From: a virus
Length of the DNA stretch: 64,000 nucleotides
Direction: 5' to 3' (one strand)
Virus record (IMG/VR): IMGVR_UViG_3300035698_007508
Coordinates: 1 to 64,000 of that record
Positions 1 through 64,000 of this stretch are shown here, one piece after another. Position 1 is the first letter of the stretch. Every line of letters begins with the position of its first letter. Below the pieces are notes generated by a model. It was not told the origin of the DNA. It worked only from the letters and a program-made list of their open reading frames with translations, and made no database searches. A program made the translations under genes and the position numbers.

Positions 1-9881: not shown

Positions 9882-10299
9882 ACTGGTGAAGCTGACCGAG
9901 TCGTTAGGGCTGACCAGGCTATGACGTGTAGTCAAGTATAGTAATTTACGTACATTGAGCATTACCTATGTTAGTGATGTCGCAACCTACGTAAAATACG
10001 ACACTTACCGAGTTAGCGCTAGAATCGTCACAGTGCACCTGAGCGCCGGTAGACCATCGTCAGCATGGTGGCCTACCGGTGAATAGGTTAATGACTAGGA
10101 TTGTGATCAGAACTCACCGCTATAAACCATTGTATATCAACGGGTTGTGGCGGATGCGTGTAGTGGACTAAACAGAGGAGCGACTAGAAAGGGTGCCTCG
10201 GCTATAGGGCGGGCAAGTACTGCGATATACGTAGATTGCTAAAGATAAGCCCGTGGACGACGGTATACTCGACTAGAAACGCGCCAGAGAGGGGACCGG

Positions 10300-10635
10300 A
10301 TGTTACGCAATGAACCGTATGTGAAACCAGAGAACAGCAAGCCAACCAGGATCGTAGCGGCTGCTGTATTGGTAGACGGGCACTTCTGGACAGGGTGGCG
10401 ACACTATCGGCTGATCTACCAGGTCATCGTCGATATCGCGCAGCCTGTTCACCAGGACCAGCAAGGGTTCTGGACTGACGACAACAGATTTGTGACGAGA
10501 CCGGCCGCCGGCGCATTAGCGCTGCGGTACGGGCAACTGAGTAAGGATTACCCGCATGGTAAGACGCTGCTGAGCGAGTACCTGTGGGACGAGGATGGTA
10601 ACGCTAAGGAGGCTGACGCATGGAAAACAGCGTGA
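10300..10635 (+). CDS. Conserved phage hypothetical protein
   Basis: IVAAA...G.RH...QGFWT...RFV.R..A..LA...GQL...L.SE.LW pattern recalled from a common phage family. Confidence 0.7.
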   Translation: MLRNEPYVKPENSKPTRIVAAAVLVDGHFWTGWRHYRLIYQVIVDIAQPVHQDQQGFWTDDNRFVTRPAAGALALRYGQLSKDYPHGKTLLSEYLWDEDGNAKEADAWKTA

Positions 10636-11143
10636 ATGTAATGCTACATACCGAGAACGGGCTACTTTACCGCGGTGACGAGCAGCTCGGATCGCCCGAT
10701 GCGGACTACGCGGCTCGGGCACACGGCTTCAAGAACGCTGAACACCTGGTCAAGTACCTGGAAGGCGTGCAGCGCATGAACGCGCCGTGGCTTGAGCGGG
10801 CACGTGACACACACGTGGCACTGACGACATCGAGGTCGACGACAACGCTACGGTCAACATCAACAAGGAAGGCACATGGGTGGCCGCCTGGGTGTGGATA
10901 CCCAAGGAGGACGAGACCGAGTTCGAGCCTGACCCTGAGATGCGTGCTATTATGGAGCATACGGCGAAGCGGGCGGCCAATGGGCACTACTGCGGCGATT
11001 CGTACGAGATGCGGGTGCTGATCCAGCAGGGTCTGATGAAGAGCCTGGGTCGCAAGTCATTCGTACCGGACGAGTACTTCGGCCTCACGGCCGCGGGGCG
11101 CCGGTACTTGCAGGAGCATAAGGAGGATGGGGATGGTGCTTGA
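10620..11143 (+). pseudogene. Hypothetical gene(s) apparently split by a frameshift near 10815-10825
   Basis: Frame 10620 reads sensibly to ARDTH; the recognisable continuation GTDDIEVDDNATV...WVAAWVWIP is in another frame that has no start codon of its own. Confidence 0.5.
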
Positions 11144-11226
11144 TCAAGACCAACAGATAGCGATAGTCAAAACCCTGGGTAACCTGGCCTCCAAGTTCTA
11201 CACCGAGTCAAAGGAAAGGCGTCGTA

Positions 11227-11472
11227 ATGCGACCGCACACTAGACAGCTAGGCGAATGGATCGAGGAAGGTATCCGGATCCAGACTGCGCATCAGTACCA
11301 GAAGACAGGTGCTCACGAGTGCGCGCCGACAGAGTCCTTCAAGCGCGGCGTGCTTAGTCACGTCATGCGTCAGGGCCGCGGCACCTTAGACCCCGAGTGG
11401 GTGAAGAGGATGATTGAACACGATACGGCGGGTGAGTTCTACAGCCACTCACCGGGAACATGTGGAGGATAG
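11227..11472 (+). CDS. Hypothetical protein
   Basis: 81-aa ORF in the operon. Confidence 0.45.
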   Translation: MRPHTRQLGEWIEEGIRIQTAHQYQKTGAHECAPTESFKRGVLSHVMRQGRGTLDPEWVKRMIEHDTAGEFYSHSPGTCGG

Positions 11473-11620
11473 ATGGACGAAGCGACAAAGATACTACGCG
11501 CCGCCAGTCTGAGCGTGGCAGACAAGTCCGAGTTGTATGACCTGTACCGTGAGGACCTGGAGGAATACTCCGAGTCTACGGCGCTGGATAAGCTGCAGTC
11601 AGCGATGAAGGAGGTTGCCG

Positions 11621-11890
11621 ATGTCGATGGCTGAGGTACTGGCTTTACGTAACAGCCCTGAGAACCAACGGGCCAGGCTGATAGCAAAGCTGCTGGATCT
11701 TACGCCCCATGGAGAGGTAGGGGAGCTGGTGCTGGAGCTCAAGCGCGGTGACGATGTGTTCATGTCTGTCCCGCTTACGCACTTCGAGGTGCAGGTCAAC
11801 GTGGTACAAGCACCGGACGAACACGGGATACGGGTTCACCGACCGGGTGACAAGAAGATGCTGGTAGCAATGTGGAAGGAGTCAGAATGA
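11621..11890 (+). CDS. Hypothetical protein
   Basis: AAGGAGG SD before ATG 11621. Confidence 0.6.
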   Translation: MSMAEVLALRNSPENQRARLIAKLLDLTPHGEVGELVLELKRGDDVFMSVPLTHFEVQVNVVQAPDEHGIRVHRPGDKKMLVAMWKESE

Positions 11891-12084
11891 ACGAGACGTT
11901 ACAACGTGTGGCACGGGATTATCTTACGTATAATCTTCCACACCTATCAGTCGGGGCGCAGAACCTGTTCAGGCAGATGTACGCACCCGGCACGGATAAG
12001 CCTATCGCTGAGGTAGTGCGGGACATGCCGGCTGACAAGCTGGACTGGGCGATGACGCAGGTACGCAACACACTAGCCAAATAG
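11887..12084 (+). CDS. Small phage hypothetical protein
   Basis: ATGA coupling; Q.LFRQMY...I.EVV..MP.DKLDWAM.QV.NTL pattern. Confidence 0.6.
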   Translation: MNETLQRVARDYLTYNLPHLSVGAQNLFRQMYAPGTDKPIAEVVRDMPADKLDWAMTQVRNTLAK

Positions 12085-12092
12085 GAGGGTGC

Positions 12093-12701
12093 ATGACAAC
12101 AGCGATCGAGCTATGCATACCGACCAACACTGATGGATGGACAAGTCGTAGCATGCCCAAGAGTCAGTACGACGCTGCGCGACAGGTGTGTGCGCGATGC
12201 CCCGGTTACTGCTGCTACATGTTCTTCATGTCGCTGCCACTCAAGGGTAACGGCCAGATCGACCATGTCGCGTTAGGCGACTTGACCGGATTGGCTGAGG
12301 AGCTGCACGAACAGTGGAAGTACGGCGCAGCGTTCATCAAGGCGCATGTCAGGCGCCGGCGGGGACCCAAGCAGTATCGGGCTACCGCCGTGCAGTGCGA
12401 CGGTTACGACGCGTGCAACAAGACGTGCACGCTGTATGCCGAGCGCCCTTCCTTCTGCTCCAAGTACTTCTGCAGTGCTGCGCTTGAAGGACGTGTACCC
12501 GGCCGTGAGGCCTTCCCGTATCAGATACGGATGATGGTGAGAGCAGGATTGCTCGACCCCAAGAGTGTGCCCAAGACACGTAAGCCGTTGCCTATGAAGG
12601 ACTTACCGTATGACATGGGTGTAGCGGACGACATCGCGTATTGCGGTGACGTCATCGAGGAAGAGATGAAGGAGGAGGTATGCTGTGTCAAATCAGAATG
12701 A
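12093..12701 (+). CDS. YkgJ-like Cys-cluster (Fe-S or Zn binding) protein
   Basis: CARCPGYCC plus C...CTLYAERPSFCSKYFC, the CxxCxxCC / RPxxC arrangement of the YkgJ family. Confidence 0.75.
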   Translation: MTTAIELCIPTNTDGWTSRSMPKSQYDAARQVCARCPGYCCYMFFMSLPLKGNGQIDHVALGDLTGLAEELHEQWKYGAAFIKAHVRRRRGPKQYRATAVQCDGYDACNKTCTLYAERPSFCSKYFCSAALEGRVPGREAFPYQIRMMVRAGLLDPKSVPKTRKPLPMKDLPYDMGVADDIAYCGDVIEEEMKEEVCCVKSE

Positions 12702-12954
12702 TGGAATAGTAACAGGACAGCTGGTGTTCCGCGACAAGGGCGACGCGCCCGACGGTTCGGATCGTAAGCTGTTCATGGTAGTTGGCGTATTGGCCGTGCC
12801 CAGGGATCACTTCATCAAGGGCGAGCACCGGTACGTACTGGATGGTCACGACGAAGACCTTGTGCTGCATCAGGCCAGCGCGAAAGACGTGAGTGCCCGG
12901 ACTATCGGCAACAGCGCCAGCGGTATACTGTGCGCACCGATGTGGCAGATATGA
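12685..12954 (+). CDS. Hypothetical protein
   Basis: AGGAGG SD, GTG start. Confidence 0.55.
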   Translation: MSNQNDGIVTGQLVFRDKGDAPDGSDRKLFMVVGVLAVPRDHFIKGEHRYVLDGHDEDLVLHQASAKDVSARTIGNSASGILCAPMWQI

Positions 12955-13736
12955 GCACGTCACGCGTAGAGCTCGGTACGATCCTTGCGGTAGCGCGTGG
13001 GGATCGTGTGCGAGTCGGTTACAGCGGGTACAGAGTCAGGGGCCAACGGTTCGCCGGCGGTACCCATACGTTAATGACGCCCGACATGTGGATCAAGATC
13101 ACATGCAGGGTAATAGAGAACCGGGGCCATACGTTCCTGGTGGAAGGGGTAGGACCGATGGAGTTCATGTACACAGCGATGGACCCGAAAGGCACGAAAG
13201 TGTACGGGGTGGTGACAGCTGACGACCAGTCACAGGCTATTGGCAAGATCCAGGTTGATGGTAAGGTCGCGATTAAGGTGGCGAAAATCAAGGAGCGTCC
13301 GTTCAAGGCGTTACCAGCCGATCGTACTGCTCTAATAGTAAGACCGTGGTATAAACGGGTGGCTGGCTGGTTCGAGGGCGTAAAGCCTAAGGGTGTACCG
13401 CGTGATGTGTTTGACTGTACAGGACCACCGATGGTGAACCATACCAGCACGATCGACGTACGGGTAGCTACGCTACAGGAGCGGTATGCTGACGTACGGG
13501 TAGCTACACTACAGGAGCGGTACGATGAACTGCAGGAGCGGTACGCTGAACTGGTTTCGGCTAGCATCGAGCAACATGTGTTACTGCAGCGCGCACGTCA
13601 GCAGCTGCTGGATCTGGCAATAGCGTTCGAACCGGTAGATGACTGGTACGGCCGCGGCACCGAAGGCGATCGTTCGCTTGAGGACGCACTGAAGGATGCG
13701 ATAGCAGACCTACAGACATCGCGGACAGCGCGGTAG
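12951..13736 (+). CDS. Mosaic protein containing a PilC/GspF N-terminal-like segment and a coiled-coil repeat
   Basis: FMYTAMDPKGTKVYGVVTADDQSQAIGKI at about 13158-13290; duplicated DVRVATLQERY. Confidence 0.65.
   Translation: MSTSRVELGTILAVARGDRVRVGYSGYRVRGQRFAGGTHTLMTPDMWIKITCRVIENRGHTFLVEGVGPMEFMYTAMDPKGTKVYGVVTADDQSQAIGKIQVDGKVAIKVAKIKERPFKALPADRTALIVRPWYKRVAGWFEGVKPKGVPRDVFDCTGPPMVNHTSTIDVRVATLQERYADVRVATLQERYDELQERYAELVSASIEQHVLLQRARQQLLDLAIAFEPVDDWYGRGTEGDRSLEDALKDAIADLQTSRTAR
13455..13526 (+). repeat. 36-bp tandem duplication inside a CDS
   Basis: gacgtacgggtagctacgctacaggagcggtatgct followed by gacgtacgggtagctacactacaggagcggtacgat. Confidence 0.9.
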
Positions 13737-13856
13737 GCGGTGAAAACGGGTAGACACCTCCGGCCTGGATCATGTTGTGCAACCGCATAGCCGGACGCCT
13801 GTAGGATAAAATAATCGGGGTTCAAGTTCTCTGTGCGTTCACCCCAGTCCGCACCA
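13721..13856 (+). ncRNA. tRNA-like structured element with CCA end, carrying a 63-nt antisense segment
   Basis: GCGGAC/GTCCGC-A-CCA acceptor-like stem, GGTG-AAAACGGGTAGA-CACC D-like arm, TCCGGC/GCCGGA stem, GGGG-TTCAAGT...CCCC T-like arm interrupted by extra bases. Confidence 0.5.
13731..13793. repeat. 63-bp perfect inverted repeat, copy 1
   Basis: Exact reverse complement of 24745-24807; mismatches immediately on both sides. Confidence 0.95.
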
Positions 13857-13940
13857 TTTTAACCGTTCAAGTCAATAACACCCACAAGGGATAACACCGC
13901 TATGCGGTACAACACGCACTAAGTGCGAGAGGAGAGTGTG

Positions 13941-14123
13941 ATGAGCCACATTAGCGACATGACTGAGTTGCATGCGCAAGCGGTGCGCCTTAAGCAGTTA
14001 ATAGAGGAGCGCGTCTGCGTTGGCTGGTTCAATCTGTCGGCGGAGGAGAAGTTTGACTGGCATAAGAACGTGAATGCTGTGGTGCTGCGCATCCGAGAAT
14101 TATGGCCGCCGGAGGAGGATTAG
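13941..14123 (+). CDS. Small hypothetical protein
   Basis: GAGGAG SD. Confidence 0.55.
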   Translation: MSHISDMTELHAQAVRLKQLIEERVCVGWFNLSAEEKFDWHKNVNAVVLRIRELWPPEED

Positions 14124-14126
14124 GTA

Positions 14127-14468
14127 GTGTCCATGACTAGGGATCAGGTAATGAAGGCGATAGCTGACGGCGCGGACCCCAGTAGATTGGGCGCGCTGGC
14201 GCATCGCATCAAGGACTACGTGCAAGCAACGGGTCAGCACTGGGTGAAGACGCCACGCTATGACTGGCACAAGGCAACGCCACGTGAGCTGCGCTTAATC
14301 CGAGAGGGTAAAGTGCCGAGCCATCCGCGGCGAGCGTTCAAACCGGAGCCGCCCCTATGGGTGGTACAAGACAAGGACCGGAGCGTACCGATAGGGAGGA
14401 AGAAGCGGAAGAGCAGGAAGAGTTGGAAGTCACGCCGTAACCCGGCACAGATGCAGTTAAAACTGTAA
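14127..14468 (+). CDS. Basic hypothetical protein with Lys/Arg-rich C-terminus
   Basis: GGAGGAGG SD; RKKRKSRKSWKSRR tract. Confidence 0.6.
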   Translation: MSMTRDQVMKAIADGADPSRLGALAHRIKDYVQATGQHWVKTPRYDWHKATPRELRLIREGKVPSHPRRAFKPEPPLWVVQDKDRSVPIGRKKRKSRKSWKSRRNPAQMQLKL

Positions 14469-14486
14469 CAAGCGAAGGAGTATGCT

Positions 14487-15134
14487 ATGCGCATGGATGA
14501 CGGACCTGGCGCGGGAAGCTACAGTATCGACGATACACGTGCTGCGCGTAAGCGGTGCGTGCTTGGTGTATTCTGCGGTAATAATGCTGATGCGCAGCTA
14601 TTGCAGGACCGGTGGGAAGTACTGTTGGGTAATCCCAAATGGGGGACACGGTTTGAGATCTACCGTTACACCACTGTATTAGCGCGTTGTGGTGTGTGCG
14701 GTAAATGGACGCCAATATCGCATCTAACACGTGCTGATGATGGTTTCCACGGTTATGACGGTCGTGATGCCGACGACATCACGGCTATAGACGACGAGTG
14801 GGCGACACCGTTATGCACTAAATGCATAGATGTAGCGCGTAAAGCCTACGAGCGTATCGATGAATTCGCCGAGGCGTGGGGCGTTAATCCACGCAATGGC
14901 GAGTTCGAGTCTGATTGGTACGACGAGGACGAGGACGAGGAGGAGGAGGACGATTGGACTGTTAATTACGGCCCGAAAGAGTTCGAGATGCTGATGCGAG
15001 ATGGATGCGTCGGCACAACAGGAGAGAACCCTGTCGAGACCAAAGCGAACGCATATGTGGATAAGATGCGTGAGTTGATGGCCGCGCTGCCACAAGGTAT
15101 ACGGTATGTAGGGCCAGATCATTACGACTGGTAA
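14487..15134 (+). CDS. Hypothetical protein with CxxC pairs and an acidic tract
   Basis: AAGGAG SD; CGVC...CTKC; DEDEDEEEED. Confidence 0.7.
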   Translation: MRMDDGPGAGSYSIDDTRAARKRCVLGVFCGNNADAQLLQDRWEVLLGNPKWGTRFEIYRYTTVLARCGVCGKWTPISHLTRADDGFHGYDGRDADDITAIDDEWATPLCTKCIDVARKAYERIDEFAEAWGVNPRNGEFESDWYDEDEDEEEEDDWTVNYGPKEFEMLMRDGCVGTTGENPVETKANAYVDKMRELMAALPQGIRYVGPDHYDW

Positions 15135-15159
15135 TAATGCAATAACACGGAGGAGTTCG

Positions 15160-15786
15160 ATGAAGACGACACTGATAGCACTGATAGCACTGATGGCGGT
15201 CGCGGCAACTGCCGGGACCAATTGTATGACGCGCACCGAGATCTACGCCAGCCTGCAGACCAAGGCTTTGGCACGGGTGCACAGTTCCATCTGCGATGAG
15301 GACGCGAACGCCGCGCTGATTTGGGCATCGACCGTGACGCAGCTCCAAGCTGCTGAGCTGGCCGAGATCATGTTGGTGGCCAAGCGTACCGTGGTTCCGA
15401 ATCCGGAGCTGACGTTTCCCGCCCTCAAGCAGTTGGGTTTGTTCTGGCTCGGCCAGGAGCTGCGTGAGGAAGGCGCGACCGGCGGTAACATAATGAACCT
15501 GATCGAGGCATTCACATCCAGTGGCGTGTCCGCCCAGGTGATACAGGCCACCGTGCAGTCCGCGACGGAAGGATTTGTACAGGCGAGCCAGGCCAAGGCA
15601 CAGTACCAGGCGAAAGCCCGGGCAATGGCTGCGGCGATGGAGACCAAGTACGAGAAAACACGCAAGCGTGGCTACGGTCCCCTCATCCTGGGCGGCGCTG
15701 ACAAGGCGGCGGTCCGAGCCATGATCGAAGAGGGTAACAAGGCCGGGCACCACGTGCCGTACGAGCTGCGTGAACTGGAGGACTAG
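15160..15786 (+). CDS. Secreted/exported hypothetical protein
   Basis: GGAGGAG SD; signal peptide MKTTLIALIALMAVAATA. Confidence 0.7.
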   Translation: MKTTLIALIALMAVAATAGTNCMTRTEIYASLQTKALARVHSSICDEDANAALIWASTVTQLQAAELAEIMLVAKRTVVPNPELTFPALKQLGLFWLGQELREEGATGGNIMNLIEAFTSSGVSAQVIQATVQSATEGFVQASQAKAQYQAKARAMAAAMETKYEKTRKRGYGPLILGGADKAAVRAMIEEGNKAGHHVPYELRELED

Positions 15787-15874
15787 CGGCGCCGTCCTCT
15801 TAATACGTGTGTGCAACGCGTTATAATACTTTAGCGAGAGTTCGTATGTATCACCCAAACCAACAGGAGGCAGT

Positions 15875-16156
15875 ATGAAGAAACGGTTTCATAAACCGAG
15901 ACCGTCCGCGATGAGAGCCTGGCGCAAGCCGTCACCGGCAGCCATGGCCCAGTCAGAAGCACAACGACCCGTGATCGTGAACGGTACTGTGTACCCGCGT
16001 GTCGTACCTACCGAGACGATCTTGCACCACGGCGCCAAGCCGGAGGTTGTGTTCGTCACCCAGGCAGGCCCGGCCATCGGTACTACTTGGGATCGTGTTG
16101 AATCCGTGCGCGTAAACTACGGCCCCGGTCGTATCGCAGCACCAGCAGGAGTGTAG
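15875..16156 (+). CDS. Hypothetical protein
   Basis: AGGAGG SD. Confidence 0.6.
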   Translation: MKKRFHKPRPSAMRAWRKPSPAAMAQSEAQRPVIVNGTVYPRVVPTETILHHGAKPEVVFVTQAGPAIGTTWDRVESVRVNYGPGRIAAPAGV

Positions 16157-16157
16157 T

Positions 16158-16880
16158 ATGCATCAAGTACCGAATTGGAATCAGTGGTTCGCCACCATGG
16201 CGGACCATGTCAAGACCAAGTCCAAGGACCGCTCTACCCAGGTAGGCGCTGTCATCGTGGGCGAAGGGCATCACGTGTTGAGCGTGGGCTACAACGGATT
16301 CCCCCGTGGGATCGATGACGACATAGAGGAACGCCACGAACGTCCGCTCAAGTACTACCTGGTCAGTCACGCGGAGGAGAACGCTATCCTCCACGCTGCG
16401 CGACACGGTATCAAGGTGCTGGGTGCGGACCTGTACTGCACGACGCCGTTCATCTGCGCCGAGTGTGTCAAGGCTATCATTCAGGCTGGGATCGTGCGTA
16501 CGTTCGCGCCGGACCGGGAGATGCAAGCCTGTGGTGACGATTGGTACCGCTCGTGCGCCATCGGTCGTAACATGCTGCTCGAAGCAGGTGTTGAGGTCTG
16601 GCTCATGGACGACGCGGGCAGACAGGAACGCGTGACTGAACCGGCACGTGTACCGGATGCACCTGTGCCAAGCTTGGAACCGCGTACGGATCAGGACGCT
16701 ACCCAGTGGGATGCACTGGTCGACGCGCTGGAGGTGTACGGCAACAAGGAGGGCACCGAGGGTGAAGCTCAAGCAGTGGTACCGCGATACCATCACAGAT
16801 ATCTCCGGTGTCTGCAGCTCGATCTCCGAAGGCCTGGGGCGTACGACGCTCATGGTCGGCCTGGAGTACCAGGACGCTGA
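16158..16880 (+). CDS. Deoxycytidylate (dCMP) deaminase with C-terminal extension
   Basis: W...F...A....SKDRSTQVGAVIV, SVGYNGFPRG, zinc motif HAEENAI...PFICAECVKAIIQAGI. Confidence 0.92.
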   Translation: MHQVPNWNQWFATMADHVKTKSKDRSTQVGAVIVGEGHHVLSVGYNGFPRGIDDDIEERHERPLKYYLVSHAEENAILHAARHGIKVLGADLYCTTPFICAECVKAIIQAGIVRTFAPDREMQACGDDWYRSCAIGRNMLLEAGVEVWLMDDAGRQERVTEPARVPDAPVPSLEPRTDQDATQWDALVDALEVYGNKEGTEGEAQAVVPRYHHRYLRCLQLDLRRPGAYDAHGRPGVPGR

Positions 16881-17037
16881 GGGTGATCTGAAGATCGCGC
16901 AATTCGAAGAGCCGCGTCTCCAGCTGATCGCATCGCCGAGGGCGATCAAGCCCGCGGTCGCGAAGCGCATCGCGGCCGGTAAGCCGCATGGCGCTGGTTT
17001 CACGCAACGCGGCGCAAGCACAAGCATGGCTCTGTAA
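16762..17037 (+). CDS. Small phage hypothetical protein overlapping the deaminase tail
   Basis: AAGGAGG SD then GTG 16762; KL.QWYRDTIT..SGV...FEEPRL resembles a recalled small phage family (D.ITGF.G...FDE.RL). Confidence 0.55.
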   Translation: MKLKQWYRDTITDISGVCSSISEGLGRTTLMVGLEYQDAEGDLKIAQFEEPRLQLIASPRAIKPAVAKRIAAGKPHGAGFTQRGASTSMAL

Positions 17038-17044
17038 TAAGTGC

Positions 17045-17204
17045 GCGACAAGACCAGCCATGTTTGATGCATGCGATAAGGGCTATCTGTCATCTCAGTT
17101 ACGGGATGGCTGGTCCAACTGTCGTTCTGCCCGTAGCTGGGCGAACCCTGGGAGTGTAAGCGGCGAGTGGCATTCCCTACCCAACAAGGTAGCTCACACT
17201 CGCC
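17045..17204 (+). ncRNA. Candidate structured ncRNA
   Basis: Stems GACCAGCCAT/ATGGCTGGTC, GTTC-T-GCCC/GGGC-GAAC, GGCGAGTG/CACTCGCC enclosing CTACC/GGTAG; intergenic. Confidence 0.5.
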
Positions 17205-17240
17205 ACGTTTCAATAACACCCTAACAGAAAGGAATAGGGT

Positions 17241-17528
17241 ATGCGTGGATACGGAGAAAGCAGACGAGGAGCCGGGCGCCGTGGACAGACACAGTTCAAG
17301 AACACGGTGGAGACGCTGAACGCGTCGTTCGCCAGTAAGCTGGTAACGGCGGTTAAGAAGGCCTGTGTCGCAGGTCTGATCGACAGGCCCTACCACAAGG
17401 CGACGATGGCTGACATCGGCCGTGTACCCGCCAAGCGGTGGACGGCACTGCGCGGTGTGGGCGACGCCACGGCAGCCAAGCTGCACAACCATGCCCGCGC
17501 CTTCGGCGTGGAACCGGTGACGGCGTAG
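17241..17528 (+). CDS. Small basic protein with helix-hairpin-helix-like motif
   Basis: ALRGVGDATAAKL; AGAAAGGA SD. Confidence 0.65.
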   Translation: MRGYGESRRGAGRRGQTQFKNTVETLNASFASKLVTAVKKACVAGLIDRPYHKATMADIGRVPAKRWTALRGVGDATAAKLHNHARAFGVEPVTA

Positions 17529-17539
17529 TTAACCGAGTG

Positions 17540-17559
17540 GGCGGGCCTTCGGGCCCGCC
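17540..17559 (+). terminator. cUUCGg hairpin
   Basis: GGCGGGCC-TTCG-GGCCCGCC; weak U-tract. Confidence 0.55.
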
Positions 17560-17582
17560 TTGCTCAACAGATTGGACAACCC

Positions 17583-18182
17583 ATGAGGCAAGAGACAGAC
17601 AACGTTGTACTGGACGAAGTGATCGTCGACCCGGGCCAGGCCGCGAAATACCTGCACACCCACATTATGCAGAAGCAGCCGGAAGGCTATGTCCTGCGCG
17701 CTATGACCAATCAGAGCGATACCCATATCTGGTTCATCGTGTGGGCGAAGGCCAAAGACACGACCGACCTCAAGGTCCGCATACTCCAGCAAGAGGAGCT
17801 GTTGGCGCGCCGGGACCGGCGTATATCCGAGTTGGAGCTACGTATCCACGAGATGACGGAGAAGATGGACAGCGCTGTGGATACCATGCGGGAGCATGCC
17901 GCGATGCTTGAAACCATCGCCAACCTGAGGGATCAACAGGTACACCTGTCAGGATTGCTGGACGCGTACGATCGTGAGCGCAAGGCCTTGGGCCCGTTCG
18001 GCGCCCTTGACATGCGGGCCCAACACCGGGATACTGGTGAGCGGTGCAAGATCGTGGCCCTGGACACCGATGCGGGCACGGTCCGCCTCAGAAGGCCAGG
18101 AGGCTTGCGGGTGAACCAGAAGCTGATCGACACACAGATTACAATCGGGGCGAAAGACACAAATGCCAATCCGGAAGCTTGA
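17583..18182 (+). CDS. Hypothetical coiled-coil protein
   Basis: 199-aa ORF followed by a terminator. Confidence 0.7.
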   Translation: MRQETDNVVLDEVIVDPGQAAKYLHTHIMQKQPEGYVLRAMTNQSDTHIWFIVWAKAKDTTDLKVRILQQEELLARRDRRISELELRIHEMTEKMDSAVDTMREHAAMLETIANLRDQQVHLSGLLDAYDRERKALGPFGALDMRAQHRDTGERCKIVALDTDAGTVRLRRPGGLRVNQKLIDTQITIGAKDTNANPEA

Positions 18183-18211
18183 TATACGGGTGGTATAGTC
18201 TTCAATCCACT

Positions 18212-18249
18212 GACTGGACGGGCCTTCGGGCCCGCCTGGTCTTTCTCTT
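18212..18249 (+). terminator. Rho-independent terminator closing the early region
   Basis: CGGGCC-TTCG-GGCCCG followed by CTTTCTCTT. Confidence 0.7.
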
Positions 18250-18272
18250 ACCTATCAGACGCATATAAACCT

Positions 18273-18301
18273 TTGACAGAACACGCATACTGGTTTACAG
18301 T
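18273..18301 (+). promoter_or_regulatory. Sigma70-like promoter at the start of the virion module
   Basis: TTGACA-17 nt-TACAGT directly after a terminator. Confidence 0.7.
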
Positions 18302-18327
18302 ATATGTGTTCAATCGGGTTAGGTATT

Positions 18328-18621
18328 ATGAAACACGCGATCCGCAAGATCGAAATAACGGCAACCTTGTTAATTGGTGCACTGGTCACGCTCAGTACGC
18401 TGACCATCCTGACTCGTTTACCCACGCACACTCACTTACGTACCGTTATCCAAGTTGACGCCGCCGCCACGCAGGCACGTATGCGTGCACAGATCAAGAC
18501 ATTTAGACTGATACGCTGCGACCCTGTACTTGACATCCCTACACTGATACGTGTACCCTGGCAAAATCCTGGTATAGTTATAGCGCACGAGGACACGACA
18601 ACAGGAGTGAATGATGAGTGA
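18328..18621 (+). CDS. Small membrane-anchored protein
   Basis: N-terminal hydrophobic segment TATLLIGALVTLSTLTIL. Confidence 0.5.
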   Translation: MKHAIRKIEITATLLIGALVTLSTLTILTRLPTHTHLRTVIQVDAAATQARMRAQIKTFRLIRCDPVLDIPTLIRVPWQNPGIVIAHEDTTTGVNDE

Positions 18622-18868
18622 CACACGTATGACGGCACAGGAAGCTGGCGTGGTGAAGGCCGCAGCCGCAGCACGTTACCGCGAACTGGGCATCCGACCA
18701 CAGACTGCCGAGTATCTATTCAAACGTTTTACGGCCAAGCAGGCCAAGCAGGCCAACGTCGACGCCCCGGCCCAAGCACCTGACCCCAAGACCGCCAAGC
18801 TTGCTTCGAGCATCGCTGCCGCGGTTGATGCGGTCAGGGCCAGGGCCGACAAGTCCGACGCCAAGTAG
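18611..18868 (+). CDS. Small K-x-A-motif virion protein
   Basis: AKQAKQAN, KTAKLAS. Confidence 0.7.
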   Translation: MMSDTRMTAQEAGVVKAAAAARYRELGIRPQTAEYLFKRFTAKQAKQANVDAPAQAPDPKTAKLASSIAAAVDAVRARADKSDAK

Positions 18869-18911
18869 CTGACGAACGTCAGTTACCACACGAACAACGA
18901 AGGAGGACGCT

Positions 18912-19850
18912 ATGCGCATCCGCAATACACGACCGTACGACCTTTATTTGCCCTACGCGGGCGACAAGAAGGGTTGGCAGGTCAAGGCTGGTAAACTCAG
19001 TCCAGAGATCCCGGCTAATCGATTCTACGATCCACTGTTACAGCGCGACTGGAAGCGCGGTACGATCGACCTGGTGCTGAATGACCAGGATAAGCTGTTG
19101 CTGGGCCCGGCTGTCGCTGATCTCACACAAAGCACTATCGACGTAGTCGGCGACACCGTGGTGGATGAGGCCCCCTCGAAAGCCACGCCGGTGCCGCCAG
19201 AACCGCCAGAACCGCCAGAACCGCCAGAACCGCCAGAACCGCCACCGCAGGGTATGATGGTTGAGCCGGCTCCGGTAGTGCAGGAACCGGCTCCGGTCGC
19301 GCCAGTACAGCCCGAAGCGCCACAACAGCCACAACAGCTTACGGTGGAACAGGTTACACAGCCCATGCCGTTACCGCAGGACGCGCCCATCGACGGAACC
19401 GTGCATTGTACCGTACCTGGTTGCAAGAACGCGAACGTGTCCGTACAGTTCGAGCCTACGGCCGGTACCTACCTATGTCGTTACCATCGCTCGGCCCACA
19501 AGCGGCACAATAAGCGGCTTGACCCGCAGCCCCTGGAGGAGACTCCGCCAGCCACACCGCAGGCGCAGCTGGCTGAAGAGCCACCACACCCTATCGGACC
19601 CGCCGTCGATCGCGACGCACCTGTAGTAGATCCACAGGTGCCGGGTGTCCCGCACACGGACCCAGCGCCTAACGCGCCGAGTCTGGCCGATTTACAGAAG
19701 CAGAACCAACGCCTGGGCTACAACACGGCATCAGGCCCAGCCGCCCGCGGCCCACAGCCCGGGAACACACCGGGAATCCGGATAGAGACACCGGGCGGTA
19801 GTCCGCTTGGCAGTACGCTTACTAGCGGGGTTCCATCCCGGAGGGCATAA
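18912..19850 (+). CDS. Pro/Gln-rich low-complexity protein with a central Cys/His motif
   Basis: AAGGAGG SD; (PPE)5; CTVPGC...CRYH..AH. Confidence 0.75.
   Translation: MRIRNTRPYDLYLPYAGDKKGWQVKAGKLSPEIPANRFYDPLLQRDWKRGTIDLVLNDQDKLLLGPAVADLTQSTIDVVGDTVVDEAPSKATPVPPEPPEPPEPPEPPEPPPQGMMVEPAPVVQEPAPVAPVQPEAPQQPQQLTVEQVTQPMPLPQDAPIDGTVHCTVPGCKNANVSVQFEPTAGTYLCRYHRSAHKRHNKRLDPQPLEETPPATPQAQLAEEPPHPIGPAVDRDAPVVDPQVPGVPHTDPAPNAPSLADLQKQNQRLGYNTASGPAARGPQPGNTPGIRIETPGGSPLGSTLTSGVPSRRA
19194..19238 (+). repeat. 9-bp tandem repeat (ccgccagaa)x5
   Basis: Read directly; encodes PPE x5. Confidence 0.9.
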
Positions 19851-19851
19851 T

Positions 19852-20772
19852 ATGACCACACTAGCGCAGCTGGCTGAACAGCAAGTTCAGGCCGAGCGAA
19901 TGACTGTAGTGCGACCACCAGCGGGTGGTCCGAATACCGCACCCACGGGTGGGCGCGTAGAACGTATTGCACAGGCTACGCAGCCGGCGGCAGTACGTGG
20001 CCCGCGTCCGGCCGCCGGGCTGGTACAGGAAATGGAGGATACTGGCGGTAGAGGTAAGGCCGGTAGTCGGTCAGGCTACGCCGCGGAGAAGTACCCACAC
20101 CTGGTCGACGGCGACGAGGCGGGGGGCAAAGCCGTACCGATTGCCACTGAAACCGGTGCGCAGGCAGGCCGGATTCCGCCGGCCCAGCGTCGTGGTGGCG
20201 CGCATTACGAGGCGGTTACAGCTGAAGAGGCGTCGTCACGGTCCCGTCAACGCGTGGCCGGGACACTCCCACCTGTAACGGGTGGGCTAGACGACCCAGG
20301 CCAGTACGACGACGTACGCATGGAGCGGGATGATGCACCTGATGCGGTAGCACAGCCTGTCGACATGAGTAAGTGGGACAAAACTGCACAGCACGCAGAG
20401 AACCCGCAGCTTGAGCGCATGGTACGCGCCGTACTGTCGTTGACAACGCCGCATGTCGATGTACCTGCCGGCCCGACAGACGTAGCACTTACACCCGTGC
20501 AGTCCTACCTCGACGGGCGCGGGCGCGTGAACTTCGAGCTGGAGAACGGAACGTACAGCGTGCCAGCCATCGATGTACAGGCGTCGCCGTTGGGTGTGAT
20601 TATTGTGTTGCCTTACAACGAAGCGGATGCTACCTTCACTCCGAATCCTGGTACTAAGGTACGTGTCGGCTGGGCCGGTAAGGTTTGGGATTGCTATTTC
20701 CCTGGCACGTCGTTCATACTCCAGGAGTTAGGCGTGATGGTAATGACTATGGTACGGAGCGATGAAGGCTGA
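19852..20772 (+). CDS. Hypothetical protein: disordered N-terminus, beta-rich C-terminal domain
   Basis: GGAGG SD before ATG 19852. Confidence 0.75.
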   Translation: MTTLAQLAEQQVQAERMTVVRPPAGGPNTAPTGGRVERIAQATQPAAVRGPRPAAGLVQEMEDTGGRGKAGSRSGYAAEKYPHLVDGDEAGGKAVPIATETGAQAGRIPPAQRRGGAHYEAVTAEEASSRSRQRVAGTLPPVTGGLDDPGQYDDVRMERDDAPDAVAQPVDMSKWDKTAQHAENPQLERMVRAVLSLTTPHVDVPAGPTDVALTPVQSYLDGRGRVNFELENGTYSVPAIDVQASPLGVIIVLPYNEADATFTPNPGTKVRVGWAGKVWDCYFPGTSFILQELGVMVMTMVRSDEG

Positions 20773-21022
20773 CAACCACATACGCAAACTCGCCGAGCTG
20801 CAAGGTTCGGGTGACCTGAGCAGGGCAGACGTGCGGCGTATTCGCTCTGGCCTCGAAACCACTTACCTTAACGACCTGTTGGACGGGCGCCCGCCGTTCA
20901 GCACGAAGGAAGGAGCATTAGATGGAAAAGCGCAATGTTATAGAGGCGGATCGGACACCGAACATGACCAAACAGGCGGATGCCGATCAGACGGAGAAGC
21001 GGGGAGTAGCCCTGTTCGTTAA
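20762..21022 (+). CDS. Small hypothetical protein
   Basis: Overlapping start; overlaps the next gene by about 100 nt. Confidence 0.45.
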   Translation: MKADNHIRKLAELQGSGDLSRADVRRIRSGLETTYLNDLLDGRPPFSTKEGALDGKAQCYRGGSDTEHDQTGGCRSDGEAGSSPVR

Positions 21023-21113
21023 ACTGATCCCGGGCGGGCCTACGGGCATGCCCCGCGGCGGTGATATGTTTGTATGCCCTGAGTGCGGTTGCGACCCCTG
21101 TATTGCTAAATAG
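20922..21113 (+). CDS. Small K-x-A-motif protein with C-terminal CPECGCDPC
   Basis: AAGGAG SD; TKQAD, EKRG. Confidence 0.65.
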   Translation: MEKRNVIEADRTPNMTKQADADQTEKRGVALFVKLIPGGPTGMPRGGDMFVCPECGCDPCIAK

Positions 21114-21122
21114 GAGGCCGCT

Positions 21123-23096
21123 ATGCTCGGCAACCCAAGTCAGAATCTACCGTTGCCTTACGGCAACACTGGTGAGTGGTCCGGTATCACGCAAGCGGGG
21201 TCCGGGAAGTTTCCCAACCCCTTCTTTGATATCGCCAGTGAGTACGTCCCCCGTAACCTGCACCAGATCTTCGAATGGGCAGAGTACATCTACCTCACCT
21301 ACGGTACATACCGATCTGCAGCCCGCAAGGTCGTACGCTACTTCCTGACCGAGCTCGTGCTTGATGGCGAGTCCGAGGAGGAACGTGATCAGTACCAGGA
21401 CTTCCTGGACAATAAGATGCACATGCTCACCCAGCTGGCATCTATCGGCGATGATTACATGGTGTATGGCAACGTGTTCGTATCCATCTACTTCCCGTTC
21501 GACCGGTTCCTGATCTGCCCTAATTGCCACACGCATTACCACATCGATACCGTACCCTATAAGTGGAACTTCAAACGATTGGAGTTTCACGGACAGTGCC
21601 AGAAGTGCGGTTGGGAAGGCGCGTACGCGCATGAGGACATCCGGTCCATGGATCATGATCGTGTCCGCATCATCCGCTGGAACCCCAAGCGCATTCGTCT
21701 GCGTGTCCACGATATCTCGGGCGAGATAGAGTACTACTACGAGCCTGATCCCAAGTTCGTACGTAAACTGCGTGAGGGCAACCGCTTCTACCTAAATGAC
21801 ACACCGTGGTCCATCGTCGAGTGCTGTGCCAAGTGCCGCGACAGCGATCAACCGTTGTTCCAGTTCACGGCCGACCAGATCTACCACATGAAGGAAGCGA
21901 CGCTGGCCGGCCTGCCTATCAAGGGCTGGGCTATACCTCCGATTCTGCCTAACTTCAAGCTGGCCTACTACATCCAGGTCCTGCGCCGTTACGACGAGGC
22001 TATTGCCTTGGACTACATCGTGCCGTTCCGTATCCTGTACCCCGAGCAAGGGGCCCCAGGCGGGATGAATACCGATCCCCTGATGTCTCTGTCCATGGAC
22101 GTATTCGTCGCCCACATGAAGGGTATGGTTGCGGCCAAGCGCGCCAACGCCACAGATGTACAGATTGCCCCGTTCAAGATCGGGTACGAAATGCTAGGCG
22201 GCGAGGCCGCGACTCTGGCACCAAAGGACAATATTGCACAGGCGCTGGACGAACTGCTGAACGCCGTTGGTTTCCCGGCCGAGCTCTACAAGGGCAGCCT
22301 GTCAATCCAGGCCTTCCCCGTAGCCTTGCGATTGTTTGAGAAGACGTGGGGATCACTGGTCGAGGGCTACAACGATCTGATTGACTGGGTATTGACCAAG
22401 GTTAGCCGTTACTTCGGTTGGGGCCAGATCAGCGGTGCGCTGCGTAGCGTGACGCTGGCTGACGACATCGAGCGTAAGGCACTGGCACTACAGGCCGCAG
22501 CAGGCATGGATATCTCCAAGGGCACGGCGTACAAGCCGCTCGGCATCGACTACCTGGAAGAACAGGAGAAGGTCGTCGAGGAGCAGAAAGAGATCCAGGT
22601 GTTGCAGCAGGAAGCCATGGAAGAGCAGGAAGCTGCGCAGTTCGGCGGCCAAGGTGGCGGCCAAGGTGGTGGACAGGTAGGTACCGGCGGACAGCCAGGC
22701 GCGACGCCGGGTGACGTACATGCCCAGGCTAAGGAGCTGGCGTACACGATGGTCACACAGACGCCTGAGACCCAGCGTCGCTCCGAGCTGATCAAGATCA
22801 AGCACAGCAACCCAACGCTGCACGCGCTGGTCATCCAGGAGATGGACGCGCTGCGTCAGGAACTGTCACGACAGGGTCAGCAGATGATGCTCAGTCAGAT
22901 GAAGCAGGCCGATGATCGCGGTGTACACGTGGCCGGGGCCGGGCTGTTGCCCAGCCCGCTGGCACTTGGACTCTTGATCTCGGGCCAGGTCATGGACTAT
23001 ACTCGGGCTGATATGCGGAAATTGGCCATGGACATCAAGATACCCGGCGTGCGAGGTGCATTCCGGTTTGTGCGTGATAAATTACGAGGACTGTGA
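21123..23096 (+). CDS. Putative portal protein
   Basis: 657 aa at the head of the structural module; FPNPFFDIA..YVP..L..IF.W.EY N-terminus; helical core and Q/E-rich C-terminal coiled coil; CPNC...CQKC insertion. Confidence 0.55.
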   Translation: MLGNPSQNLPLPYGNTGEWSGITQAGSGKFPNPFFDIASEYVPRNLHQIFEWAEYIYLTYGTYRSAARKVVRYFLTELVLDGESEEERDQYQDFLDNKMHMLTQLASIGDDYMVYGNVFVSIYFPFDRFLICPNCHTHYHIDTVPYKWNFKRLEFHGQCQKCGWEGAYAHEDIRSMDHDRVRIIRWNPKRIRLRVHDISGEIEYYYEPDPKFVRKLREGNRFYLNDTPWSIVECCAKCRDSDQPLFQFTADQIYHMKEATLAGLPIKGWAIPPILPNFKLAYYIQVLRRYDEAIALDYIVPFRILYPEQGAPGGMNTDPLMSLSMDVFVAHMKGMVAAKRANATDVQIAPFKIGYEMLGGEAATLAPKDNIAQALDELLNAVGFPAELYKGSLSIQAFPVALRLFEKTWGSLVEGYNDLIDWVLTKVSRYFGWGQISGALRSVTLADDIERKALALQAAAGMDISKGTAYKPLGIDYLEEQEKVVEEQKEIQVLQQEAMEEQEAAQFGGQGGGQGGGQVGTGGQPGATPGDVHAQAKELAYTMVTQTPETQRRSELIKIKHSNPTLHALVIQEMDALRQELSRQGQQMMLSQMKQADDRGVHVAGAGLLPSPLALGLLISGQVMDYTRADMRKLAMDIKIPGVRGAFRFVRDKLRGL

Positions 23097-23461
23097 TGAA
23101 CAAGATAGCTTACCTATGCGGATACCTACAGGCCATCAAAGTAGCACAGGCCGGTCCTGGCGCGATGGCGCGTGCGGGTACGAAGATGTCCGAGCCACCC
23201 AAGACGTTACAAATGCCCAGCGGTGGTAGAGTTACGCTCCCCGAGGCTGACGCGGCCAAGGTGCAAGGTAGGGCGCCTCAGACTACGCCGGATCAGGCGG
23301 CGACACGTGCGCGTACTACGGTCAATGCTGCGAGCCGCAGCTCTTACGCCCGTAAATCAACCGCCATGCACGATGCTGCTCGGAAGCGCATGGGCTCGCT
23401 ATTGCGACCCGGCCACATGTCCGGTATGCAGGGTGGTGGCAATATCAGGAGAATACGATGA
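23093..23461 (+). CDS. K-x-A-motif basic virion protein
   Basis: MNKIAYLCGYL..IKVAQ. Confidence 0.65.
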   Translation: MMNKIAYLCGYLQAIKVAQAGPGAMARAGTKMSEPPKTLQMPSGGRVTLPEADAAKVQGRAPQTTPDQAATRARTTVNAASRSSYARKSTAMHDAARKRMGSLLRPGHMSGMQGGGNIRRIR

Positions 23462-24048
23462 ACTGGTTTAGGGATCTGTTTAATAAGGTCGGTACGTGTG
23501 CCACGTTGGCAGTGGGTTGCAGTTTTTCAATTGTATTGCTGTTGACGGCCACACTCGCAGGTTGTAGTTCACCCAAGTGCGACTGCCCGCTGGCGCCGGC
23601 CGCTGCAGTAGGTCCGAGCCACGTCACGTTTACGCGACACCTGGCCGCGCCGTCCCTGCGTATAGGGATCAATCCGTCCAATTCAATAGTTGTTACGGAG
23701 ACCGGTGACGTACATCTGCCGCCAGGCGGGGACATTATATGCAATACAGATGCGGGTCCGGTATCCATTCGCGCATTACTAATGCGTGAAGTGTCGATAC
23801 GCGGTGGTACGACGCCGGGTGTTATCATCGTAGGTGGGACTGTCACGCAGGGCGTACAGGTCGTTAACGGCATTACGTTGGTAGGTACGGGTACCACCGT
23901 GGATATTGATCACAGCGGGGTCGTGACGATCCCGGCGAGTGGCGATATTCTCATACCTGTCGCGGGTCCAGCTACATTAGCTGCGCCACCGCCCGGATAC
24001 ATGTCTGTACGCCAGCTGATGCGGCGCACACAATCAGAACAGGAGTAG
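23458..24048 (+). CDS. Putative lipoprotein / beta-rich exported protein
   Basis: Hydrophobic segment ending in LAG-C lipobox. Confidence 0.6.
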   Translation: MNWFRDLFNKVGTCATLAVGCSFSIVLLLTATLAGCSSPKCDCPLAPAAAVGPSHVTFTRHLAAPSLRIGINPSNSIVVTETGDVHLPPGGDIICNTDAGPVSIRALLMREVSIRGGTTPGVIIVGGTVTQGVQVVNGITLVGTGTTVDIDHSGVVTIPASGDILIPVAGPATLAAPPPGYMSVRQLMRRTQSEQE

Positions 24049-24051
24049 ATA

Positions 24052-24540
24052 ATGGAAGCTATTACGACACGCACGACGGCACGTAAGCCGCTCAATATCA
24101 CGGTACAGACTACCAGCACGATGATTTTGCCGCCACTGGCCGGCACGCTGGACAACACGGCAGTGGATGAGTTCGAAGCAGCCGCGGCCTACGTCTATGG
24201 CGACGTCGTACGCGCCGGCACACGTTACTACTGGTGCATCACGACGGCTGGCGGCAACGCTGGCGCCACGACGCCGGTACACACCGACGGGGACGCATCA
24301 GACGGCACACTGGTCTGGCGGCACATCCCATGGGGCCGTCCCACACTCTCGATAGTCAATACTGGTACCAAAACGGTGGGCATCGCACGCGGGTTCGCGG
24401 CCGAAGCCGGTAAGGGAATCGTCCTCAATACCAACGGTGCGCACAACGAGGGTTACGAGAGTGGGCCGCGGCCTTACGAGGGCGCCTGGTACGCGATAGC
24501 GTCCGGCGGGACAACTACGCTGGCGCTGGCTGAAGGATAA
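24052..24540 (+). CDS. Structural protein with carbohydrate-binding-like module
   Basis: AAAYVYGDVVRAGTRYYWC...P..T.G...DG.LVWRHI, a pattern common in phage fibre and decoration proteins. Confidence 0.6.
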   Translation: MEAITTRTTARKPLNITVQTTSTMILPPLAGTLDNTAVDEFEAAAAYVYGDVVRAGTRYYWCITTAGGNAGATTPVHTDGDASDGTLVWRHIPWGRPTLSIVNTGTKTVGIARGFAAEAGKGIVLNTNGAHNEGYESGPRPYEGAWYAIASGGTTTLALAEG

Positions 24541-24560
24541 CGTGTAACAAGAGGAGTGTT

Positions 24561-25034
24561 ATGATACTACTGATAGGTAAGAATCCGATGGGTAACGTCT
24601 TGCACGTGATCCAGGGTCCCGAATCGACGTTCTGGCATGAACTACACGGTTCGGCCGCTATCGATATTACACCTGTACTCAACCAGATGGATTCCGAGCA
24701 GCCGGTTTACTTACATATCTCGCAGTGCGAGTCAGAGCAGGATACGGCTATGCGGTTGCACAACATGATCCAGGCCGGAGGTGTCTACCCGTTTTCACCG
24801 CCTACCGGGGTGTTCGCGCCCAAGACGGTAATGGATACGCAGAACCCGATGGTGCCCGGCGCGGCTCCGGCTCAGGCCAAGCCAGCGACTAAGCACGCGG
24901 CGGCGCAGAAGTGCTCACGCTGTCTGTCTGACAAGAATCCGCTGGTGCCTAACCTGAAGCCCCCGATCTGCTACGATTGTGTCAAGATCGATCTACATAT
25001 CGCGGCGACCAAGAAAGCAGAGGACAAGGACTGA
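24561..25034 (+). CDS. Hypothetical protein with C-terminal CxxC...CxxC zinc finger; target of the 63-nt antisense copy
   Basis: GAGGAG SD; CSRC...CYDC; codons AMRLHNMIQAGGVYPFSPPT correspond to 24745-24807. Confidence 0.75.
   Translation: MILLIGKNPMGNVLHVIQGPESTFWHELHGSAAIDITPVLNQMDSEQPVYLHISQCESEQDTAMRLHNMIQAGGVYPFSPPTGVFAPKTVMDTQNPMVPGAAPAQAKPATKHAAAQKCSRCLSDKNPLVPNLKPPICYDCVKIDLHIAATKKAEDKD
24745..24807. repeat. 63-bp perfect inverted repeat, copy 2
   Basis: Exact reverse complement of 13731-13793. Confidence 0.95.
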
Positions 25035-26155
25035 TGGACCCTTACGATTGGCCTTACGCCGCAGCTGCCGCCCCCTACTGGCAGCCTGTGAATACATCTG
25101 CGTACGCACGGCGCATGTACGGATACCCGTCCACGCGTCAGTTTTCGCCTATATCCATGCCCCGGGGTGTTGCCAAGAACCCGTTGACGGCTGGATTGCA
25201 GATGGGGCTGATCGGAGCCGCGGTAGGTCTGTCTCCTACCGTGGTCCAGGCGATGTCAGGCCGGAAGCGCACCGGTGGGCAGACGGCCAAGGACATCCTG
25301 ATAGGTGCATTCATTGGCAGTGGGTTGGGCGCGCTGTCCAGCCTGCACCAACAGCGTGCGAACAAGGGGCCACAGATTACATCCTACTCCGACATGGAAG
25401 ACTACATGCAGAAGGAGTTCAGCGCGTTCGAGAAGGAAGCGCGCAGCGTACTGGAAAAAGAAGGAGTCGTGATATCTGGGACCGTGGCCGCATTAGGGGC
25501 GGCGGCATGGCTGGCGGCCCAACTCGGTGGACTGGCTTGGACAGGTTACGACACGGTGGCGTCTGGCAGGCGTGCAAAACGTTACACGGCTGCGGGTATG
25601 CATGACGCTGCGCGTAGGGCGCGCATAGCGCAGGCGGGTAATGCAGGTCTGTTCGCGGCTGACCTGGCGTCGTTTGGCGCTCCTGCCGGTATGGCCGTCA
25701 AACTGACGTCTAAACTACCGTTGTTGGCCAAAATTCCCGGTATGGCACGGTTAGTGGCTAAGGGCAACAAAGCGCGTCAGGCCGTCCAAGGGTTATCGCG
25801 TGGGCAGCGTATAGCGCGTGGCGTAGGTAGGACGGCCGTGCACGGCGCGGTAGGCACGGTTCCGGTAGGTGCACTCGCCGTAGGGCGTGCACAAGAGTTC
25901 GTGCCCGGTGTACAGAGTGAACTACGTAGACGTGAGTTGTTGACACAACTGGCTAACGAGGGGTACGATACTGACAGTTTGGTCAATCCGAAGCCCGGCG
26001 TCATCAGCCCGCAGGTCCGCGACAACATGGTCGCGACGCCTCCGAAACCAGTCACACCGAAGAAGCCGTTCACCATATCTGGCGTGCTACGCCGATATGG
26101 CGCCAAACCTATGGTCCCGCAATTTCAGATAGGAGACACGAGTTGGGCACGTTAA
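25034..26155 (+). CDS. Glycine-zipper / hydrophobic K-x-A virion protein (candidate ejection protein)
   Basis: GLQMGLIGAAVG, IGAFIGSGLGALS, AALGAAAWLAAQLGG; EKEA. Confidence 0.65.
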   Translation: MDPYDWPYAAAAAPYWQPVNTSAYARRMYGYPSTRQFSPISMPRGVAKNPLTAGLQMGLIGAAVGLSPTVVQAMSGRKRTGGQTAKDILIGAFIGSGLGALSSLHQQRANKGPQITSYSDMEDYMQKEFSAFEKEARSVLEKEGVVISGTVAALGAAAWLAAQLGGLAWTGYDTVASGRRAKRYTAAGMHDAARRARIAQAGNAGLFAADLASFGAPAGMAVKLTSKLPLLAKIPGMARLVAKGNKARQAVQGLSRGQRIARGVGRTAVHGAVGTVPVGALAVGRAQEFVPGVQSELRRRELLTQLANEGYDTDSLVNPKPGVISPQVRDNMVATPPKPVTPKKPFTISGVLRRYGAKPMVPQFQIGDTSWAR

Positions 26156-26499
26156 AGACAGCGCAGTACTCGTCGTTCTCGGATGGGCTGCAAGGCCGAT
26201 CGCTGCACGATTTGTTCCGTGAGATCCGGAAAGATACGTCGTTGAGCCTGTACGAGCAGGAACGTACGATCAATCAGGTAGAGGGTGTAACACGTGGTGT
26301 GTCACCCGCGACACCGTTGAGTGCCACCATGTCTAGGGGCCTGGGCGGCGTCATTGGTTTTCTGATCGCCAAGTATTTTGATATGAGTCCGATCGCCAAG
26401 TTGGTCAGCACGGCTGCCGGTTTTGGGCTTGGCAAGGTGGTGCACGATCAGTTCAATCGGCCGCCGAACACAGATCCGCCCGGTTGGCGGATCATGTAA
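26143..26499 (+). CDS. Small glycine-zipper K-x-A protein
   Basis: AGGAG SD, TTG start; LKTAQ; GLGGVIGFLIA, AAGFGLG. Confidence 0.65.
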   Translation: MGTLKTAQYSSFSDGLQGRSLHDLFREIRKDTSLSLYEQERTINQVEGVTRGVSPATPLSATMSRGLGGVIGFLIAKYFDMSPIAKLVSTAAGFGLGKVVHDQFNRPPNTDPPGWRIM

Positions 26500-26528
26500 T
26501 TGACATCAGCATGGCACAGAGCTACGCT
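26500..26528 (+). promoter_or_regulatory. Sigma70-like promoter
   Basis: TTGACA-17 nt-TACGCT, intergenic, upstream of a GAGGAG-led gene. Confidence 0.65.
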
Positions 26529-26554
26529 ACACAGACTGAGACAGAGGAGACACT

Positions 26555-27220
26555 ATGAGTAAACAGGCAGGGTTTCGTAACGCAGGTTTAGGTGCGATGG
26601 CAGGTGCACTTGGCGGTGGCGCGCTTGGGGGCGTCGCAGGTCTTGCGGTATCACCACTCATGGCACTTAACGCGGCGACACAGAAACGGGAAGAGGGCGG
26701 TGAGCGCAAGAGTCGCGTAGCCGCCGCGCTCAAGGCACTCATTGCTTCGCCGCTGATGGGTGCCGCCGGTGGCGCAGCCGTCGGTTTAGGTATGGGCGGC
26801 ACTGGCGGGTTACTGTACCCGGATAAACAGGCTAACGCACACAAGGAGTCCACCATGAAGAGAGCAAATTATCTGGCTGGCATGCTCATGGCAGTCAAAG
26901 ACGCATCGGGCGCCCTGGCTGTACGTCCACCCGATCTGGACAAGGCCACAGCACCGGCAACCAAACCCCGTGAAGACCAGGCCGATCAGGGTCGGACGAC
27001 CCCGGCGCCGAAGCCCGAGCCCGACATCAAGCCCGAACAGAGCGCCCAGGCGCAGACCGTAGCCAAGCAGGCATGGGCCGATCTCGACGTGGGCGAACGA
27101 CAGTACATCAAAGGTATCGTCAAGGCGTGTCAGGACAACAACGTGAATCCCGTTACGCTGGTACCGGTTGAGTTTGCGAAGGGCGCGTCTACTGAATTGA
27201 AACAGGAACGAGGGGCGTAA
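26555..27220 (+). CDS. Glycine-zipper K-x-A virion protein (possible internal start at 26854)
   Basis: MSKQAG, GAMAGALGGGALGGVAG, GAAGGAAVGLGMGG; internal AAGGAG...ATG. Confidence 0.7.
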   Translation: MSKQAGFRNAGLGAMAGALGGGALGGVAGLAVSPLMALNAATQKREEGGERKSRVAAALKALIASPLMGAAGGAAVGLGMGGTGGLLYPDKQANAHKESTMKRANYLAGMLMAVKDASGALAVRPPDLDKATAPATKPREDQADQGRTTPAPKPEPDIKPEQSAQAQTVAKQAWADLDVGERQYIKGIVKACQDNNVNPVTLVPVEFAKGASTELKQERGA

Positions 27221-27561
27221 TGCGACCAGAGTACACGCAGATTTTGACGCCGGCCGAGCGCGCAGCTGCGATGAAGCTGGGTATGGCTACGGCCGCCACG
27301 CGTAGTCGCATGCCACTCAAGATGGCCATCGACAATCCGTTTACATTCAGTGGTATGTTCGCCAACGTCACGGGCGGGGCGCGCAGTACTGCGGCGGCGA
27401 TGGCTGCCGTGTCATTACTTGCCGGTGCCCCACTTGGTGCTGCAGCACACGTTTTAGGCCGTAAGATCAAAGGTAACCAGAAAAGCGAGAAGGAACGTCT
27501 GGACCGAATACAGTATTACCGCGACATCACGCGACAGCTCGAAACCGGGCTAGCCCGGTAA
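27220..27561 (+). CDS. Small glycine-zipper K-x-A protein
   Basis: LKMAID; SLLAGAPLGAAAH. Confidence 0.7.
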   Translation: MRPEYTQILTPAERAAAMKLGMATAATRSRMPLKMAIDNPFTFSGMFANVTGGARSTAAAMAAVSLLAGAPLGAAAHVLGRKIKGNQKSEKERLDRIQYYRDITRQLETGLAR

Positions 27562-27571
27562 GGGAGGCCAT

Positions 27572-27985
27572 ATGCTTGCGGGACTGCAAGACGAAATGAC
27601 CGGGCAACCAGTTGGTCCCGGCAATGTCGATTTCACAGTCGGGGAATCGATGTTCGAAACGTTGGGAAACACGCGGGGCTTGCGCCCCGATGCAGACGTC
27701 ATGGCGCAAGCCATGGATCGCCTGTTGATAGACCGTAAGGTCGAGGTCAAAGAGTTTGTAGCCAGAACGTACGATCTGAACGACGAGACACAGCGTAATC
27801 AGTACCAGTACGATATGGAGATGATCTTCTTCGGCCTGCAGTTGCGAACGCATGCGATCATTCATCGTGCGCCGCTACAATTTGTGAACGACGAGCAAGG
27901 ACCGCGGTACATCGCGCATTTGCAGTGGATTGAATTCACGCTACTGCAAAAACCGGTACCGACTGTCGGATCTAAAAAGGAGTAG
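27572..27985 (+). CDS. Hypothetical protein
   Basis: GGGAGG SD. Confidence 0.75.
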   Translation: MLAGLQDEMTGQPVGPGNVDFTVGESMFETLGNTRGLRPDADVMAQAMDRLLIDRKVEVKEFVARTYDLNDETQRNQYQYDMEMIFFGLQLRTHAIIHRAPLQFVNDEQGPRYIAHLQWIEFTLLQKPVPTVGSKKE

Positions 27986-27989
27986 GATC

Positions 27990-29705
27990 ATGAAACAGAC
28001 TAGTCAAGGGCTTATGCAGAATCGGGCCGTGCGCGTAGGCTTGGGCGGCGCTGCCGGTGGGGCTGGTCTCGCCGCCGTACTCAACCTCATGCACGAACTG
28101 CAGTTGGAGAAGAAACGCCGTGCCATGGCCAAGGATATCGGACGTACCGACGAGAACACGATTGTACTGACCCTGCCCAATAAGCAGGGCGAGGTACAGG
28201 CCAGCGAGGGCGAGCCCACGACTGTAAAGACTGTACAGCGCGCCAGTTCGTCTACTACTGCGGTCCCGGCCAAGACTTACCGTGTGGGACATTATGGCAC
28301 ACAGCAGATGAAGGTAGCTACGCCATGGCCATTGAACACCAGCTGGATGCAGTGGGCGCTGGGTGCGCTGGGCGTGGCGGGCGGTGGCGTTGCCGGGTAT
28401 ACCGCGATGGACGCGCTATATCAGGCCCGGCTCAAGCGCAAACTGCAGGGCGAGGAAGATAATGCACGGCAGGAAATGCTGGACATGCTCCAGAATCCAG
28501 GACTCAAGACCGGCGGCTGGCTGGATGAGATCATTGACGTACCTGGCATCGCTGCAATCAGCGCCGATAAGACGGCCGCTGTTAAATCCGCGGTGCCTTA
28601 TATAGACCCAGTGCTTGGCAGTTTAGTCGCGTTGACCCTGCTCGGGACTGGCGGTACGGCCTACCTGACCAAGCGGCTACTGGACGCCAAGCAGGACGAG
28701 CATGATCAGGAAGGGCGCGTTACACCCAAGGTACGGCGTATCGTTTTCCGGTCTTCACCGCAAGTGGCGGACCCAGCACTCAAGCAGGCCAGTGCCGAAG
28801 ACCTGGGCATTCTACAGGCATCCCTCGTCATTATGATGGACAAGATGAGCGGCGAAACACGCGTGCTCGATCATCCTGAAATGGTACCCATCTTGAAGGA
28901 AGCTGGTATTACCGTATCCGGGCTGTTCAAGATGGCGGATAGCGCGACAGATCTTATAGGTTACTTGTATTCCAATCCGGATATGTGGCGGAAGGCCAAG
29001 AATCTCGGCATCCAACAGCGTCCGGGATTACGTACTGTTGGCTGGGGCGAGCACAAGTTCGAGATACCAGCCGGTGCGGCCAATACCATGGCTAATTTAC
29101 CCGGCGTACGCGGGTATACCGATAATCTGATGCGCACCAAGCTGGAAACCATGCTCCGCGGCTCGTCTGGGCAACGCTGGACGCCGTCACCTGACCAAGC
29201 CAGTACGATGTCCGGTCAGGAACTCCGTAATATCCGTAGAGGTAACGATGCTCGCCGTATGCGCTTGGCGTCTGGTATGGCGCAACCCAAGCCAGGTGAA
29301 CAAGGCTACGGCGGGTTAGATCTTAAGCAATTATTGGGCAAAGTATGGGGCAACGTCTCGAACTTTGCCAAGGGTATCGGCCCGCGCTTCGTCCAGGGCT
29401 GGGAAGGCTTTTCCGCACCCCAGACACCCAGCCAGACACCCAACCAGGCCGCTAACGCCGTGAAGTACTCCAACGCGGTCATGCCTATCCTCAGCAGCTT
29501 CGTTGGTAGTTCGCTCGCACGCGGACGAGATAACGAGCCAGAACCACAGACGTGGGAAGCGTTGCCCGAGCGTACCGATGTCAACCGCGTCCTACGCAAC
29601 ATCAAGCTGGACGCGGAAGACCCCGAAGCCGAGCGATACCTACAGGCCAAACGCGCACGTATCCGCGCCATTCTAGGTCAGCTCGTGGCAGAGGGTAAAT
29701 TATAA
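27990..29705 (+). CDS. Large glycine-zipper K-x-A virion protein
   Basis: GLGGAAGGAGLAA, ALGALGVAGGGVAG, LGSLVALTLLGTGG; KTAA, KQAS, KMAD. Confidence 0.7.
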   Translation: MKQTSQGLMQNRAVRVGLGGAAGGAGLAAVLNLMHELQLEKKRRAMAKDIGRTDENTIVLTLPNKQGEVQASEGEPTTVKTVQRASSSTTAVPAKTYRVGHYGTQQMKVATPWPLNTSWMQWALGALGVAGGGVAGYTAMDALYQARLKRKLQGEEDNARQEMLDMLQNPGLKTGGWLDEIIDVPGIAAISADKTAAVKSAVPYIDPVLGSLVALTLLGTGGTAYLTKRLLDAKQDEHDQEGRVTPKVRRIVFRSSPQVADPALKQASAEDLGILQASLVIMMDKMSGETRVLDHPEMVPILKEAGITVSGLFKMADSATDLIGYLYSNPDMWRKAKNLGIQQRPGLRTVGWGEHKFEIPAGAANTMANLPGVRGYTDNLMRTKLETMLRGSSGQRWTPSPDQASTMSGQELRNIRRGNDARRMRLASGMAQPKPGEQGYGGLDLKQLLGKVWGNVSNFAKGIGPRFVQGWEGFSAPQTPSQTPNQAANAVKYSNAVMPILSSFVGSSLARGRDNEPEPQTWEALPERTDVNRVLRNIKLDAEDPEAERYLQAKRARIRAILGQLVAEGKL

Positions 29706-29714
29706 GGATAACTC

Positions 29715-32700
29715 ATGGCATTACCAGACCACCTGAGGGCGTTTGACGATACTCAGACCGCCCGGGATTGGTTACATACGGGTGCCGTCGAAGCGCTTCA
29801 GAACAGATTCCCGATCGAGGATCAGGATTACAAGCTGGAGCTCGACGACGTACGCATCCAGGGTCCAACCCATTTCGGATTAGAACGTCAGAAGCAAGCA
29901 TTGATGAAGGACGAGCAACTGCGCGTCCCCATCAAGGGTCGCTGGCGTTTGACACACAAGCAGTCCGGAGAAGTATTGGACGAGCGTGAAGATACGGTGA
30001 TGCACTTGCCGTATCTGACTGATCGCGGTACTATGATCTACCGTGGTAATGAGTACAGTACGGTCAGTCAGTCCCGCCTCAAGGCCGGCGTTTATGCACG
30101 TCGCAAAAAGAGTGGTGAAATTGAGTCATTCTTCAATGTCAAGCCTGGCACTGGCCGGTCTTTCCGTGTCTGGCTTGAACCACAGACTGGTGTGTTTAAG
30201 GTCAATGTCGGCCAGTCGAACATTCCGCTATACCCGATGCTTTCTGCCCTGGGCGTGAAAGATGCCGATCTGATGAAATCGTGGGGTCCGGATATCTTGG
30301 ACGCTAACCGCAAGGCCCGCGCCGCCCAAGCCATCGACAAGTTGTATCAACGCTTTACTGGTAAGGCCCCGAGTACCGAGATCAGTGAGCAGGCGCGCCG
30401 TGAGGTTCTGGCCGAGGCACTGAACAAGGCAGAAATGGATCCGACCGTTATCGCACGTACGTTGGGCATCCAAGGCGATGGCCGGGTTTCGCCAGCCATA
30501 CTCATGCGCTCGACACAGAAGCTACTGGGCATCAGTCGCGGTGAGGACAAACCGGACGATCGTGACGCGCCTATGTACAGTCGCGTGCTATCGATCGAGG
30601 ACTTCATCAAGGAACGCATCGACAACGACAGCGGCAAGCTGGCGCGATCGCTGCTGTTCAAGGCACGCCGTGATCGTAACCTGCGCCGTGTGCGGGTGGG
30701 TGCGCTTAACGGTTATTCCACCGGCTTTCTACTGGGCAGCCGCCTGACCATGCCGCTGGAAGAGACCAATCCCCTTTCCCTATTGGAGCAGATGAACCGG
30801 GTCACCAAACTGGGTGCCGGTGGTATCTCTGATGCCGACGCGATCACGGACGAAGCCCGTAACGTGAATATCGGGCAATTGGGGTTCATCGATCCCGTGA
30901 CAGGGCCGGAAGATATCAAGATCGGTATCGACACACGCCTGGCATACAGAACTTTCAAGGGCCGCGATCAGCAGATGTATGGTGAGTTTCGGGACGCCCG
31001 GTCCGGAAAGATGGCTTACCTACGTCCGGAAGATCTCGACGGGAAGGTGGTCGCCTTTCCCGGTGAGATGGCTGGCAAAGGGAAGACTGCGACGGCAGCC
31101 GTGGATGGGACGATTCGTGAAGTCCTTAAGAGCAAGGTGGATATCGAAGTACCGTCCATGGCTCACATGCTGTCGTCGCACGTCAACCTCAACCCCATGC
31201 CTACCGCTGTACAGCCCGCTCGGCAGTTCTACGGTGCCAAGTTCTGGTCCCAGTACCTGCCGCAGGTAGAGGGCGAAGCGCCGCTCGTGGATACCGCTAT
31301 GCCTGAGGGTGATCAATCGTTCACCCAGCATTTTGGTAAGCGCGTGGGCACGCTCATGGCGCAGAAGCCTGCCACTGTTACACGTGTCACCGACAGCAAG
31401 GTGTTTCTGCGGGACGTGGACGGTGAGAAGCAGGAGATCGACCTGGTGCAGAACTTCCCGTTCAACCGTATCACCGGCGTCAGTTACCGCCCGGCCGTCA
31501 AGGCCGGTGATGCTGTCGAGGCCGGCGATGTACTGGCGCGCTCCAATTTCGTTGACGATAACAACGCACTGACATTGGGCCGGAATCTCTCCGTAGCTGT
31601 CATCCCCTATCGCGGTAATAGCTACGAAGATGGGATAGTCATTTCGGAGGATGCGGCCAAGAAATTAACAACTAGCCGGCTGTACGGTTTCGATGCCGAG
31701 GTCAAGCACGACGTACAGCTGGGTAAGAATCGGTACGCCAGTCTATTCCCTGCACGATTCTCGAAGAAGCAGCTCGAAGCGCTGGACGACGAGGGTATCG
31801 CCAAGCCGGGCACGGTATTGCAGAAGGGTGATCCGATCATCTTATCTGTTGGTCCGAAGTTGCTCACTGCCGAGGACGTACAGTTAGGGCGCCTGCACAA
31901 GGCGTTACGCCAGGCGCATACGGACAAGGCTGTAGTGTGGGACCACGACTATGAGGGTGTGATCACGGACGCCGTACGCACGCGTAGCGGCGCCAAGGTC
32001 AACGCCAAGGCCAGTGTACCGGTCCAGGTGGGCGACAAGCTGTCACCGCGCTGGGGATTGAAGGGTGTTGTGGCCAAGATCATACCTATGGATCAGATGC
32101 CGCGGCACGCCGGTACCAATGCGCCGTACGATCTGCTACTCAACCCCATGACCATTCTATCACGCGTTGCAGCGGGAGCCCTTGTCGAAATGCAGCTTGG
32201 TAAGCTGGCCAAGCTGCGCGGCAAGGGCTTCAAACTCCCGCAGATGCCGCCGGAAGAGGGCTGGTCCGCCTGGGCGCAACGTCAGCTACTTGAGGCAGGC
32301 GTGGACGAGAAGGATCAGATATTCGATCCCGAGCTGGGTCGAGCACTGAACAAGCCCGTCGCTACCGGCAACATGTACTGGATGGCGTTCCATCACCTTT
32401 CTGAGAAGAAGCTGAGTGAGCGTGGCTCGTCCGGCCTGGGCTACACACAGGATGAACTGCCGGCCCGCGGTGGGTCTGAGACGCAACAGGCCAAGAAGAT
32501 GAGTCAGATGGACATCACGCAGCTTCTGGCGCACGGTGCTACCGACGTGGTCAAGGATGGGCAGATCATCCGCGGCGCCCGGAACGAAGACTACTGGAAG
32601 GCGCTCAAGCTGGGCCGCCCGCTACCGACTCCCGACGTACCGTTTGTGTACAAGAAGTTCCTGAACCTGTTGAACGCCAGCGGCATCAACATCGAGCAGA

Positions 32701-34106
32701 AGGGCGATACGTTGCGGTTGCTGCCTATGCTTGACGAGGACGTTGATCAATTGAGCCACGGTGCAATCACGACCAGCGCGAGGGTGGACGACAAGATGGA
32801 GCCCATCAAGGGTGGGCTGTTTGATCCCGGGCGTACGGGCGGTGCAATGGGTAAGTTCTGGTCGCACATTGACCTGGTCGAGCCAATGCCCAACCCTGTC
32901 TTCGAAGAGCCGATCCGGCGCCTGTTAGGCCTGCGCAAGCAGGACTTCACCGATATCCTGGCCGGGCGTCAGGAACTCAACGGCCAATCAGGCGGCAAGG
33001 CTATACGTGATGCACTAGCCGGTATCGATATCGACGCGCAGATCAAGGAGCACCGGGGTAACATCCGTAAGTACCGCGGCGCCAACCGGGACAACTCGAT
33101 CAAGATCCTGGGATACCTGGACGCCGCCAAGAAGCAGGCCATCCACCCATCCAAGTGGATGTTGACCAAGCTTCCGGTACTGCCGCCCGTGTTCCGCCCT
33201 GTATCCCGTCTGGGCGATATCACGATCGAAGCTGACCTGAACGAGCTGTATCGCGATGCGATCGAGGTCAACAACGCTATCGGCACATTGCGTAAGGATC
33301 TACCCGAGTCGGAACTACAGGACGAGAAGGAAGCGCTGTACCGTGCAGTGAAGGCCGTGACAGGGCTTGGCGATCCAATCACACCCGAGGGACGGTCCCG
33401 CCGCCTTAAGGGCGCGCTCAAGAACGTCATCGGTGATTCACCAAAAAGCGGATTTTTTCAAAGTAGAGTTATCTCCAAGCCTGTTGACCTGGTTGGGCGT
33501 GCAGTCGTAACGCCGGATCCGACGTTGGACATGGATAGTGTAGGATTGCCCGAAGACTCTGCCTGGGACCTGTATCACGACTTTGTCGTCCGGCGGCTGG
33601 TGCGCCAGAACGTACCGTCGCACCGCGCACTCAAGATGATTGAGGATCGTGAGGCCCCAGCCAAGGATGCATTGAACCTGGAAATGCAGTCACGGCCTAT
33701 CATCATGGACCGTGCGCCGACCTGGCATCGATTCAATCTACTGGCGTTCCGGCCACATCTGGTCGAGGGTAAGACCATGCACGTGAGCCCGTTGATCACC
33801 AAGGGCTTCAACATGGATTTTGACGGTGACGCCGTGAACTTCCATGTACCGGTGTCAGACAAGGCTGTGGAGCAGACATACAGCAAAATGCTACCGAGCA
33901 AGAACCTGTTCAGTCTGACCGACTTGAAGTCGCCCCGCCACACCCCGCAGCAGGAAATGGCGCTTGGCCTGTACCTGCTGACCCGTGCCAAGACCGCTCG
34001 GGAGTCCAAGACTTTCGCTACGGTAGCCCAGGCGCGCCGGGCGTATAGGGCCGGAGAGATTGGCGCCAACGATCCGATCAACATATTGGAGTTGAAAGAT
34101 GCCTAA
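29715..34106 (+). CDS. rpoBC: DNA-directed RNA polymerase: beta subunit fused to the N-terminal half of beta-prime (catalytic)
   Basis: RpoB blocks (GTMIYRGNEY.TVSQ, ETNPLS...LGAGGI, GRNL.VA.IPY.G..YEDGIVISE, GDKLSPRWG.KG, LLNP....SR, HHL..K) then, after about 32700, RpoC blocks (GLFD, HIDL, LPVLPP.FRP, DLNELYR, GRAVVT, RAPT.H, NMDFDGD at 33810-33830). Confidence 0.95.
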   Translation: MALPDHLRAFDDTQTARDWLHTGAVEALQNRFPIEDQDYKLELDDVRIQGPTHFGLERQKQALMKDEQLRVPIKGRWRLTHKQSGEVLDEREDTVMHLPYLTDRGTMIYRGNEYSTVSQSRLKAGVYARRKKSGEIESFFNVKPGTGRSFRVWLEPQTGVFKVNVGQSNIPLYPMLSALGVKDADLMKSWGPDILDANRKARAAQAIDKLYQRFTGKAPSTEISEQARREVLAEALNKAEMDPTVIARTLGIQGDGRVSPAILMRSTQKLLGISRGEDKPDDRDAPMYSRVLSIEDFIKERIDNDSGKLARSLLFKARRDRNLRRVRVGALNGYSTGFLLGSRLTMPLEETNPLSLLEQMNRVTKLGAGGISDADAITDEARNVNIGQLGFIDPVTGPEDIKIGIDTRLAYRTFKGRDQQMYGEFRDARSGKMAYLRPEDLDGKVVAFPGEMAGKGKTATAAVDGTIREVLKSKVDIEVPSMAHMLSSHVNLNPMPTAVQPARQFYGAKFWSQYLPQVEGEAPLVDTAMPEGDQSFTQHFGKRVGTLMAQKPATVTRVTDSKVFLRDVDGEKQEIDLVQNFPFNRITGVSYRPAVKAGDAVEAGDVLARSNFVDDNNALTLGRNLSVAVIPYRGNSYEDGIVISEDAAKKLTTSRLYGFDAEVKHDVQLGKNRYASLFPARFSKKQLEALDDEGIAKPGTVLQKGDPIILSVGPKLLTAEDVQLGRLHKALRQAHTDKAVVWDHDYEGVITDAVRTRSGAKVNAKASVPVQVGDKLSPRWGLKGVVAKIIPMDQMPRHAGTNAPYDLLLNPMTILSRVAAGALVEMQLGKLAKLRGKGFKLPQMPPEEGWSAWAQRQLLEAGVDEKDQIFDPELGRALNKPVATGNMYWMAFHHLSEKKLSERGSSGLGYTQDELPARGGSETQQAKKMSQMDITQLLAHGATDVVKDGQIIRGARNEDYWKALKLGRPLPTPDVPFVYKKFLNLLNASGINIEQKGDTLRLLPMLDEDVDQLSHGAITTSARVDDKMEPIKGGLFDPGRTGGAMGKFWSHIDLVEPMPNPVFEEPIRRLLGLRKQDFTDILAGRQELNGQSGGKAIRDALAGIDIDAQIKEHRGNIRKYRGANRDNSIKILGYLDAAKKQAIHPSKWMLTKLPVLPPVFRPVSRLGDITIEADLNELYRDAIEVNNAIGTLRKDLPESELQDEKEALYRAVKAVTGLGDPITPEGRSRRLKGALKNVIGDSPKSGFFQSRVISKPVDLVGRAVVTPDPTLDMDSVGLPEDSAWDLYHDFVVRRLVRQNVPSHRALKMIEDREAPAKDALNLEMQSRPIIMDRAPTWHRFNLLAFRPHLVEGKTMHVSPLITKGFNMDFDGDAVNFHVPVSDKAVEQTYSKMLPSKNLFSLTDLKSPRHTPQQEMALGLYLLTRAKTARESKTFATVAQARRAYRAGEIGANDPINILELKDA

Positions 34107-34923
34107 GCTGTGGGCGTGCAAAGATGGGTCCGTACTGATTGGTAGTGTCGAGGCGCAGGCCGCCGGCGGGCTCAGCTATGTACCGGATAGTTGCGCCACA
34201 GTTAACGTGTACGTACAGGCGTTTTACGACGACTACAGACACACGCATAGGTGTGACGATGCTTGCTTCGGCATTTATCTGCACACAGATAGGACAGTGC
34301 GGTTCCTAGGCTACGCGCAGTTGGATAACTGGATCGATGGCGGCTCCCGCTATAGTCCGTGGTGGTACATCGACTGGTCTACGGTTGACTACAACTGTCC
34401 GTGTGTCCAGTTCGAGGCACGCTGTGCAGAGAATGATCCTATAGACGATTGCGGCGGTGTACACGGTACCGGCAGTATTAGACCCGCAACGGAGTGTCAT
34501 GACGGTGTTGTCACCCTGTGCGTACGTAGCACAGCGGGCCCTAACTGTACCGCTTTGGGGTGCAATGTGATCATAGCCAATACGTGGTATCACATATGGG
34601 ACATCGCGGCCTTGACGCCGTGTGTTGGCGGCGCGTCGGTGGCCGCAATCGGACCTGCACGCGTGGAGCCTGCTGATCTACTGTGGGATGCTGCTCATCT
34701 GGCGCACGGGTTCGAATTGCGCGGTACAGATGGCGAAGCGTGGCTGCTGGCGGCCACCGACACTGACATAGAACGTGAAGCGCGCAGGGCGCACGCGGAT
34801 GAACGCGTGGCAATCTGTAAAGAGTGTCCACATTTCACGTCGGATTCCTGCGGTATCTGGAATGCGGACATGGCCGCGATACGCTATGGGCTAGATATAT
34901 GTCCGTTACGTAAATGGTGGTAA
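34099..34923 (+). CDS. Cys-rich hypothetical protein
   Basis: Many Cys; C-terminal ERVAIC..CPHF...C...CP..KW. Confidence 0.65.
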   Translation: MPKLWACKDGSVLIGSVEAQAAGGLSYVPDSCATVNVYVQAFYDDYRHTHRCDDACFGIYLHTDRTVRFLGYAQLDNWIDGGSRYSPWWYIDWSTVDYNCPCVQFEARCAENDPIDDCGGVHGTGSIRPATECHDGVVTLCVRSTAGPNCTALGCNVIIANTWYHIWDIAALTPCVGGASVAAIGPARVEPADLLWDAAHLAHGFELRGTDGEAWLLAATDTDIEREARRAHADERVAICKECPHFTSDSCGIWNADMAAIRYGLDICPLRKWW

Positions 34924-34986
34924 AATGAGTTGCATACATCGTGGCGACTGTAGTACCGTAATATGCACATCTTGGAAGGAGACAAC

Positions 34987-35607
34987 ATGACACAGAGACT
35001 TGACTACGTGAAGTTACAGGCCGTTATGGACGGTTTTCAGAAGAAGGCGTTCGTCGCTATGCCCGGCGGGGCCGATCCAGCCGCAGGCGGGATGCAGTCA
35101 CAAGCACAGGCCGCACCACCCGGTGGCGCACCTATGGACCCGGCCGCGATGGGCGGAATGCCGATGGACCCGATGGCGGGCGGCGGTATGCCGATGGACC
35201 CGGCGGCAATGGGCATGGGCCCAATGCCCGGCTCGGTTACGATGTCCATCCCTGAACTCATTGAGTTCATTGCCGTCGTGAAGGGTGACGGAGCTGCGGC
35301 TGCGGGCGAGAAGCCTAAGAAGAAGGACGACGAAGCAGCACCGGCGGCCGGCGCACCGGCCGAGGCCGATCCGATGGCGTCGCTGAACCAGAAACTTGAC
35401 CAGCTCTTGGCGGCCGCCGGCGGCGGTATGCCGATGGACCCGATGGCAGGCGGTGGCGGTATGCCACCAATGGCCGACGGCGGTGGTATGCCGATGGACC
35501 CGATGGCGGGCGGCGGTATGCCAGCTGATCCGATGGCGGGCGGCGGTATGCCAGCTGATCCGATGGCTGGCGGAGCGCCGATGGGCGGAGCGCCGCCACC
35601 TATGTAA
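34987..35607 (+). CDS. Met/Gly/Pro-rich low-complexity K-x-A protein
   Basis: GAAGGAG SD; QKKAFV; repeated GGMPMDPMAG. Confidence 0.75.
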   Translation: MTQRLDYVKLQAVMDGFQKKAFVAMPGGADPAAGGMQSQAQAAPPGGAPMDPAAMGGMPMDPMAGGGMPMDPAAMGMGPMPGSVTMSIPELIEFIAVVKGDGAAAAGEKPKKKDDEAAPAAGAPAEADPMASLNQKLDQLLAAAGGGMPMDPMAGGGGMPPMADGGGMPMDPMAGGGMPADPMAGGGMPADPMAGGAPMGGAPPPM

Positions 35608-35615
35608 GGACTAAC

Positions 35616-35873
35616 ATGGCAAATGGACGACCTGGACGGGTACGCGTGTTGCAGGGGGTCAAGCAGGTTCTGCTGGACACGCACGAAGCTACCGTCATCG
35701 AATTCCGGGACCAGTTTGGGGATCTGAACGCGTTGATCTCACGTCATTTCAACGATGACATGTGGATCTTCACGACCAAGGCCGATCCGGACTGGCACAC
35801 GCACTTGGTGCGGTTGGGCTATGCGCCAGCTGATATGAACGTACATCAACTCGTACAGAACTTGAAAGGCTGA
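35616..35873 (+). CDS. Hypothetical protein
   Basis: AAGGA SD, tight operon spacing. Confidence 0.7.
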   Translation: MANGRPGRVRVLQGVKQVLLDTHEATVIEFRDQFGDLNALISRHFNDDMWIFTTKADPDWHTHLVRLGYAPADMNVHQLVQNLKG

Positions 35874-35874
35874 C

Positions 35875-36279
35875 ATGAATGATACACCCGCATTGAGCTA
35901 CGTTCCGCCTTGGGTCCGCGACCTAATGGTAGGCCTTTGTACCGCCGCCGTACTCGCATCCGTAACCCTAGTCTTACGCCTGGACAAGACCGTCGCTACG
36001 TTTGTCGAGTCGCACGTGGAGACGCATAGGCAGCTGGACAGGATGATTACGGAGTTGAAGAACAATACCGTTCAGACCGCCCGCGAAGTCAACCTACTGC
36101 ACGACGATTTCCTTGAGTTCTCGGCCGGCACTACTGCTAACCGTTACACCATCTACAACGCGTTTACGGATCAGAAGAAGAGTGCCGAGGAGCTCAGGGA
36201 AGTATGGAACGCTATTCACGAGATCAAGTTGGACGTGGTCAAAATACAGAGCGATAGCGAGCGCATTACGCACGAGTGA
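35875..36279 (+). CDS. Single-TM protein with coiled coil (possibly holin-like)
   Basis: LMVGLCTAAVLASVTLVL followed by heptad-like helix. Confidence 0.65.
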   Translation: MNDTPALSYVPPWVRDLMVGLCTAAVLASVTLVLRLDKTVATFVESHVETHRQLDRMITELKNNTVQTAREVNLLHDDFLEFSAGTTANRYTIYNAFTDQKKSAEELREVWNAIHEIKLDVVKIQSDSERITHE

Positions 36280-36282
36280 CGT

Positions 36283-39243
36283 ATGCAGACAACCATCGGA
36301 CAGGTACTTGTAAACGACGCGCTTCCCGAGGAAATGCGGAATTACGGTCGGATATTGACCAGCAACGAAGCTGATGACTTGTTGGGCGCGGTTGCGCGTG
36401 ACCACCCCGAGGACTACCGTGATATCTCCCATGCACTGGTACAATTGGGCCGCAACGCCGCGTTCGAAGAGTCAGCAACGCTGTCCCTGTCTGACATGCA
36501 GGTCCCGTTTGACCGTAAAGAGCTGTTCGATCATGTACGCACTCAGACCCGTAAGATCATGGCGTCCAAGGATATGACTGACGATCAGAAACAGCAAGCG
36601 CTGGTTAGCGTATACGGGCAAGTCCAGAAATTCTTCGTCGATAACACGTACAAGGATATGGCGGCCAAGGACAACCCATTCGCGCTACAGGTACTGTCTA
36701 AGGCCCGCGGTAACCCGTCCCAGCTTGCAGCACTCATGACTACGCCTGGTACGTATACCGATGCATATGGCAACGTGATTCCCGTTTTCGTCCGCCATTC
36801 CTACGCCGAGGGCCTGAGCCCTCACGAGTACTGGGCGGGTACGTACGGCGCTAGGCAGGGTGTGATATGTTTGCATCCCGATACGGAGGTATTATTAGCC
36901 GATTTTACGGTCAGGAGGTTATCCGAGATCCGCGTTGGCGACACAGTATTAACAGATACTAATGAAGGCTTGGTACCTACTGCAGTACGTGCTGTGCACA
37001 ATAACGGGCTACAGCCTATGTATGAATTTACGTTCCGTAAGAATGCGAGCCAGTCTTACGTGCATGTCACGTGTACTGACCAACACAAATTCAAGGCGCG
37101 TTTGTGGAAGTCGGGCGCACGAGGCACGCCGCGAAAACTGCTTGAACCGCAGCTACGTCCTTTGTCAGACGCACGGTACCAGCGCAGGAAATGGAATAAT
37201 AATTACGTGGCAGTGCCAGCTGGAGGCGCGTGCGTTGGAGGTAAGCACGAACCGTTGGCATTACTATTGGGTTTGATGCTGGGTGACGGGTGTACAACCA
37301 AGTCTACACGTGGGCGATATAGTATCAGCTGCGCTGATCAGATTCTGATACGCGATGTACACGATTATATGGCAGAGCACGGTGTAGAACTGGTTAAAGT
37401 CGGTGGTGACAATTATAACTGGGTATTGAAACAGGCTTCAGCTGTATTCAATACCACACATACCAGCTTGACGAGCTATATGGGCGGAAAGTATGCACAC
37501 CAGAAAACATTACCGGTAGATATATATACGTGGGATACACACAGTATAGGCGCATTGGTAGGCGGATTGATAAGCGCTGACGGTAGCTTTACGCGCAGCG
37601 AAACAAGTAAGTGGATGTGTATACAGTGCACATCCAGAGATATGATCGCAGAACTGCATCGCGTACTGGAACTCAGACTAGGCGTATGGTGTAACCCTAT
37701 TTACCGTGTGGATAAAGCTGACAAACAGCACGCAGTACACGATCAATACGGTTTCACGATCACGCACCCCGATTCACTATGCAAACTTAGAGCGTGTATC
37801 ACGCTTGTAGGTATAAAGCGTGAACAGTTTGCAGCGTGGGATCTCAAGCCAGGTACGCGCTATAGTCCGCACGGTTTTCGTATACAGGGGCGTAGACTTG
37901 TCGGTATGCAGCCTGCACTAGATCTAGAAGTTGAGCACGTTTCTCATACATTTGTACTGGCGAACGGACTTATATCGTCTAATAGTACGAAATTTGCCAC
38001 CCGTGACGCTGGCGATCTAGGTAAGCAGTTCAACCAGGCGGCCATGCGTATGGTCGTGACCGCGAATGACTGCGACACGGCGAGCGGTATACCGGTCTCC
38101 ACCGACGACAAGGATACGATTGGTGGGGTACTGGCGCGTAAGGCCGGCAAGTACCCACCCGGCACCGTAGTTTCCAAAGAGGTACTTGAGGATCTGCAGG
38201 ACCTGGACAGTATCGTGGTGCGGTCTCCGCTCACCTGCGGCTTGTCCCAGGGCGTGTGCAAGCAGTGCGTCGGGCTCCGTGAGAATGGGGCCTTCCCGAA
38301 CACGGGCGATCATGTAGGTATCAACGCGGCCAGTGCGCTGGCCGAACGTATCGCCCAAGGAAGCTTAAATGTGAAACATTCTGGCGGCATGTCCAAGGGC
38401 GATACGGGCGAGAAAGTTTACGCTGGCTTCGATGTGATCAATCAGCTGTTCCAGGCACCCAAGACGTTTCCGAACCGCGCCGCCATCGCCACGATGGACG
38501 GCCGTGTTGATCGTATCGAGCCCGCCGCACAGGGCGGTCAGAACATCTATATCGACGACGAGCTCCATTACGCGTTGCCTGACGCCAAGGTAACCGTGCA
38601 GGTAGGGGACCGGGTCGAGGCTGGTGACCAGCTGTCCAGCGGTATTCTTAATCCCCGAGAGGTCGTGCAGTATAAAGGTATCGGCGAGGGCCGGCGTTAC
38701 TTCACGGAACGGGCGGCCCAGGCATTCCGTGAGAGCGGGTACAGCATCAATCGCCGCAATCTCGAAATCCTGGTTCGCGGTATGATGGATCACGCGGTGG
38801 TAGATGATCCCGACGGTTCTGGCGATTACCTACCAGGCGACATCGTGTCCTACAACGCTCTGGCCCGCGGGTACCGGCCACGCAAGGACGCGCAGCAGTT
38901 GGACACGGACAAGGCTATCGGACAGTACCTGGAACAGCCGATCCTGCACCACACGATCGGGACGCGCATCACCCGCGCTATGGCCAAGCAGTTACGTGAC
39001 TTCGGACACACACGTGTACTGGCGCACCCGTCGGTACCATCGTTTTCCCCGACGATGGTAGGCCTGCGTGCCGTACCGCAGCAGGAGTCAGACTGGATGG
39101 CACAGATGGGCTCCAGCCATTTGCAGAAGAATTTGCTCAAGAACGTACAGCGTAATGCTGAGTCTCAGACGCACGGCCTACACCCGGTACCGGCGTTGGC
39201 TAAAGGTGTGGACTTCGGAGATACAGAGGAGGTCGGGTACTGA
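36283..39243 (+). CDS. rpoC: RNA polymerase beta-prime C-terminal half, intein-containing
   Basis: TTIGQVL.N..LP, SKARGNPSQL, EGLSPHEY....GARQG (bridge helix), VVT.NDC, RSPLTC...GVC..C.G (Zn), trigger loop AERIAQGSLNVKHSGG, INRRNLEILVRGM. Confidence 0.93.
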   Translation: MQTTIGQVLVNDALPEEMRNYGRILTSNEADDLLGAVARDHPEDYRDISHALVQLGRNAAFEESATLSLSDMQVPFDRKELFDHVRTQTRKIMASKDMTDDQKQQALVSVYGQVQKFFVDNTYKDMAAKDNPFALQVLSKARGNPSQLAALMTTPGTYTDAYGNVIPVFVRHSYAEGLSPHEYWAGTYGARQGVICLHPDTEVLLADFTVRRLSEIRVGDTVLTDTNEGLVPTAVRAVHNNGLQPMYEFTFRKNASQSYVHVTCTDQHKFKARLWKSGARGTPRKLLEPQLRPLSDARYQRRKWNNNYVAVPAGGACVGGKHEPLALLLGLMLGDGCTTKSTRGRYSISCADQILIRDVHDYMAEHGVELVKVGGDNYNWVLKQASAVFNTTHTSLTSYMGGKYAHQKTLPVDIYTWDTHSIGALVGGLISADGSFTRSETSKWMCIQCTSRDMIAELHRVLELRLGVWCNPIYRVDKADKQHAVHDQYGFTITHPDSLCKLRACITLVGIKREQFAAWDLKPGTRYSPHGFRIQGRRLVGMQPALDLEVEHVSHTFVLANGLISSNSTKFATRDAGDLGKQFNQAAMRMVVTANDCDTASGIPVSTDDKDTIGGVLARKAGKYPPGTVVSKEVLEDLQDLDSIVVRSPLTCGLSQGVCKQCVGLRENGAFPNTGDHVGINAASALAERIAQGSLNVKHSGGMSKGDTGEKVYAGFDVINQLFQAPKTFPNRAAIATMDGRVDRIEPAAQGGQNIYIDDELHYALPDAKVTVQVGDRVEAGDQLSSGILNPREVVQYKGIGEGRRYFTERAAQAFRESGYSINRRNLEILVRGMMDHAVVDDPDGSGDYLPGDIVSYNALARGYRPRKDAQQLDTDKAIGQYLEQPILHHTIGTRITRAMAKQLRDFGHTRVLAHPSVPSFSPTMVGLRAVPQQESDWMAQMGSSHLQKNLLKNVQRNAESQTHGLHPVPALAKGVDFGDTEEVGY
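36868..37983 (+). mobile_element. Intein with LAGLIDADG homing endonuclease (372 aa)
   Basis: Starts CLHPDT, ends TFVLANGLISSN with Ser+1; LLGLMLGDG and VGGLISADG motifs; removing it restores GARQGVI-STKFAT; visibly more AT-rich than the flanks. Confidence 0.92.
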
Positions 39244-39413
39244 TGGGTACGCTATCCAAACATTATGGGACTGGTGCAGCCACGGGGTTGACAGGTTACT
39301 TATTGACCCGTATGCTCTTACCACGGTCTGAACAGCCCGAGAACCGTTCGTTGAGTGAGGCAGATCAATTTTACGAAGTGGAGGCCGACGCAGGTTGTTG
39401 GCGTCCGCTATAG
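39243..39413 (+). CDS. Small hydrophobic peptide (MGTLSKHYGTGAATGLTGYLL...)
   Basis: 56-aa ORF read from the sequence; ATG overlaps the rpoC stop. Confidence 0.4.
   Translation: MGTLSKHYGTGAATGLTGYLLTRMLLPRSEQPENRSLSEADQFYEVEADAGCWRPL
39288..39316 (+). promoter_or_regulatory. Sigma70-like promoter upstream of the head gene block
   Basis: TTGACA-17 nt-TATGCT. Confidence 0.55.
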
Positions 39414-39495
39414 CGGTTCGCGTAAGCGTGTAGAAAATACTTGTCTACTGCGACAGAATGACCCATACTGTGCGGCATAAATCGAGGAGAGTATC

Positions 39496-42348
39496 ATGAA
39501 GTTGGCTGACGTTCTGGCGACCCCGCCAAATAGCTTGATCAAGGACGCGGATATCGAGAGTCCCGACGAGGCGCAACTGGAGCGGGACTTTGCGAGCATG
39601 GCGTTCGTGTTCTTGCGTGACCGAGCCCCGGCGCTTATGCCCTATCTATTAGGGTTCGAGGTCGTAGACCGCGAAGAAGACGGTTCCCGCGCTATCGGTA
39701 TCTTTGGATTCAAGATCTCCGGCGAATACTACTACGTCCCCGCGTTCTTCGTGAACCAGCAGGTCAAAGGTATGGACCTGTTGTTCGCCAAGAAGACCAA
39801 CAGTTTCATGCCGCTGCGTGAGACCTGGATCAATCATTTGCTCGACAAGTCCACGTTACAGCTCGGCGAAGGCCGTAACGACAAGAAGCTGCGCGAAGAC
39901 TTCGAGAACCCCAATTTCGACTTCATCTCGTCACCGCCTGGTACGACCAAGCTGGCCAACGCCGGACTCGGTTACCTGTTCACAGCAGAGGAACTGGCTA
40001 AGTTGGGTCAGATTGTCACACCGGCACAGACGTCGGGTATCCCGCGTCCCCTGATGATGGCACAGCAGGCACAACCGGGCGCACAGCCGCAGCAGGACCC
40101 GAACGCCAGCGGCGCAGCTGTACAGCCACCACCAGCGTCCGGCGTCGTGCCGGTAGGTAACGTGGCCACACTTCAACAGGCTGGTCAGGTACTACCCGGG
40201 AACGTCACCGGTCAGACACCGCAGTTCCCCGGTAAGGCTGCAGGCGTTAGCGCACGCGGTAAGCGAGACGGTAGCGGTCCATACGGTGCTAGTGCGCAGC
40301 GTTCGTTGACCGGTGATAAGGGCGTACGTCAACTTGCTGGCGAAGAATGTCCGATGGCGGCCGGCGGCACCAAGGCCGATTCAGAACTCACACCGGCGGA
40401 AGCCAAGGCGCGTAAAGCGTGGAAGTCTAGCCAAAAACAGGCCGGGTGGCACGTTGGCCAGTGTCACGAAGCATGGAACGATATACAGGGCGCCGTCGCG
40501 GAAAGCATGGCCAAGGATGCCGCTTTTCAGATGGACTGGGCCGGGTTCGTCGCAGCTCTCAACAAGCAGACCCTTGACGATTGGCACAAAACGGCTGACG
40601 GTAGCCCTCTTCTTTCATACATCGCGCACCACGGTGGTCCACGGGCTGCACGTGCGCTGATGACGTCGCTGGGTAACGTGAAGTTCGCCAACGCGGCCCT
40701 TCTTTTTTACCCATCAGTCGAGTCCCTGTACGTGCACGAGTTCGACGCCAGCCTACAGCCCGAGAAGCGTGCAGCTACGATCAGCGTGGTCAGTAGCGGC
40801 GAGATGGATGGACCATGTTGCCCTGAAGACGCTTCCGACGCCGAGCGTAAACGTCTGGTACGCGATAGTTTCAGCATCATCGATCGCCGTGACTCCGAGT
40901 CCAAGTCGGAAGTGTTCGACGCTGCGTACGAGAAGCAGTACTCTAATCCGACCGAGAGCGGTACCTACGACTTGTTACTGCCAACCGGTAGTACGGCCGA
41001 GGCCTGGGTTCTACAACAGGCGGGCGGACAACCTGGTAAGGGCCTGGTAGTTGTCGAGCCGTCCAATCGTTTCTTCTTCACTGCCGATCCATCCCGCGTA
41101 TACGTACGCGGGGAACAGCGGGACGGTGATGGCCCGTACGCTAAGGCCAAGTCGCTGGGTAGCATGCAATCGGACGAGCGCTACATCCTGGTCAACGAGC
41201 GCGGCGACGCAAGCGCGCCATTCCGCGTACAAGCCGTGGTGGCCGAGAACGGTGAGCGCGTACGCATCCGTGTGAACTTTGAGACCTGTGTGGATCACGC
41301 GAAGTCACGTGCTGGTACGTTCGACGGTATCAGTGATGGTTACTATGACGATCGCACCAAGTACCTGCAGCTGTCCGACGACTCCAGTCCGAAGCTGCGT
41401 AAGGCCAATGAGAACCTGATTGTGTCCAAGGCATGGAAGGTAGTGAGCCTGGTCGACAAATACGATTACGCTCGCCCACCCAAGGCTATGGACGATCCGG
41501 AAGAGCGTTCCGCCGCACGTTCCGCCGCGGAGAATGCGTACGACGCGTTCTCACCCGGTGACCCTATTGACTTGGAAGAGGCATTCGGCAAGCACGCGAT
41601 CCATCGACTGACTGTTGAGGCTGCGGACCAGGGTAACACCTTCTATAGCTACTTCGACGGTTACACCGACGGTCCGTGGACGCAGAAGCAGGCCATGCTC
41701 AAGCTGGTTACCAAGTACGGCATGAGCGTTGACGACGCCGAGGACACGATGCTGGACGCCGTGGCGAACATGAAATCACGCAAGCTGATCAAACTGGCGC
41801 AGGGTGTCGGTATCGGCATGAACATGCCGCAACCCCCGAGCGCTACCGGCTCTGACCCGAGCACGGGAGTTCCGATCGAGGAACCGTGGACTGGTACCGA
41901 GACCGGCGAAATGCTGGGCGCACCGCCGCTGGCTGATACGATGGAGCCTGGCTACGCTGTCGGCGGGCAGACCGAGAACGAACTGTCCAGCGGTGGGCAG
42001 CAGGACGCGGGTCAGGAAGCTATGGCCCTGTCTGAACAGGCTGCCCAGACCGGTCAGAAGAACGTGTTCGATCACGCGACGATCGGTGGACTGGTACGCC
42101 TGTACGACGCTTCATCTGTGATCGATCAGTACGTACCCGAGCTGATCAAGGCGCTCGACCGCGTCGGTCGTATTCTCTTCATTTTCTACTGGAAGAACGA
42201 GGACTTCGCGGAACGTTACGGCAAGGAAGACCTGGCCGAAATGGAAGACCTGATCCGCGGTGTGTTCAAATCGTTCGGCGACTTGGTGCTCAAGTTGAAG
42301 CAGAAGTCGGTCGGTTCCGACGACAGCAAGGACGTGTTGGCGATATGA
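39496..42348 (+). CDS. Large K-x-A-motif internal head protein
   Basis: GAGGAG SD; KLAD, KLAN, KQAG, KTAD, KRAA, KLAQ; Q/P-rich linkers. Confidence 0.75.
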   Translation: MKLADVLATPPNSLIKDADIESPDEAQLERDFASMAFVFLRDRAPALMPYLLGFEVVDREEDGSRAIGIFGFKISGEYYYVPAFFVNQQVKGMDLLFAKKTNSFMPLRETWINHLLDKSTLQLGEGRNDKKLREDFENPNFDFISSPPGTTKLANAGLGYLFTAEELAKLGQIVTPAQTSGIPRPLMMAQQAQPGAQPQQDPNASGAAVQPPPASGVVPVGNVATLQQAGQVLPGNVTGQTPQFPGKAAGVSARGKRDGSGPYGASAQRSLTGDKGVRQLAGEECPMAAGGTKADSELTPAEAKARKAWKSSQKQAGWHVGQCHEAWNDIQGAVAESMAKDAAFQMDWAGFVAALNKQTLDDWHKTADGSPLLSYIAHHGGPRAARALMTSLGNVKFANAALLFYPSVESLYVHEFDASLQPEKRAATISVVSSGEMDGPCCPEDASDAERKRLVRDSFSIIDRRDSESKSEVFDAAYEKQYSNPTESGTYDLLLPTGSTAEAWVLQQAGGQPGKGLVVVEPSNRFFFTADPSRVYVRGEQRDGDGPYAKAKSLGSMQSDERYILVNERGDASAPFRVQAVVAENGERVRIRVNFETCVDHAKSRAGTFDGISDGYYDDRTKYLQLSDDSSPKLRKANENLIVSKAWKVVSLVDKYDYARPPKAMDDPEERSAARSAAENAYDAFSPGDPIDLEEAFGKHAIHRLTVEAADQGNTFYSYFDGYTDGPWTQKQAMLKLVTKYGMSVDDAEDTMLDAVANMKSRKLIKLAQGVGIGMNMPQPPSATGSDPSTGVPIEEPWTGTETGEMLGAPPLADTMEPGYAVGGQTENELSSGGQQDAGQEAMALSEQAAQTGQKNVFDHATIGGLVRLYDASSVIDQYVPELIKALDRVGRILFIFYWKNEDFAERYGKEDLAEMEDLIRGVFKSFGDLVLKLKQKSVGSDDSKDVLAI

Positions 42349-43364
42349 TCTTGGGCAACCGCGATATCCGGACCCCGTTCATCAGCGAGGGCGATGATCC
42401 GCTGAACGTGGTATGCGACTGGCCGCACCAGGTCGCCGTAGCCATGCGGGATCAGAATATCAAGTATCGTCGGTTACCTAAGGTACTGAGAGACACGCCT
42501 GAGTGTAAGTTGATTTGTACGCATGCCGAGTTCTTGACCGCGTTCGCGCAGTCAGAGGCTGCGGCGCGGAAGAAGTACAACCTACACCACATCGCTGACG
42601 GTTGGTTTACGCGTCGTGGTGAGTCGCTGGGTAGGGATTATGTGGATCCTATGTTGCTCGGCGGCGCGCCTCACGGGGTGACCGCGGCGCTATGCGGGGA
42701 AGAGGTATTGATGCAGAAGTGCCCGATAGAACTGATTGAGATCTATGAGAAGCTGTTCTACCATTGCCGCGCCGCAGACGGCACGATGGTGGCTTCGCCA
42801 ATCCGTAAACGTATCTTGGCACTCAATGGCCAACCTACGTTGACGCCCCGTGCGACAGCGCAGGACAAATGGAAAGCCGTGGCGGCGATTTTCGACTATT
42901 CAACGCTCGTCGAGTACTGGGGCTTCTGGGAGATTGACACGGCCGGCTCGTTACCGGACGCTGTACGGTTCATGCGCCAGAAACGTTATGGACAAGAGCA
43001 TATGTTTGAGCGTATTATGACGGGGCAAATTGATGATGAACAGACACTTGCAATGGTAAGCCAGAGTATGGAGCACGAAAAGCAACAGTTTGAGATGGGC
43101 GCTGGTGCCAGCGAGAACGTGTGGGCACAGCTATTCGGTCGTGTATTGCAACTGGTGGCGCCGGAACTAGCTCCGCTGCCACAGTCCGAAGCGCAGATGC
43201 AGTCCCAGAGTGCTGCACTGACCCGCAAACTGGAGGCGCAGCGCAACGTGCATACCATCGATGTAGAGGACGCTGGTCCTGCTGCTGGCCGTGACGCACG
43301 CAATCAACAGATTCAGCAACACTTAGAGGCTGAAGCAGCAAGACAGGAGGCACCGGTACAATGA
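42345..43364 (+). CDS. Hypothetical protein in the head module
   Basis: ATGA coupling, 339 aa. Confidence 0.75.
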   Translation: MILGNRDIRTPFISEGDDPLNVVCDWPHQVAVAMRDQNIKYRRLPKVLRDTPECKLICTHAEFLTAFAQSEAAARKKYNLHHIADGWFTRRGESLGRDYVDPMLLGGAPHGVTAALCGEEVLMQKCPIELIEIYEKLFYHCRAADGTMVASPIRKRILALNGQPTLTPRATAQDKWKAVAAIFDYSTLVEYWGFWEIDTAGSLPDAVRFMRQKRYGQEHMFERIMTGQIDDEQTLAMVSQSMEHEKQQFEMGAGASENVWAQLFGRVLQLVAPELAPLPQSEAQMQSQSAALTRKLEAQRNVHTIDVEDAGPAAGRDARNQQIQQHLEAEAARQEAPVQ

Positions 43365-44839
43365 TCGATCCAGTACTGAAGGATAAGCTGATGGGAGCAC
43401 TCCAAACCAGCGTTGATCATATCAACGGTGGTATGCAGGCTCAGGAAGCGGTGGTTAAGGCAGCCACCGCCGCAGACTTTAACGTCGAACAGTCCCGCCG
43501 GTTGTGCGAGCTGTTCAACACCGCCCGTACCCTATATCATTTCGAGCGGAACCCCGGCCAGAAGGAGGCGTCATTCGAGCTGATCGACGCCGACGCAGTG
43601 CTTGGTGATATCTTCACCGCACCCGGGACCGCGCCGAAGATTGCGCAGGATGCAGTTCCCGACTATACTGAGTACGATAGTCCTGAACTGATGGTACGGG
43701 ACGGCATGGTAGTCGAGGCCGCCGCCGAACTTTGGCCCAAAGCGGCCGAAGCGCTCCCGAGCCTGGATATGCAAGCCCGCCGGGCATATCGCATCATAGA
43801 TACGCAGCGTGGACTGGCCGACCAGACGCAGTCCGAGTGTAGGCAGGCCGAGATTCACATATCGCAGTCATTGAGTAAACTTGCGGCGGCCATCGGGCAA
43901 GACTTCAGCTTGAACGGTCCGGCACGCTATGCGCGATTCCTACGGGCCCGTGACGGCCAGGAGGATCAGCCCGTAGTGGCTAAGCTGGCAGAGTTCCTAC
44001 CGGCCTACGTCAAGGTCAGTGCAGGCGATCTGGCGGCCTGTGGCCGTATCGTCGAGGACCGCGACCTACAGCCGTGGTTCGCACACATCGATTTTGCGCG
44101 TCAGATGGAGCATCAGGCTACTGCCTCGTTGGCCATTGCACGCACTGTGGCGAAGGAAGCACAAGCCTTCGAGGATGCCTTCGTCGGCATGGTCGGCGGA
44201 CAGCGACATGAACCAGATGTAATTGAGACCCTTCTCGCCCCTTTTGTGGAAAAACGTAGCGCCGAAGGCGCCGGCACGTACAGCATACCGACGCTGGACG
44301 TGGGTGCTGCGTTTGGACTGACACCGGAGCGCACGACGCCTGCGAGCCTGCGTGGCGAGGGTAACAAGAACCTCGGTACCCGCACCGTAGAGCGTCAGCC
44401 GGGCTTGGCCGGTAAGCTGCTTGGCGGCACCGGTGGTATCGTCGGCGAGGCCACGAAGGATTACGTGACGTCCGGGATCAAGACGTTGGGACAACGCGGC
44501 GTGGCCGAGAACCGTACGATCACGGACCGGTTAAAGAATCAGCAACGCGAAGTACTGCTACAGGACCTGCTGGCCACCGATCCGTTTATCAGCGAAGCCG
44601 ATCCACAATCTGTGGCTAATGGGTACCTGACGATCATGCAGGTAGCGCCCGAGGTGTCCACCAACAAGGAAGTGGTCCGTGCGGTGTTGCGGCAGCTGAT
44701 ACACACCGGCGCGCTTAGCACGTTCGACGCGTCGTCGCTGGCCGACCTTGAGAAGACTATTCGCGAAACAGCTGGTACACTACCAGTGCGGCAAACTGTG
44801 GGGGCAATTGGCCGGGACCGCAGTAGTAGACGAAGATGA
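43361..44839 (+). CDS. K-x-A-motif internal head protein
   Basis: VKAAT, KIAQ, KAAE, EKRSA. Confidence 0.75.
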   Translation: MIDPVLKDKLMGALQTSVDHINGGMQAQEAVVKAATAADFNVEQSRRLCELFNTARTLYHFERNPGQKEASFELIDADAVLGDIFTAPGTAPKIAQDAVPDYTEYDSPELMVRDGMVVEAAAELWPKAAEALPSLDMQARRAYRIIDTQRGLADQTQSECRQAEIHISQSLSKLAAAIGQDFSLNGPARYARFLRARDGQEDQPVVAKLAEFLPAYVKVSAGDLAACGRIVEDRDLQPWFAHIDFARQMEHQATASLAIARTVAKEAQAFEDAFVGMVGGQRHEPDVIETLLAPFVEKRSAEGAGTYSIPTLDVGAAFGLTPERTTPASLRGEGNKNLGTRTVERQPGLAGKLLGGTGGIVGEATKDYVTSGIKTLGQRGVAENRTITDRLKNQQREVLLQDLLATDPFISEADPQSVANGYLTIMQVAPEVSTNKEVVRAVLRQLIHTGALSTFDASSLADLEKTIRETAGTLPVRQTVGAIGRDRSSRRR

Positions 44840-45189
44840 AGATCCGGACATACAAGAAGTTGGAAGGCGGTATCTACCGCGTATCCATGTACACACAGGA
44901 CTGGTCAGAACTGGATCAACAGCTGATGGCCAAGTTTGACGAGCCTGAGATCGATCTAGGCGGTACGTTTACCGGCGCGCCGTCGCTCGATTTCGACCTG
45001 GACAACGACTTGGTACGGATCATGAGCGAATCACCGTTCTCCGTCGCTTTCGATATCGATGATTACGCGGACGCGCACGACCGCGCCGAACTCTGGGCCG
45101 ATACGATTCAGGCTCGGATCACGAGCGCCGTTTTCGCGCTCCGGTTGAATGCGGACGGATACACCGGCGAAGAGGTCACGGAGGTCTGA
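44836..45189 (+). CDS. Small acidic putative virion protein
   Basis: ATGA coupling. Confidence 0.7.
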   Translation: MKIRTYKKLEGGIYRVSMYTQDWSELDQQLMAKFDEPEIDLGGTFTGAPSLDFDLDNDLVRIMSESPFSVAFDIDDYADAHDRAELWADTIQARITSAVFALRLNADGYTGEEVTEV

Positions 45190-45190
45190 T

Positions 45191-46246
45191 ATGGACAAAG
45201 AAGCACAATGGGCACAGAACGCATTGGAAGCCGTACGACGTGCCGGATCGCGTGGAGCTGATGCGGTACGCAGTATTCCACAGGTTCGGCAGTTACAAAG
45301 GTCGTTAAAGGACAATCCGCAGCTCAAACAGATGCTGGTCAACAGTTTGATAGGCGCCGGCGCCGGCGCTGGTACGCTCGGCCTGGCTCGTGCGTTCACA
45401 CCGCATGACGAGGAAGAGGATAAGGGAAAGGGCGTCGTGAGTCAGGCGCTACTCGGGGCGTTACTCGGCGGCACGGCAGGTGCGGGCTTTACCGGTATGA
45501 AGCAGTTGTTCAAGCAGCCACCCGCGCCGCCGCCAGCCGCTGCAAGTATGGGCAAGCGAATAGGTAACGCGGCCAGCAACTCCGGTACTGCCACAATAGG
45601 CGCTGGACTACAAAACCCGGGCGCTATCGCCGGCGGAGCACTGGCAGGCGCGACGCACTTCGGCTTTACTAGCATGATGGGGCAACGTGGTTTCCGTACC
45701 GCGCATCCGGTAGTCGATCGCCTACGTGAACTGCGTGCGTCGTCAATGGCACAGAAAGATATGGCACTAGTGTCGGAGATTGATAATATATTGAATAAGT
45801 TTGACAACACTGTAGCCATGCGTCCTGGTCGCTTTCCCACGTTTCGGAAGGCTGTAGGGCACGGCGGCGGGTTACGCGGTAAATTGAATCGGTTGCGTAA
45901 GCCGGCTCCGGGCGCAGTGACACGTAGGCCCACATTCGTTTCCGTGCCCGGTGTACCTCCGAAGGCACGTGGTTGGTTCGGGCGACTGGGTCAGTCGTCT
46001 ACCGGATCCAAAGCTATACGCGACGTCAAGGGCGCAGTGAGGGGTAGGTCTGTATTGAAGCGTGGATTGCGTCGTAGGTCGTTGACTGGGTTACTCGCCA
46101 GTATGATGGGTGGCGCGTATGTCGGCGACAAGATGCAGGACTACCTGGCAGGTCAGGATCACTATGATCCGAACTGGCGTCCGCCGAGTCATACACAGAA
46201 GATCATCCAGCCGTGGACAGACCTAGCAGCGGGAGCTGACAAATGA
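45191..46246 (+). CDS. Glycine-zipper K-x-A virion protein with basic C-terminus
   Basis: MDKEAQ; LIGAGAGAGTLG, ALLGALLGGTAGAG, GAIAGGALAG. Confidence 0.7.
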   Translation: MDKEAQWAQNALEAVRRAGSRGADAVRSIPQVRQLQRSLKDNPQLKQMLVNSLIGAGAGAGTLGLARAFTPHDEEEDKGKGVVSQALLGALLGGTAGAGFTGMKQLFKQPPAPPPAAASMGKRIGNAASNSGTATIGAGLQNPGAIAGGALAGATHFGFTSMMGQRGFRTAHPVVDRLRELRASSMAQKDMALVSEIDNILNKFDNTVAMRPGRFPTFRKAVGHGGGLRGKLNRLRKPAPGAVTRRPTFVSVPGVPPKARGWFGRLGQSSTGSKAIRDVKGAVRGRSVLKRGLRRRSLTGLLASMMGGAYVGDKMQDYLAGQDHYDPNWRPPSHTQKIIQPWTDLAAGADK

Positions 46247-47703
46247 TTGATCGACACGAAGAAGAAGGCCTACGTAAACTCACGTTCTCGGATCAGTTCC
46301 GGCCTGAAGTAGAGGTTGGGCTGCAGCTGGTGGAAGATCCCGCTGTGTTCGCCAAGACAGCGAGTGTCACGTTCGACTGCACGGCGGAAGCCCTGAAACC
46401 GGACAAAGATCATGTGGGTATCCACGCTGTGGCGCTGGGCGATTTCGAGCACTACGGTATGAACCGCAACGGTGACGGTTTTCCCAAGAAAGCATGTCAG
46501 ACCCGGCACGAGACGTTTGTTACGCACGGGCACATGTTCATCGGACACAACAACCGGGACCGTGACCAGGCCGTAGGACAGATCGTCAAGTCCGGTTACA
46601 ACGAGCCTATGGGTCGTATCCAGCTCTTCCTACACGCACACAAGGACAAGTCCCAGGCACAACTGCACAAGTTGGCAACGACCGGCGAACACAGTTTCAG
46701 CATGGCCTGCCGTGTACCATTCGACCGTTGCGACATATGCAATACCTTGCGCAAGTCAGCAGCAGACCCTAACCAGTGCGCGCACATCCGCGACAGCTTG
46801 GGCGAGACGTTTGAGGATGGTAAGGTGGCCTGCACGCAGAACGACTTCCCGACCTGGTTCGACATGAGCTGGGTTGACCGACCGGCGGACCGTATCGCCT
46901 GGAACCTCAAGGTCGCCATGGCACATGGCCGGCAGGATGCTGTCAAACAAGCAGAGTCCAGCGGGTTGTGGGTCCCAGACGAGCTGGAGTGCAATGTGCC
47001 CGGTTACCAGCGTAAACTGGCGACGGTACAGAAGCTGGCCACGCTGGAAGAGAAGTATGCGGCCCTGGCCGCTAGTCAGACGCCACCTCGTGGCTATGAC
47101 CGGTACCTTTGGGACTTACGTAAGGCTGCTGCTTTCGACCTGTCGGATGCGCAGTTGGATCGGCTACGGACGTTCAATCCGGAGCAGGTCTTCGCGAAGT
47201 TGGCCGCGGCTGGGGTTGTGTTGAGCGCACCTGCGTTCTTCAAGTTTGCCCTGGGCCTGGGTTACGGCGAGCTGGCATCAGAAATGCCGAGTATACTGGA
47301 CAATGTACGTGTTGGACTGTTCGGTAGACTGTACAAACAAGGTGGATACCAACGGACGTGTCGGAATACGTATTTCGACGTTGACACCCGTGCGCTCGAA
47401 GCGTATGGTTGGGGCCACAATTCAGAACTGACACAGTTTGTCAGCGAGAAAGTGGCAAGTGCCGGCGCTTTTGTCGGCCACAGCGTAGAGGCGCGGATTA
47501 TTGATGCGACGATTTGTGGTAGACAACCGGAAGTAGGTATGCCAATATCTGTGAAAGTTGCTTCGGGGACTACGGTCCACCGCGGCGCTGAAATTTACGC
47601 GGCGTACAAACTGAGCGCATTAAGCGCGATGGAAGTCTGCCATAAGCAGGCAAACGCGGACGCGCTGTTGGCTTTAGCGGCAGTCCAGAACCTGGTGAAG
47701 TGA
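46243..47703 (+). CDS. Prohead (capsid maturation) protease with K-x-A-rich extensions
   Basis: N.NGDGF, H, SFSMACRVPFD.C.IC, FDMSWVDRPAD (herpes/HK97-type serine protease pattern); lies just before scaffold and capsid. Confidence 0.8.
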   Translation: MIDRHEEEGLRKLTFSDQFRPEVEVGLQLVEDPAVFAKTASVTFDCTAEALKPDKDHVGIHAVALGDFEHYGMNRNGDGFPKKACQTRHETFVTHGHMFIGHNNRDRDQAVGQIVKSGYNEPMGRIQLFLHAHKDKSQAQLHKLATTGEHSFSMACRVPFDRCDICNTLRKSAADPNQCAHIRDSLGETFEDGKVACTQNDFPTWFDMSWVDRPADRIAWNLKVAMAHGRQDAVKQAESSGLWVPDELECNVPGYQRKLATVQKLATLEEKYAALAASQTPPRGYDRYLWDLRKAAAFDLSDAQLDRLRTFNPEQVFAKLAAAGVVLSAPAFFKFALGLGYGELASEMPSILDNVRVGLFGRLYKQGGYQRTCRNTYFDVDTRALEAYGWGHNSELTQFVSEKVASAGAFVGHSVEARIIDATICGRQPEVGMPISVKVASGTTVHRGAEIYAAYKLSALSAMEVCHKQANADALLALAAVQNLVK

Positions 47704-47722
47704 AACATAAAGGAGAGTAATC

Positions 47723-49075
47723 ATGGCAACGATGGAACAGATCCTTGCTGAGACCACAGCAATCATGCAACAGAAACAGGCGTCCTTTAAGAAGGGTGCT
47801 ATGTCTGGACAGGATCCAAGCTCAATGCCCGGAAGCGACAAGGACAAGCCGATCCCCGAGGGGAGCGAGAAGCCCGACAGCGAAGTGAATGATGGTACCA
47901 TGGGTCCCACCAGCTCACGTTCGACCGAAGGCGCGGGCGACGATAGTCCCGTAACTCGTGGCGACGCCGTTGATTCCGAGCAGTCGGTCAAGGAACCTAC
48001 CAAGAAACCCGCAATCACCGCTGACGCGAATGCCAAGACGGCCGATGAACATTGTGCGAAACTCGCCAATGACCTGATCGGCAGCATTCACGAGTGGCAG
48101 CAACAGAAGCAGGCCGCAGAAGCTGCATCCGCAACCAAGCCAGCAGCCAAGCCGGCCGAGAAGGGCGCTGGAGCAGCACCTGCAGTTAAGCCCGCAGTTA
48201 AGCCCGTAGCCAAGGTTGACGACAGTACGCCCAAGGAAGCGGCCGGATTCAATATGGACCTGACGCAGGACGTACTCGCCAAGATGGCCGCGATCGCGCT
48301 GTCATATGACGAGGGTGTTACGTTTATGGAAGGTATGCTCCAGAAGTATGCCGGTCAGCAGTACGCGCAGCAGGCCATTCAGTTCCTGACAGATCAGAAT
48401 GAGCAGGCCGAGAAGGAAGCAGCAACTGATCAGGGCTACCAGGATGGTATGCGCATGATCCAGAAGCAGTCTTTCCAACGGGGCCAGCAGTCCATCCTCA
48501 CAGCACTCGCTCAGGCCAAGCAGGCCAACGCGAAGGGTGTGAAGGGTGCGGCACCGACGTTCGATCTCGAAGCACTGGCCAAGCTTGGTCAGGCAATGGC
48601 TGACGGTTCCATCGCTGATGTGATGGGTGCAATGCCCGAAGGCGGCGCAGGCATGGGTGGCGACGTCCCCGGTGCTGAAGCGGCTATGGGCGCCATGGGC
48701 GGCGGAATGGGCGGCGAAATGGGCGGCGAAATGGGTGGAGCACCGATGGAAGGCGCACCTGATGGTATGCCAGCCGAAGGTGGCGAAGAAGAGTTCACCG
48801 TCGAAGATCTTGCAGCTGCGCTTGACATTCTCGTATCCCAGGGTGCTATCGGCGAAGAAGAAGCCCAGCAGATCATGGAATACGTAGGCGCATCCGAAGG
48901 CGGCGCTGAAGGCGCGCCAGCCGAGGGTGCGCCGGCAGAGGGCGGCGAAGCGCCGGCAGAGGCCGCACCGGCAGAGGGCGGCGAAGCACCAGCGAAAGCA
49001 CCGGCGAAAGCACCAGCGAAAGCACCACCGGCGAAAGAGGAGCCCCCAGCTGACGGCGGCGAGAAAGTTGAATAA
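47723..49075 (+). CDS. Putative scaffold / core protein (acidic, low complexity, many K-x-A sites)
   Basis: Position between protease and capsid; KQAS, KTAD, KQAA, KEAA, KMAA; E/G/A/P-rich tail. Confidence 0.65.
   Translation: MATMEQILAETTAIMQQKQASFKKGAMSGQDPSSMPGSDKDKPIPEGSEKPDSEVNDGTMGPTSSRSTEGAGDDSPVTRGDAVDSEQSVKEPTKKPAITADANAKTADEHCAKLANDLIGSIHEWQQQKQAAEAASATKPAAKPAEKGAGAAPAVKPAVKPVAKVDDSTPKEAAGFNMDLTQDVLAKMAAIALSYDEGVTFMEGMLQKYAGQQYAQQAIQFLTDQNEQAEKEAATDQGYQDGMRMIQKQSFQRGQQSILTALAQAKQANAKGVKGAAPTFDLEALAKLGQAMADGSIADVMGAMPEGGAGMGGDVPGAEAAMGAMGGGMGGEMGGEMGGAPMEGAPDGMPAEGGEEEFTVEDLAAALDILVSQGAIGEEEAQQIMEYVGASEGGAEGAPAEGAPAEGGEAPAEAAPAEGGEAPAKAPAKAPAKAPPAKEEPPADGGEKVE
48986..49036 (+). repeat. 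12-bp tandem repeat GCACCRGCGAAA (APAK)
   Basis: Three full units plus one variant; same unit at 51571-51630. Confidence 0.85.
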
Positions 49076-49117
49076 CAGTCAACTTTCTTGTTGCGCCACC
49101 CTATACGGAGGTGTACT

Positions 49118-49540
49118 ATGAAATCTGAGGATAGGAACGTGAAAACCACTGCAGACGCACAGACAGTTAAACTGGCGCATGCTGAGACCCTGCTGAAGCA
49201 AGCGGCTGAGTACGTATCGACAGCACAGCCACAGTTGGACAAGTATGCAGAGTTCACAGATCGCTTCGAGAAGCGCGCCCAGCAGGTTGCTGGCGTCCTT
49301 GTCGATCGCGGGATCATCCCGGCGGCACAGTCGGCCCTCCTGTTGCAGAAGTTTGCAGCAGACCCGACGAAGGCCCTTGACATGATCGCGCAGTTGGCCC
49401 GTCTCGTCGGCCCAGATCAGCTGGGCAAGAGCGCGGGTATCCGAGTACCGCAGGGTCGGAAACTCGGACCGTTCGAGGCGCTTGTCATGAACGGCGATTC
49501 GGCGAACACGCATTTCGAAAGTTCTGCGATGGTGGACTAA
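49118..49540 (+). CDS. K-x-A-motif head protein
   Basis: GGAGG SD before ATG 49118; VKLAH, LKQAA. Confidence 0.7.
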   Translation: MKSEDRNVKTTADAQTVKLAHAETLLKQAAEYVSTAQPQLDKYAEFTDRFEKRAQQVAGVLVDRGIIPAAQSALLLQKFAADPTKALDMIAQLARLVGPDQLGKSAGIRVPQGRKLGPFEALVMNGDSANTHFESSAMVD

Positions 49541-49572
49541 ACTGAAACAAGAAAGAAAATAAGGAGACAACA

Positions 49573-50106
49573 ATGTTGCTCAACGTGAAAAAGGGACCGT
49601 ATCCCTCGCTGACCCAGATGGACAAGGAACTGCTGCTTTCCGCCGATGAAACCGGCACAGTAGAGCGCGGTATCTGCCTCTATCAGGACACGAGTGATGA
49701 ATGGAAGATTGCCGGGGCCGCACAGGCCGGTAACGCGACAACGCCTGGCGCACTGATCTACTTCGCGCTTCAAGCCGAAGATGATCTGACGGCGCAGATG
49801 GCTGGTGGCGTACCTATCAGTGATAGCGTACAGCCAAAGATCGCCGCAATCTCATGCTCGCCTACGATCGAGATCGAGACGGACATGTTTACCGGAGTGC
49901 TCACCAGCGGGCAGAATCTGTCCGTCGGCGCGGATGGTAAGTTGGTCGCACATACGACCAATGCGACGATCATCGCACGAGTGACCAAGGCTGCGTACAC
50001 CCGCTGGGTGAACAACGCTTCGGCTGTGGCTGGCTGGCGCACGGGTAACAACGTGACTGCGATTCGCGCAATCACGATGTATGCACCGCAAGTGGCAACC
50101 GCGTAA
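49573..50106 (+). CDS. Putative head decoration / capsid cement protein
   Basis: AAGGAG SD; immediately upstream of the capsid gene; GQNLSVGADGKLV beta-tulip-like pattern. Confidence 0.6.
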   Translation: MLLNVKKGPYPSLTQMDKELLLSADETGTVERGICLYQDTSDEWKIAGAAQAGNATTPGALIYFALQAEDDLTAQMAGGVPISDSVQPKIAAISCSPTIEIETDMFTGVLTSGQNLSVGADGKLVAHTTNATIIARVTKAAYTRWVNNASAVAGWRTGNNVTAIRAITMYAPQVATA

Positions 50107-50150
50107 CCTGACTGGAAAGTCTTTCGGACCTCAAACAAGGAGATAAGGCA

Positions 50151-51122
50151 ATGGAAGCTACCGCACAAGACACCACTCAGAATGTACCTACCGACGTAAT
50201 GAATCGTCGCGTCCTGGATTTCCTGGACCGTGGCGAGACCGTTAAGGTCGCGCAGGCTGCATCTGATTACACCCGTATCCAACTCCGTGAAGATTCCTTC
50301 GCTATGAAGATCATCACGCCGGAGAAGGCTACGGACGACATGCTGGACCGAGACCTGGATGAGCGCCTGCGCATCATCGAGGAATTGGAGCCAGATTCAC
50401 CCGCCGCCAAGTGGGTTCCTCTGCAGGACACCCCGGACGGTGAGTACATCTACGGGTCACGGTACGTCGTGCCTTTCGCTCGTATTCTCACGCCTAAGTT
50501 CGTGAAGGATATCGACGAGTTGCGCACATACCGTCAGGACGTTCGCAAGATCCTGACCCAGAACTCCATCAAAGACGGCCTGGCCGAATACGATGGCAAG
50601 TTCATCGAGACCTGCGTGGCGATCGCTGAGGATACCTCTGGCAGCGTCCCGGGTGCACAGTCCTTCACCGGTAAGGTGCAGTGGACCGCGTACTCTGGCG
50701 GCCTGACGAAGAACAACCTCGTCGAAGCGTTCAAGATGCTCCCCCGCGGCAACAGCAACGGCAAGTTCCGCCTTCGCAACTACATCATGCTGATGAACGA
50801 TGTGACGGCCCAGGACTTGAAGAAGCTGGACGTTGGAGAGATCGGTGACGAGAACGTGAGCCGCATGTGGCGTGAAGGTCTGACGACTGACACAACCATG
50901 GGGCTGAAGGCCATCTTCACGATCAAGGACGACCTCGTCCCTGACAACCGTGTATGGTTCTTCCCCGAACCCGGATTCCTGGGCAAGGCGTACTACCTGA
51001 CCGACTGGACCATGTATATGAAGAAGGAAGCGTTCTTTATAGAGATGTTCAGCTACTGGCTGGGCGGCATGGCCATCGGTAACGTAGCCGGTGTCTGCGT
51101 GGCTGACTTCGATTATTCGTAA
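50151..51122 (+). CDS. Major capsid protein (HK97 fold inferred)
   Basis: AAGGAG SD; position after protease, scaffold and decoration; strong terminator downstream; putative leader ending near TVKVA. Confidence 0.8.
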   Translation: MEATAQDTTQNVPTDVMNRRVLDFLDRGETVKVAQAASDYTRIQLREDSFAMKIITPEKATDDMLDRDLDERLRIIEELEPDSPAAKWVPLQDTPDGEYIYGSRYVVPFARILTPKFVKDIDELRTYRQDVRKILTQNSIKDGLAEYDGKFIETCVAIAEDTSGSVPGAQSFTGKVQWTAYSGGLTKNNLVEAFKMLPRGNSNGKFRLRNYIMLMNDVTAQDLKKLDVGEIGDENVSRMWREGLTTDTTMGLKAIFTIKDDLVPDNRVWFFPEPGFLGKAYYLTDWTMYMKKEAFFIEMFSYWLGGMAIGNVAGVCVADFDYS

Positions 51123-51147
51123 GTCGGACACTTGGATTGAACTCAGA

Positions 51148-51178
51148 GGGCCGGACTGGCAACGGTCCGGCCCTTTTT
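51148..51178 (+). terminator. Rho-independent terminator after the capsid gene
   Basis: GGGCCGGAC-tggcaacg-GTCCGGCCC-TTTTT. Confidence 0.9.
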
Positions 51179-51237
51179 CTCGTAGAGTTTAATGAGTAAG
51201 TCGCACGGCCTATCGGCCGCAGCATAGGAGAACAATC

Positions 51238-51813
51238 ATGGATAGGTTTTTAGACGGATTCGCGGCCGAGGCCGCGGCGCACGGTATCGCCGCGCATGAC
51301 TTGGAGCAGCTACTCAAGACCGCGGACATCATCGCGATGCGCCTGTCGAGCCCTGACTTTGCTGCTGCCATGGACGCCGAGTTTGCCAAGGCTGGTCAGA
51401 GCGTCAAAAGTGCGCAAAGCGGCGCCGCATTCACAGCGGGGCGGACTATTGCGAATTTACGGGGCACGGTAACAGCGCCATACCAGGCTGTAGGCCGCGG
51501 TTTCGGCGCTTTGCGACGCGCACGTAACAATTTCTTAACGGGTGTGACTGGGTGGGCACCAGCCGGTGCAGCACCAGCGCAAGCACCGGCGAAAGCACCA
51601 GCGAAAGCACCGGCGAAAGCACCGGCGAACACGCCGTTTCAACAGCTCGACCAGGACGCGTACATGCGGTTGCCCCCGGCAGGCCAAGCTGATTACCAGC
51701 GCCGCCTCGCAATTGACCGGGCCGGACGAGCCACGTGGCGCAACATGCATCAGACACCCGGCGCAAGCCGCCACAGCCGTTCGACGTTAGCGTCGTCGGG
51801 ATATGGCTGGTAA
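51238..51813 (+). CDS. K-x-A-motif protein with APAK repeats
   Basis: AGGAG SD; LKTAD, AKAG, VKSAQ; APAKAPAKAPAK. Confidence 0.7.
   Translation: MDRFLDGFAAEAAAHGIAAHDLEQLLKTADIIAMRLSSPDFAAAMDAEFAKAGQSVKSAQSGAAFTAGRTIANLRGTVTAPYQAVGRGFGALRRARNNFLTGVTGWAPAGAAPAQAPAKAPAKAPAKAPANTPFQQLDQDAYMRLPPAGQADYQRRLAIDRAGRATWRNMHQTPGASRHSRSTLASSGYGW
51571..51630 (+). repeat. 12-bp tandem repeat GCACCRGCGAAA (APAK), five units
   Basis: Read directly. Confidence 0.85.
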
Positions 51814-51827
51814 AGATAGGGGATACC

Positions 51828-52265
51828 ATGCCGGCACCTACTGGCAATACCGGTTTTCTGTCAGAAATGGACATCCGGATCTGGTTACGGGACCATGATC
51901 CGGCGTCCAACCTTCTGATTCAGGACTGGGAGTTTGGACAGGAAGAGATCCGGACTGCTTGTACGCTGGCCGTAGACTACTGGAACGAAGTGTCGCCCAG
52001 CATGGGCCATTACTGGTACACGCTGTACACGTTCCCGTTCCGCTACCATCTGCTGATGGCGACGTGCGCTAACCTACTGTTTATCGCCGCTAACCTGTAC
52101 CGCCGCAATCGCTTGCCCTATCAGATCCCGGGTGGGTCCGTTGACGATCAGGCTAAGGCACCTGACTACGATACCGCTGGCGATAAGCTGTGGCAGCAGT
52201 ACAGGCAGTGGGTGGCGAGTAAGAAACGTGAGTTAAACACCGGGATGGGCTGGGGACGTATATGA
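51828..52265 (+). CDS. Putative head-tail adaptor (neck) protein
   Basis: Position after capsid; IRIWLRD...AVDYWN...RRN.LPY..GG..VDD. Confidence 0.6.
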   Translation: MPAPTGNTGFLSEMDIRIWLRDHDPASNLLIQDWEFGQEEIRTACTLAVDYWNEVSPSMGHYWYTLYTFPFRYHLLMATCANLLFIAANLYRRNRLPYQIPGGSVDDQAKAPDYDTAGDKLWQQYRQWVASKKRELNTGMGWGRI

Positions 52266-53041
52266 CCCAGGTGTTTGACACATTCGATGTATTACCGCAT
52301 TATGCTACCGGCTTCGTATTCAGCTGGACCATCAACCCGGCCCTGACCGCGGACCCGCCGTGGGTGTGCGAGGTTCAGCGTGCCGAGACACCGGACGGGC
52401 CCTGGGTGGCCATGTCTCCGGAGATCGAGGATCAGTACCACTGGGCGGCGGACGGTAAGATGGTGGCGCCCAAGGATCCCGTACTGTATTTCCGGGTCCG
52501 GGCTGTGATCGGCGGCACCACCTACTTCTCCCACGTACGCCAGCCCTACGGTGATCTCAATCGCCGTGAATTCTTGATCGTCCAGCATATGCAGCGCCAG
52601 GAGCTACGCCAGATGCAGGGTATGTCCGGTGTTTGTGGACTTATATGGGTCAAATCGATCTTCGGCGCCAAGTGCACAGAGTGTACAGACTTCGTCGGCG
52701 GGAACCCCACCAACTCCAATTGCAGCACTTGCTTCGGCACCGGCCGGGTCCCGGGCTACCACGGCCCGTATCCTACGTGGTTGACATTCAGCCCGGCTCA
52801 ACGCAAGAAGCACCTGCCCAACGATAAGAAGGGCGTGCATGAGGACTACACTTTCACCGTGCGTATGGTCGGCACGCCCCGCGTCAAGAAGGATGATATT
52901 CTGGTGGACATCGCCACGGACAAGCGGTATTATGTCGACACGATCGTGAACGTTGCTGAGATGCGTCGGATTCCGATCGTACAGCAGATAGTGGCGAACG
53001 AGATACCCGTATCCTCGCCACTGTATCGACTAGGAGAGTAG
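52262..53041 (+). CDS. Putative head closure / neck protein with Zn site
   Basis: CTEC...CSTCFGTG; D.LVD....RYYV beta-barrel-like C-terminus. Confidence 0.55.
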   Translation: MTQVFDTFDVLPHYATGFVFSWTINPALTADPPWVCEVQRAETPDGPWVAMSPEIEDQYHWAADGKMVAPKDPVLYFRVRAVIGGTTYFSHVRQPYGDLNRREFLIVQHMQRQELRQMQGMSGVCGLIWVKSIFGAKCTECTDFVGGNPTNSNCSTCFGTGRVPGYHGPYPTWLTFSPAQRKKHLPNDKKGVHEDYTFTVRMVGTPRVKKDDILVDIATDKRYYVDTIVNVAEMRRIPIVQQIVANEIPVSSPLYRLGE

Positions 53042-53707
53042 ATGAGCGGCCCCGAGTACACAAAAGGCGTTGACAGATCGGTTATCGGCTGGGAAAGTAC
53101 TATCGGCATGGTACGGAAGAATCCGACTATGCTGTACGGGATCTTCACCGAACTCGTACGTAACATTTTCTCTGACGACATCGTCGGAGCAGCTGCGCCG
53201 CACTGGAATGCGGACAAAGCAAAGACTCAGGTTTGGATCGACCAGGAACAGGTGTGGGAAGATGAGTCCCCCGCTTTCAGGCCGGCGATATACGTCAGCT
53301 TGAGCGCGCTTAAATTCACCACCGACGCTGGTAACGCTCGTGGTCTCCAAGGTCTGGAATTAGCTGAAGCCGAATATGAGTACCAGTTACGCTGCACAGG
53401 GCAAGTTACCTGGCATCACATAGGTAATACGAAAGGCGAAGGATTACTTCTGGCGGAAACGACCTGCGATCTGATAGGCGCATTTGCGGACCCGATACGG
53501 CGTGAATTTTGTTTTGACAAGTTCAACGTAATAGGGTTCAATCCTACAAGCGTAGAGAAAGAAGCCAGAGAAGTCTTCCGAAGCACGGTCACGGCAGCGT
53601 TCGAATTTCAGGAGTGTTGGACACTCAAGTTGGAATCGGCGAAAATCAAACGGATCACGTTTGACGCTGGACAGCGCGTTTTGGATCTGATAGGTTCTGG
53701 AGCATGA
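53042..53707 (+). CDS. Putative tail terminator / completion protein
   Basis: Position just before the sheath; RPAIYV. Confidence 0.5.
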   Translation: MSGPEYTKGVDRSVIGWESTIGMVRKNPTMLYGIFTELVRNIFSDDIVGAAAPHWNADKAKTQVWIDQEQVWEDESPAFRPAIYVSLSALKFTTDAGNARGLQGLELAEAEYEYQLRCTGQVTWHHIGNTKGEGLLLAETTCDLIGAFADPIRREFCFDKFNVIGFNPTSVEKEAREVFRSTVTAAFEFQECWTLKLESAKIKRITFDAGQRVLDLIGSGA

Positions 53708-53738
53708 ACTGGGATAACAGAAAGTAAGGAGTCTGGTA

Positions 53739-56700
53739 ATGGCCTACATTCAACCACAAGTACAGGTGTTTCAAGAGTTTCAGCAGCTTCCACAGAGCGT
53801 GGTAGCCAACCTGAACGCCTTCGTTCACGGCCCGAACTACCGGCTACTGCGCTACGCAGAGGCTAGTGAGAAGGCGCTGATTGGTCTGGGAAGTTATGAT
53901 CCCGACGCCAATGCGACGTTTGCCTTCCCTAACCAGCCCGCTGGTTCGACTGTCGATCTTGATTACGTCAAGCTATACATGGAAGATGTGTGGGCCCGCT
54001 ATGCCACGATCTCCGGTGCTTCGACGACCCGGCTGGCAGCGGTCAGTTCCGCCGCACTGAACAAGTTGCGTGCTATTCCCCGCGTCGAGGACGCTGAGGA
54101 ACCGACCACGACCGACGGTGTGACAATGCAAGCGTCCGGGTATGTTTATGACAGCCCCGCACTCCCCGAAACCTTCTACCTGACCCCATCTGGCGGCGCG
54201 GTAGGTGGTGCCTGGACTCGGCTCAATGCCAGTCCTGTGGCGGTCGCCGTAGCCGACGCGTGGGACGGTGATGACGCTGTATTCGGGTACCGCAGCGAGT
54301 CCGAAGGCCAGGCCGGCACGATTAGTGTACCGACGGCCGATACTCCGCTGGTGAGCGGTGTTAAGGTCCAAGGCCCGTACGGCGTTGTACTGGATATGAA
54401 TCTCGGTGGCCGTCTGGCCGGTCTGATCGCATACACCGGACAGCCCACGAACGCGCAGACCGTTTCGATCGGTGGCGAGACCCTTACCTTTAAGACAGTG
54501 CCTGTGAGCCTGACCAACGACGTCCTGATCGGCGCCGATGCCCAGGCGACATACGACAACCTTAAGACCAAGGTTGAAACACTGGAGCCCACGGGCGTGT
54601 ACGAAGTGGTACATGCATCCGTGGATAGCGACAACGGTAACCTGTGGGTGATTGGCGGCGCTATGCTCGTCATGCCTACGGCTACGGTTGCAAATGCAAC
54701 GGTATACGCCGCATTCGCATTTGCCGGCGTGCGCCAGCCTACAGTACTGACGTTCCGTAATACGCTGGGTACCGCAAGCTTCACCATGACTGTCGATCCG
54801 GACACGCTGGGTGACTCGATTGACCGTGCCATTGATGATGCTACGCCTTTGCGTGTTAACTACACGCTTGGGTCCGACATGGTCGCAGGCCTGAATACGA
54901 CGTCCCGTGTTTGTTCTATCGAGTTCGAGGCCGGCGTGACCACGCTTGGTGAACTTCGCGCAGAGTTGGTCGGCGATTCCGATATCGCCGCTGCTTTTGA
55001 CATCGGTGAACTGGATGCCAACGACACAGACGAAGTCGTGGATCTCGTTATTGACGAGACTGAGGCACCCGTGACCGCCGACATTGACGTAATGATGGTG
55101 CGCGATGCGTACCGTATCAAGGTCTTCCCGAACGAGGTGACGTGGGCTACCGGTAACGGTTACGCACACTCTAATCACTTCAAGAGTCGTGGCGTGCAGG
55201 TCGGTGACCGTCTACGTTACAGTGTGGTTGGTGCAGACAGCGTGACCTATGAAGGCTCAACACAGGTAGCAGCGCTCGAAGCTGATACACTGGCGGCTAA
55301 GATCAACGCACCTACGTTCGACGTGAATAACGGCGCCACGCAGACCGGTACGCAACTGGTTCCGCACACCGGTGCCAACATCATCGTCAAGGGTGCCGAC
55401 AATCAGATCGCCTGCGAAGGTTCCGAGACGCGGGTTTACGCCCTGTCTGACACGAACCTGTATTTTGGCGGTGACTACTCCGGCGGTGTACTGAGTGATA
55501 TCTTCACGATCACGATCACCGCAGCCGGGGCCCCTGGTACCGCACGTTGCACTGTTACGAACCAGAGCGGTACGTACACGCGTACGCTGGTTCCGATCAG
55601 CACGATCAATTGGGATCACGCGGATTCCGCCGCTATGGGTATGGTCGACCTCGGTAATAACCTGTGGGCAGTATTGCATGAGGACGCAGCTTCAGTCGAG
55701 TTCCAGACGGGTGATACCTACACGTTTGACACCGCACTGGCTTCACCCTGGGCAGCAATTTCGTCAGCACGTATCGCGGCCTCCGGCGCCTACACAGGCC
55801 CGGTTGACACGACGTACCTGGTGAAGGTTGTACGCGGTGGTGTATTCGACCGTACTCACAACGTGATCGACGGACTCCACAATCCTAACGCATTGGTCAT
55901 CGATTACGGCGGACACCTACTGTCACGCGCCCAGGACGGCGATACAGTGACGGCCGGTGGGGTTGTTTTCGAGTTTGATGACGACGCTTCCGTGACCGGT
56001 AGTAATACGCGGGTTGATATCAGCGGTTCAAGCGCGATCGACACCGACTGGGCACTCCTGGTCGCGGCCGTGAACGCCAGCGCCGGTGCTGTATACGCCA
56101 GCCAAGACACTACCGCCGACACAGTAACCATCCGCGGTTCCTACAACGCCGTCGATGGTAGCTCTATGAGCGCGCCGGGTGACGCTGGTGTTGAGTATCG
56201 CGTGTACGGACTGCAGCTGGTTTCACAGCTGGACTACGACGCGGGCGAATGGGCACTGGGCGATATCGACGACGAGTACATCCTGCGCTGCACGGCGGCT
56301 GGCACGGTGTTGAACGCGCAGTTCACGCTGGAGTCACTCCAGGGTGACGCGCAGACACTGGTCGAGTTCGCTGGTACTGGTTCGAGCCACGCAGTGACGG
56401 CCGGCACCGCTGGCCTGTCCTTGTATTTCGACAACGAGAGCGAGACCCCGACTGTGAACGTCGGCGATTACTGGGTTGTGCGTGTGAACGCTACCCGCCC
56501 CCGCGTACAGATCACGGATACGGCCGGCGTTGACCAAGGCACCTACAAAGTCGTGGACAACGGTGTTGACTTCGACGTGGGTCTGTGGGGCGTACAGGCG
56601 AGCTTCGCCAGCAATCCGAACACTGAGGGTGGCTTCGCTACCAACGGCGGGCTGGTGACTGGTGACATCTTCTATATCGATGCTGACGCTGCGAGCGACG

Positions 56701-58352
56701 GCCCGATCAAGACTCTGGTACTTGCGGACGATCTGCCTGCGGCAGTGACCACAGGTCTAGCAATTGACGACAGCGGTGCAGTGGCCACGTACTCGGCCAA
56801 TTACTCACCAAGTCTGTTCACGGCTAACCTGTACTTAGTACAGAGTGCCGCCGAGGTCAGCTCTAAGAAGCTGCAGTCGCCACCTAACTACAACTGGGAA
56901 GCAGCACTGACCGGTGTATCCGTCAATCAGGATATCGCCGTGCAGGACGCATCCTGGACGGAACTGGATGGCTCGATGCCTTACCTGCCGGTCTATGCTG
57001 GTAGCATGTACGTGGAATACCGTGCACTGCTGGCCGACTACGCAGACGGCATCTACTCACTCAGCGACATCGGTGACGTTGTTACCGAGCTGGGCGTGGT
57101 CCACCCTGACAACCCGCTGGCACAGGGCGTGTATAATGCGCTGCTGAACTCGGGTGATCAGTCGGTCTACTTCATGGCTACCCCGTCAGACGATCTGGCT
57201 GGTTACAGCGCAGTGCTGGACCAGGCATCCAAGACGGACGTGGTTTACGGTTTCGCGCCGCTGACGCAGGATATGAACATCCTGGCAGCAGTGGAGGCAC
57301 ACATCAACGACCTGTCGGGCGCCGAGAACAAGCGCTGGCGTATCGGCTTTGTCGGTACCGCGCTGCCGGCCGACACCGTGGTCTACGATGCATCGACCTT
57401 CACACCGGCGGGCACCGCATGGCTCGCAACCGTAACGGATAACCCGGCTGTCGCCGGCACGCAGAACACCGTGGTCCAACTGACCAACGGTTCGCCGAAT
57501 TGCGTAGCCGATGTCAAGGCAGGGGACGAGATCCGTGTAAACTTCGCGACCGACGCATGGGGTGACGAGACCTACGAGAGCTACACTGTGGCAAGCGTTG
57601 TCTCCAACACCAAGGTGATCCTGACCTCCGGGCCGGCGGCACCTATCACGATTGCCGCCAAGGTGGAAGTGGTACATCCGAACAGCACAGCGCAGATCGC
57701 TACAGCCGTAGCGGCACGCTCCAGCTACTTCGGTAATCGCCGCATCTACCACGTGTTCCCGAGCGTCGGGTACATGGACGGTGTTATGCAGACTTCCGAA
57801 TTCATGGCCGCAGCGATGGCCGGACTGGTAAGTTCAGTACCGCCGCAGCAGGGCCTGACCAACATCTCGGTCAACGGATTCACCGATCTGCCGTCCGTAT
57901 ACGGTACGTACACTCGTGCACAGCTGAACGAGATGGCTGCTGGTGGTACGTTCATACTGATGCAGGATATGGCCGGTGGTGAAGTCTATGTACGTCACCA
58001 GATCTCTTCCGCTACCACGGACGGGAACCTGTTGACGACTGAGCTCAATGTAACCAAGAATCTCGACTCAATCAGTTACTACTTCGCTGGCGTGCTGCAG
58101 CCGTTTATCGGCCGTTACAACATCACGCCGGAGTTGCTGGTCGTGCTGAGAACGCAGGTGAAAAACGGCTTGAACTACATGGCAAGCGACCAGACAGGCG
58201 CAGGATTGCTCGGCCCGATGATCATCGGTGGCGAGAATACTGCAATCCGCAGTCTCGAACAGCATCCTACGCTGCAAGATCACGTCGTTATCGTCGTCGA
58301 TATACAGCTACCGCTGCCGATGAATGTGATTCAGCTACGCCTGGTTGTGTAA
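53739..58352 (+). CDS. Contractile tail sheath protein, very large (1537 aa)
   Basis: N-terminal PQVQVFQEF; C-terminal sheath core AAAMAG....P.QGLTN...QLNEMA..G..IL...VRHQ...ELNV....D...IVVDIQLPLPMNVIQL.LVV; followed by a tube-sized gene. Confidence 0.8.
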   Translation: MAYIQPQVQVFQEFQQLPQSVVANLNAFVHGPNYRLLRYAEASEKALIGLGSYDPDANATFAFPNQPAGSTVDLDYVKLYMEDVWARYATISGASTTRLAAVSSAALNKLRAIPRVEDAEEPTTTDGVTMQASGYVYDSPALPETFYLTPSGGAVGGAWTRLNASPVAVAVADAWDGDDAVFGYRSESEGQAGTISVPTADTPLVSGVKVQGPYGVVLDMNLGGRLAGLIAYTGQPTNAQTVSIGGETLTFKTVPVSLTNDVLIGADAQATYDNLKTKVETLEPTGVYEVVHASVDSDNGNLWVIGGAMLVMPTATVANATVYAAFAFAGVRQPTVLTFRNTLGTASFTMTVDPDTLGDSIDRAIDDATPLRVNYTLGSDMVAGLNTTSRVCSIEFEAGVTTLGELRAELVGDSDIAAAFDIGELDANDTDEVVDLVIDETEAPVTADIDVMMVRDAYRIKVFPNEVTWATGNGYAHSNHFKSRGVQVGDRLRYSVVGADSVTYEGSTQVAALEADTLAAKINAPTFDVNNGATQTGTQLVPHTGANIIVKGADNQIACEGSETRVYALSDTNLYFGGDYSGGVLSDIFTITITAAGAPGTARCTVTNQSGTYTRTLVPISTINWDHADSAAMGMVDLGNNLWAVLHEDAASVEFQTGDTYTFDTALASPWAAISSARIAASGAYTGPVDTTYLVKVVRGGVFDRTHNVIDGLHNPNALVIDYGGHLLSRAQDGDTVTAGGVVFEFDDDASVTGSNTRVDISGSSAIDTDWALLVAAVNASAGAVYASQDTTADTVTIRGSYNAVDGSSMSAPGDAGVEYRVYGLQLVSQLDYDAGEWALGDIDDEYILRCTAAGTVLNAQFTLESLQGDAQTLVEFAGTGSSHAVTAGTAGLSLYFDNESETPTVNVGDYWVVRVNATRPRVQITDTAGVDQGTYKVVDNGVDFDVGLWGVQASFASNPNTEGGFATNGGLVTGDIFYIDADAASDGPIKTLVLADDLPAAVTTGLAIDDSGAVATYSANYSPSLFTANLYLVQSAAEVSSKKLQSPPNYNWEAALTGVSVNQDIAVQDASWTELDGSMPYLPVYAGSMYVEYRALLADYADGIYSLSDIGDVVTELGVVHPDNPLAQGVYNALLNSGDQSVYFMATPSDDLAGYSAVLDQASKTDVVYGFAPLTQDMNILAAVEAHINDLSGAENKRWRIGFVGTALPADTVVYDASTFTPAGTAWLATVTDNPAVAGTQNTVVQLTNGSPNCVADVKAGDEIRVNFATDAWGDETYESYTVASVVSNTKVILTSGPAAPITIAAKVEVVHPNSTAQIATAVAARSSYFGNRRIYHVFPSVGYMDGVMQTSEFMAAAMAGLVSSVPPQQGLTNISVNGFTDLPSVYGTYTRAQLNEMAAGGTFILMQDMAGGEVYVRHQISSATTDGNLLTTELNVTKNLDSISYYFAGVLQPFIGRYNITPELLVVLRTQVKNGLNYMASDQTGAGLLGPMIIGGENTAIRSLEQHPTLQDHVVIVVDIQLPLPMNVIQLRLVV

Positions 58353-58376
58353 TAGCGGTCAAACAGGAGAAGGACA

Positions 58377-58871
58377 ATGGCAGGAGTCAATGATATATTT
58401 GGGTACAAGCGTAACACAAAGCCCCAATCCGTGTTTTCGACGGAAGAGTCTATGTTGACATTCGGCGGTGTGGATGTTGGCGAGGCCGCAGTAGGATACC
58501 TGGTACAGCAATGGCAGACCAATTACCAGCAGCAGGTGCAGGAGATCTTTGAGATCGGTACAAACGCACTGTACTGGGTGAAGGGTCGTCCGGTTGGGCA
58601 AGGCACGATTGGGCGCATCATAGGTGAACACAGCGCGCAGGCCCCGGGCGGCGGGGGAAAATTCTTCCCTAAAAAAGCATACGACCTTTGCAAGGGCGGT
58701 GCTATGATCGAGATCACGGCGAAATCTGGGATGTGTGATAAAGCCGGAGCGGAACTCCACATCACAATGGACGGTGTGGTCGTGACCAGCATCGGCTTCG
58801 CAATGCGCGTACAGGACGTGATGATTAACGAGAACCTCGGCTGGCGTTTCGCTTCGCTTGAGGTAGGCTAA
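58377..58871 (+). CDS. Tail tube protein (putative)
   Basis: 164 aa directly after the sheath; LVQQWQ.NYQQ....IFEIG. Confidence 0.7.
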   Translation: MAGVNDIFGYKRNTKPQSVFSTEESMLTFGGVDVGEAAVGYLVQQWQTNYQQQVQEIFEIGTNALYWVKGRPVGQGTIGRIIGEHSAQAPGGGGKFFPKKAYDLCKGGAMIEITAKSGMCDKAGAELHITMDGVVVTSIGFAMRVQDVMINENLGWRFASLEVG

Positions 58872-58939
58872 GAGTTACACATACGACGCTGGGGCCGAAC
58901 GCCGAAGGCTGCATTGCAGCCAGTGCTTACACAATCTCT

Positions 58940-58980
58940 ACCCCGGTCTAGGCGGATTACTTCGTCTTGGCCGGGGTTTC
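58940..58980 (+). terminator. Long hairpin terminator after the tube gene
   Basis: ACCCCGG...CCGGGGT with inner AGGCGGA/TTCGTCT, followed by T-rich sequence. Confidence 0.65.
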
Positions 58981-58996
58981 GTTTTAGGAGCCTATT

Positions 58997-61396
58997 ATGC
59001 CGCAACAGACCGGTCACGAAATGGACACGGTGCTGGGTCTACAGCTACCACCGGGTCAGCGAGGTTACGACGAAACAGCGAATATCGCCGGCCAAGCACA
59101 GAGCCAGGCGCAGAACCCGTACAACACGCAGTTTTTCTCGGGCGTGGTTATCCGCGCCAGCACCGGTGCGTACGATACCATCGTACGCACATCGTTACAC
59201 CCCAAACTACCGTGCCTACAGTGCGCCAGTTCTCTTGGCAGCATGGCCGGCTTCGGCGTAACCGACGACCACCTGATCAGCGAAGGTGAGCAGGTATTGG
59301 TATTCGTGCGCGATCCCCGCTGTAAGTTCGGGATCATCATCTGTGTGATCCCGCCTATGTATATCGGCGGCACCACCGAACGTATGCAGGTAGGCATGCT
59401 GGAGCCAGAATCCGGCGCCGCCCAGTTCACAGAGCAGGCACACATCGAGCCGCACAAGTCCCCGTCCGAGCTGCACACGCTCTCCTCCGGCGGCGGACGC
59501 GCTACAGACGTGTTCCCGGGCAATCAGGCATGGCATAACGAGCTGGGTATCGGTATTGCCATCCGTAACCTGATGGCACATCTGAAGGCATCGGACCGCG
59601 CCAAGATCGAGACGTTCATACTGGACGATCTGGTACGTGTGGTCAGTGGGCAGTATCAGCACTTCCATGCGCTAGGTGCCACGCATATCCACAATTCGAA
59701 AGGTAACTGCACGATGGAGCTGTCGGGCTCGCAGCATCAGTGCGAATTGCAGGGCTACTCCACCTACGACACTCCGTTCACCAAGCGCGTAGATGTCGAC
59801 AATACTGGCGCCAAACAGACCGCGTGGGACCTCAAACAGCCAGATCAGACGATGATACGGCGGCTGTCGTACTTCCTGGGCCATTTGCCCGGTATCCTAC
59901 AATTCTTCATCACAGCCCCGGAACAGGGCTCGCCCATGCGCTACGAGACCAAGGCCAAGGACGCTGGCCTGTTCCACCTGGGCATCGAGGATAATGGCCG
60001 TATGATCGTCCGCAGCGCGTCTGACATTGTACTGGAGCGTACGGACCATATACAGGCACCCAAGAAGCTGCACGAGGCCTGGGACCCCGCAGGGAGCCGG
60101 CATCCGGGGCCTGGGCCGAAGAAGCCGTGGGAATGGGGTGACGAGGACTTGCGTGCGCGTCCGTTACAGCAGCGTGACGCATCCAAGGCGTGGTTGCGGG
60201 CGATGTATGCTGGATTCATGGGTAGTCCCGACGACTGGTACACGCCAGAGGAATCAGAACTTACGCCGTCGCGGAAATACGACCGCGTATCAGGTAGCGA
60301 AGAAGACTACGACCTCAAGGAACACACCCGTAAGACCTGTAGCGTGACGCTGCGTAAAGACGGCGGAATTACCATGCGTGAGCATGCCGGCGCCGAGGTT
60401 TCGCTGATTGATGGCCGCGTAATAATCACCGCCCCCAAGGGCGTGGAGATCCGATCTGGCAAGAGCATCGTCAACCTGGCCCAGGAAGACGTCGTGATCA
60501 AGGGCAAGGATAGCGTCGATATCTCAGCCACCGACCACGACGTACGCATCAAGGCGCAGCGTAATCTACACGCGTGGTCCGGTCAGAACATGCTGCTGGA
60601 GTGCGATGCCGATGGCGAGATGTCTCCGGACGATAAACCGCCGTCCGTGGTCGGCGAAGACTTCCAGGCCCGTGGTCTGGTACTGAAAGCTACCAAGAGT
60701 CGTGTCCTGGCCTGGGGTAAGACGGTGCACCTGGCCGCTATTCGCGATGTGTTTGTCGAGACTATAGAACGGGCTGCGGGTAATATCACCATGGCAACGC
60801 GTTACCTCCAGATGGCGTGTCGAGCGTGTGTTATAGCCAGCAGTCCCGATACCGGATTGGCGTTGACCAAGAATCAGGCATTACTATTTGGTAACACTAC
60901 ATCGCTCGTAGGTAAGTCAAGTGCGAACGTGGTCAGTGGTGACAAGGCTATGGTACCGCTGCACTGGGCTGATATAGGGTTTACGCCACATGCGCAGGTC
61001 GTGCCGACGCTGCAACGCATACAAGACTACCGTACAGATTATAGCTGGCTCGCACCGTTTGAGCCGGAAGTGCGTGATTCATGGATGTTCTCATTCCGTA
61101 ACGCTCGTCAGGCCGGTACCGAGAGTACCGCGCAGGAAGAGTTCCGGGTTTACGAGTCACTGTGGGCGTATCAGTCACGGAATGGCGGTACGGCTGTAAA
61201 ACCGTGGAAAGAAGAGCCAGTCAACGAAACGTTTCCTTGGCCTGCCAAGGAACATTACGAAGGTGAGCCGTACTTTGAGCTCGATGAAGAGCTGAACGTG
61301 GCGGACACGAAAACGGGAATGCCCAAGGCGATGGCGAAGCGCGCAGGTAAAGGCGCTACGATGACGCCCAGGGATTTCCACAAATACATAGGTTAG
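58997..61396 (+). CDS. Baseplate hub / central spike-like protein (gp5/gpV/VgrG-like)
   Basis: OB-fold-like N-terminus (GEQVLVFV...GIIICVIP) and beta-helix repeats (SVTLRKDGGITM...RVIITAPKGVEIRSGKSIVNLA.EDVVIKG). Confidence 0.65.
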   Translation: MPQQTGHEMDTVLGLQLPPGQRGYDETANIAGQAQSQAQNPYNTQFFSGVVIRASTGAYDTIVRTSLHPKLPCLQCASSLGSMAGFGVTDDHLISEGEQVLVFVRDPRCKFGIIICVIPPMYIGGTTERMQVGMLEPESGAAQFTEQAHIEPHKSPSELHTLSSGGGRATDVFPGNQAWHNELGIGIAIRNLMAHLKASDRAKIETFILDDLVRVVSGQYQHFHALGATHIHNSKGNCTMELSGSQHQCELQGYSTYDTPFTKRVDVDNTGAKQTAWDLKQPDQTMIRRLSYFLGHLPGILQFFITAPEQGSPMRYETKAKDAGLFHLGIEDNGRMIVRSASDIVLERTDHIQAPKKLHEAWDPAGSRHPGPGPKKPWEWGDEDLRARPLQQRDASKAWLRAMYAGFMGSPDDWYTPEESELTPSRKYDRVSGSEEDYDLKEHTRKTCSVTLRKDGGITMREHAGAEVSLIDGRVIITAPKGVEIRSGKSIVNLAQEDVVIKGKDSVDISATDHDVRIKAQRNLHAWSGQNMLLECDADGEMSPDDKPPSVVGEDFQARGLVLKATKSRVLAWGKTVHLAAIRDVFVETIERAAGNITMATRYLQMACRACVIASSPDTGLALTKNQALLFGNTTSLVGKSSANVVSGDKAMVPLHWADIGFTPHAQVVPTLQRIQDYRTDYSWLAPFEPEVRDSWMFSFRNARQAGTESTAQEEFRVYESLWAYQSRNGGTAVKPWKEEPVNETFPWPAKEHYEGEPYFELDEELNVADTKTGMPKAMAKRAGKGATMTPRDFHKYIG

Positions 61397-61404
61397 GAGA
61401 CATC

Positions 61405-62205
61405 ATGGACGAACAGAAAAAGACAATCGAACACCCACGCGGGTTGCAGCAGAAGCTGCGGGAACACATGAAGGAGACAGGCCAACTGTCATCGTCTGAC
61501 GTGGCCGCATTCCAGCGTGGTGAGGATTCAGGCGACGAGAAGCCACGTGTACAGGGTGCGATGCAGGAAGCGACTGTGATCACGGAACCGACGGTGGACA
61601 AGACCGACCCGCTTATCAAGGCCGCCGAGGGCGAGACCGATACGGAGCAGGTCGCTAAGGCTGCGGAAGAGACCGCTATCCAAGATCTCAATCCCATGGA
61701 ACGTGTGGCGCAACGTCGGAACAAGATTATCGTCACACCCCAGGACAAGGAGGCATTTATATCAGCCGTGATCAATAACACACGAATGGAGCTGACCTTC
61801 CCGATCTTGGGCGGTAAAGCCGCGGTACGCGTGCGTTCCCGCAAGGTACCCGAGACCCGGGCCATCATAGCCCGTGAGCGTTTTGAGCTGGACACCGGTA
61901 TGATGCAGACCCGTATGGATTACACGTTGCGGCTCCGTTCCATGATTATGGCCGCGCAGATCGCTGAGTTCCGTGGCGAGCAGTATCCAGAGCTGGCTAA
62001 ACCGTTGATGCCCGTAGCGCAGGCCGAGAGTGCGACTACTCCGCCGGGCTGGGTGAACTGGATTGATCATTGGGCAGAAGTGGGCGATGGTACACACGCG
62101 TTACTCTGGAACTGTGTACAGACTTTCGAGGACAAGTATTGGCGCATGGTGGAAGATGCACAAACCGCGGATTTTTGGCTGCCCGCAGCATTTACCTCCG
62201 AGTAG
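61405..62205 (+). CDS. Tail assembly chaperone (gpG-like)
   Basis: Position before the tape measure; ends just after a GGATTTT slippery site. Confidence 0.6.
   Translation: MDEQKKTIEHPRGLQQKLREHMKETGQLSSSDVAAFQRGEDSGDEKPRVQGAMQEATVITEPTVDKTDPLIKAAEGETDTEQVAKAAEETAIQDLNPMERVAQRRNKIIVTPQDKEAFISAVINNTRMELTFPILGGKAAVRVRSRKVPETRAIIARERFELDTGMMQTRMDYTLRLRSMIMAAQIAEFRGEQYPELAKPLMPVAQAESATTPPGWVNWIDHWAEVGDGTHALLWNCVQTFEDKYWRMVEDAQTADFWLPAAFTSE
62169..62175 (+). promoter_or_regulatory. Putative -1 programmed ribosomal frameshift site G-GAT-TTT
   Basis: Heptamer correctly phased near the end of ORF 61405; the -1 frame stays open to 62600. Confidence 0.6.
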
Positions 62206-62600
62206 CCGAGCTGCTGCGGGCTGCGCATCCGCCAATTGAAATGAATTTGCACCGGCATTCCGGTGTCGCCCTAAGGCTAAGGGCCGATGTACTGGACTCA
62301 ACCACTAGGTTGGGTGCACGTTTGCAGTATATGCAGGCGTGGGCATCAGTACATGCCCACCCGAAGGCTGACATCGAAAGCGCAGGTGACACGCTGCGCT
62401 CAATGTACTATGATGCATTGAATGAGTTACCGTATTTGACCGGCGGTAAGTCGGGCGACGAGGTACAACAGGACGAGCGGATGGCAGCCGTACAGCGATA
62501 TCAAGAGCACCGTGACAGAATAATTCAGCCTGGGAGCAAACCAGCGCCGAAGCTTGAGCGCCCAAAATCGGCCAAGAAACATAGGCAGATACCGGTATGA
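62169..62600 (+). CDS. Frameshift extension of the tail chaperone (gpGT-like C-terminal part)
   Basis: -1 frame ORF overlapping the chaperone end, stop overlapping the tape-measure ATG. Confidence 0.55.
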   Translation, partial: GFLAARSIYLRVAELLRAAHPPIEMNLHRHSGVALRLRADVLDSTTRLGARLQYMQAWASVHAHPKADIESAGDTLRSMYYDALNELPYLTGGKSGDEVQQDERMAAVQRYQEHRDRIIQPGSKPAPKLERPKSAKKHRQIPV

Positions 62601-64000
62601 TACCAACAATCTATGGCATGATGGATATGAGCCAGTACACTGACTTAGTGAGCGGCCAGCAAACGCCGTACGCTGGTCCCGCACAAGCCGCGGGAGCGTT
62701 ACCGTCTCCACAGGCATTCAGGGCCATGCAGCAGCCTCCCCAGCCGTTCAACAACCAATGGGGTAATATGTTGTACCAGGCGAGCGCCCCGCTTATCGCA
62801 CACGCACTGGGATACGATAACGCCGTGTTTGCGCCGCAGATGGGCGGCGGTATCAGTGGTTTTAACGCGGAGTATAGCGCTGGCTTCACAACACCGTACA
62901 GGCGGGTCGGCCAGCAGCGTGCAGCGCAGCAGACGGCTATGCAGTTCGGCAATGACTTCGCGGCGGTCGCGAATCGGTTAGGCTTCCGGCCTAAGGATAT
63001 GTCGGCGGGTGAGTTCCAGGAAGCGATCTCTAACTTCGCGGGCGGGACATGGGGACAGGTAGCTGCGGAGTTCGCGGTTCAGTCGCCGATGGTGCAGAGC
63101 CTAATGGGTGGTAATCCCATCGAAGCCTATAACCTAATGGCCCGAGCGGGAGCCGGCGCCATCTCACCCGCGGGCTCTGTACTCGATATCGTGAGCCCTA
63201 CAGGCGAACTCAATGCCGCGTTACCGTTGCAAATGGAAGAACACCGCTGGGAATTGTACAGCAAGCTGTCCGACGCTGTGTACGGCTACGACCAGGCGTA
63301 CGAGGATCCTAAGACTGGCGAGATCAAAACAAGGCGTGCCAAGGGGACGACGCCTAACATGGGGTTCACCAAGGGCTTTCGTACTGAAGACGTGATAGGC
63401 GGCTTGCACGAATACATGACCAAGCGTGATTTCGGGTACATGACCGAAGACGGGCCCAGGATGTACCGCAGTATCAAGCAAGATCCGGACGCGACCCCGG
63501 AGGAGAATAGTGCGCGGTTGGTTGACCAACAGGCCGAGATGACCTCGGAACACCTTGACATGCTAGGCGCGGCCCGAGACGCGTTCGGATCCGAGAGCGT
63601 GGCCCAGCTGACGGCCAACCTTGAAAAGTTCACGCGGGGCGGGGTTAACCGGATTGATCCAAAGCGGCTGAAAGAGACGATCGACAATATGACCGCTACG
63701 GCTATGGCGCTGGGTATCGAGGGTACCACGTTCCTGGAGACCGCACTTGAGGTACAGACTATGTTGAGCGGAAGCGTAGGTCTAGCATTAGGCGGCAGCG
63801 CCGGGGCGATGCGCACAGCGTCCGGGCGGACGATCGGTGGTTGGGGCGCCACAAGCGTAACACAGGGTTTTATGAACCAGGTTGGCGCTATGGCATCGCT
63901 GCGTGGTGACATGACACGCAACGGACTGCTGGATGCTGCGGCTGACCAACAGGCGTTATTTAATCTCGGTATGTCTTCGGTGCAGGGTAAGGATATCCAA
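62597..64000 (+). CDS. Tape measure protein, N-terminal part (runs off the window)
   Basis: Hand-translated frame from ATG 62597 is open for 468 codons to the window end; Ala/Gly/Gln/Met-rich; follows the chaperone pair. Confidence 0.7.
   Translation, partial: MIPTIYGMMDMSQYTDLVSGQQTPYAGPAQAAGALPSPQAFRAMQQPPQPFNNQWGNMLYQASAPLIAHALGYDNAVFAPQMGGGISGFNAEYSAGFTTPYRRVGQQRAAQQTAMQFGNDFAAVANRLGFRPKDMSAGEFQEAISNFAGGTWGQVAAEFAVQSPMVQSLMGGNPIEAYNLMARAGAGAISPAGSVLDIVSPTGELNAALPLQMEEHRWELYSKLSDAVYGYDQAYEDPKTGEIKTRRAKGTTPNMGFTKGFRTEDVIGGLHEYMTKRDFGYMTEDGPRMYRSIKQDPDATPEENSARLVDQQAEMTSEHLDMLGAARDAFGSESVAQLTANLEKFTRGGVNRIDPKRLKETIDNMTATAMALGIEGTTFLETALEVQTMLSGSVGLALGGSAGAMRTASGRTIGGWGATSVTQGFMNQVGAMASLRGDMTRNGLLDAAADQQALFNLGMSSVQGKDIQ

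What the first reader, a model, noticed from the sequence alone, without database searches (positions are those of the whole stretch)
13721..13856. tRNA-like RNA carrying a perfect 63-nt antisense copy of a late gene 11 kb away
Seen: 13731-13793 is the exact reverse complement of 24745-24807, which lies in-frame in the middle of the zinc-finger gene 24561-25034. Both loci are on the + strand, so a transcript through 13.7 kb would be fully complementary to that mRNA. The copy sits in a tRNA-shaped frame: GCGGAC/GTCCGC stem + A-CCA, D-like arm GGTG...GGTAGACACC and a GGGG-TTCAAGT...CCCC T-like arm. Bases just outside the duplicated part (13794-13801) pair back into it (TCCGGC/GCCGGA, TAGGCG/CGCCTG), which a random duplication would not be expected to give. 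Inference: an early-region trans-acting antisense/guide RNA stabilised or matured through a tRNA-like scaffold (RNase P / CCA machinery) that times or silences a late gene. Alternatives: recombination sites for an 11-kb inversion, or an assembly chimera.
Basis: partly seen in the sequence, partly recalled or inferred. Interest (0 to 1): 0.9.

Follow-up and report, generated by a model that had tools for sequence, protein, structure and literature searches.

The report
Inverted gene-fragment copy, not tRNA-like
An uncultured jumbo phage carries a real 74-base back-to-front copy of the middle of one of its own structural-region genes in a spacer of its nucleotide-metabolism region. It is most likely a recent repair or insertion scar that happens to make two mRNAs complementary, and the proposed tRNA-like scaffold fails every test.

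Summary
The repeat is real. 13720-13793 is the reverse complement of 24745-24818 (74 nt, 96%; 63 nt perfect), far beyond chance. The window belongs to a 126.7-kb, about 60% complete jumbo-phage record.

The copied segment (codons 62-86 of gene 24561-25034) is colinear in four homologues at 40-73% identity; the 34% relative lacks seven of its residues. So the gene is the source and the 13.7-kb piece is a bare derived fragment.

The tRNA-like frame is not supported:
- ARAGORN and Rfam find nothing.
- The fold is no better than shuffles (z 0.10).
- The "acceptor + T-hairpin + NCCA" motif occurs at chance frequency (6 observed, 5.15 expected).

New here: the copy sits at the centre of a 24-nt quasi-palindrome (13709-13720 / 13794-13805, 10/12; empirical p = 0.0007). 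All three mismatches fall in its first 11 nt.

Best reading (about 55%): a templated inverted insertion at a palindromic break site, with incidental mRNA:mRNA complementarity. A selected trans-antisense element presented on a stem remains possible (about 25%).

No relative's DNA covering both loci could be obtained and no reads could be mapped. A second perfect 27-nt inverted pair exists at 28247/44808.

The parts
13720..13793 (+). Derived inverted copy of the gene segment (74 nt; 13731-13793 perfect; differences at 13724, 13728, 13730). It supplies the last codons and the TAG stop (13734-36) of ORF 12930-13736.
   Evidence: no further DNA or protein similarity beyond it
24745..24818 (+). Source segment: codons 62-86 (TAMRLHNMIQAGGVYPFSPPTGVFA) of the zinc-ribbon gene.
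   Evidence: Colinear with no gaps in the homologues at 40-73% identity, YPF and F85 invariant among them. The 34% relative L003 lacks 7 residues here.
24561..25034 (+). Gene of unknown function, 157 aa, with a C-terminal CxxC-x15-CxxC. It is the potential target mRNA.
   Evidence: 4 homologues; Cys invariant among them; no Pfam, PHROG or PDB family; syntenic in L003 upstream of the RNAP
13709..13720 (+). Left arm of the quasi-palindrome that brackets the copy (CCTACAGACATC).
   Evidence: 10/12 complementary to 13794-13805; empirical p = 0.00066 for a random 74-nt segment
13794..13805 (+). Right arm of the quasi-palindrome (GACGCCTGTAGG).
   Evidence: the 7-bp stem 13709-15/13799-805 appears in both the MFE and the centroid of 13705-13810, z -1.5
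12930..13736 (+). Upstream ORF (coiled-coil-like tandem repeats, no homologues). Its 3' end runs into the copy, so the copy is at least part of this mRNA.
   Evidence: with the copy removed the frame would still stop within 0-5 codons (read)
13817..13856 (+). A weak 5-bp hairpin with a 19-nt loop, then GTCCGC-A-CCA. Judged to be chance.
13896..13914 (+). Marginal partial copy in direct orientation (about 24744-24765 with a 3-nt gap). It could pair with 13771-13791 and is itself a small palindrome.
   Evidence: p about 0.03-0.04
17532..17560 (+). GC-rich terminator-like hairpin, the first of two that separate the 13.7-kb unit from the 24.7-kb unit.
   Evidence: family D10
18209..18240 (+). Second copy of the terminator-like hairpin with a T-run, followed by a TTGACA-17-TACAGT promoter-like site at 18273-18301.

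Best explanation
A short internal piece of the zinc-ribbon gene 24561-25034 was copied in inverted orientation into the dyad centre of a 24-nt quasi-palindrome at the 3' end of ORF 12930-13736. This is a templated (ectopic) insertion made during repair or replication restart at a hairpin-prone site. There is no tRNA-like RNA gene here.

Every gene in this part of the phage is on the + strand. The mRNA that carries ORF 12930-13736 therefore now contains 63-74 nt perfectly complementary to the mRNA of the structural-module gene. If both RNAs coexist they would form a long duplex, which is a substrate for host RNase III. On this reading that is a by-product and not a selected regulator.

Shown: the repeat is real, the direction was gene to spacer, the copy is a bare fragment, it sits at a palindrome centre, and tRNA features are absent.

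Inferred: the break/repair mechanism, the recency, and the lack of selection.
For: - Repeat real and non-random.
- The source segment is colinear in the homologues at 40-73% identity, so it is native coding sequence of the family.
- The 13.7-kb copy has no homology beyond 74 nt at DNA or protein level. ORF 12930-13736 has no relatives.
- The copy abuts a 10/12 quasi-palindrome on both sides, empirical p = 0.0007.
- The derived differences change family-conserved residues when read in the gene frame (V to L, invariant F to S). The copy is therefore not under coding constraint.
- No promoter or terminator delimits an sRNA.
- tRNA tests are negative.
- The relatives reachable (G001, G002, G003) show no comparable inverted micro-duplications. 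G002 and the complete 199-kb G003 lack the target family altogether, so no conserved system is visible.
- No RT, resolvase, RNase III or CCA enzyme in the record.
Against: - Divergence is very uneven: 3 differences in the first 11 nt and none in the next 63 (p about 0.003 under a uniform rate). This fits maintenance of the core by gene conversion or selection as well as it fits error-prone junction synthesis.
- The bracketing arms could equally be a designed stem that presents the antisense stretch.
- A second perfect inverted pair (27 nt, 28247/44808) ends 2 nt before a start codon. It hints that such complementarities may not be accidents.
- No microhomology could be identified at the junctions, because the pre-insertion sequence is unknown.
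Confidence: 0.55

Rival explanations
1. Selected trans-antisense element without a tRNA scaffold. The 72-nt gene-derived stretch is presented between the arms of a 7-12-bp stem in the 3' part of the nucleotide-metabolism-region mRNA. It pairs with the mRNA of the zinc-ribbon gene to delay or limit its expression (duplex formation, RNase III cleavage or a translation block). The 63-nt core is kept identical by selection or concerted evolution.
For: - Same-strand complementarity with about -100 kcal/mol cofold gain.
- The loci lie in different transcription modules separated by terminator-like hairpins.
- Bracketing stem is non-random and predicted in the MFE and centroid.
- Mismatches are confined to one edge.
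- A second 27-nt perfect inverted pair covers -29..-2 of the ORF 44836 start.
- Precedent: early antisense RNAs over structural genes in phage PAK_P3 (PMC4933390).
Against: - No conservation evidence at all.
- No promoter or terminator for a discrete RNA.
- Fold z only -1.5.
- 63-74 nt of perfect pairing is far more than known trans-acting regulators use.
- The target site is mid-ORF, not at the translation start.
- Relatives show no similar pairs.
Confidence: 0.25
2. One reading: a discrete RNA of about 135 nt in a tRNA-like frame (13721-13856), matured by RNase P and CCA machinery, carrying the antisense as cargo.
For: - The literal stems GCGGAC/GTCCGC plus A-CCA and the adjacent GGGGT/ACCCC hairpin exist.
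- The derived A to G change at 13724 completes the 6-bp terminal stem.
- Precedent: the P1/P7 c4 antisense RNA precursor is an RNase P substrate (Hartmann et al. 1995, as listed in PMC4919922).
Against: - ARAGORN negative.
- Rfam: no tRNA, C4 or tmRNA at E<=10.
- Fold z 0.10.
- The motif occurs at chance frequency, 6 against 5.15.
- The 'D-arm' and 'anticodon arm' lie inside sequence dictated by the protein-coding source.
- The terminal stem crosses the better-supported 13709/13799 stem.
- Another derived change (13730) completes a mutually exclusive 4-bp hairpin, which shows how easily such 'compensation' arises.
Confidence: 0.03
3. The two arms are crossover sites for inversion of the 11-kb segment between them, either programmed or by general recombination.
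For: 63 bp of perfect inverted homology is enough for homologous recombination (own knowledge). The inverted orientation is confirmed.
Against: - Inversion would split gene 24561-25034, which is colinear with its homologues in the present arrangement.
- It would put about 20 genes on the opposite strand in a uniformly + strand region.
- No resolvase or invertase is present, and only a sub-threshold integrase-like match lies about 95 kb away.
Confidence: 0.04
4. Assembly or library artefact: a chimeric path through a shared k-mer, or chimeric reads.
For: This is a single metagenome-assembled record and no read-level check was possible.
Against: - The copy is embedded mid-contig, with unique colinear sequence and intact ORFs on both sides.
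- It carries three mismatches in an 11-nt imperfect extension. A de Bruijn path error would not create those, and the length is not k-mer-bounded.
- It sits exactly at a palindrome centre.
Confidence: 0.06

Closest known systems
c4 antisense RNA of phages P1/P7 (Rfam C4; precursor is an RNase P substrate: Hartmann et al. 1995, cited in PMC4919922)
   Same: A phage-encoded RNA made from the same strand as its target that acts in trans on a distant mRNA. This is the only classical case linking a phage antisense RNA to RNase P.
   Different: c4 is a conserved, discrete RNA of about 77 nt with two short recognition segments aimed at a ribosome-binding region (own knowledge). Here there is no Rfam C4 match, 63-74 nt of perfect mid-ORF complementarity, no delimiting signals and no conservation.
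Early cis-antisense transcripts over structural genes (phage PAK_P3, PMC4933390; lambda OOP)
   Same: The proposed logic is the same: early RNA complementary to late or structural mRNA prevents premature expression. Perfect, long complementarity.
   Different: Those RNAs are transcribed from the opposite strand of the target locus itself. Here the complementary stretch is an ectopic inverted copy 11 kb away inside a sense mRNA.
Templated or inverted insertions at DNA breaks, and template switching at quasi-palindromes (PMC11724301, PMC8421209, PMC8604942)
   Same: A short stretch copied from elsewhere, in either orientation, into a break. Palindromic or hairpin-prone sites act as hotspots. Arms are homogenised by switching.
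   Different: These are documented mainly in yeast and human cells and for local foldbacks of about 5-34 bp. A 74-nt copy templated from 11 kb away in a phage is inferred here, not shown. Junction microhomology could not be assessed.
tRNA genes and tRNA-like structures (mascRNA, viral TLS; PMC4919922)
   Same: A 6-bp terminal helix followed by NCCA, and an adjacent hairpin whose loop begins TTCAAGT.
   Different: No cloverleaf is recognised by ARAGORN or Infernal. The T-loop is 19 nt instead of 7, the 'anticodon loop' is 25 nt, and the motif occurs at chance frequency in this genome.
Invertible DNA segments (Gin/Cin/Hin type)
   Same: Inverted repeats bracket a multi-kb segment.
   Different: No invertase gene. 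One repeat lies inside an essential-looking ORF. The arm length and perfect identity are not typical of about 26-bp recombinase sites (own knowledge).

Membership tests
tRNA / tRNA-like RNA | Cloverleaf recognised by a tRNA finder | tested here: not met
   ARAGORN on the window and the whole record finds only tRNA-Gln 2290-2363. Nothing at 13.7 kb at default or with introns. Only inconsistent calls at -ps80/-ps70.
tRNA / tRNA-like RNA | Match to the tRNA/tmRNA/TLS covariance models | tested here: not met
   Rfam 15 at E<=10 on 1.5 kb and on 231 nt gives no tRNA-clan hit.
tRNA / tRNA-like RNA | Fold more stable than composition predicts | tested here: not met
   13721-13856: -43.9 kcal/mol against shuffles at -44.3, z 0.10.
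RNase P substrate (minihelix + 3' NCCA) | Acceptor/T-stem stack followed by NCCA, beyond chance | tested here: inconclusive
   The motif is present at 13721-13856. The same pattern occurs 6 times in the genome against 5.15 in Markov simulations. Cleavage is not testable here.
C4 antisense RNA (P1/P7) | Match to Rfam C4 model | tested here: not met
   No hit.
Trans-acting antisense RNA | Complementarity to a target mRNA transcribed from the same strand elsewhere | tested here: met
   63 nt perfect, 74 nt at 96%. Cofold gain about -100 kcal/mol.
Trans-acting antisense RNA | Own promoter and/or terminator or processing sites giving a discrete RNA | tested here: not met
   No sigma-70-like promoter or intrinsic terminator on the + strand in 13000-14500. 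Phage-specific promoters are unknown.
Trans-acting antisense RNA | Conservation or co-variation of regulator and target in relatives | not testable with these tools
Templated ectopic insertion | One copy is native (colinear with homologues); the other is a bare fragment without flanking homology | tested here: met
Templated ectopic insertion | Junction microhomology or a hairpin-prone target site | tested here: inconclusive
   The copy lies at the centre of a 10/12 quasi-palindrome, p = 0.0007. Microhomology cannot be judged without the pre-insertion sequence.
Site-specific inversion system | Invertase or recombinase gene | tested here: not met
   PF00239: none. PF00589: only 14 bits, below the cut-off, at 119.9 kb. 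The record is about 60% complete.
Diversity-generating retroelement | Reverse transcriptase, and TR/VR differing at adenines | tested here: not met
   No RVT_1. The three differences are G/A, G/C and G/C on the + strand; read in the gene frame none involves an adenine. The orientation is inverted.

The most novel reading that the evidence does not exclude
The phage uses ectopic inverted copies of its own coding sequence, embedded in sense mRNAs, as long trans-antisense elements. The 13.7-kb copy, held on a 7-12-bp stem in the nucleotide-metabolism-region transcript, would silence the structural-module zinc-ribbon gene. The 27-nt pair 28247/44808 would do the same at the start region of ORF 44836. 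The cores would be kept perfect by concerted evolution. That would be an mRNA-mRNA timing network of a kind not described for phages.
Probability: 0.12. Interest if true: 0.65.

Novelty: new member of a known kind. Interest (0 to 1): 0.3.

Why it matters
If the copy is only a repair scar, it is a clean natural example of a templated inverted insertion at a palindrome centre in a phage genome. It is also a caution that tRNA-like shapes can be read into sequence dictated by a protein-coding source.

If the complementarity is used, it would show that a virulent jumbo phage can build a long trans-antisense regulator simply by pasting a gene fragment backwards into an earlier transcript. That route to temporal control differs from the cis-antisense transcription seen in PAK_P3 and from short-seed sRNAs. 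It would be directly testable with one RNA-seq experiment.

Tried and rejected
- tRNA or tRNA pseudogene: rejected.
- Decayed paralogue of the target gene on the - strand: rejected. tblastn finds only the 25-29 residues of the copy, and the - strand ORFs run antisense to ORF 12930-13736.
- DGR or retron origin: no reverse transcriptase and no adenine-specific differences.
- attP or tRNA 3' fragment of a temperate phage: no integrase above the cut-off.
- Repeated palindromic motif or MITE: the bracket CCTACAG...CTGTAGG occurs only here, and the copy has no other copies.
- CAATAACAC as a shared promoter motif: 4 occurrences, no common context.
- Third partial copy, the 'anti-antisense' arm 13896-13914: marginal only, p 0.03-0.04.

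Searches for relatives that led nowhere:
- INPHARED phages by DNA and by protein.
- IMG/VR with the target, ORF 12930 and the dCMP deaminase as single queries.
- Exact-pattern scans of IMG/VR.
- GTDB genomes.
- JGI metagenomes gave only a 1.4-kb contig.
- Relatives found through the 657-aa protein (L010-L013) share only the structural core. Of the 13.7-kb neighbourhood, none of the nine ORFs queried between 10.3 and 18.2 kb matched; only ORFs 18912 and 19807, just upstream of the 657-aa gene, matched in L010. Two of these relatives lack the target family.

Full report
**Context.** The window is the first 64 kb of a 126,754-nt IMG/VR virus record, estimated about 60% complete. It is an uncultured jumbo phage.
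- It encodes its own multisubunit RNA polymerase (PHROG hits), ribonucleotide reductase, dCMP deaminase and an exo/endo/phosphatase-family protein.
- Nearly all credible ORFs in the window are on the + strand.
- The nearest cultured phages share only about 30% identity in the RNAP.

**Observation.**
- The repeat finder, BLAST and an exact-match scan all recover one outstanding dispersed repeat. 13720-13793 is the reverse complement of 24745-24818 (74 nt, 96%), with 13731-13793 / 24745-24807 perfect.
- The ungapped comparison shows similarity stopping sharply on both sides: 1/11 matches left of 13720 and 3/11 right of 13793. All three differences fall in 13720-13730.
- The 24.7-kb arm is codons 62-86 of ORF 24561-25034.

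**Which copy is the original?**
- The 157-aa product has four homologues at 73, 61, 56 and 40% identity, and a syntenic 34% homologue in an IMG/VR contig (L003).
- In the four homologues the copied segment aligns without gaps, with YPF and F85 invariant. Four Cys of a C-terminal CxxC...CxxC are also invariant among them. L003 lacks seven residues of the segment.
- The segment is therefore native coding sequence of this family.
- Around 13.7 kb there is no further similarity to the gene at DNA or protein level.
- Read in the gene's frame, the copy has V to L and (invariant) F to S changes.
- The upstream ORF 12930-13736 has no detectable relatives. The copy supplies its last codons and stop. 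Without the copy the frame would still stop within 0-5 codons (read).
- Direction: gene to spacer. The copy is a bare fragment.

**The tRNA-like frame.**
ARAGORN finds only tRNA-Gln at 2290-2363 in the whole record. It finds nothing at 13.7 kb unless thresholds are dropped to 70-80%, and the calls are then mutually inconsistent.
- Rfam at E<=10 reports no tRNA, tmRNA, C4 or other tRNA-like family, on 1.5 kb or on 231 nt.
- The 136-nt stretch folds no better than dinucleotide shuffles (z 0.10 on +, 0.32 on -).
- A formalised version of the frame was scanned: a 6-bp terminal helix, a 5-bp hairpin directly 5' of its 3' strand, then NCCA. It occurs 6 times in the record against 5.15 in Markov-simulated genomes.
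- The 'D arm' and 'anticodon arm' lie entirely inside sequence fixed by the protein-coding source.
- No phage CCA-adding enzyme or RNase III was found in the available 60%.

**What is new at the locus.**
- The copy is bracketed by a quasi-palindrome, 13709-13720 / 13794-13805, 10 of 12 complementary with a 7-bp perfect outer part.
- For random 74-nt segments of this genome, such a bracket (with small shifts allowed) occurs with p = 0.00066. The motif is not repeated elsewhere.
- The 7-bp stem is in both the MFE and the centroid of 13705-13810, as RNA and as DNA, with z about -1.5.
- A further partial copy in direct orientation at 13896-13914 is only marginal (p 0.03-0.04).

**Interpretation.** Two readings fit the bracket.
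- (a) A hairpin-prone palindrome was broken at its dyad and repaired with a stretch templated from the gene 11 kb away, in inverted orientation. Templated and inverted insertions at breaks, and template switching at quasi-palindromes, are documented elsewhere (PMC11724301, PMC8421209, PMC8604942). The phage record also carries homing-type endonucleases according to an earlier unchecked note.
- (b) The arms are a stem that presents a 72-nt antisense stretch.

I favour (a), at about 55%, for these reasons:
- Nothing delimits a discrete RNA.
- Structure support is weak.
- The complementarity is far longer than regulators need and targets mid-ORF.
- No conserved system is visible. The relatives that could be reached share only the structural core. 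Two of them, including a complete 199-kb genome, lack the target family. None has comparable inverted micro-duplications.

Reading (b), at about 25%, is kept alive by the following:
- the edge-confined mismatches (p about 0.003), which suggest homogenisation or selection of the core;
- the module geometry, with terminator-like hairpins at 17532-17560 and 18209-18240 between the loci;
- the large duplex gain;
- a second perfect 27-nt inverted pair whose downstream arm ends 2 nt before the ATG of ORF 44836;
- the precedent of early antisense RNAs over structural genes in PAK_P3 (PMC4933390).

**Other alternatives.**
- Inversion would split a gene that is colinear with its homologues and flip about 20 genes. 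No invertase is present.
- An assembly chimera would not produce an imperfect 11-nt extension with three mismatches, embedded between colinear unique flanks at a palindrome centre. This could not be checked against reads.
- DGR or retron origins lack a reverse transcriptase and the adenine signature.

**Limits.**
The one metagenome scan returned a 1.4-kb contig.
- There are no read or RNA data.
- The functional question is therefore open, and the scores reflect a real but single-genome feature with a rejected headline interpretation.

Noticed in passing
window 28247-28273 and 44808-44834: Second perfect inverted repeat (27 nt), 16.5 kb apart. One arm lies in a poorly conserved linker of ORF 27930-29705. 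The other is the last nine codons (GRDRSSRRR) and part of the TGA stop of ORF 43361-44839, and covers -29..-2 of the ATG of ORF 44836-45189. In the whole 126.7-kb record the only dispersed non-low-complexity repeats are this pair and the 74-nt pair, and both are inverted.
   Followed up: partly
window 17532-17560, 18209-18259; also 3271-3303 and 40686-40718: Repeated GC-rich hairpin (GGGCGGGCC-TTCG-GGCCCGCC). At three sites it is followed by a shared tail, TTTCTCTTACC(C/T)ATCAG. This may be a terminator-plus-promoter cassette marking transcription-unit boundaries.
   Followed up: no
window 12930-13736: ORF with no homologues among 5.8 billion proteins. It contains tandem 36-nt and 21-nt repeats (13455-13549) that encode a repeated VATLQERY motif.
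   Followed up: partly
window 21123-23096; L010, L012, L013: The 657-aa protein is 57-69% identical across otherwise very divergent relatives, including a complete 199-kb genome. It has no Pfam or PHROG hit. Its position and conservation suggest a portal-like core virion protein.
   Followed up: partly
window 13896-13914: The sequence ACCGC-TAT-GCGGT is a small perfect palindrome. It also resembles the start of the copied gene segment and could pair with 13782-13791. It is only marginally above chance.
   Followed up: yes
G000:C1:117362-117379 (outside the window): Perfect 18-nt palindrome ATGTACATCGATGTACAT, the longest in the record.
   Followed up: no

Follow-up and report, generated by a model that had tools for sequence, protein, structure and literature searches.

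An uncultured salt-lake phage carries a predicted RNA polymerase (RNAP) of its own, of bacterial type and encoded as two chains. The genes lie in the window analysed here, a stretch of 64,000 nt from IMG/VR record IMGVR_UViG_3300035698_007508, and correspond to an ORF of 1463 aa (29715–34106) and an ORF of 986 aa (36283–39243). Both are on the + strand, both begin with ATG, and the gap between them is 2177 bp. The features of the locus are as follows.

29715–34106, + strand: chain 1 gene; a complete beta subunit joined head-to-tail with the N-terminal part of beta-prime; carries both double-psi beta-barrels; cysteine-free
29715–32711, + strand: beta portion, residues 1 to ~999, with catalytic residues E638/D639, K775, K783, R817 and H894
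32709–32717, + strand: beta/beta-prime junction, …INIEQKG followed directly by DTLRLL…, linker-free; E. coli beta-prime residues 1–18 are missing (alignment with E. coli beta and beta-prime and 12 relatives)
32712–34103, + strand: beta-prime N-part, residues ~1000–1463, equivalent to E. coli ~19–556; clamp helices at ~1172–1215; without the zinc ribbon; stops just past the double-psi barrel
33810–33830, + strand: catalytic Mg-binding motif NMDFDGD (D1368, D1370, D1372)
34099–36279, + strand: four intervening ORFs of 274, 214, 85 and 134 aa, with no demonstrated part in the enzyme
36283–39243, + strand: chain 2 precursor gene, 986 aa; beta-prime C-part with an intein inside; predicted spliced product of 614 aa
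36283–36867, + strand: N-extein, residues 1–195; starts with TTxGQ and ends with …GARQGVI, within the N-terminal half of the bridge helix
36868–37983, + strand: intein of 372 aa, C196 to N567, with Ser568 at position +1; HINT splicing domain and two-motif LAGLIDADG endonuclease
37984–39240, + strand: C-extein, residues 568–986; remaining bridge helix, second zinc site (C597, C652, C659, C662), trigger loop and C-terminal clamp module

A preliminary description of this DNA reported that the 1463 aa ORF carries RpoB blocks and runs on into RpoC through NMDFDGD, with a junction near 32700, and this architecture is confirmed. Pfam searches placed Rpb2 domains 2, 3 and 6 at residues 148–904 and Rpb1 domains 1 and 2 at residues 1139–1387 of the same chain (E-values of 1e-41 for Rpb2_6 and 4.6e-22 for Rpb1_2), and Rpb1_5 on the second ORF. 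The C-terminus of E. coli beta (...GINIELEDE) pairs with ...GINIEQKG at about residues 990–999 (nt 32682–32711), and beta-prime resumes immediately afterwards at its residue ~19, which bears out the position near 32700 given for the junction. Chain 1 ends at E. coli beta-prime ~551–556; the TTxG(R/Q) motif (E. coli ~572) opens the second ORF. Since the whole of beta is joined to beta-prime to a point past the catalytic barrel, both double-psi barrels are found on one polypeptide, as had been proposed, together with the entire active centre. To judge from the alignment, chain 2 supplies the bridge helix, the trigger loop, the second zinc site and the C-terminal clamp. Identity to the bacterial beta and beta-prime subunits is only 25–33%.

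Every catalytic residue checked is retained in both the beta and the beta-prime parts, extending the earlier statement for beta. In the alignment, E. coli beta R678, E813, D814, K1065, K1073, R1106 and H1237 correspond to R503, E638, D639, K775, K783, R817 and H894, and E. coli beta-prime R425, D460, D462 and D464 to R1333, D1368, D1370 and D1372. The three Asp, both Lys, the Arg residues and D639 are invariant across 36 relatives, and the position of E638 is Glu in 23 of these. The Mg-binding motif does read NMDFDGD instead of NADFDGD, as noted before, and this is the commonest variant in 121 fused homologues (31 cases, against 25 of TMDFDGD and 14 of NADFDGD). The Met occupies the position of E. 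coli A459 and is the majority state there in close relatives.

The N-terminal zinc ribbon of beta-prime (E. coli C70, C72, C85, C88) is absent, being replaced by a 32-column gap here and in 12 of 12 aligned relatives. Chain 1 has no cysteines at all, a property shared by 43 of 55 intein-less homologues. The second zinc site is kept on chain 2, where C597, C652, C659 and C662 align with E. coli C814, C888, C895 and C898 and are the sole cysteines of the exteins; exactly four cysteines are likewise present in 44 of 56 intein-less homologues.

The preliminary description also placed a separate C-terminal half of beta-prime 2.2 kb further on. Its position and its TTxG start were correctly recognised, but the gene is, on the evidence of its sequence, a precursor with a LAGLIDADG homing intein, not the plain remainder of beta-prime. 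Both the bridge helix and the trigger loop are on chain 2, and the intein splits the bridge helix between the equivalents of E. coli A784 and D785. It is an exact insert relative to intein-less homologues of 615–619 aa, and differs from the exteins in base composition (GC 0.484 versus 0.55–0.60; GC3 0.46 versus 0.66–0.70). A Pfam LAGLIDADG_3 match (E 2e-8) lies within it. The splicing residues are C196, block B T265–H268 (TDQH), N567 and S568; C1, TxxH (T70, H73), both LAGLIDADG motifs and N372 do not vary among 17 related inteins. The penultimate His is replaced by Ser (…SSN, then S), as in 14 of 16 related inteins at the same site (others have His, Gly or Ala), and with Ser in place of His splicing is assumed. 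Removal of the intein would be needed before the enzyme could work, and would leave a product the size of the intein-less homologues. An intein at the same bridge-helix site is present in 33 of 120 beta-prime C homologues. The loss of the zinc ribbon and the intein had both been overlooked before.

An AlphaFold model of the intein (pLDDT 89.6) has PI-SceI as its best PDB match (Foldseek E 2.5e-17, TM 0.66 by query). PI-SceI (VMA1) and related LAGLIDADG inteins share the fold, a HINT domain plus a LAGLIDADG endonuclease, and the intein here has the C1, TxxH, terminal Asn and +1 Ser. It differs from PI-SceI-type inteins in having only 11–18% identity, a different host protein and insertion site (the RNAP bridge helix), and Ser rather than His as the penultimate residue.

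Relatives are encoded by at least 525 contigs of IMG/VR, and the junction and chain end are identical in every relative that was aligned. The layout is also shared by cultured viruses, Salmonella phage Arash (gp206 and gp216) and Vibrio phages D69, D148 and D181. A megablast search of phage records with the 9.5-kb stretch gave no match, and full-text literature searches found no published description of the fused-and-split layout.

Beta and beta-prime form a single chain in 14 of 88 loci, one of which (L019, 2076 aa) aligns without a break across E. coli beta-prime 414–670. One-chain, two-chain and further split forms occur side by side in this one family. All 24 two-chain rows fall on one side of a single branch (SH-like 0.94 in FastTree, SH-aLRT 91 in IQ-TREE). 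In both maximum-likelihood trees the bacterial outgroup joins among the one-chain forms, with the two-chain sequences in one nested group; three one-chain sequences share a branch of SH-aLRT 98 with the whole two-chain set. None of the 88 loci combines an unfused beta with a beta-prime in two pieces. These results suggest that a one-chain beta::beta-prime fusion preceded a single cut, made in the loop that follows the catalytic barrel. This order is likely but not secured, because the AU test keeps an alternative in which the one-chain forms are grouped (lnL difference 2.0, p 0.47), and the long branches of L019 and the bacteria come together, as flagged by the program. In a thinned, 458-column tree the backbone was unresolved (SH-aLRT 5 for the two-chain group). 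The reverse order, in which the split is ancestral, a three-piece enzyme fused beta to the beta-prime N-part, and the one-chain forms came about by later re-joining, is the less probable history but retains an appreciable chance. It draws on the same AU result and on the beta-prime breaks of cyanobacteria and phiKZ-like phages, which fall in the same post-barrel region, and is opposed by the attachment of the outgroup among one-chain forms with the two-chain group nested in both trees, by the strongly supported branch tying three one-chain sequences to all two-chain ones, and by the lack of any free beta with a split beta-prime. A fusion followed by a single cut is the preferred order.

The record from which the window is taken is 126 kb long and about 60% complete, and defines the scope of all within-record searches; the phage itself may have a second RNAP, an alpha analogue or further sigmas beyond it. 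It encodes homologues of the Arash portal, terminase and sigma proteins. The sigma-70-family ORF (69016–69720) is a homologue of Arash gp10 and scores 36.3 bits with Sigma70_r3 (cut-off 25.3); the Pfam Sigma70_r2 model had no match anywhere in the record, and ORF 5133–5912 showed no sigma match. Contact between sigma and the clamp helices is a textbook pair of RNAP biology, so the pass of the predicted complex of this sigma with chain 1 residues 1020–1345 (score 0.62, best control 0.16) may come from the model's memory. The score mark applied is reached by 58 of 80 solved complexes and by 2 of 110 mismatched pairs. Three runs shared at least 50% of contacts, with a partner pLDDT of at least 72, and the predicted interface pairs clamp helices 1163–1207 of chain 1 with sigma residues 16–53.

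No match to the alpha family PF01000 was found in the record (about 60% complete), nor to PF01000 or PF01193 in five complete relatives that include Arash and D69; 14 of 14 control genomes gave matches, and a diverged analogue would be missed by Pfam. Each of these five complete relatives has one RNAP frame and a sigma.

Among the intervening genes, ORF 34963–35607 encodes an M/D/P/G-rich low-complexity protein, and such proteins occupy the same position in relatives. Two small ORFs (~240 and ~80 aa) lie between the RNAP genes in 25 of 51 loci. The conserved ~240 aa ORF was considered as alpha-like (with the ~80 aa ORF as omega-like), but it is a P/A/M/D-rich low-complexity protein and alpha was rejected; its likeness to ORF 34963 is compositional. 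Pfam and PHROG searches gave no match for neighbouring ORFs 26555, 27572, 27930, 34099, 34963, 35616, 35875, 39496, 42345 and 43361, and the ESM Atlas provided no usable lead for the conserved 950 aa ORF at 39496–42348. The RNAP genes sit between the portal homologue (21123–23096) and genes that are conserved after the beta-prime C-part. ORF 27930–29705 had been a candidate portal, and was rejected in favour of 21123–23096, the homologue of the Arash portal. Two promoter-like sites, both weak and recognised post hoc, flank the tightly packed block of genes at 26555–39243:

26500–26528, + strand: TTGACA-N17-TACGCT, at the front of the block, 26 nt ahead of ORF 26555
39288–39316, + strand: TTGACA-N17-TATGCT, within the 253-bp gap past the beta-prime C gene

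The phage's own multisubunit RNAP, of bacterial type, very probably has its catalytic core encoded by these two genes, repartitioned into two chains. Most likely the product is a phage RNAP that depends on sigma, does without alpha and is probably carried in the virion, the packaging being proposed by analogy with Arash. The core would work with the phage sigma-70-family factor, for which the clamp helices of chain 1 are the predicted docking site. In cellular RNAPs an alpha-type platform brings the two large subunits together; here the core would do without an alpha dimer, and the covalent beta/beta-prime tether may stand in for alpha as an assembly aid.

In purified Arash virions both RNAP chains are abundant: Gp206 gave 3516 spectra, the most of any protein, with 100% coverage, and Gp216 and the sigma Gp10 were present as well (PMC10585845). 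If the same holds here, at ~30% identity, the enzyme and sigma would be packaged in the capsid and injected, and the phage could then transcribe without the host RNAP. A fuller version, in which a minimal alpha-less, sigma-dependent RNAP has its alpha dimer replaced by the tether, is loaded into the capsid and injected with sigma, and depends on splicing of the bridge-helix intein as an obligatory maturation step that possibly also sets timing, is put forward tentatively, as less likely than not. If true, virion RNAPs would gain a third kind, next to the N4/crAss and phiKZ enzymes, and multisubunit RNAP assembly could be studied on a natural two-chain core.

Alternatively, the enzyme may be real but absent from the virion, with the host RNAP transcribing the RNAP block first and the phage RNAP then serving the middle or late genes, in the manner of a non-virion RNAP. 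This is unlikely, but the evidence for packaging comes entirely from the relative Arash, and host-type sigma-70-like sites are found at the head of the block (26500) and just past it (39288), the pattern TTGACA-N17-TAYGMT occurring seven times on the + strand and never on the − strand of the 126-kb record. That pattern was, however, set after two of its three matches had been seen, and would suit the phage's own sigma just as well. The abundance of both chains and sigma in Arash virions, and the location of the genes in a structural region, between portal and head genes, argue for the packaged enzyme.

It is very improbable that the two proteins are inactive relics with a structural or ejection role in the capsid. 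The lost zinc ribbon, the change of A459 to Met and the interrupted bridge helix would fit decay, but the checked catalytic residues are all kept, with the Asp, Lys and Arg residues invariant in the 36 relatives, the Met is the usual residue in close relatives, the splicing residues of the intein are complete except for the penultimate His, and sigma co-occurs in all five complete genomes.

An artefact, either of assembly or frameshift or of bacterial rpoBC misbinned as viral, is scarcely credible and for practical purposes refuted: although the record is a metagenome assembly, and none of the contigs listed (short pieces of low-depth DNA) bridges the beta/beta-prime junction or the intein C-boundary, Rpb2_6 and Rpb1_2 occur on one chain of about 1457–1470 aa in 117 of the best 120 homologues, the open junction recurs in Arash and D69, which are isolates, Arash Gp206 (1525 aa) has complete peptide coverage, and the Arash-like portal, terminase and sigma and the low identity to bacterial subunits speak against misbinning. 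A stop or frameshift at the junction had been suggested as the sign of an artefact; about 120 homologues of 46–87% identity also have an open frame at this junction, so it is no chance open frame. Four salt-lake runs yielded short contigs that match the sequence at 100% identity with zero indels, and the runs found to contain it are all of DNA.

The layout itself is not unique to this phage, occurring in Arash, the Vibrio phages and the IMG/VR contigs, and the earlier suggestion that it matches no known arrangement exactly is wrong for phages. What is new here are the one-chain relatives, the two-chain group on one side of a single branch, and the combination of one RNAP and a sigma, with alpha undetected, in five complete relatives. 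A large phage clade seems to be alpha-free yet sigma-keeping, with cultured members on Salmonella and Vibrio, and the number of contigs together with these cultured members makes it a tractable natural system. It opens to study the minimal assembly of a two-barrel RNAP, its packaging and injection, and the redrawing of subunit boundaries in evolution. The family is also densely stocked with inteins where RNAP is most conserved (bridge helix, trigger loop). Annotations now call such genes 'beta subunit' or 'hypothetical', and a published survey of phage RNAPs seems to have filtered them out.

Comparisons drawn earlier with Helicobacter, cyanobacteria and phiKZ-like phages hold. In the rpoB-rpoC fusions of Helicobacter and Wolbachia (NF007172, NF011417) beta is head-to-tail with beta-prime, as in chain 1, and among NCBIfam models chain 1 matches NF007172 best (E 3.4e-93), at 312 bits versus a cut-off of 5372. 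These fusions differ in having the whole of beta-prime on the same chain and in using alpha and omega; the phage one-chain forms such as L019 are the closer analogue. Cyanobacterial and plastid rpoC1/rpoC2 likewise break beta-prime after the catalytic double-psi barrel, but roughly 20–50 residues further on in profile coordinates (chain 1 ends at ~557 of the 619-position gamma profile, and chain 2 residue 49 corresponds to rpoC2 position 32–40), with beta unfused and alpha and omega present. The jumbo-phage RNAPs of phiKZ/AR9 type (Sokolova et al. 2020, PMC7598289) are also phage multisubunit enzymes with beta-prime split after the barrel, one set being virion-packaged, and no alpha or omega homologue was found for them (PMC7598289). 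They differ in that beta is split too, divergence of the subunits is much greater (PHROG matches reach only 1e-10 to 1e-20), sigma is lacking, and each genome has two enzymes.

Deep-branching phage RNAPs were rightly said to be known: the mReC (Weinheimer & Aylward 2020, PMC7481178) are likewise large tailed phages, uncultured, whose RNAP is deep-branching and of bacterial type. Their layout is another one, with separate entries for beta (about 1000–1390 aa) and beta-prime (about 900–1300 aa), and their selection asked for a protein of 800 aa or more with NADxDGD; fusion comes up in the paper for crAssphage only, and a split or an intein not at all (PMC7481178). Here beta-prime is divided over the fusion protein and a 614 aa chain and the motif is NMDFDGD, which places the phage outside the mReC selection. 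Fused-type contigs from the mReC samples were not on the mReC list when compared by length.

Among the closest known systems is that of Arash gp206 (1525 aa) and gp216 (606 aa) (OQ632216.1) and Vibrio phages D69, D148 and D181, which have the same two chains, junction and chain end at 98–99% coverage and ~30% identity. The Arash proteins were named simply 'beta' and 'beta-prime', with the fusion and split unmentioned (Yousefi et al. 2023, PMC10585845). These phages differ in an intein-free beta-prime C-part, the motif AADYDGD and other genes between the RNAP genes. As here, they encode a sigma homologue; each of their genomes carries one RNAP, with alpha undetected, and in Arash the RNAP genes adjoin the portal.

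The IMG/VR virus record is 126,754 bp long with an estimated completeness of 60%, and the window is its first 64 kb. The two polymerase reading frames lie exactly where the preliminary description had placed them:

29715-34106, + strand: chain 1 (1463 aa), beta fused to the N-part of beta-prime
36283-39243, + strand: chain 2 (986 aa), the C-part of beta-prime, an intein-bearing precursor

Chain 1 carries Pfam Rpb2 domains 2, 3 and 6 (residues 148-904) followed by Rpb1 domains 1 and 2 (1139-1387), and the chain 2 ORF carries Rpb1_5, Hint and LAGLIDADG domains. Against solved structures, residues 15-1013 of chain 1 align with bacterial beta nearly to its end, residues 1075-1450 with E. coli beta-prime 162-543, and the chain 2 ORF with beta-prime from about residue 589 on. 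By domains and alignments, the architecture first proposed (beta and the N-half of beta-prime on one chain, the C-half separate) is essentially right, and the fused and split layout of the window is real.

An alignment of the window with E. coli beta, beta-prime and 12 relatives places the beta C-terminus (…GINIELEDE) at …GINIEQKG of chain 1 (about residues 990-999), directly after which chain 1 matches beta-prime from its residue ~19. At the junction beta runs into beta-prime without a linker, and beta-prime is short of just its 18 N-terminal residues. Where beta-prime has its zinc ribbon (C70, C72, C85, C88), all members aligned show a 32-column gap. Chain 1 has no cysteine and the chain 2 exteins have exactly four, the ligands of the second zinc site, a pattern that is the rule in the clade.

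The catalytic beta residues were said to be kept, and equivalents of E. coli R678, E813, D814, K1065, K1073, R1106 and H1237 are present in chain 1, as R503, E638, D639, K775, K783, R817 and H894; beta-prime R425, D460, D462 and D464 correspond to R1333, D1368, D1370 and D1372. None of the Asp, Lys and Arg residues varies across 36 relatives. The metal motif had been correctly read as NMDFDGD rather than NADFDGD, and this is no oddity: it is the most frequent form in 121 fused homologues (31 NMDFDGD, 25 TMDFDGD, 14 NADFDGD).

The preliminary description missed an intein in chain 2:

36868-37983, + strand: intein, C196 to N567 (372 aa), followed by Ser568

Intein-less homologues are 615-619 aa long and align with chain 2 residues 1-195 and 568-986. 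The insertion point is between E. coli beta-prime A784 and D785, within the bridge helix. Across 17 related inteins, block B (TDQH), both LAGLIDADG motifs and the terminal Asn do not vary. At the penultimate position there is Ser instead of His, a feature shared with 14 of the 16 related inteins aligned at that site. An AlphaFold model (pLDDT 89.6, pTM 0.87) has PI-SceI as its top structural match (E 2.5e-17), followed by the TliVMA intein and PI-PfuI. The GC content of the intein (0.484; GC3 0.462) is low compared with the exteins (0.55-0.60; GC3 0.66-0.70), which agrees with a mobile origin. Its N-boundary is bridged by contigs from two sequencing runs, so the intein occurs in the natural population. 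No intein is found in 56 of the 120 best homologues of chain 2; 33 carry one at the bridge-helix site, in two sub-sites separated by four residues, and about 39 carry one close to the trigger loop. The bridge helix being essential, we would expect the precursor to be inactive until it is spliced, and splicing is presumed to take place in the window's phage.

The 2.2 kb between the two genes holds four ORFs; 25 of 51 two-chain loci have a gap of ~970 bp with two small conserved ORFs. One ORF of the window gap (34963-35607, + strand) is M/D/P/G/A-rich and of low complexity, with repeated 'MDP…MGG' units. At its position, L030 (14358-15089) and 15 other related phage loci have a P/A/M-rich ORF of ~240 aa with a conserved central helix (…QKLKPEQMMQ…YNMQQQL…), followed by an ORF of ~80 aa. 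Directly 3′ of the chain 2 gene, a 950-aa ORF (39496-42348, + strand) keeps its position in 39 related loci at 27-58% identity; it matched no Pfam or PHROG family and gave no usable ESM Atlas lead. The ORF just upstream of the chain 1 gene (27930-29705) belongs to no family and is conserved in the closest relatives only. Further upstream, 16158-16880 (+ strand) encodes a dCMP/cytidine deaminase (Pfam E 2.2e-18) resembling that of Rhizobium phage RHph_Y65. The pattern TTGACA-N16-18-TAnnnT occurs seven times on the + strand and not once on the − strand of the 126-kb record:

18273, 18530, 25940, 26500, 39288 and 47381 (window) and 100946 (record), + strand: TTGACA-N16-18-TAnnnT sites

Three of the seven fall in non-coding gaps that immediately precede genes, and the sites are candidate promoters for a host or phage holoenzyme. 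A narrower form, TTGACA-N16-18-TAYGMT, was defined with two of its three matches already in view.

Proteins matching chain 1 residues 850-1463 number 738 (E ≤ 1e-10). In 117 of the 120 best of these, Rpb2_6 and Rpb1_2 are on one chain, typically of 1455-1470 aa; the longer proteins among the 120 bear inteins. Four salt-lake metagenome runs yielded short contigs that match the window at 100% identity. The layout had been thought to match no known one exactly, but its uniqueness was overrated: relatives occur on at least 525 IMG/VR contigs, and Salmonella phage Arash (gp206, 1525 aa; gp216, 606 aa) and Vibrio phages D69, D148 and D181 have the window's layout at ~30% identity. Portal, terminase, sigma and one structural gene are common to the record and these phages:

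21123-23096 (window), + strand: portal homologue of Arash and D69, 29-31% identity
106720-108498 (record): large-terminase homologue of Arash and D69, 29-31% identity
69016-69720 (record): sigma gene, homologue of Arash gp10

Several loci depart from the common arrangement. In L017 the beta-prime C gene (6538-8400) lies upstream of the fused gene (9275-15595), reversing the order. The chain 1 match of L093 (9923-15817) and L096 (9917-15814) ends at about residue 1375, right after the catalytic motif, and their frames continue for several hundred residues, which may be an intein or other active-site insert. In L021 (16905-20633), L031 (18504-22697) and L044 (15993-19721) the beta-prime C homologue is the first ~620-640 residues of a 1240-1400 aa frame, possibly a fusion to the conserved gene that lies downstream. 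Phage RHph_Y65 (L004, 11743-15126) represents a cultured family, Kleczkowskaviridae, with an undivided beta-prime of 1127 aa that matches chain 1 residues 1051-1426 at 29% identity, another phage RNAP lineage.

The search for partner subunits covered five complete genomes of relatives: Arash, D69 and three IMG/VR records with a completeness rating of 100%. In each of them the beta-prime catalytic domain occurs in one frame only, and an ORF scores above the Pfam cut-off for sigma-70 region 3; the alpha families drew no match in any of the five and were matched by 14 of 14 control genomes. A predicted complex of sigma with chain 1 residues 1020-1345 scored 0.62 (best control 0.16). The mark that it passes was attained by 58 of 80 solved complexes and by 2 of 110 mismatched pairs; the runs had 50% or more of their contacts in common, and partner pLDDT was at least 72. 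The predicted interface sets sigma residues 16-53 on clamp helices 1163-1207. Sigma on the clamp helices is a textbook interface, so the pass may come from solved complexes already known to the predictor and not from true binding. In our working model, the core would be sigma-dependent, lack alpha and consist of two chains, with the covalent beta/beta-prime tether aiding assembly. By analogy with Arash, the enzyme is probably packaged in the virion and injected, and we infer its activity, as well as its packaging, for the window's phage. Gp206 is the most abundant protein of the Arash virion (3516 spectra, 100% coverage), where Gp216 and the sigma factor Gp10 are also found (PMC10585845).

Arash Gp206 and Gp216 were named beta and beta-prime with no mention of the fusion (PMC10585845). 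The mReC study lists separate beta and beta-prime proteins and selected for a protein of 800 aa or more with NADxDGD, criteria that would exclude the fused-and-split clade; fused-type contigs from the mReC samples are absent from its list (PMC7481178). Reviews on the RNAPs of jumbo phages are silent about it, and a full-text literature search returned no description of the fused and split layout. As far as we found, it is a widespread variant of phage multisubunit RNAP, present in deposited genomes and apparently undescribed in print. What the window adds is the bridge-helix intein allele and evidence for one-chain relatives.

In 14 of 88 related loci, beta and all of beta-prime are in one frame of about 2050-2100 aa:

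L018 (1-6432), L019 (9719-16036), L074, L075, L085-L087, L089, L091, L092, L094, L095, L097, L099: one-chain loci

These have merely a few residues at the position of the window's chain break, and L019 aligns unbroken over E. coli beta-prime 414-670. Trees were built with FastTree and IQ-TREE from the region of chain 1, in an alignment of 39 rows and 1374 columns that included three bacterial outgroups. They kept the two-chain forms together, with all 24 on one side of a branch (SH-like 0.94; SH-aLRT 91), and the bacteria joined among the one-chain forms; these two features favour a complete fusion followed by a single later cut. The order of fusion and split is not secured: the AU test did not reject a tree grouping the one-chain forms together (p 0.47), and the tree tool flagged a meeting of two long branches, those of L019 and of the bacteria.

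The last residues of chain 1 correspond to E. coli beta-prime ~551-556, immediately beyond the catalytic barrel, and chain 2 starts at the TTxG(R/Q) motif (~572); on a general rpoC profile of 1147 positions these points are ~539 and 549, about 10 positions apart. In profile coordinates, the cyanobacterial gamma/beta-prime break is roughly 20-50 residues further on than that of the window. The phiKZ-type break is approximately a few tens of residues earlier (PMC7598289).
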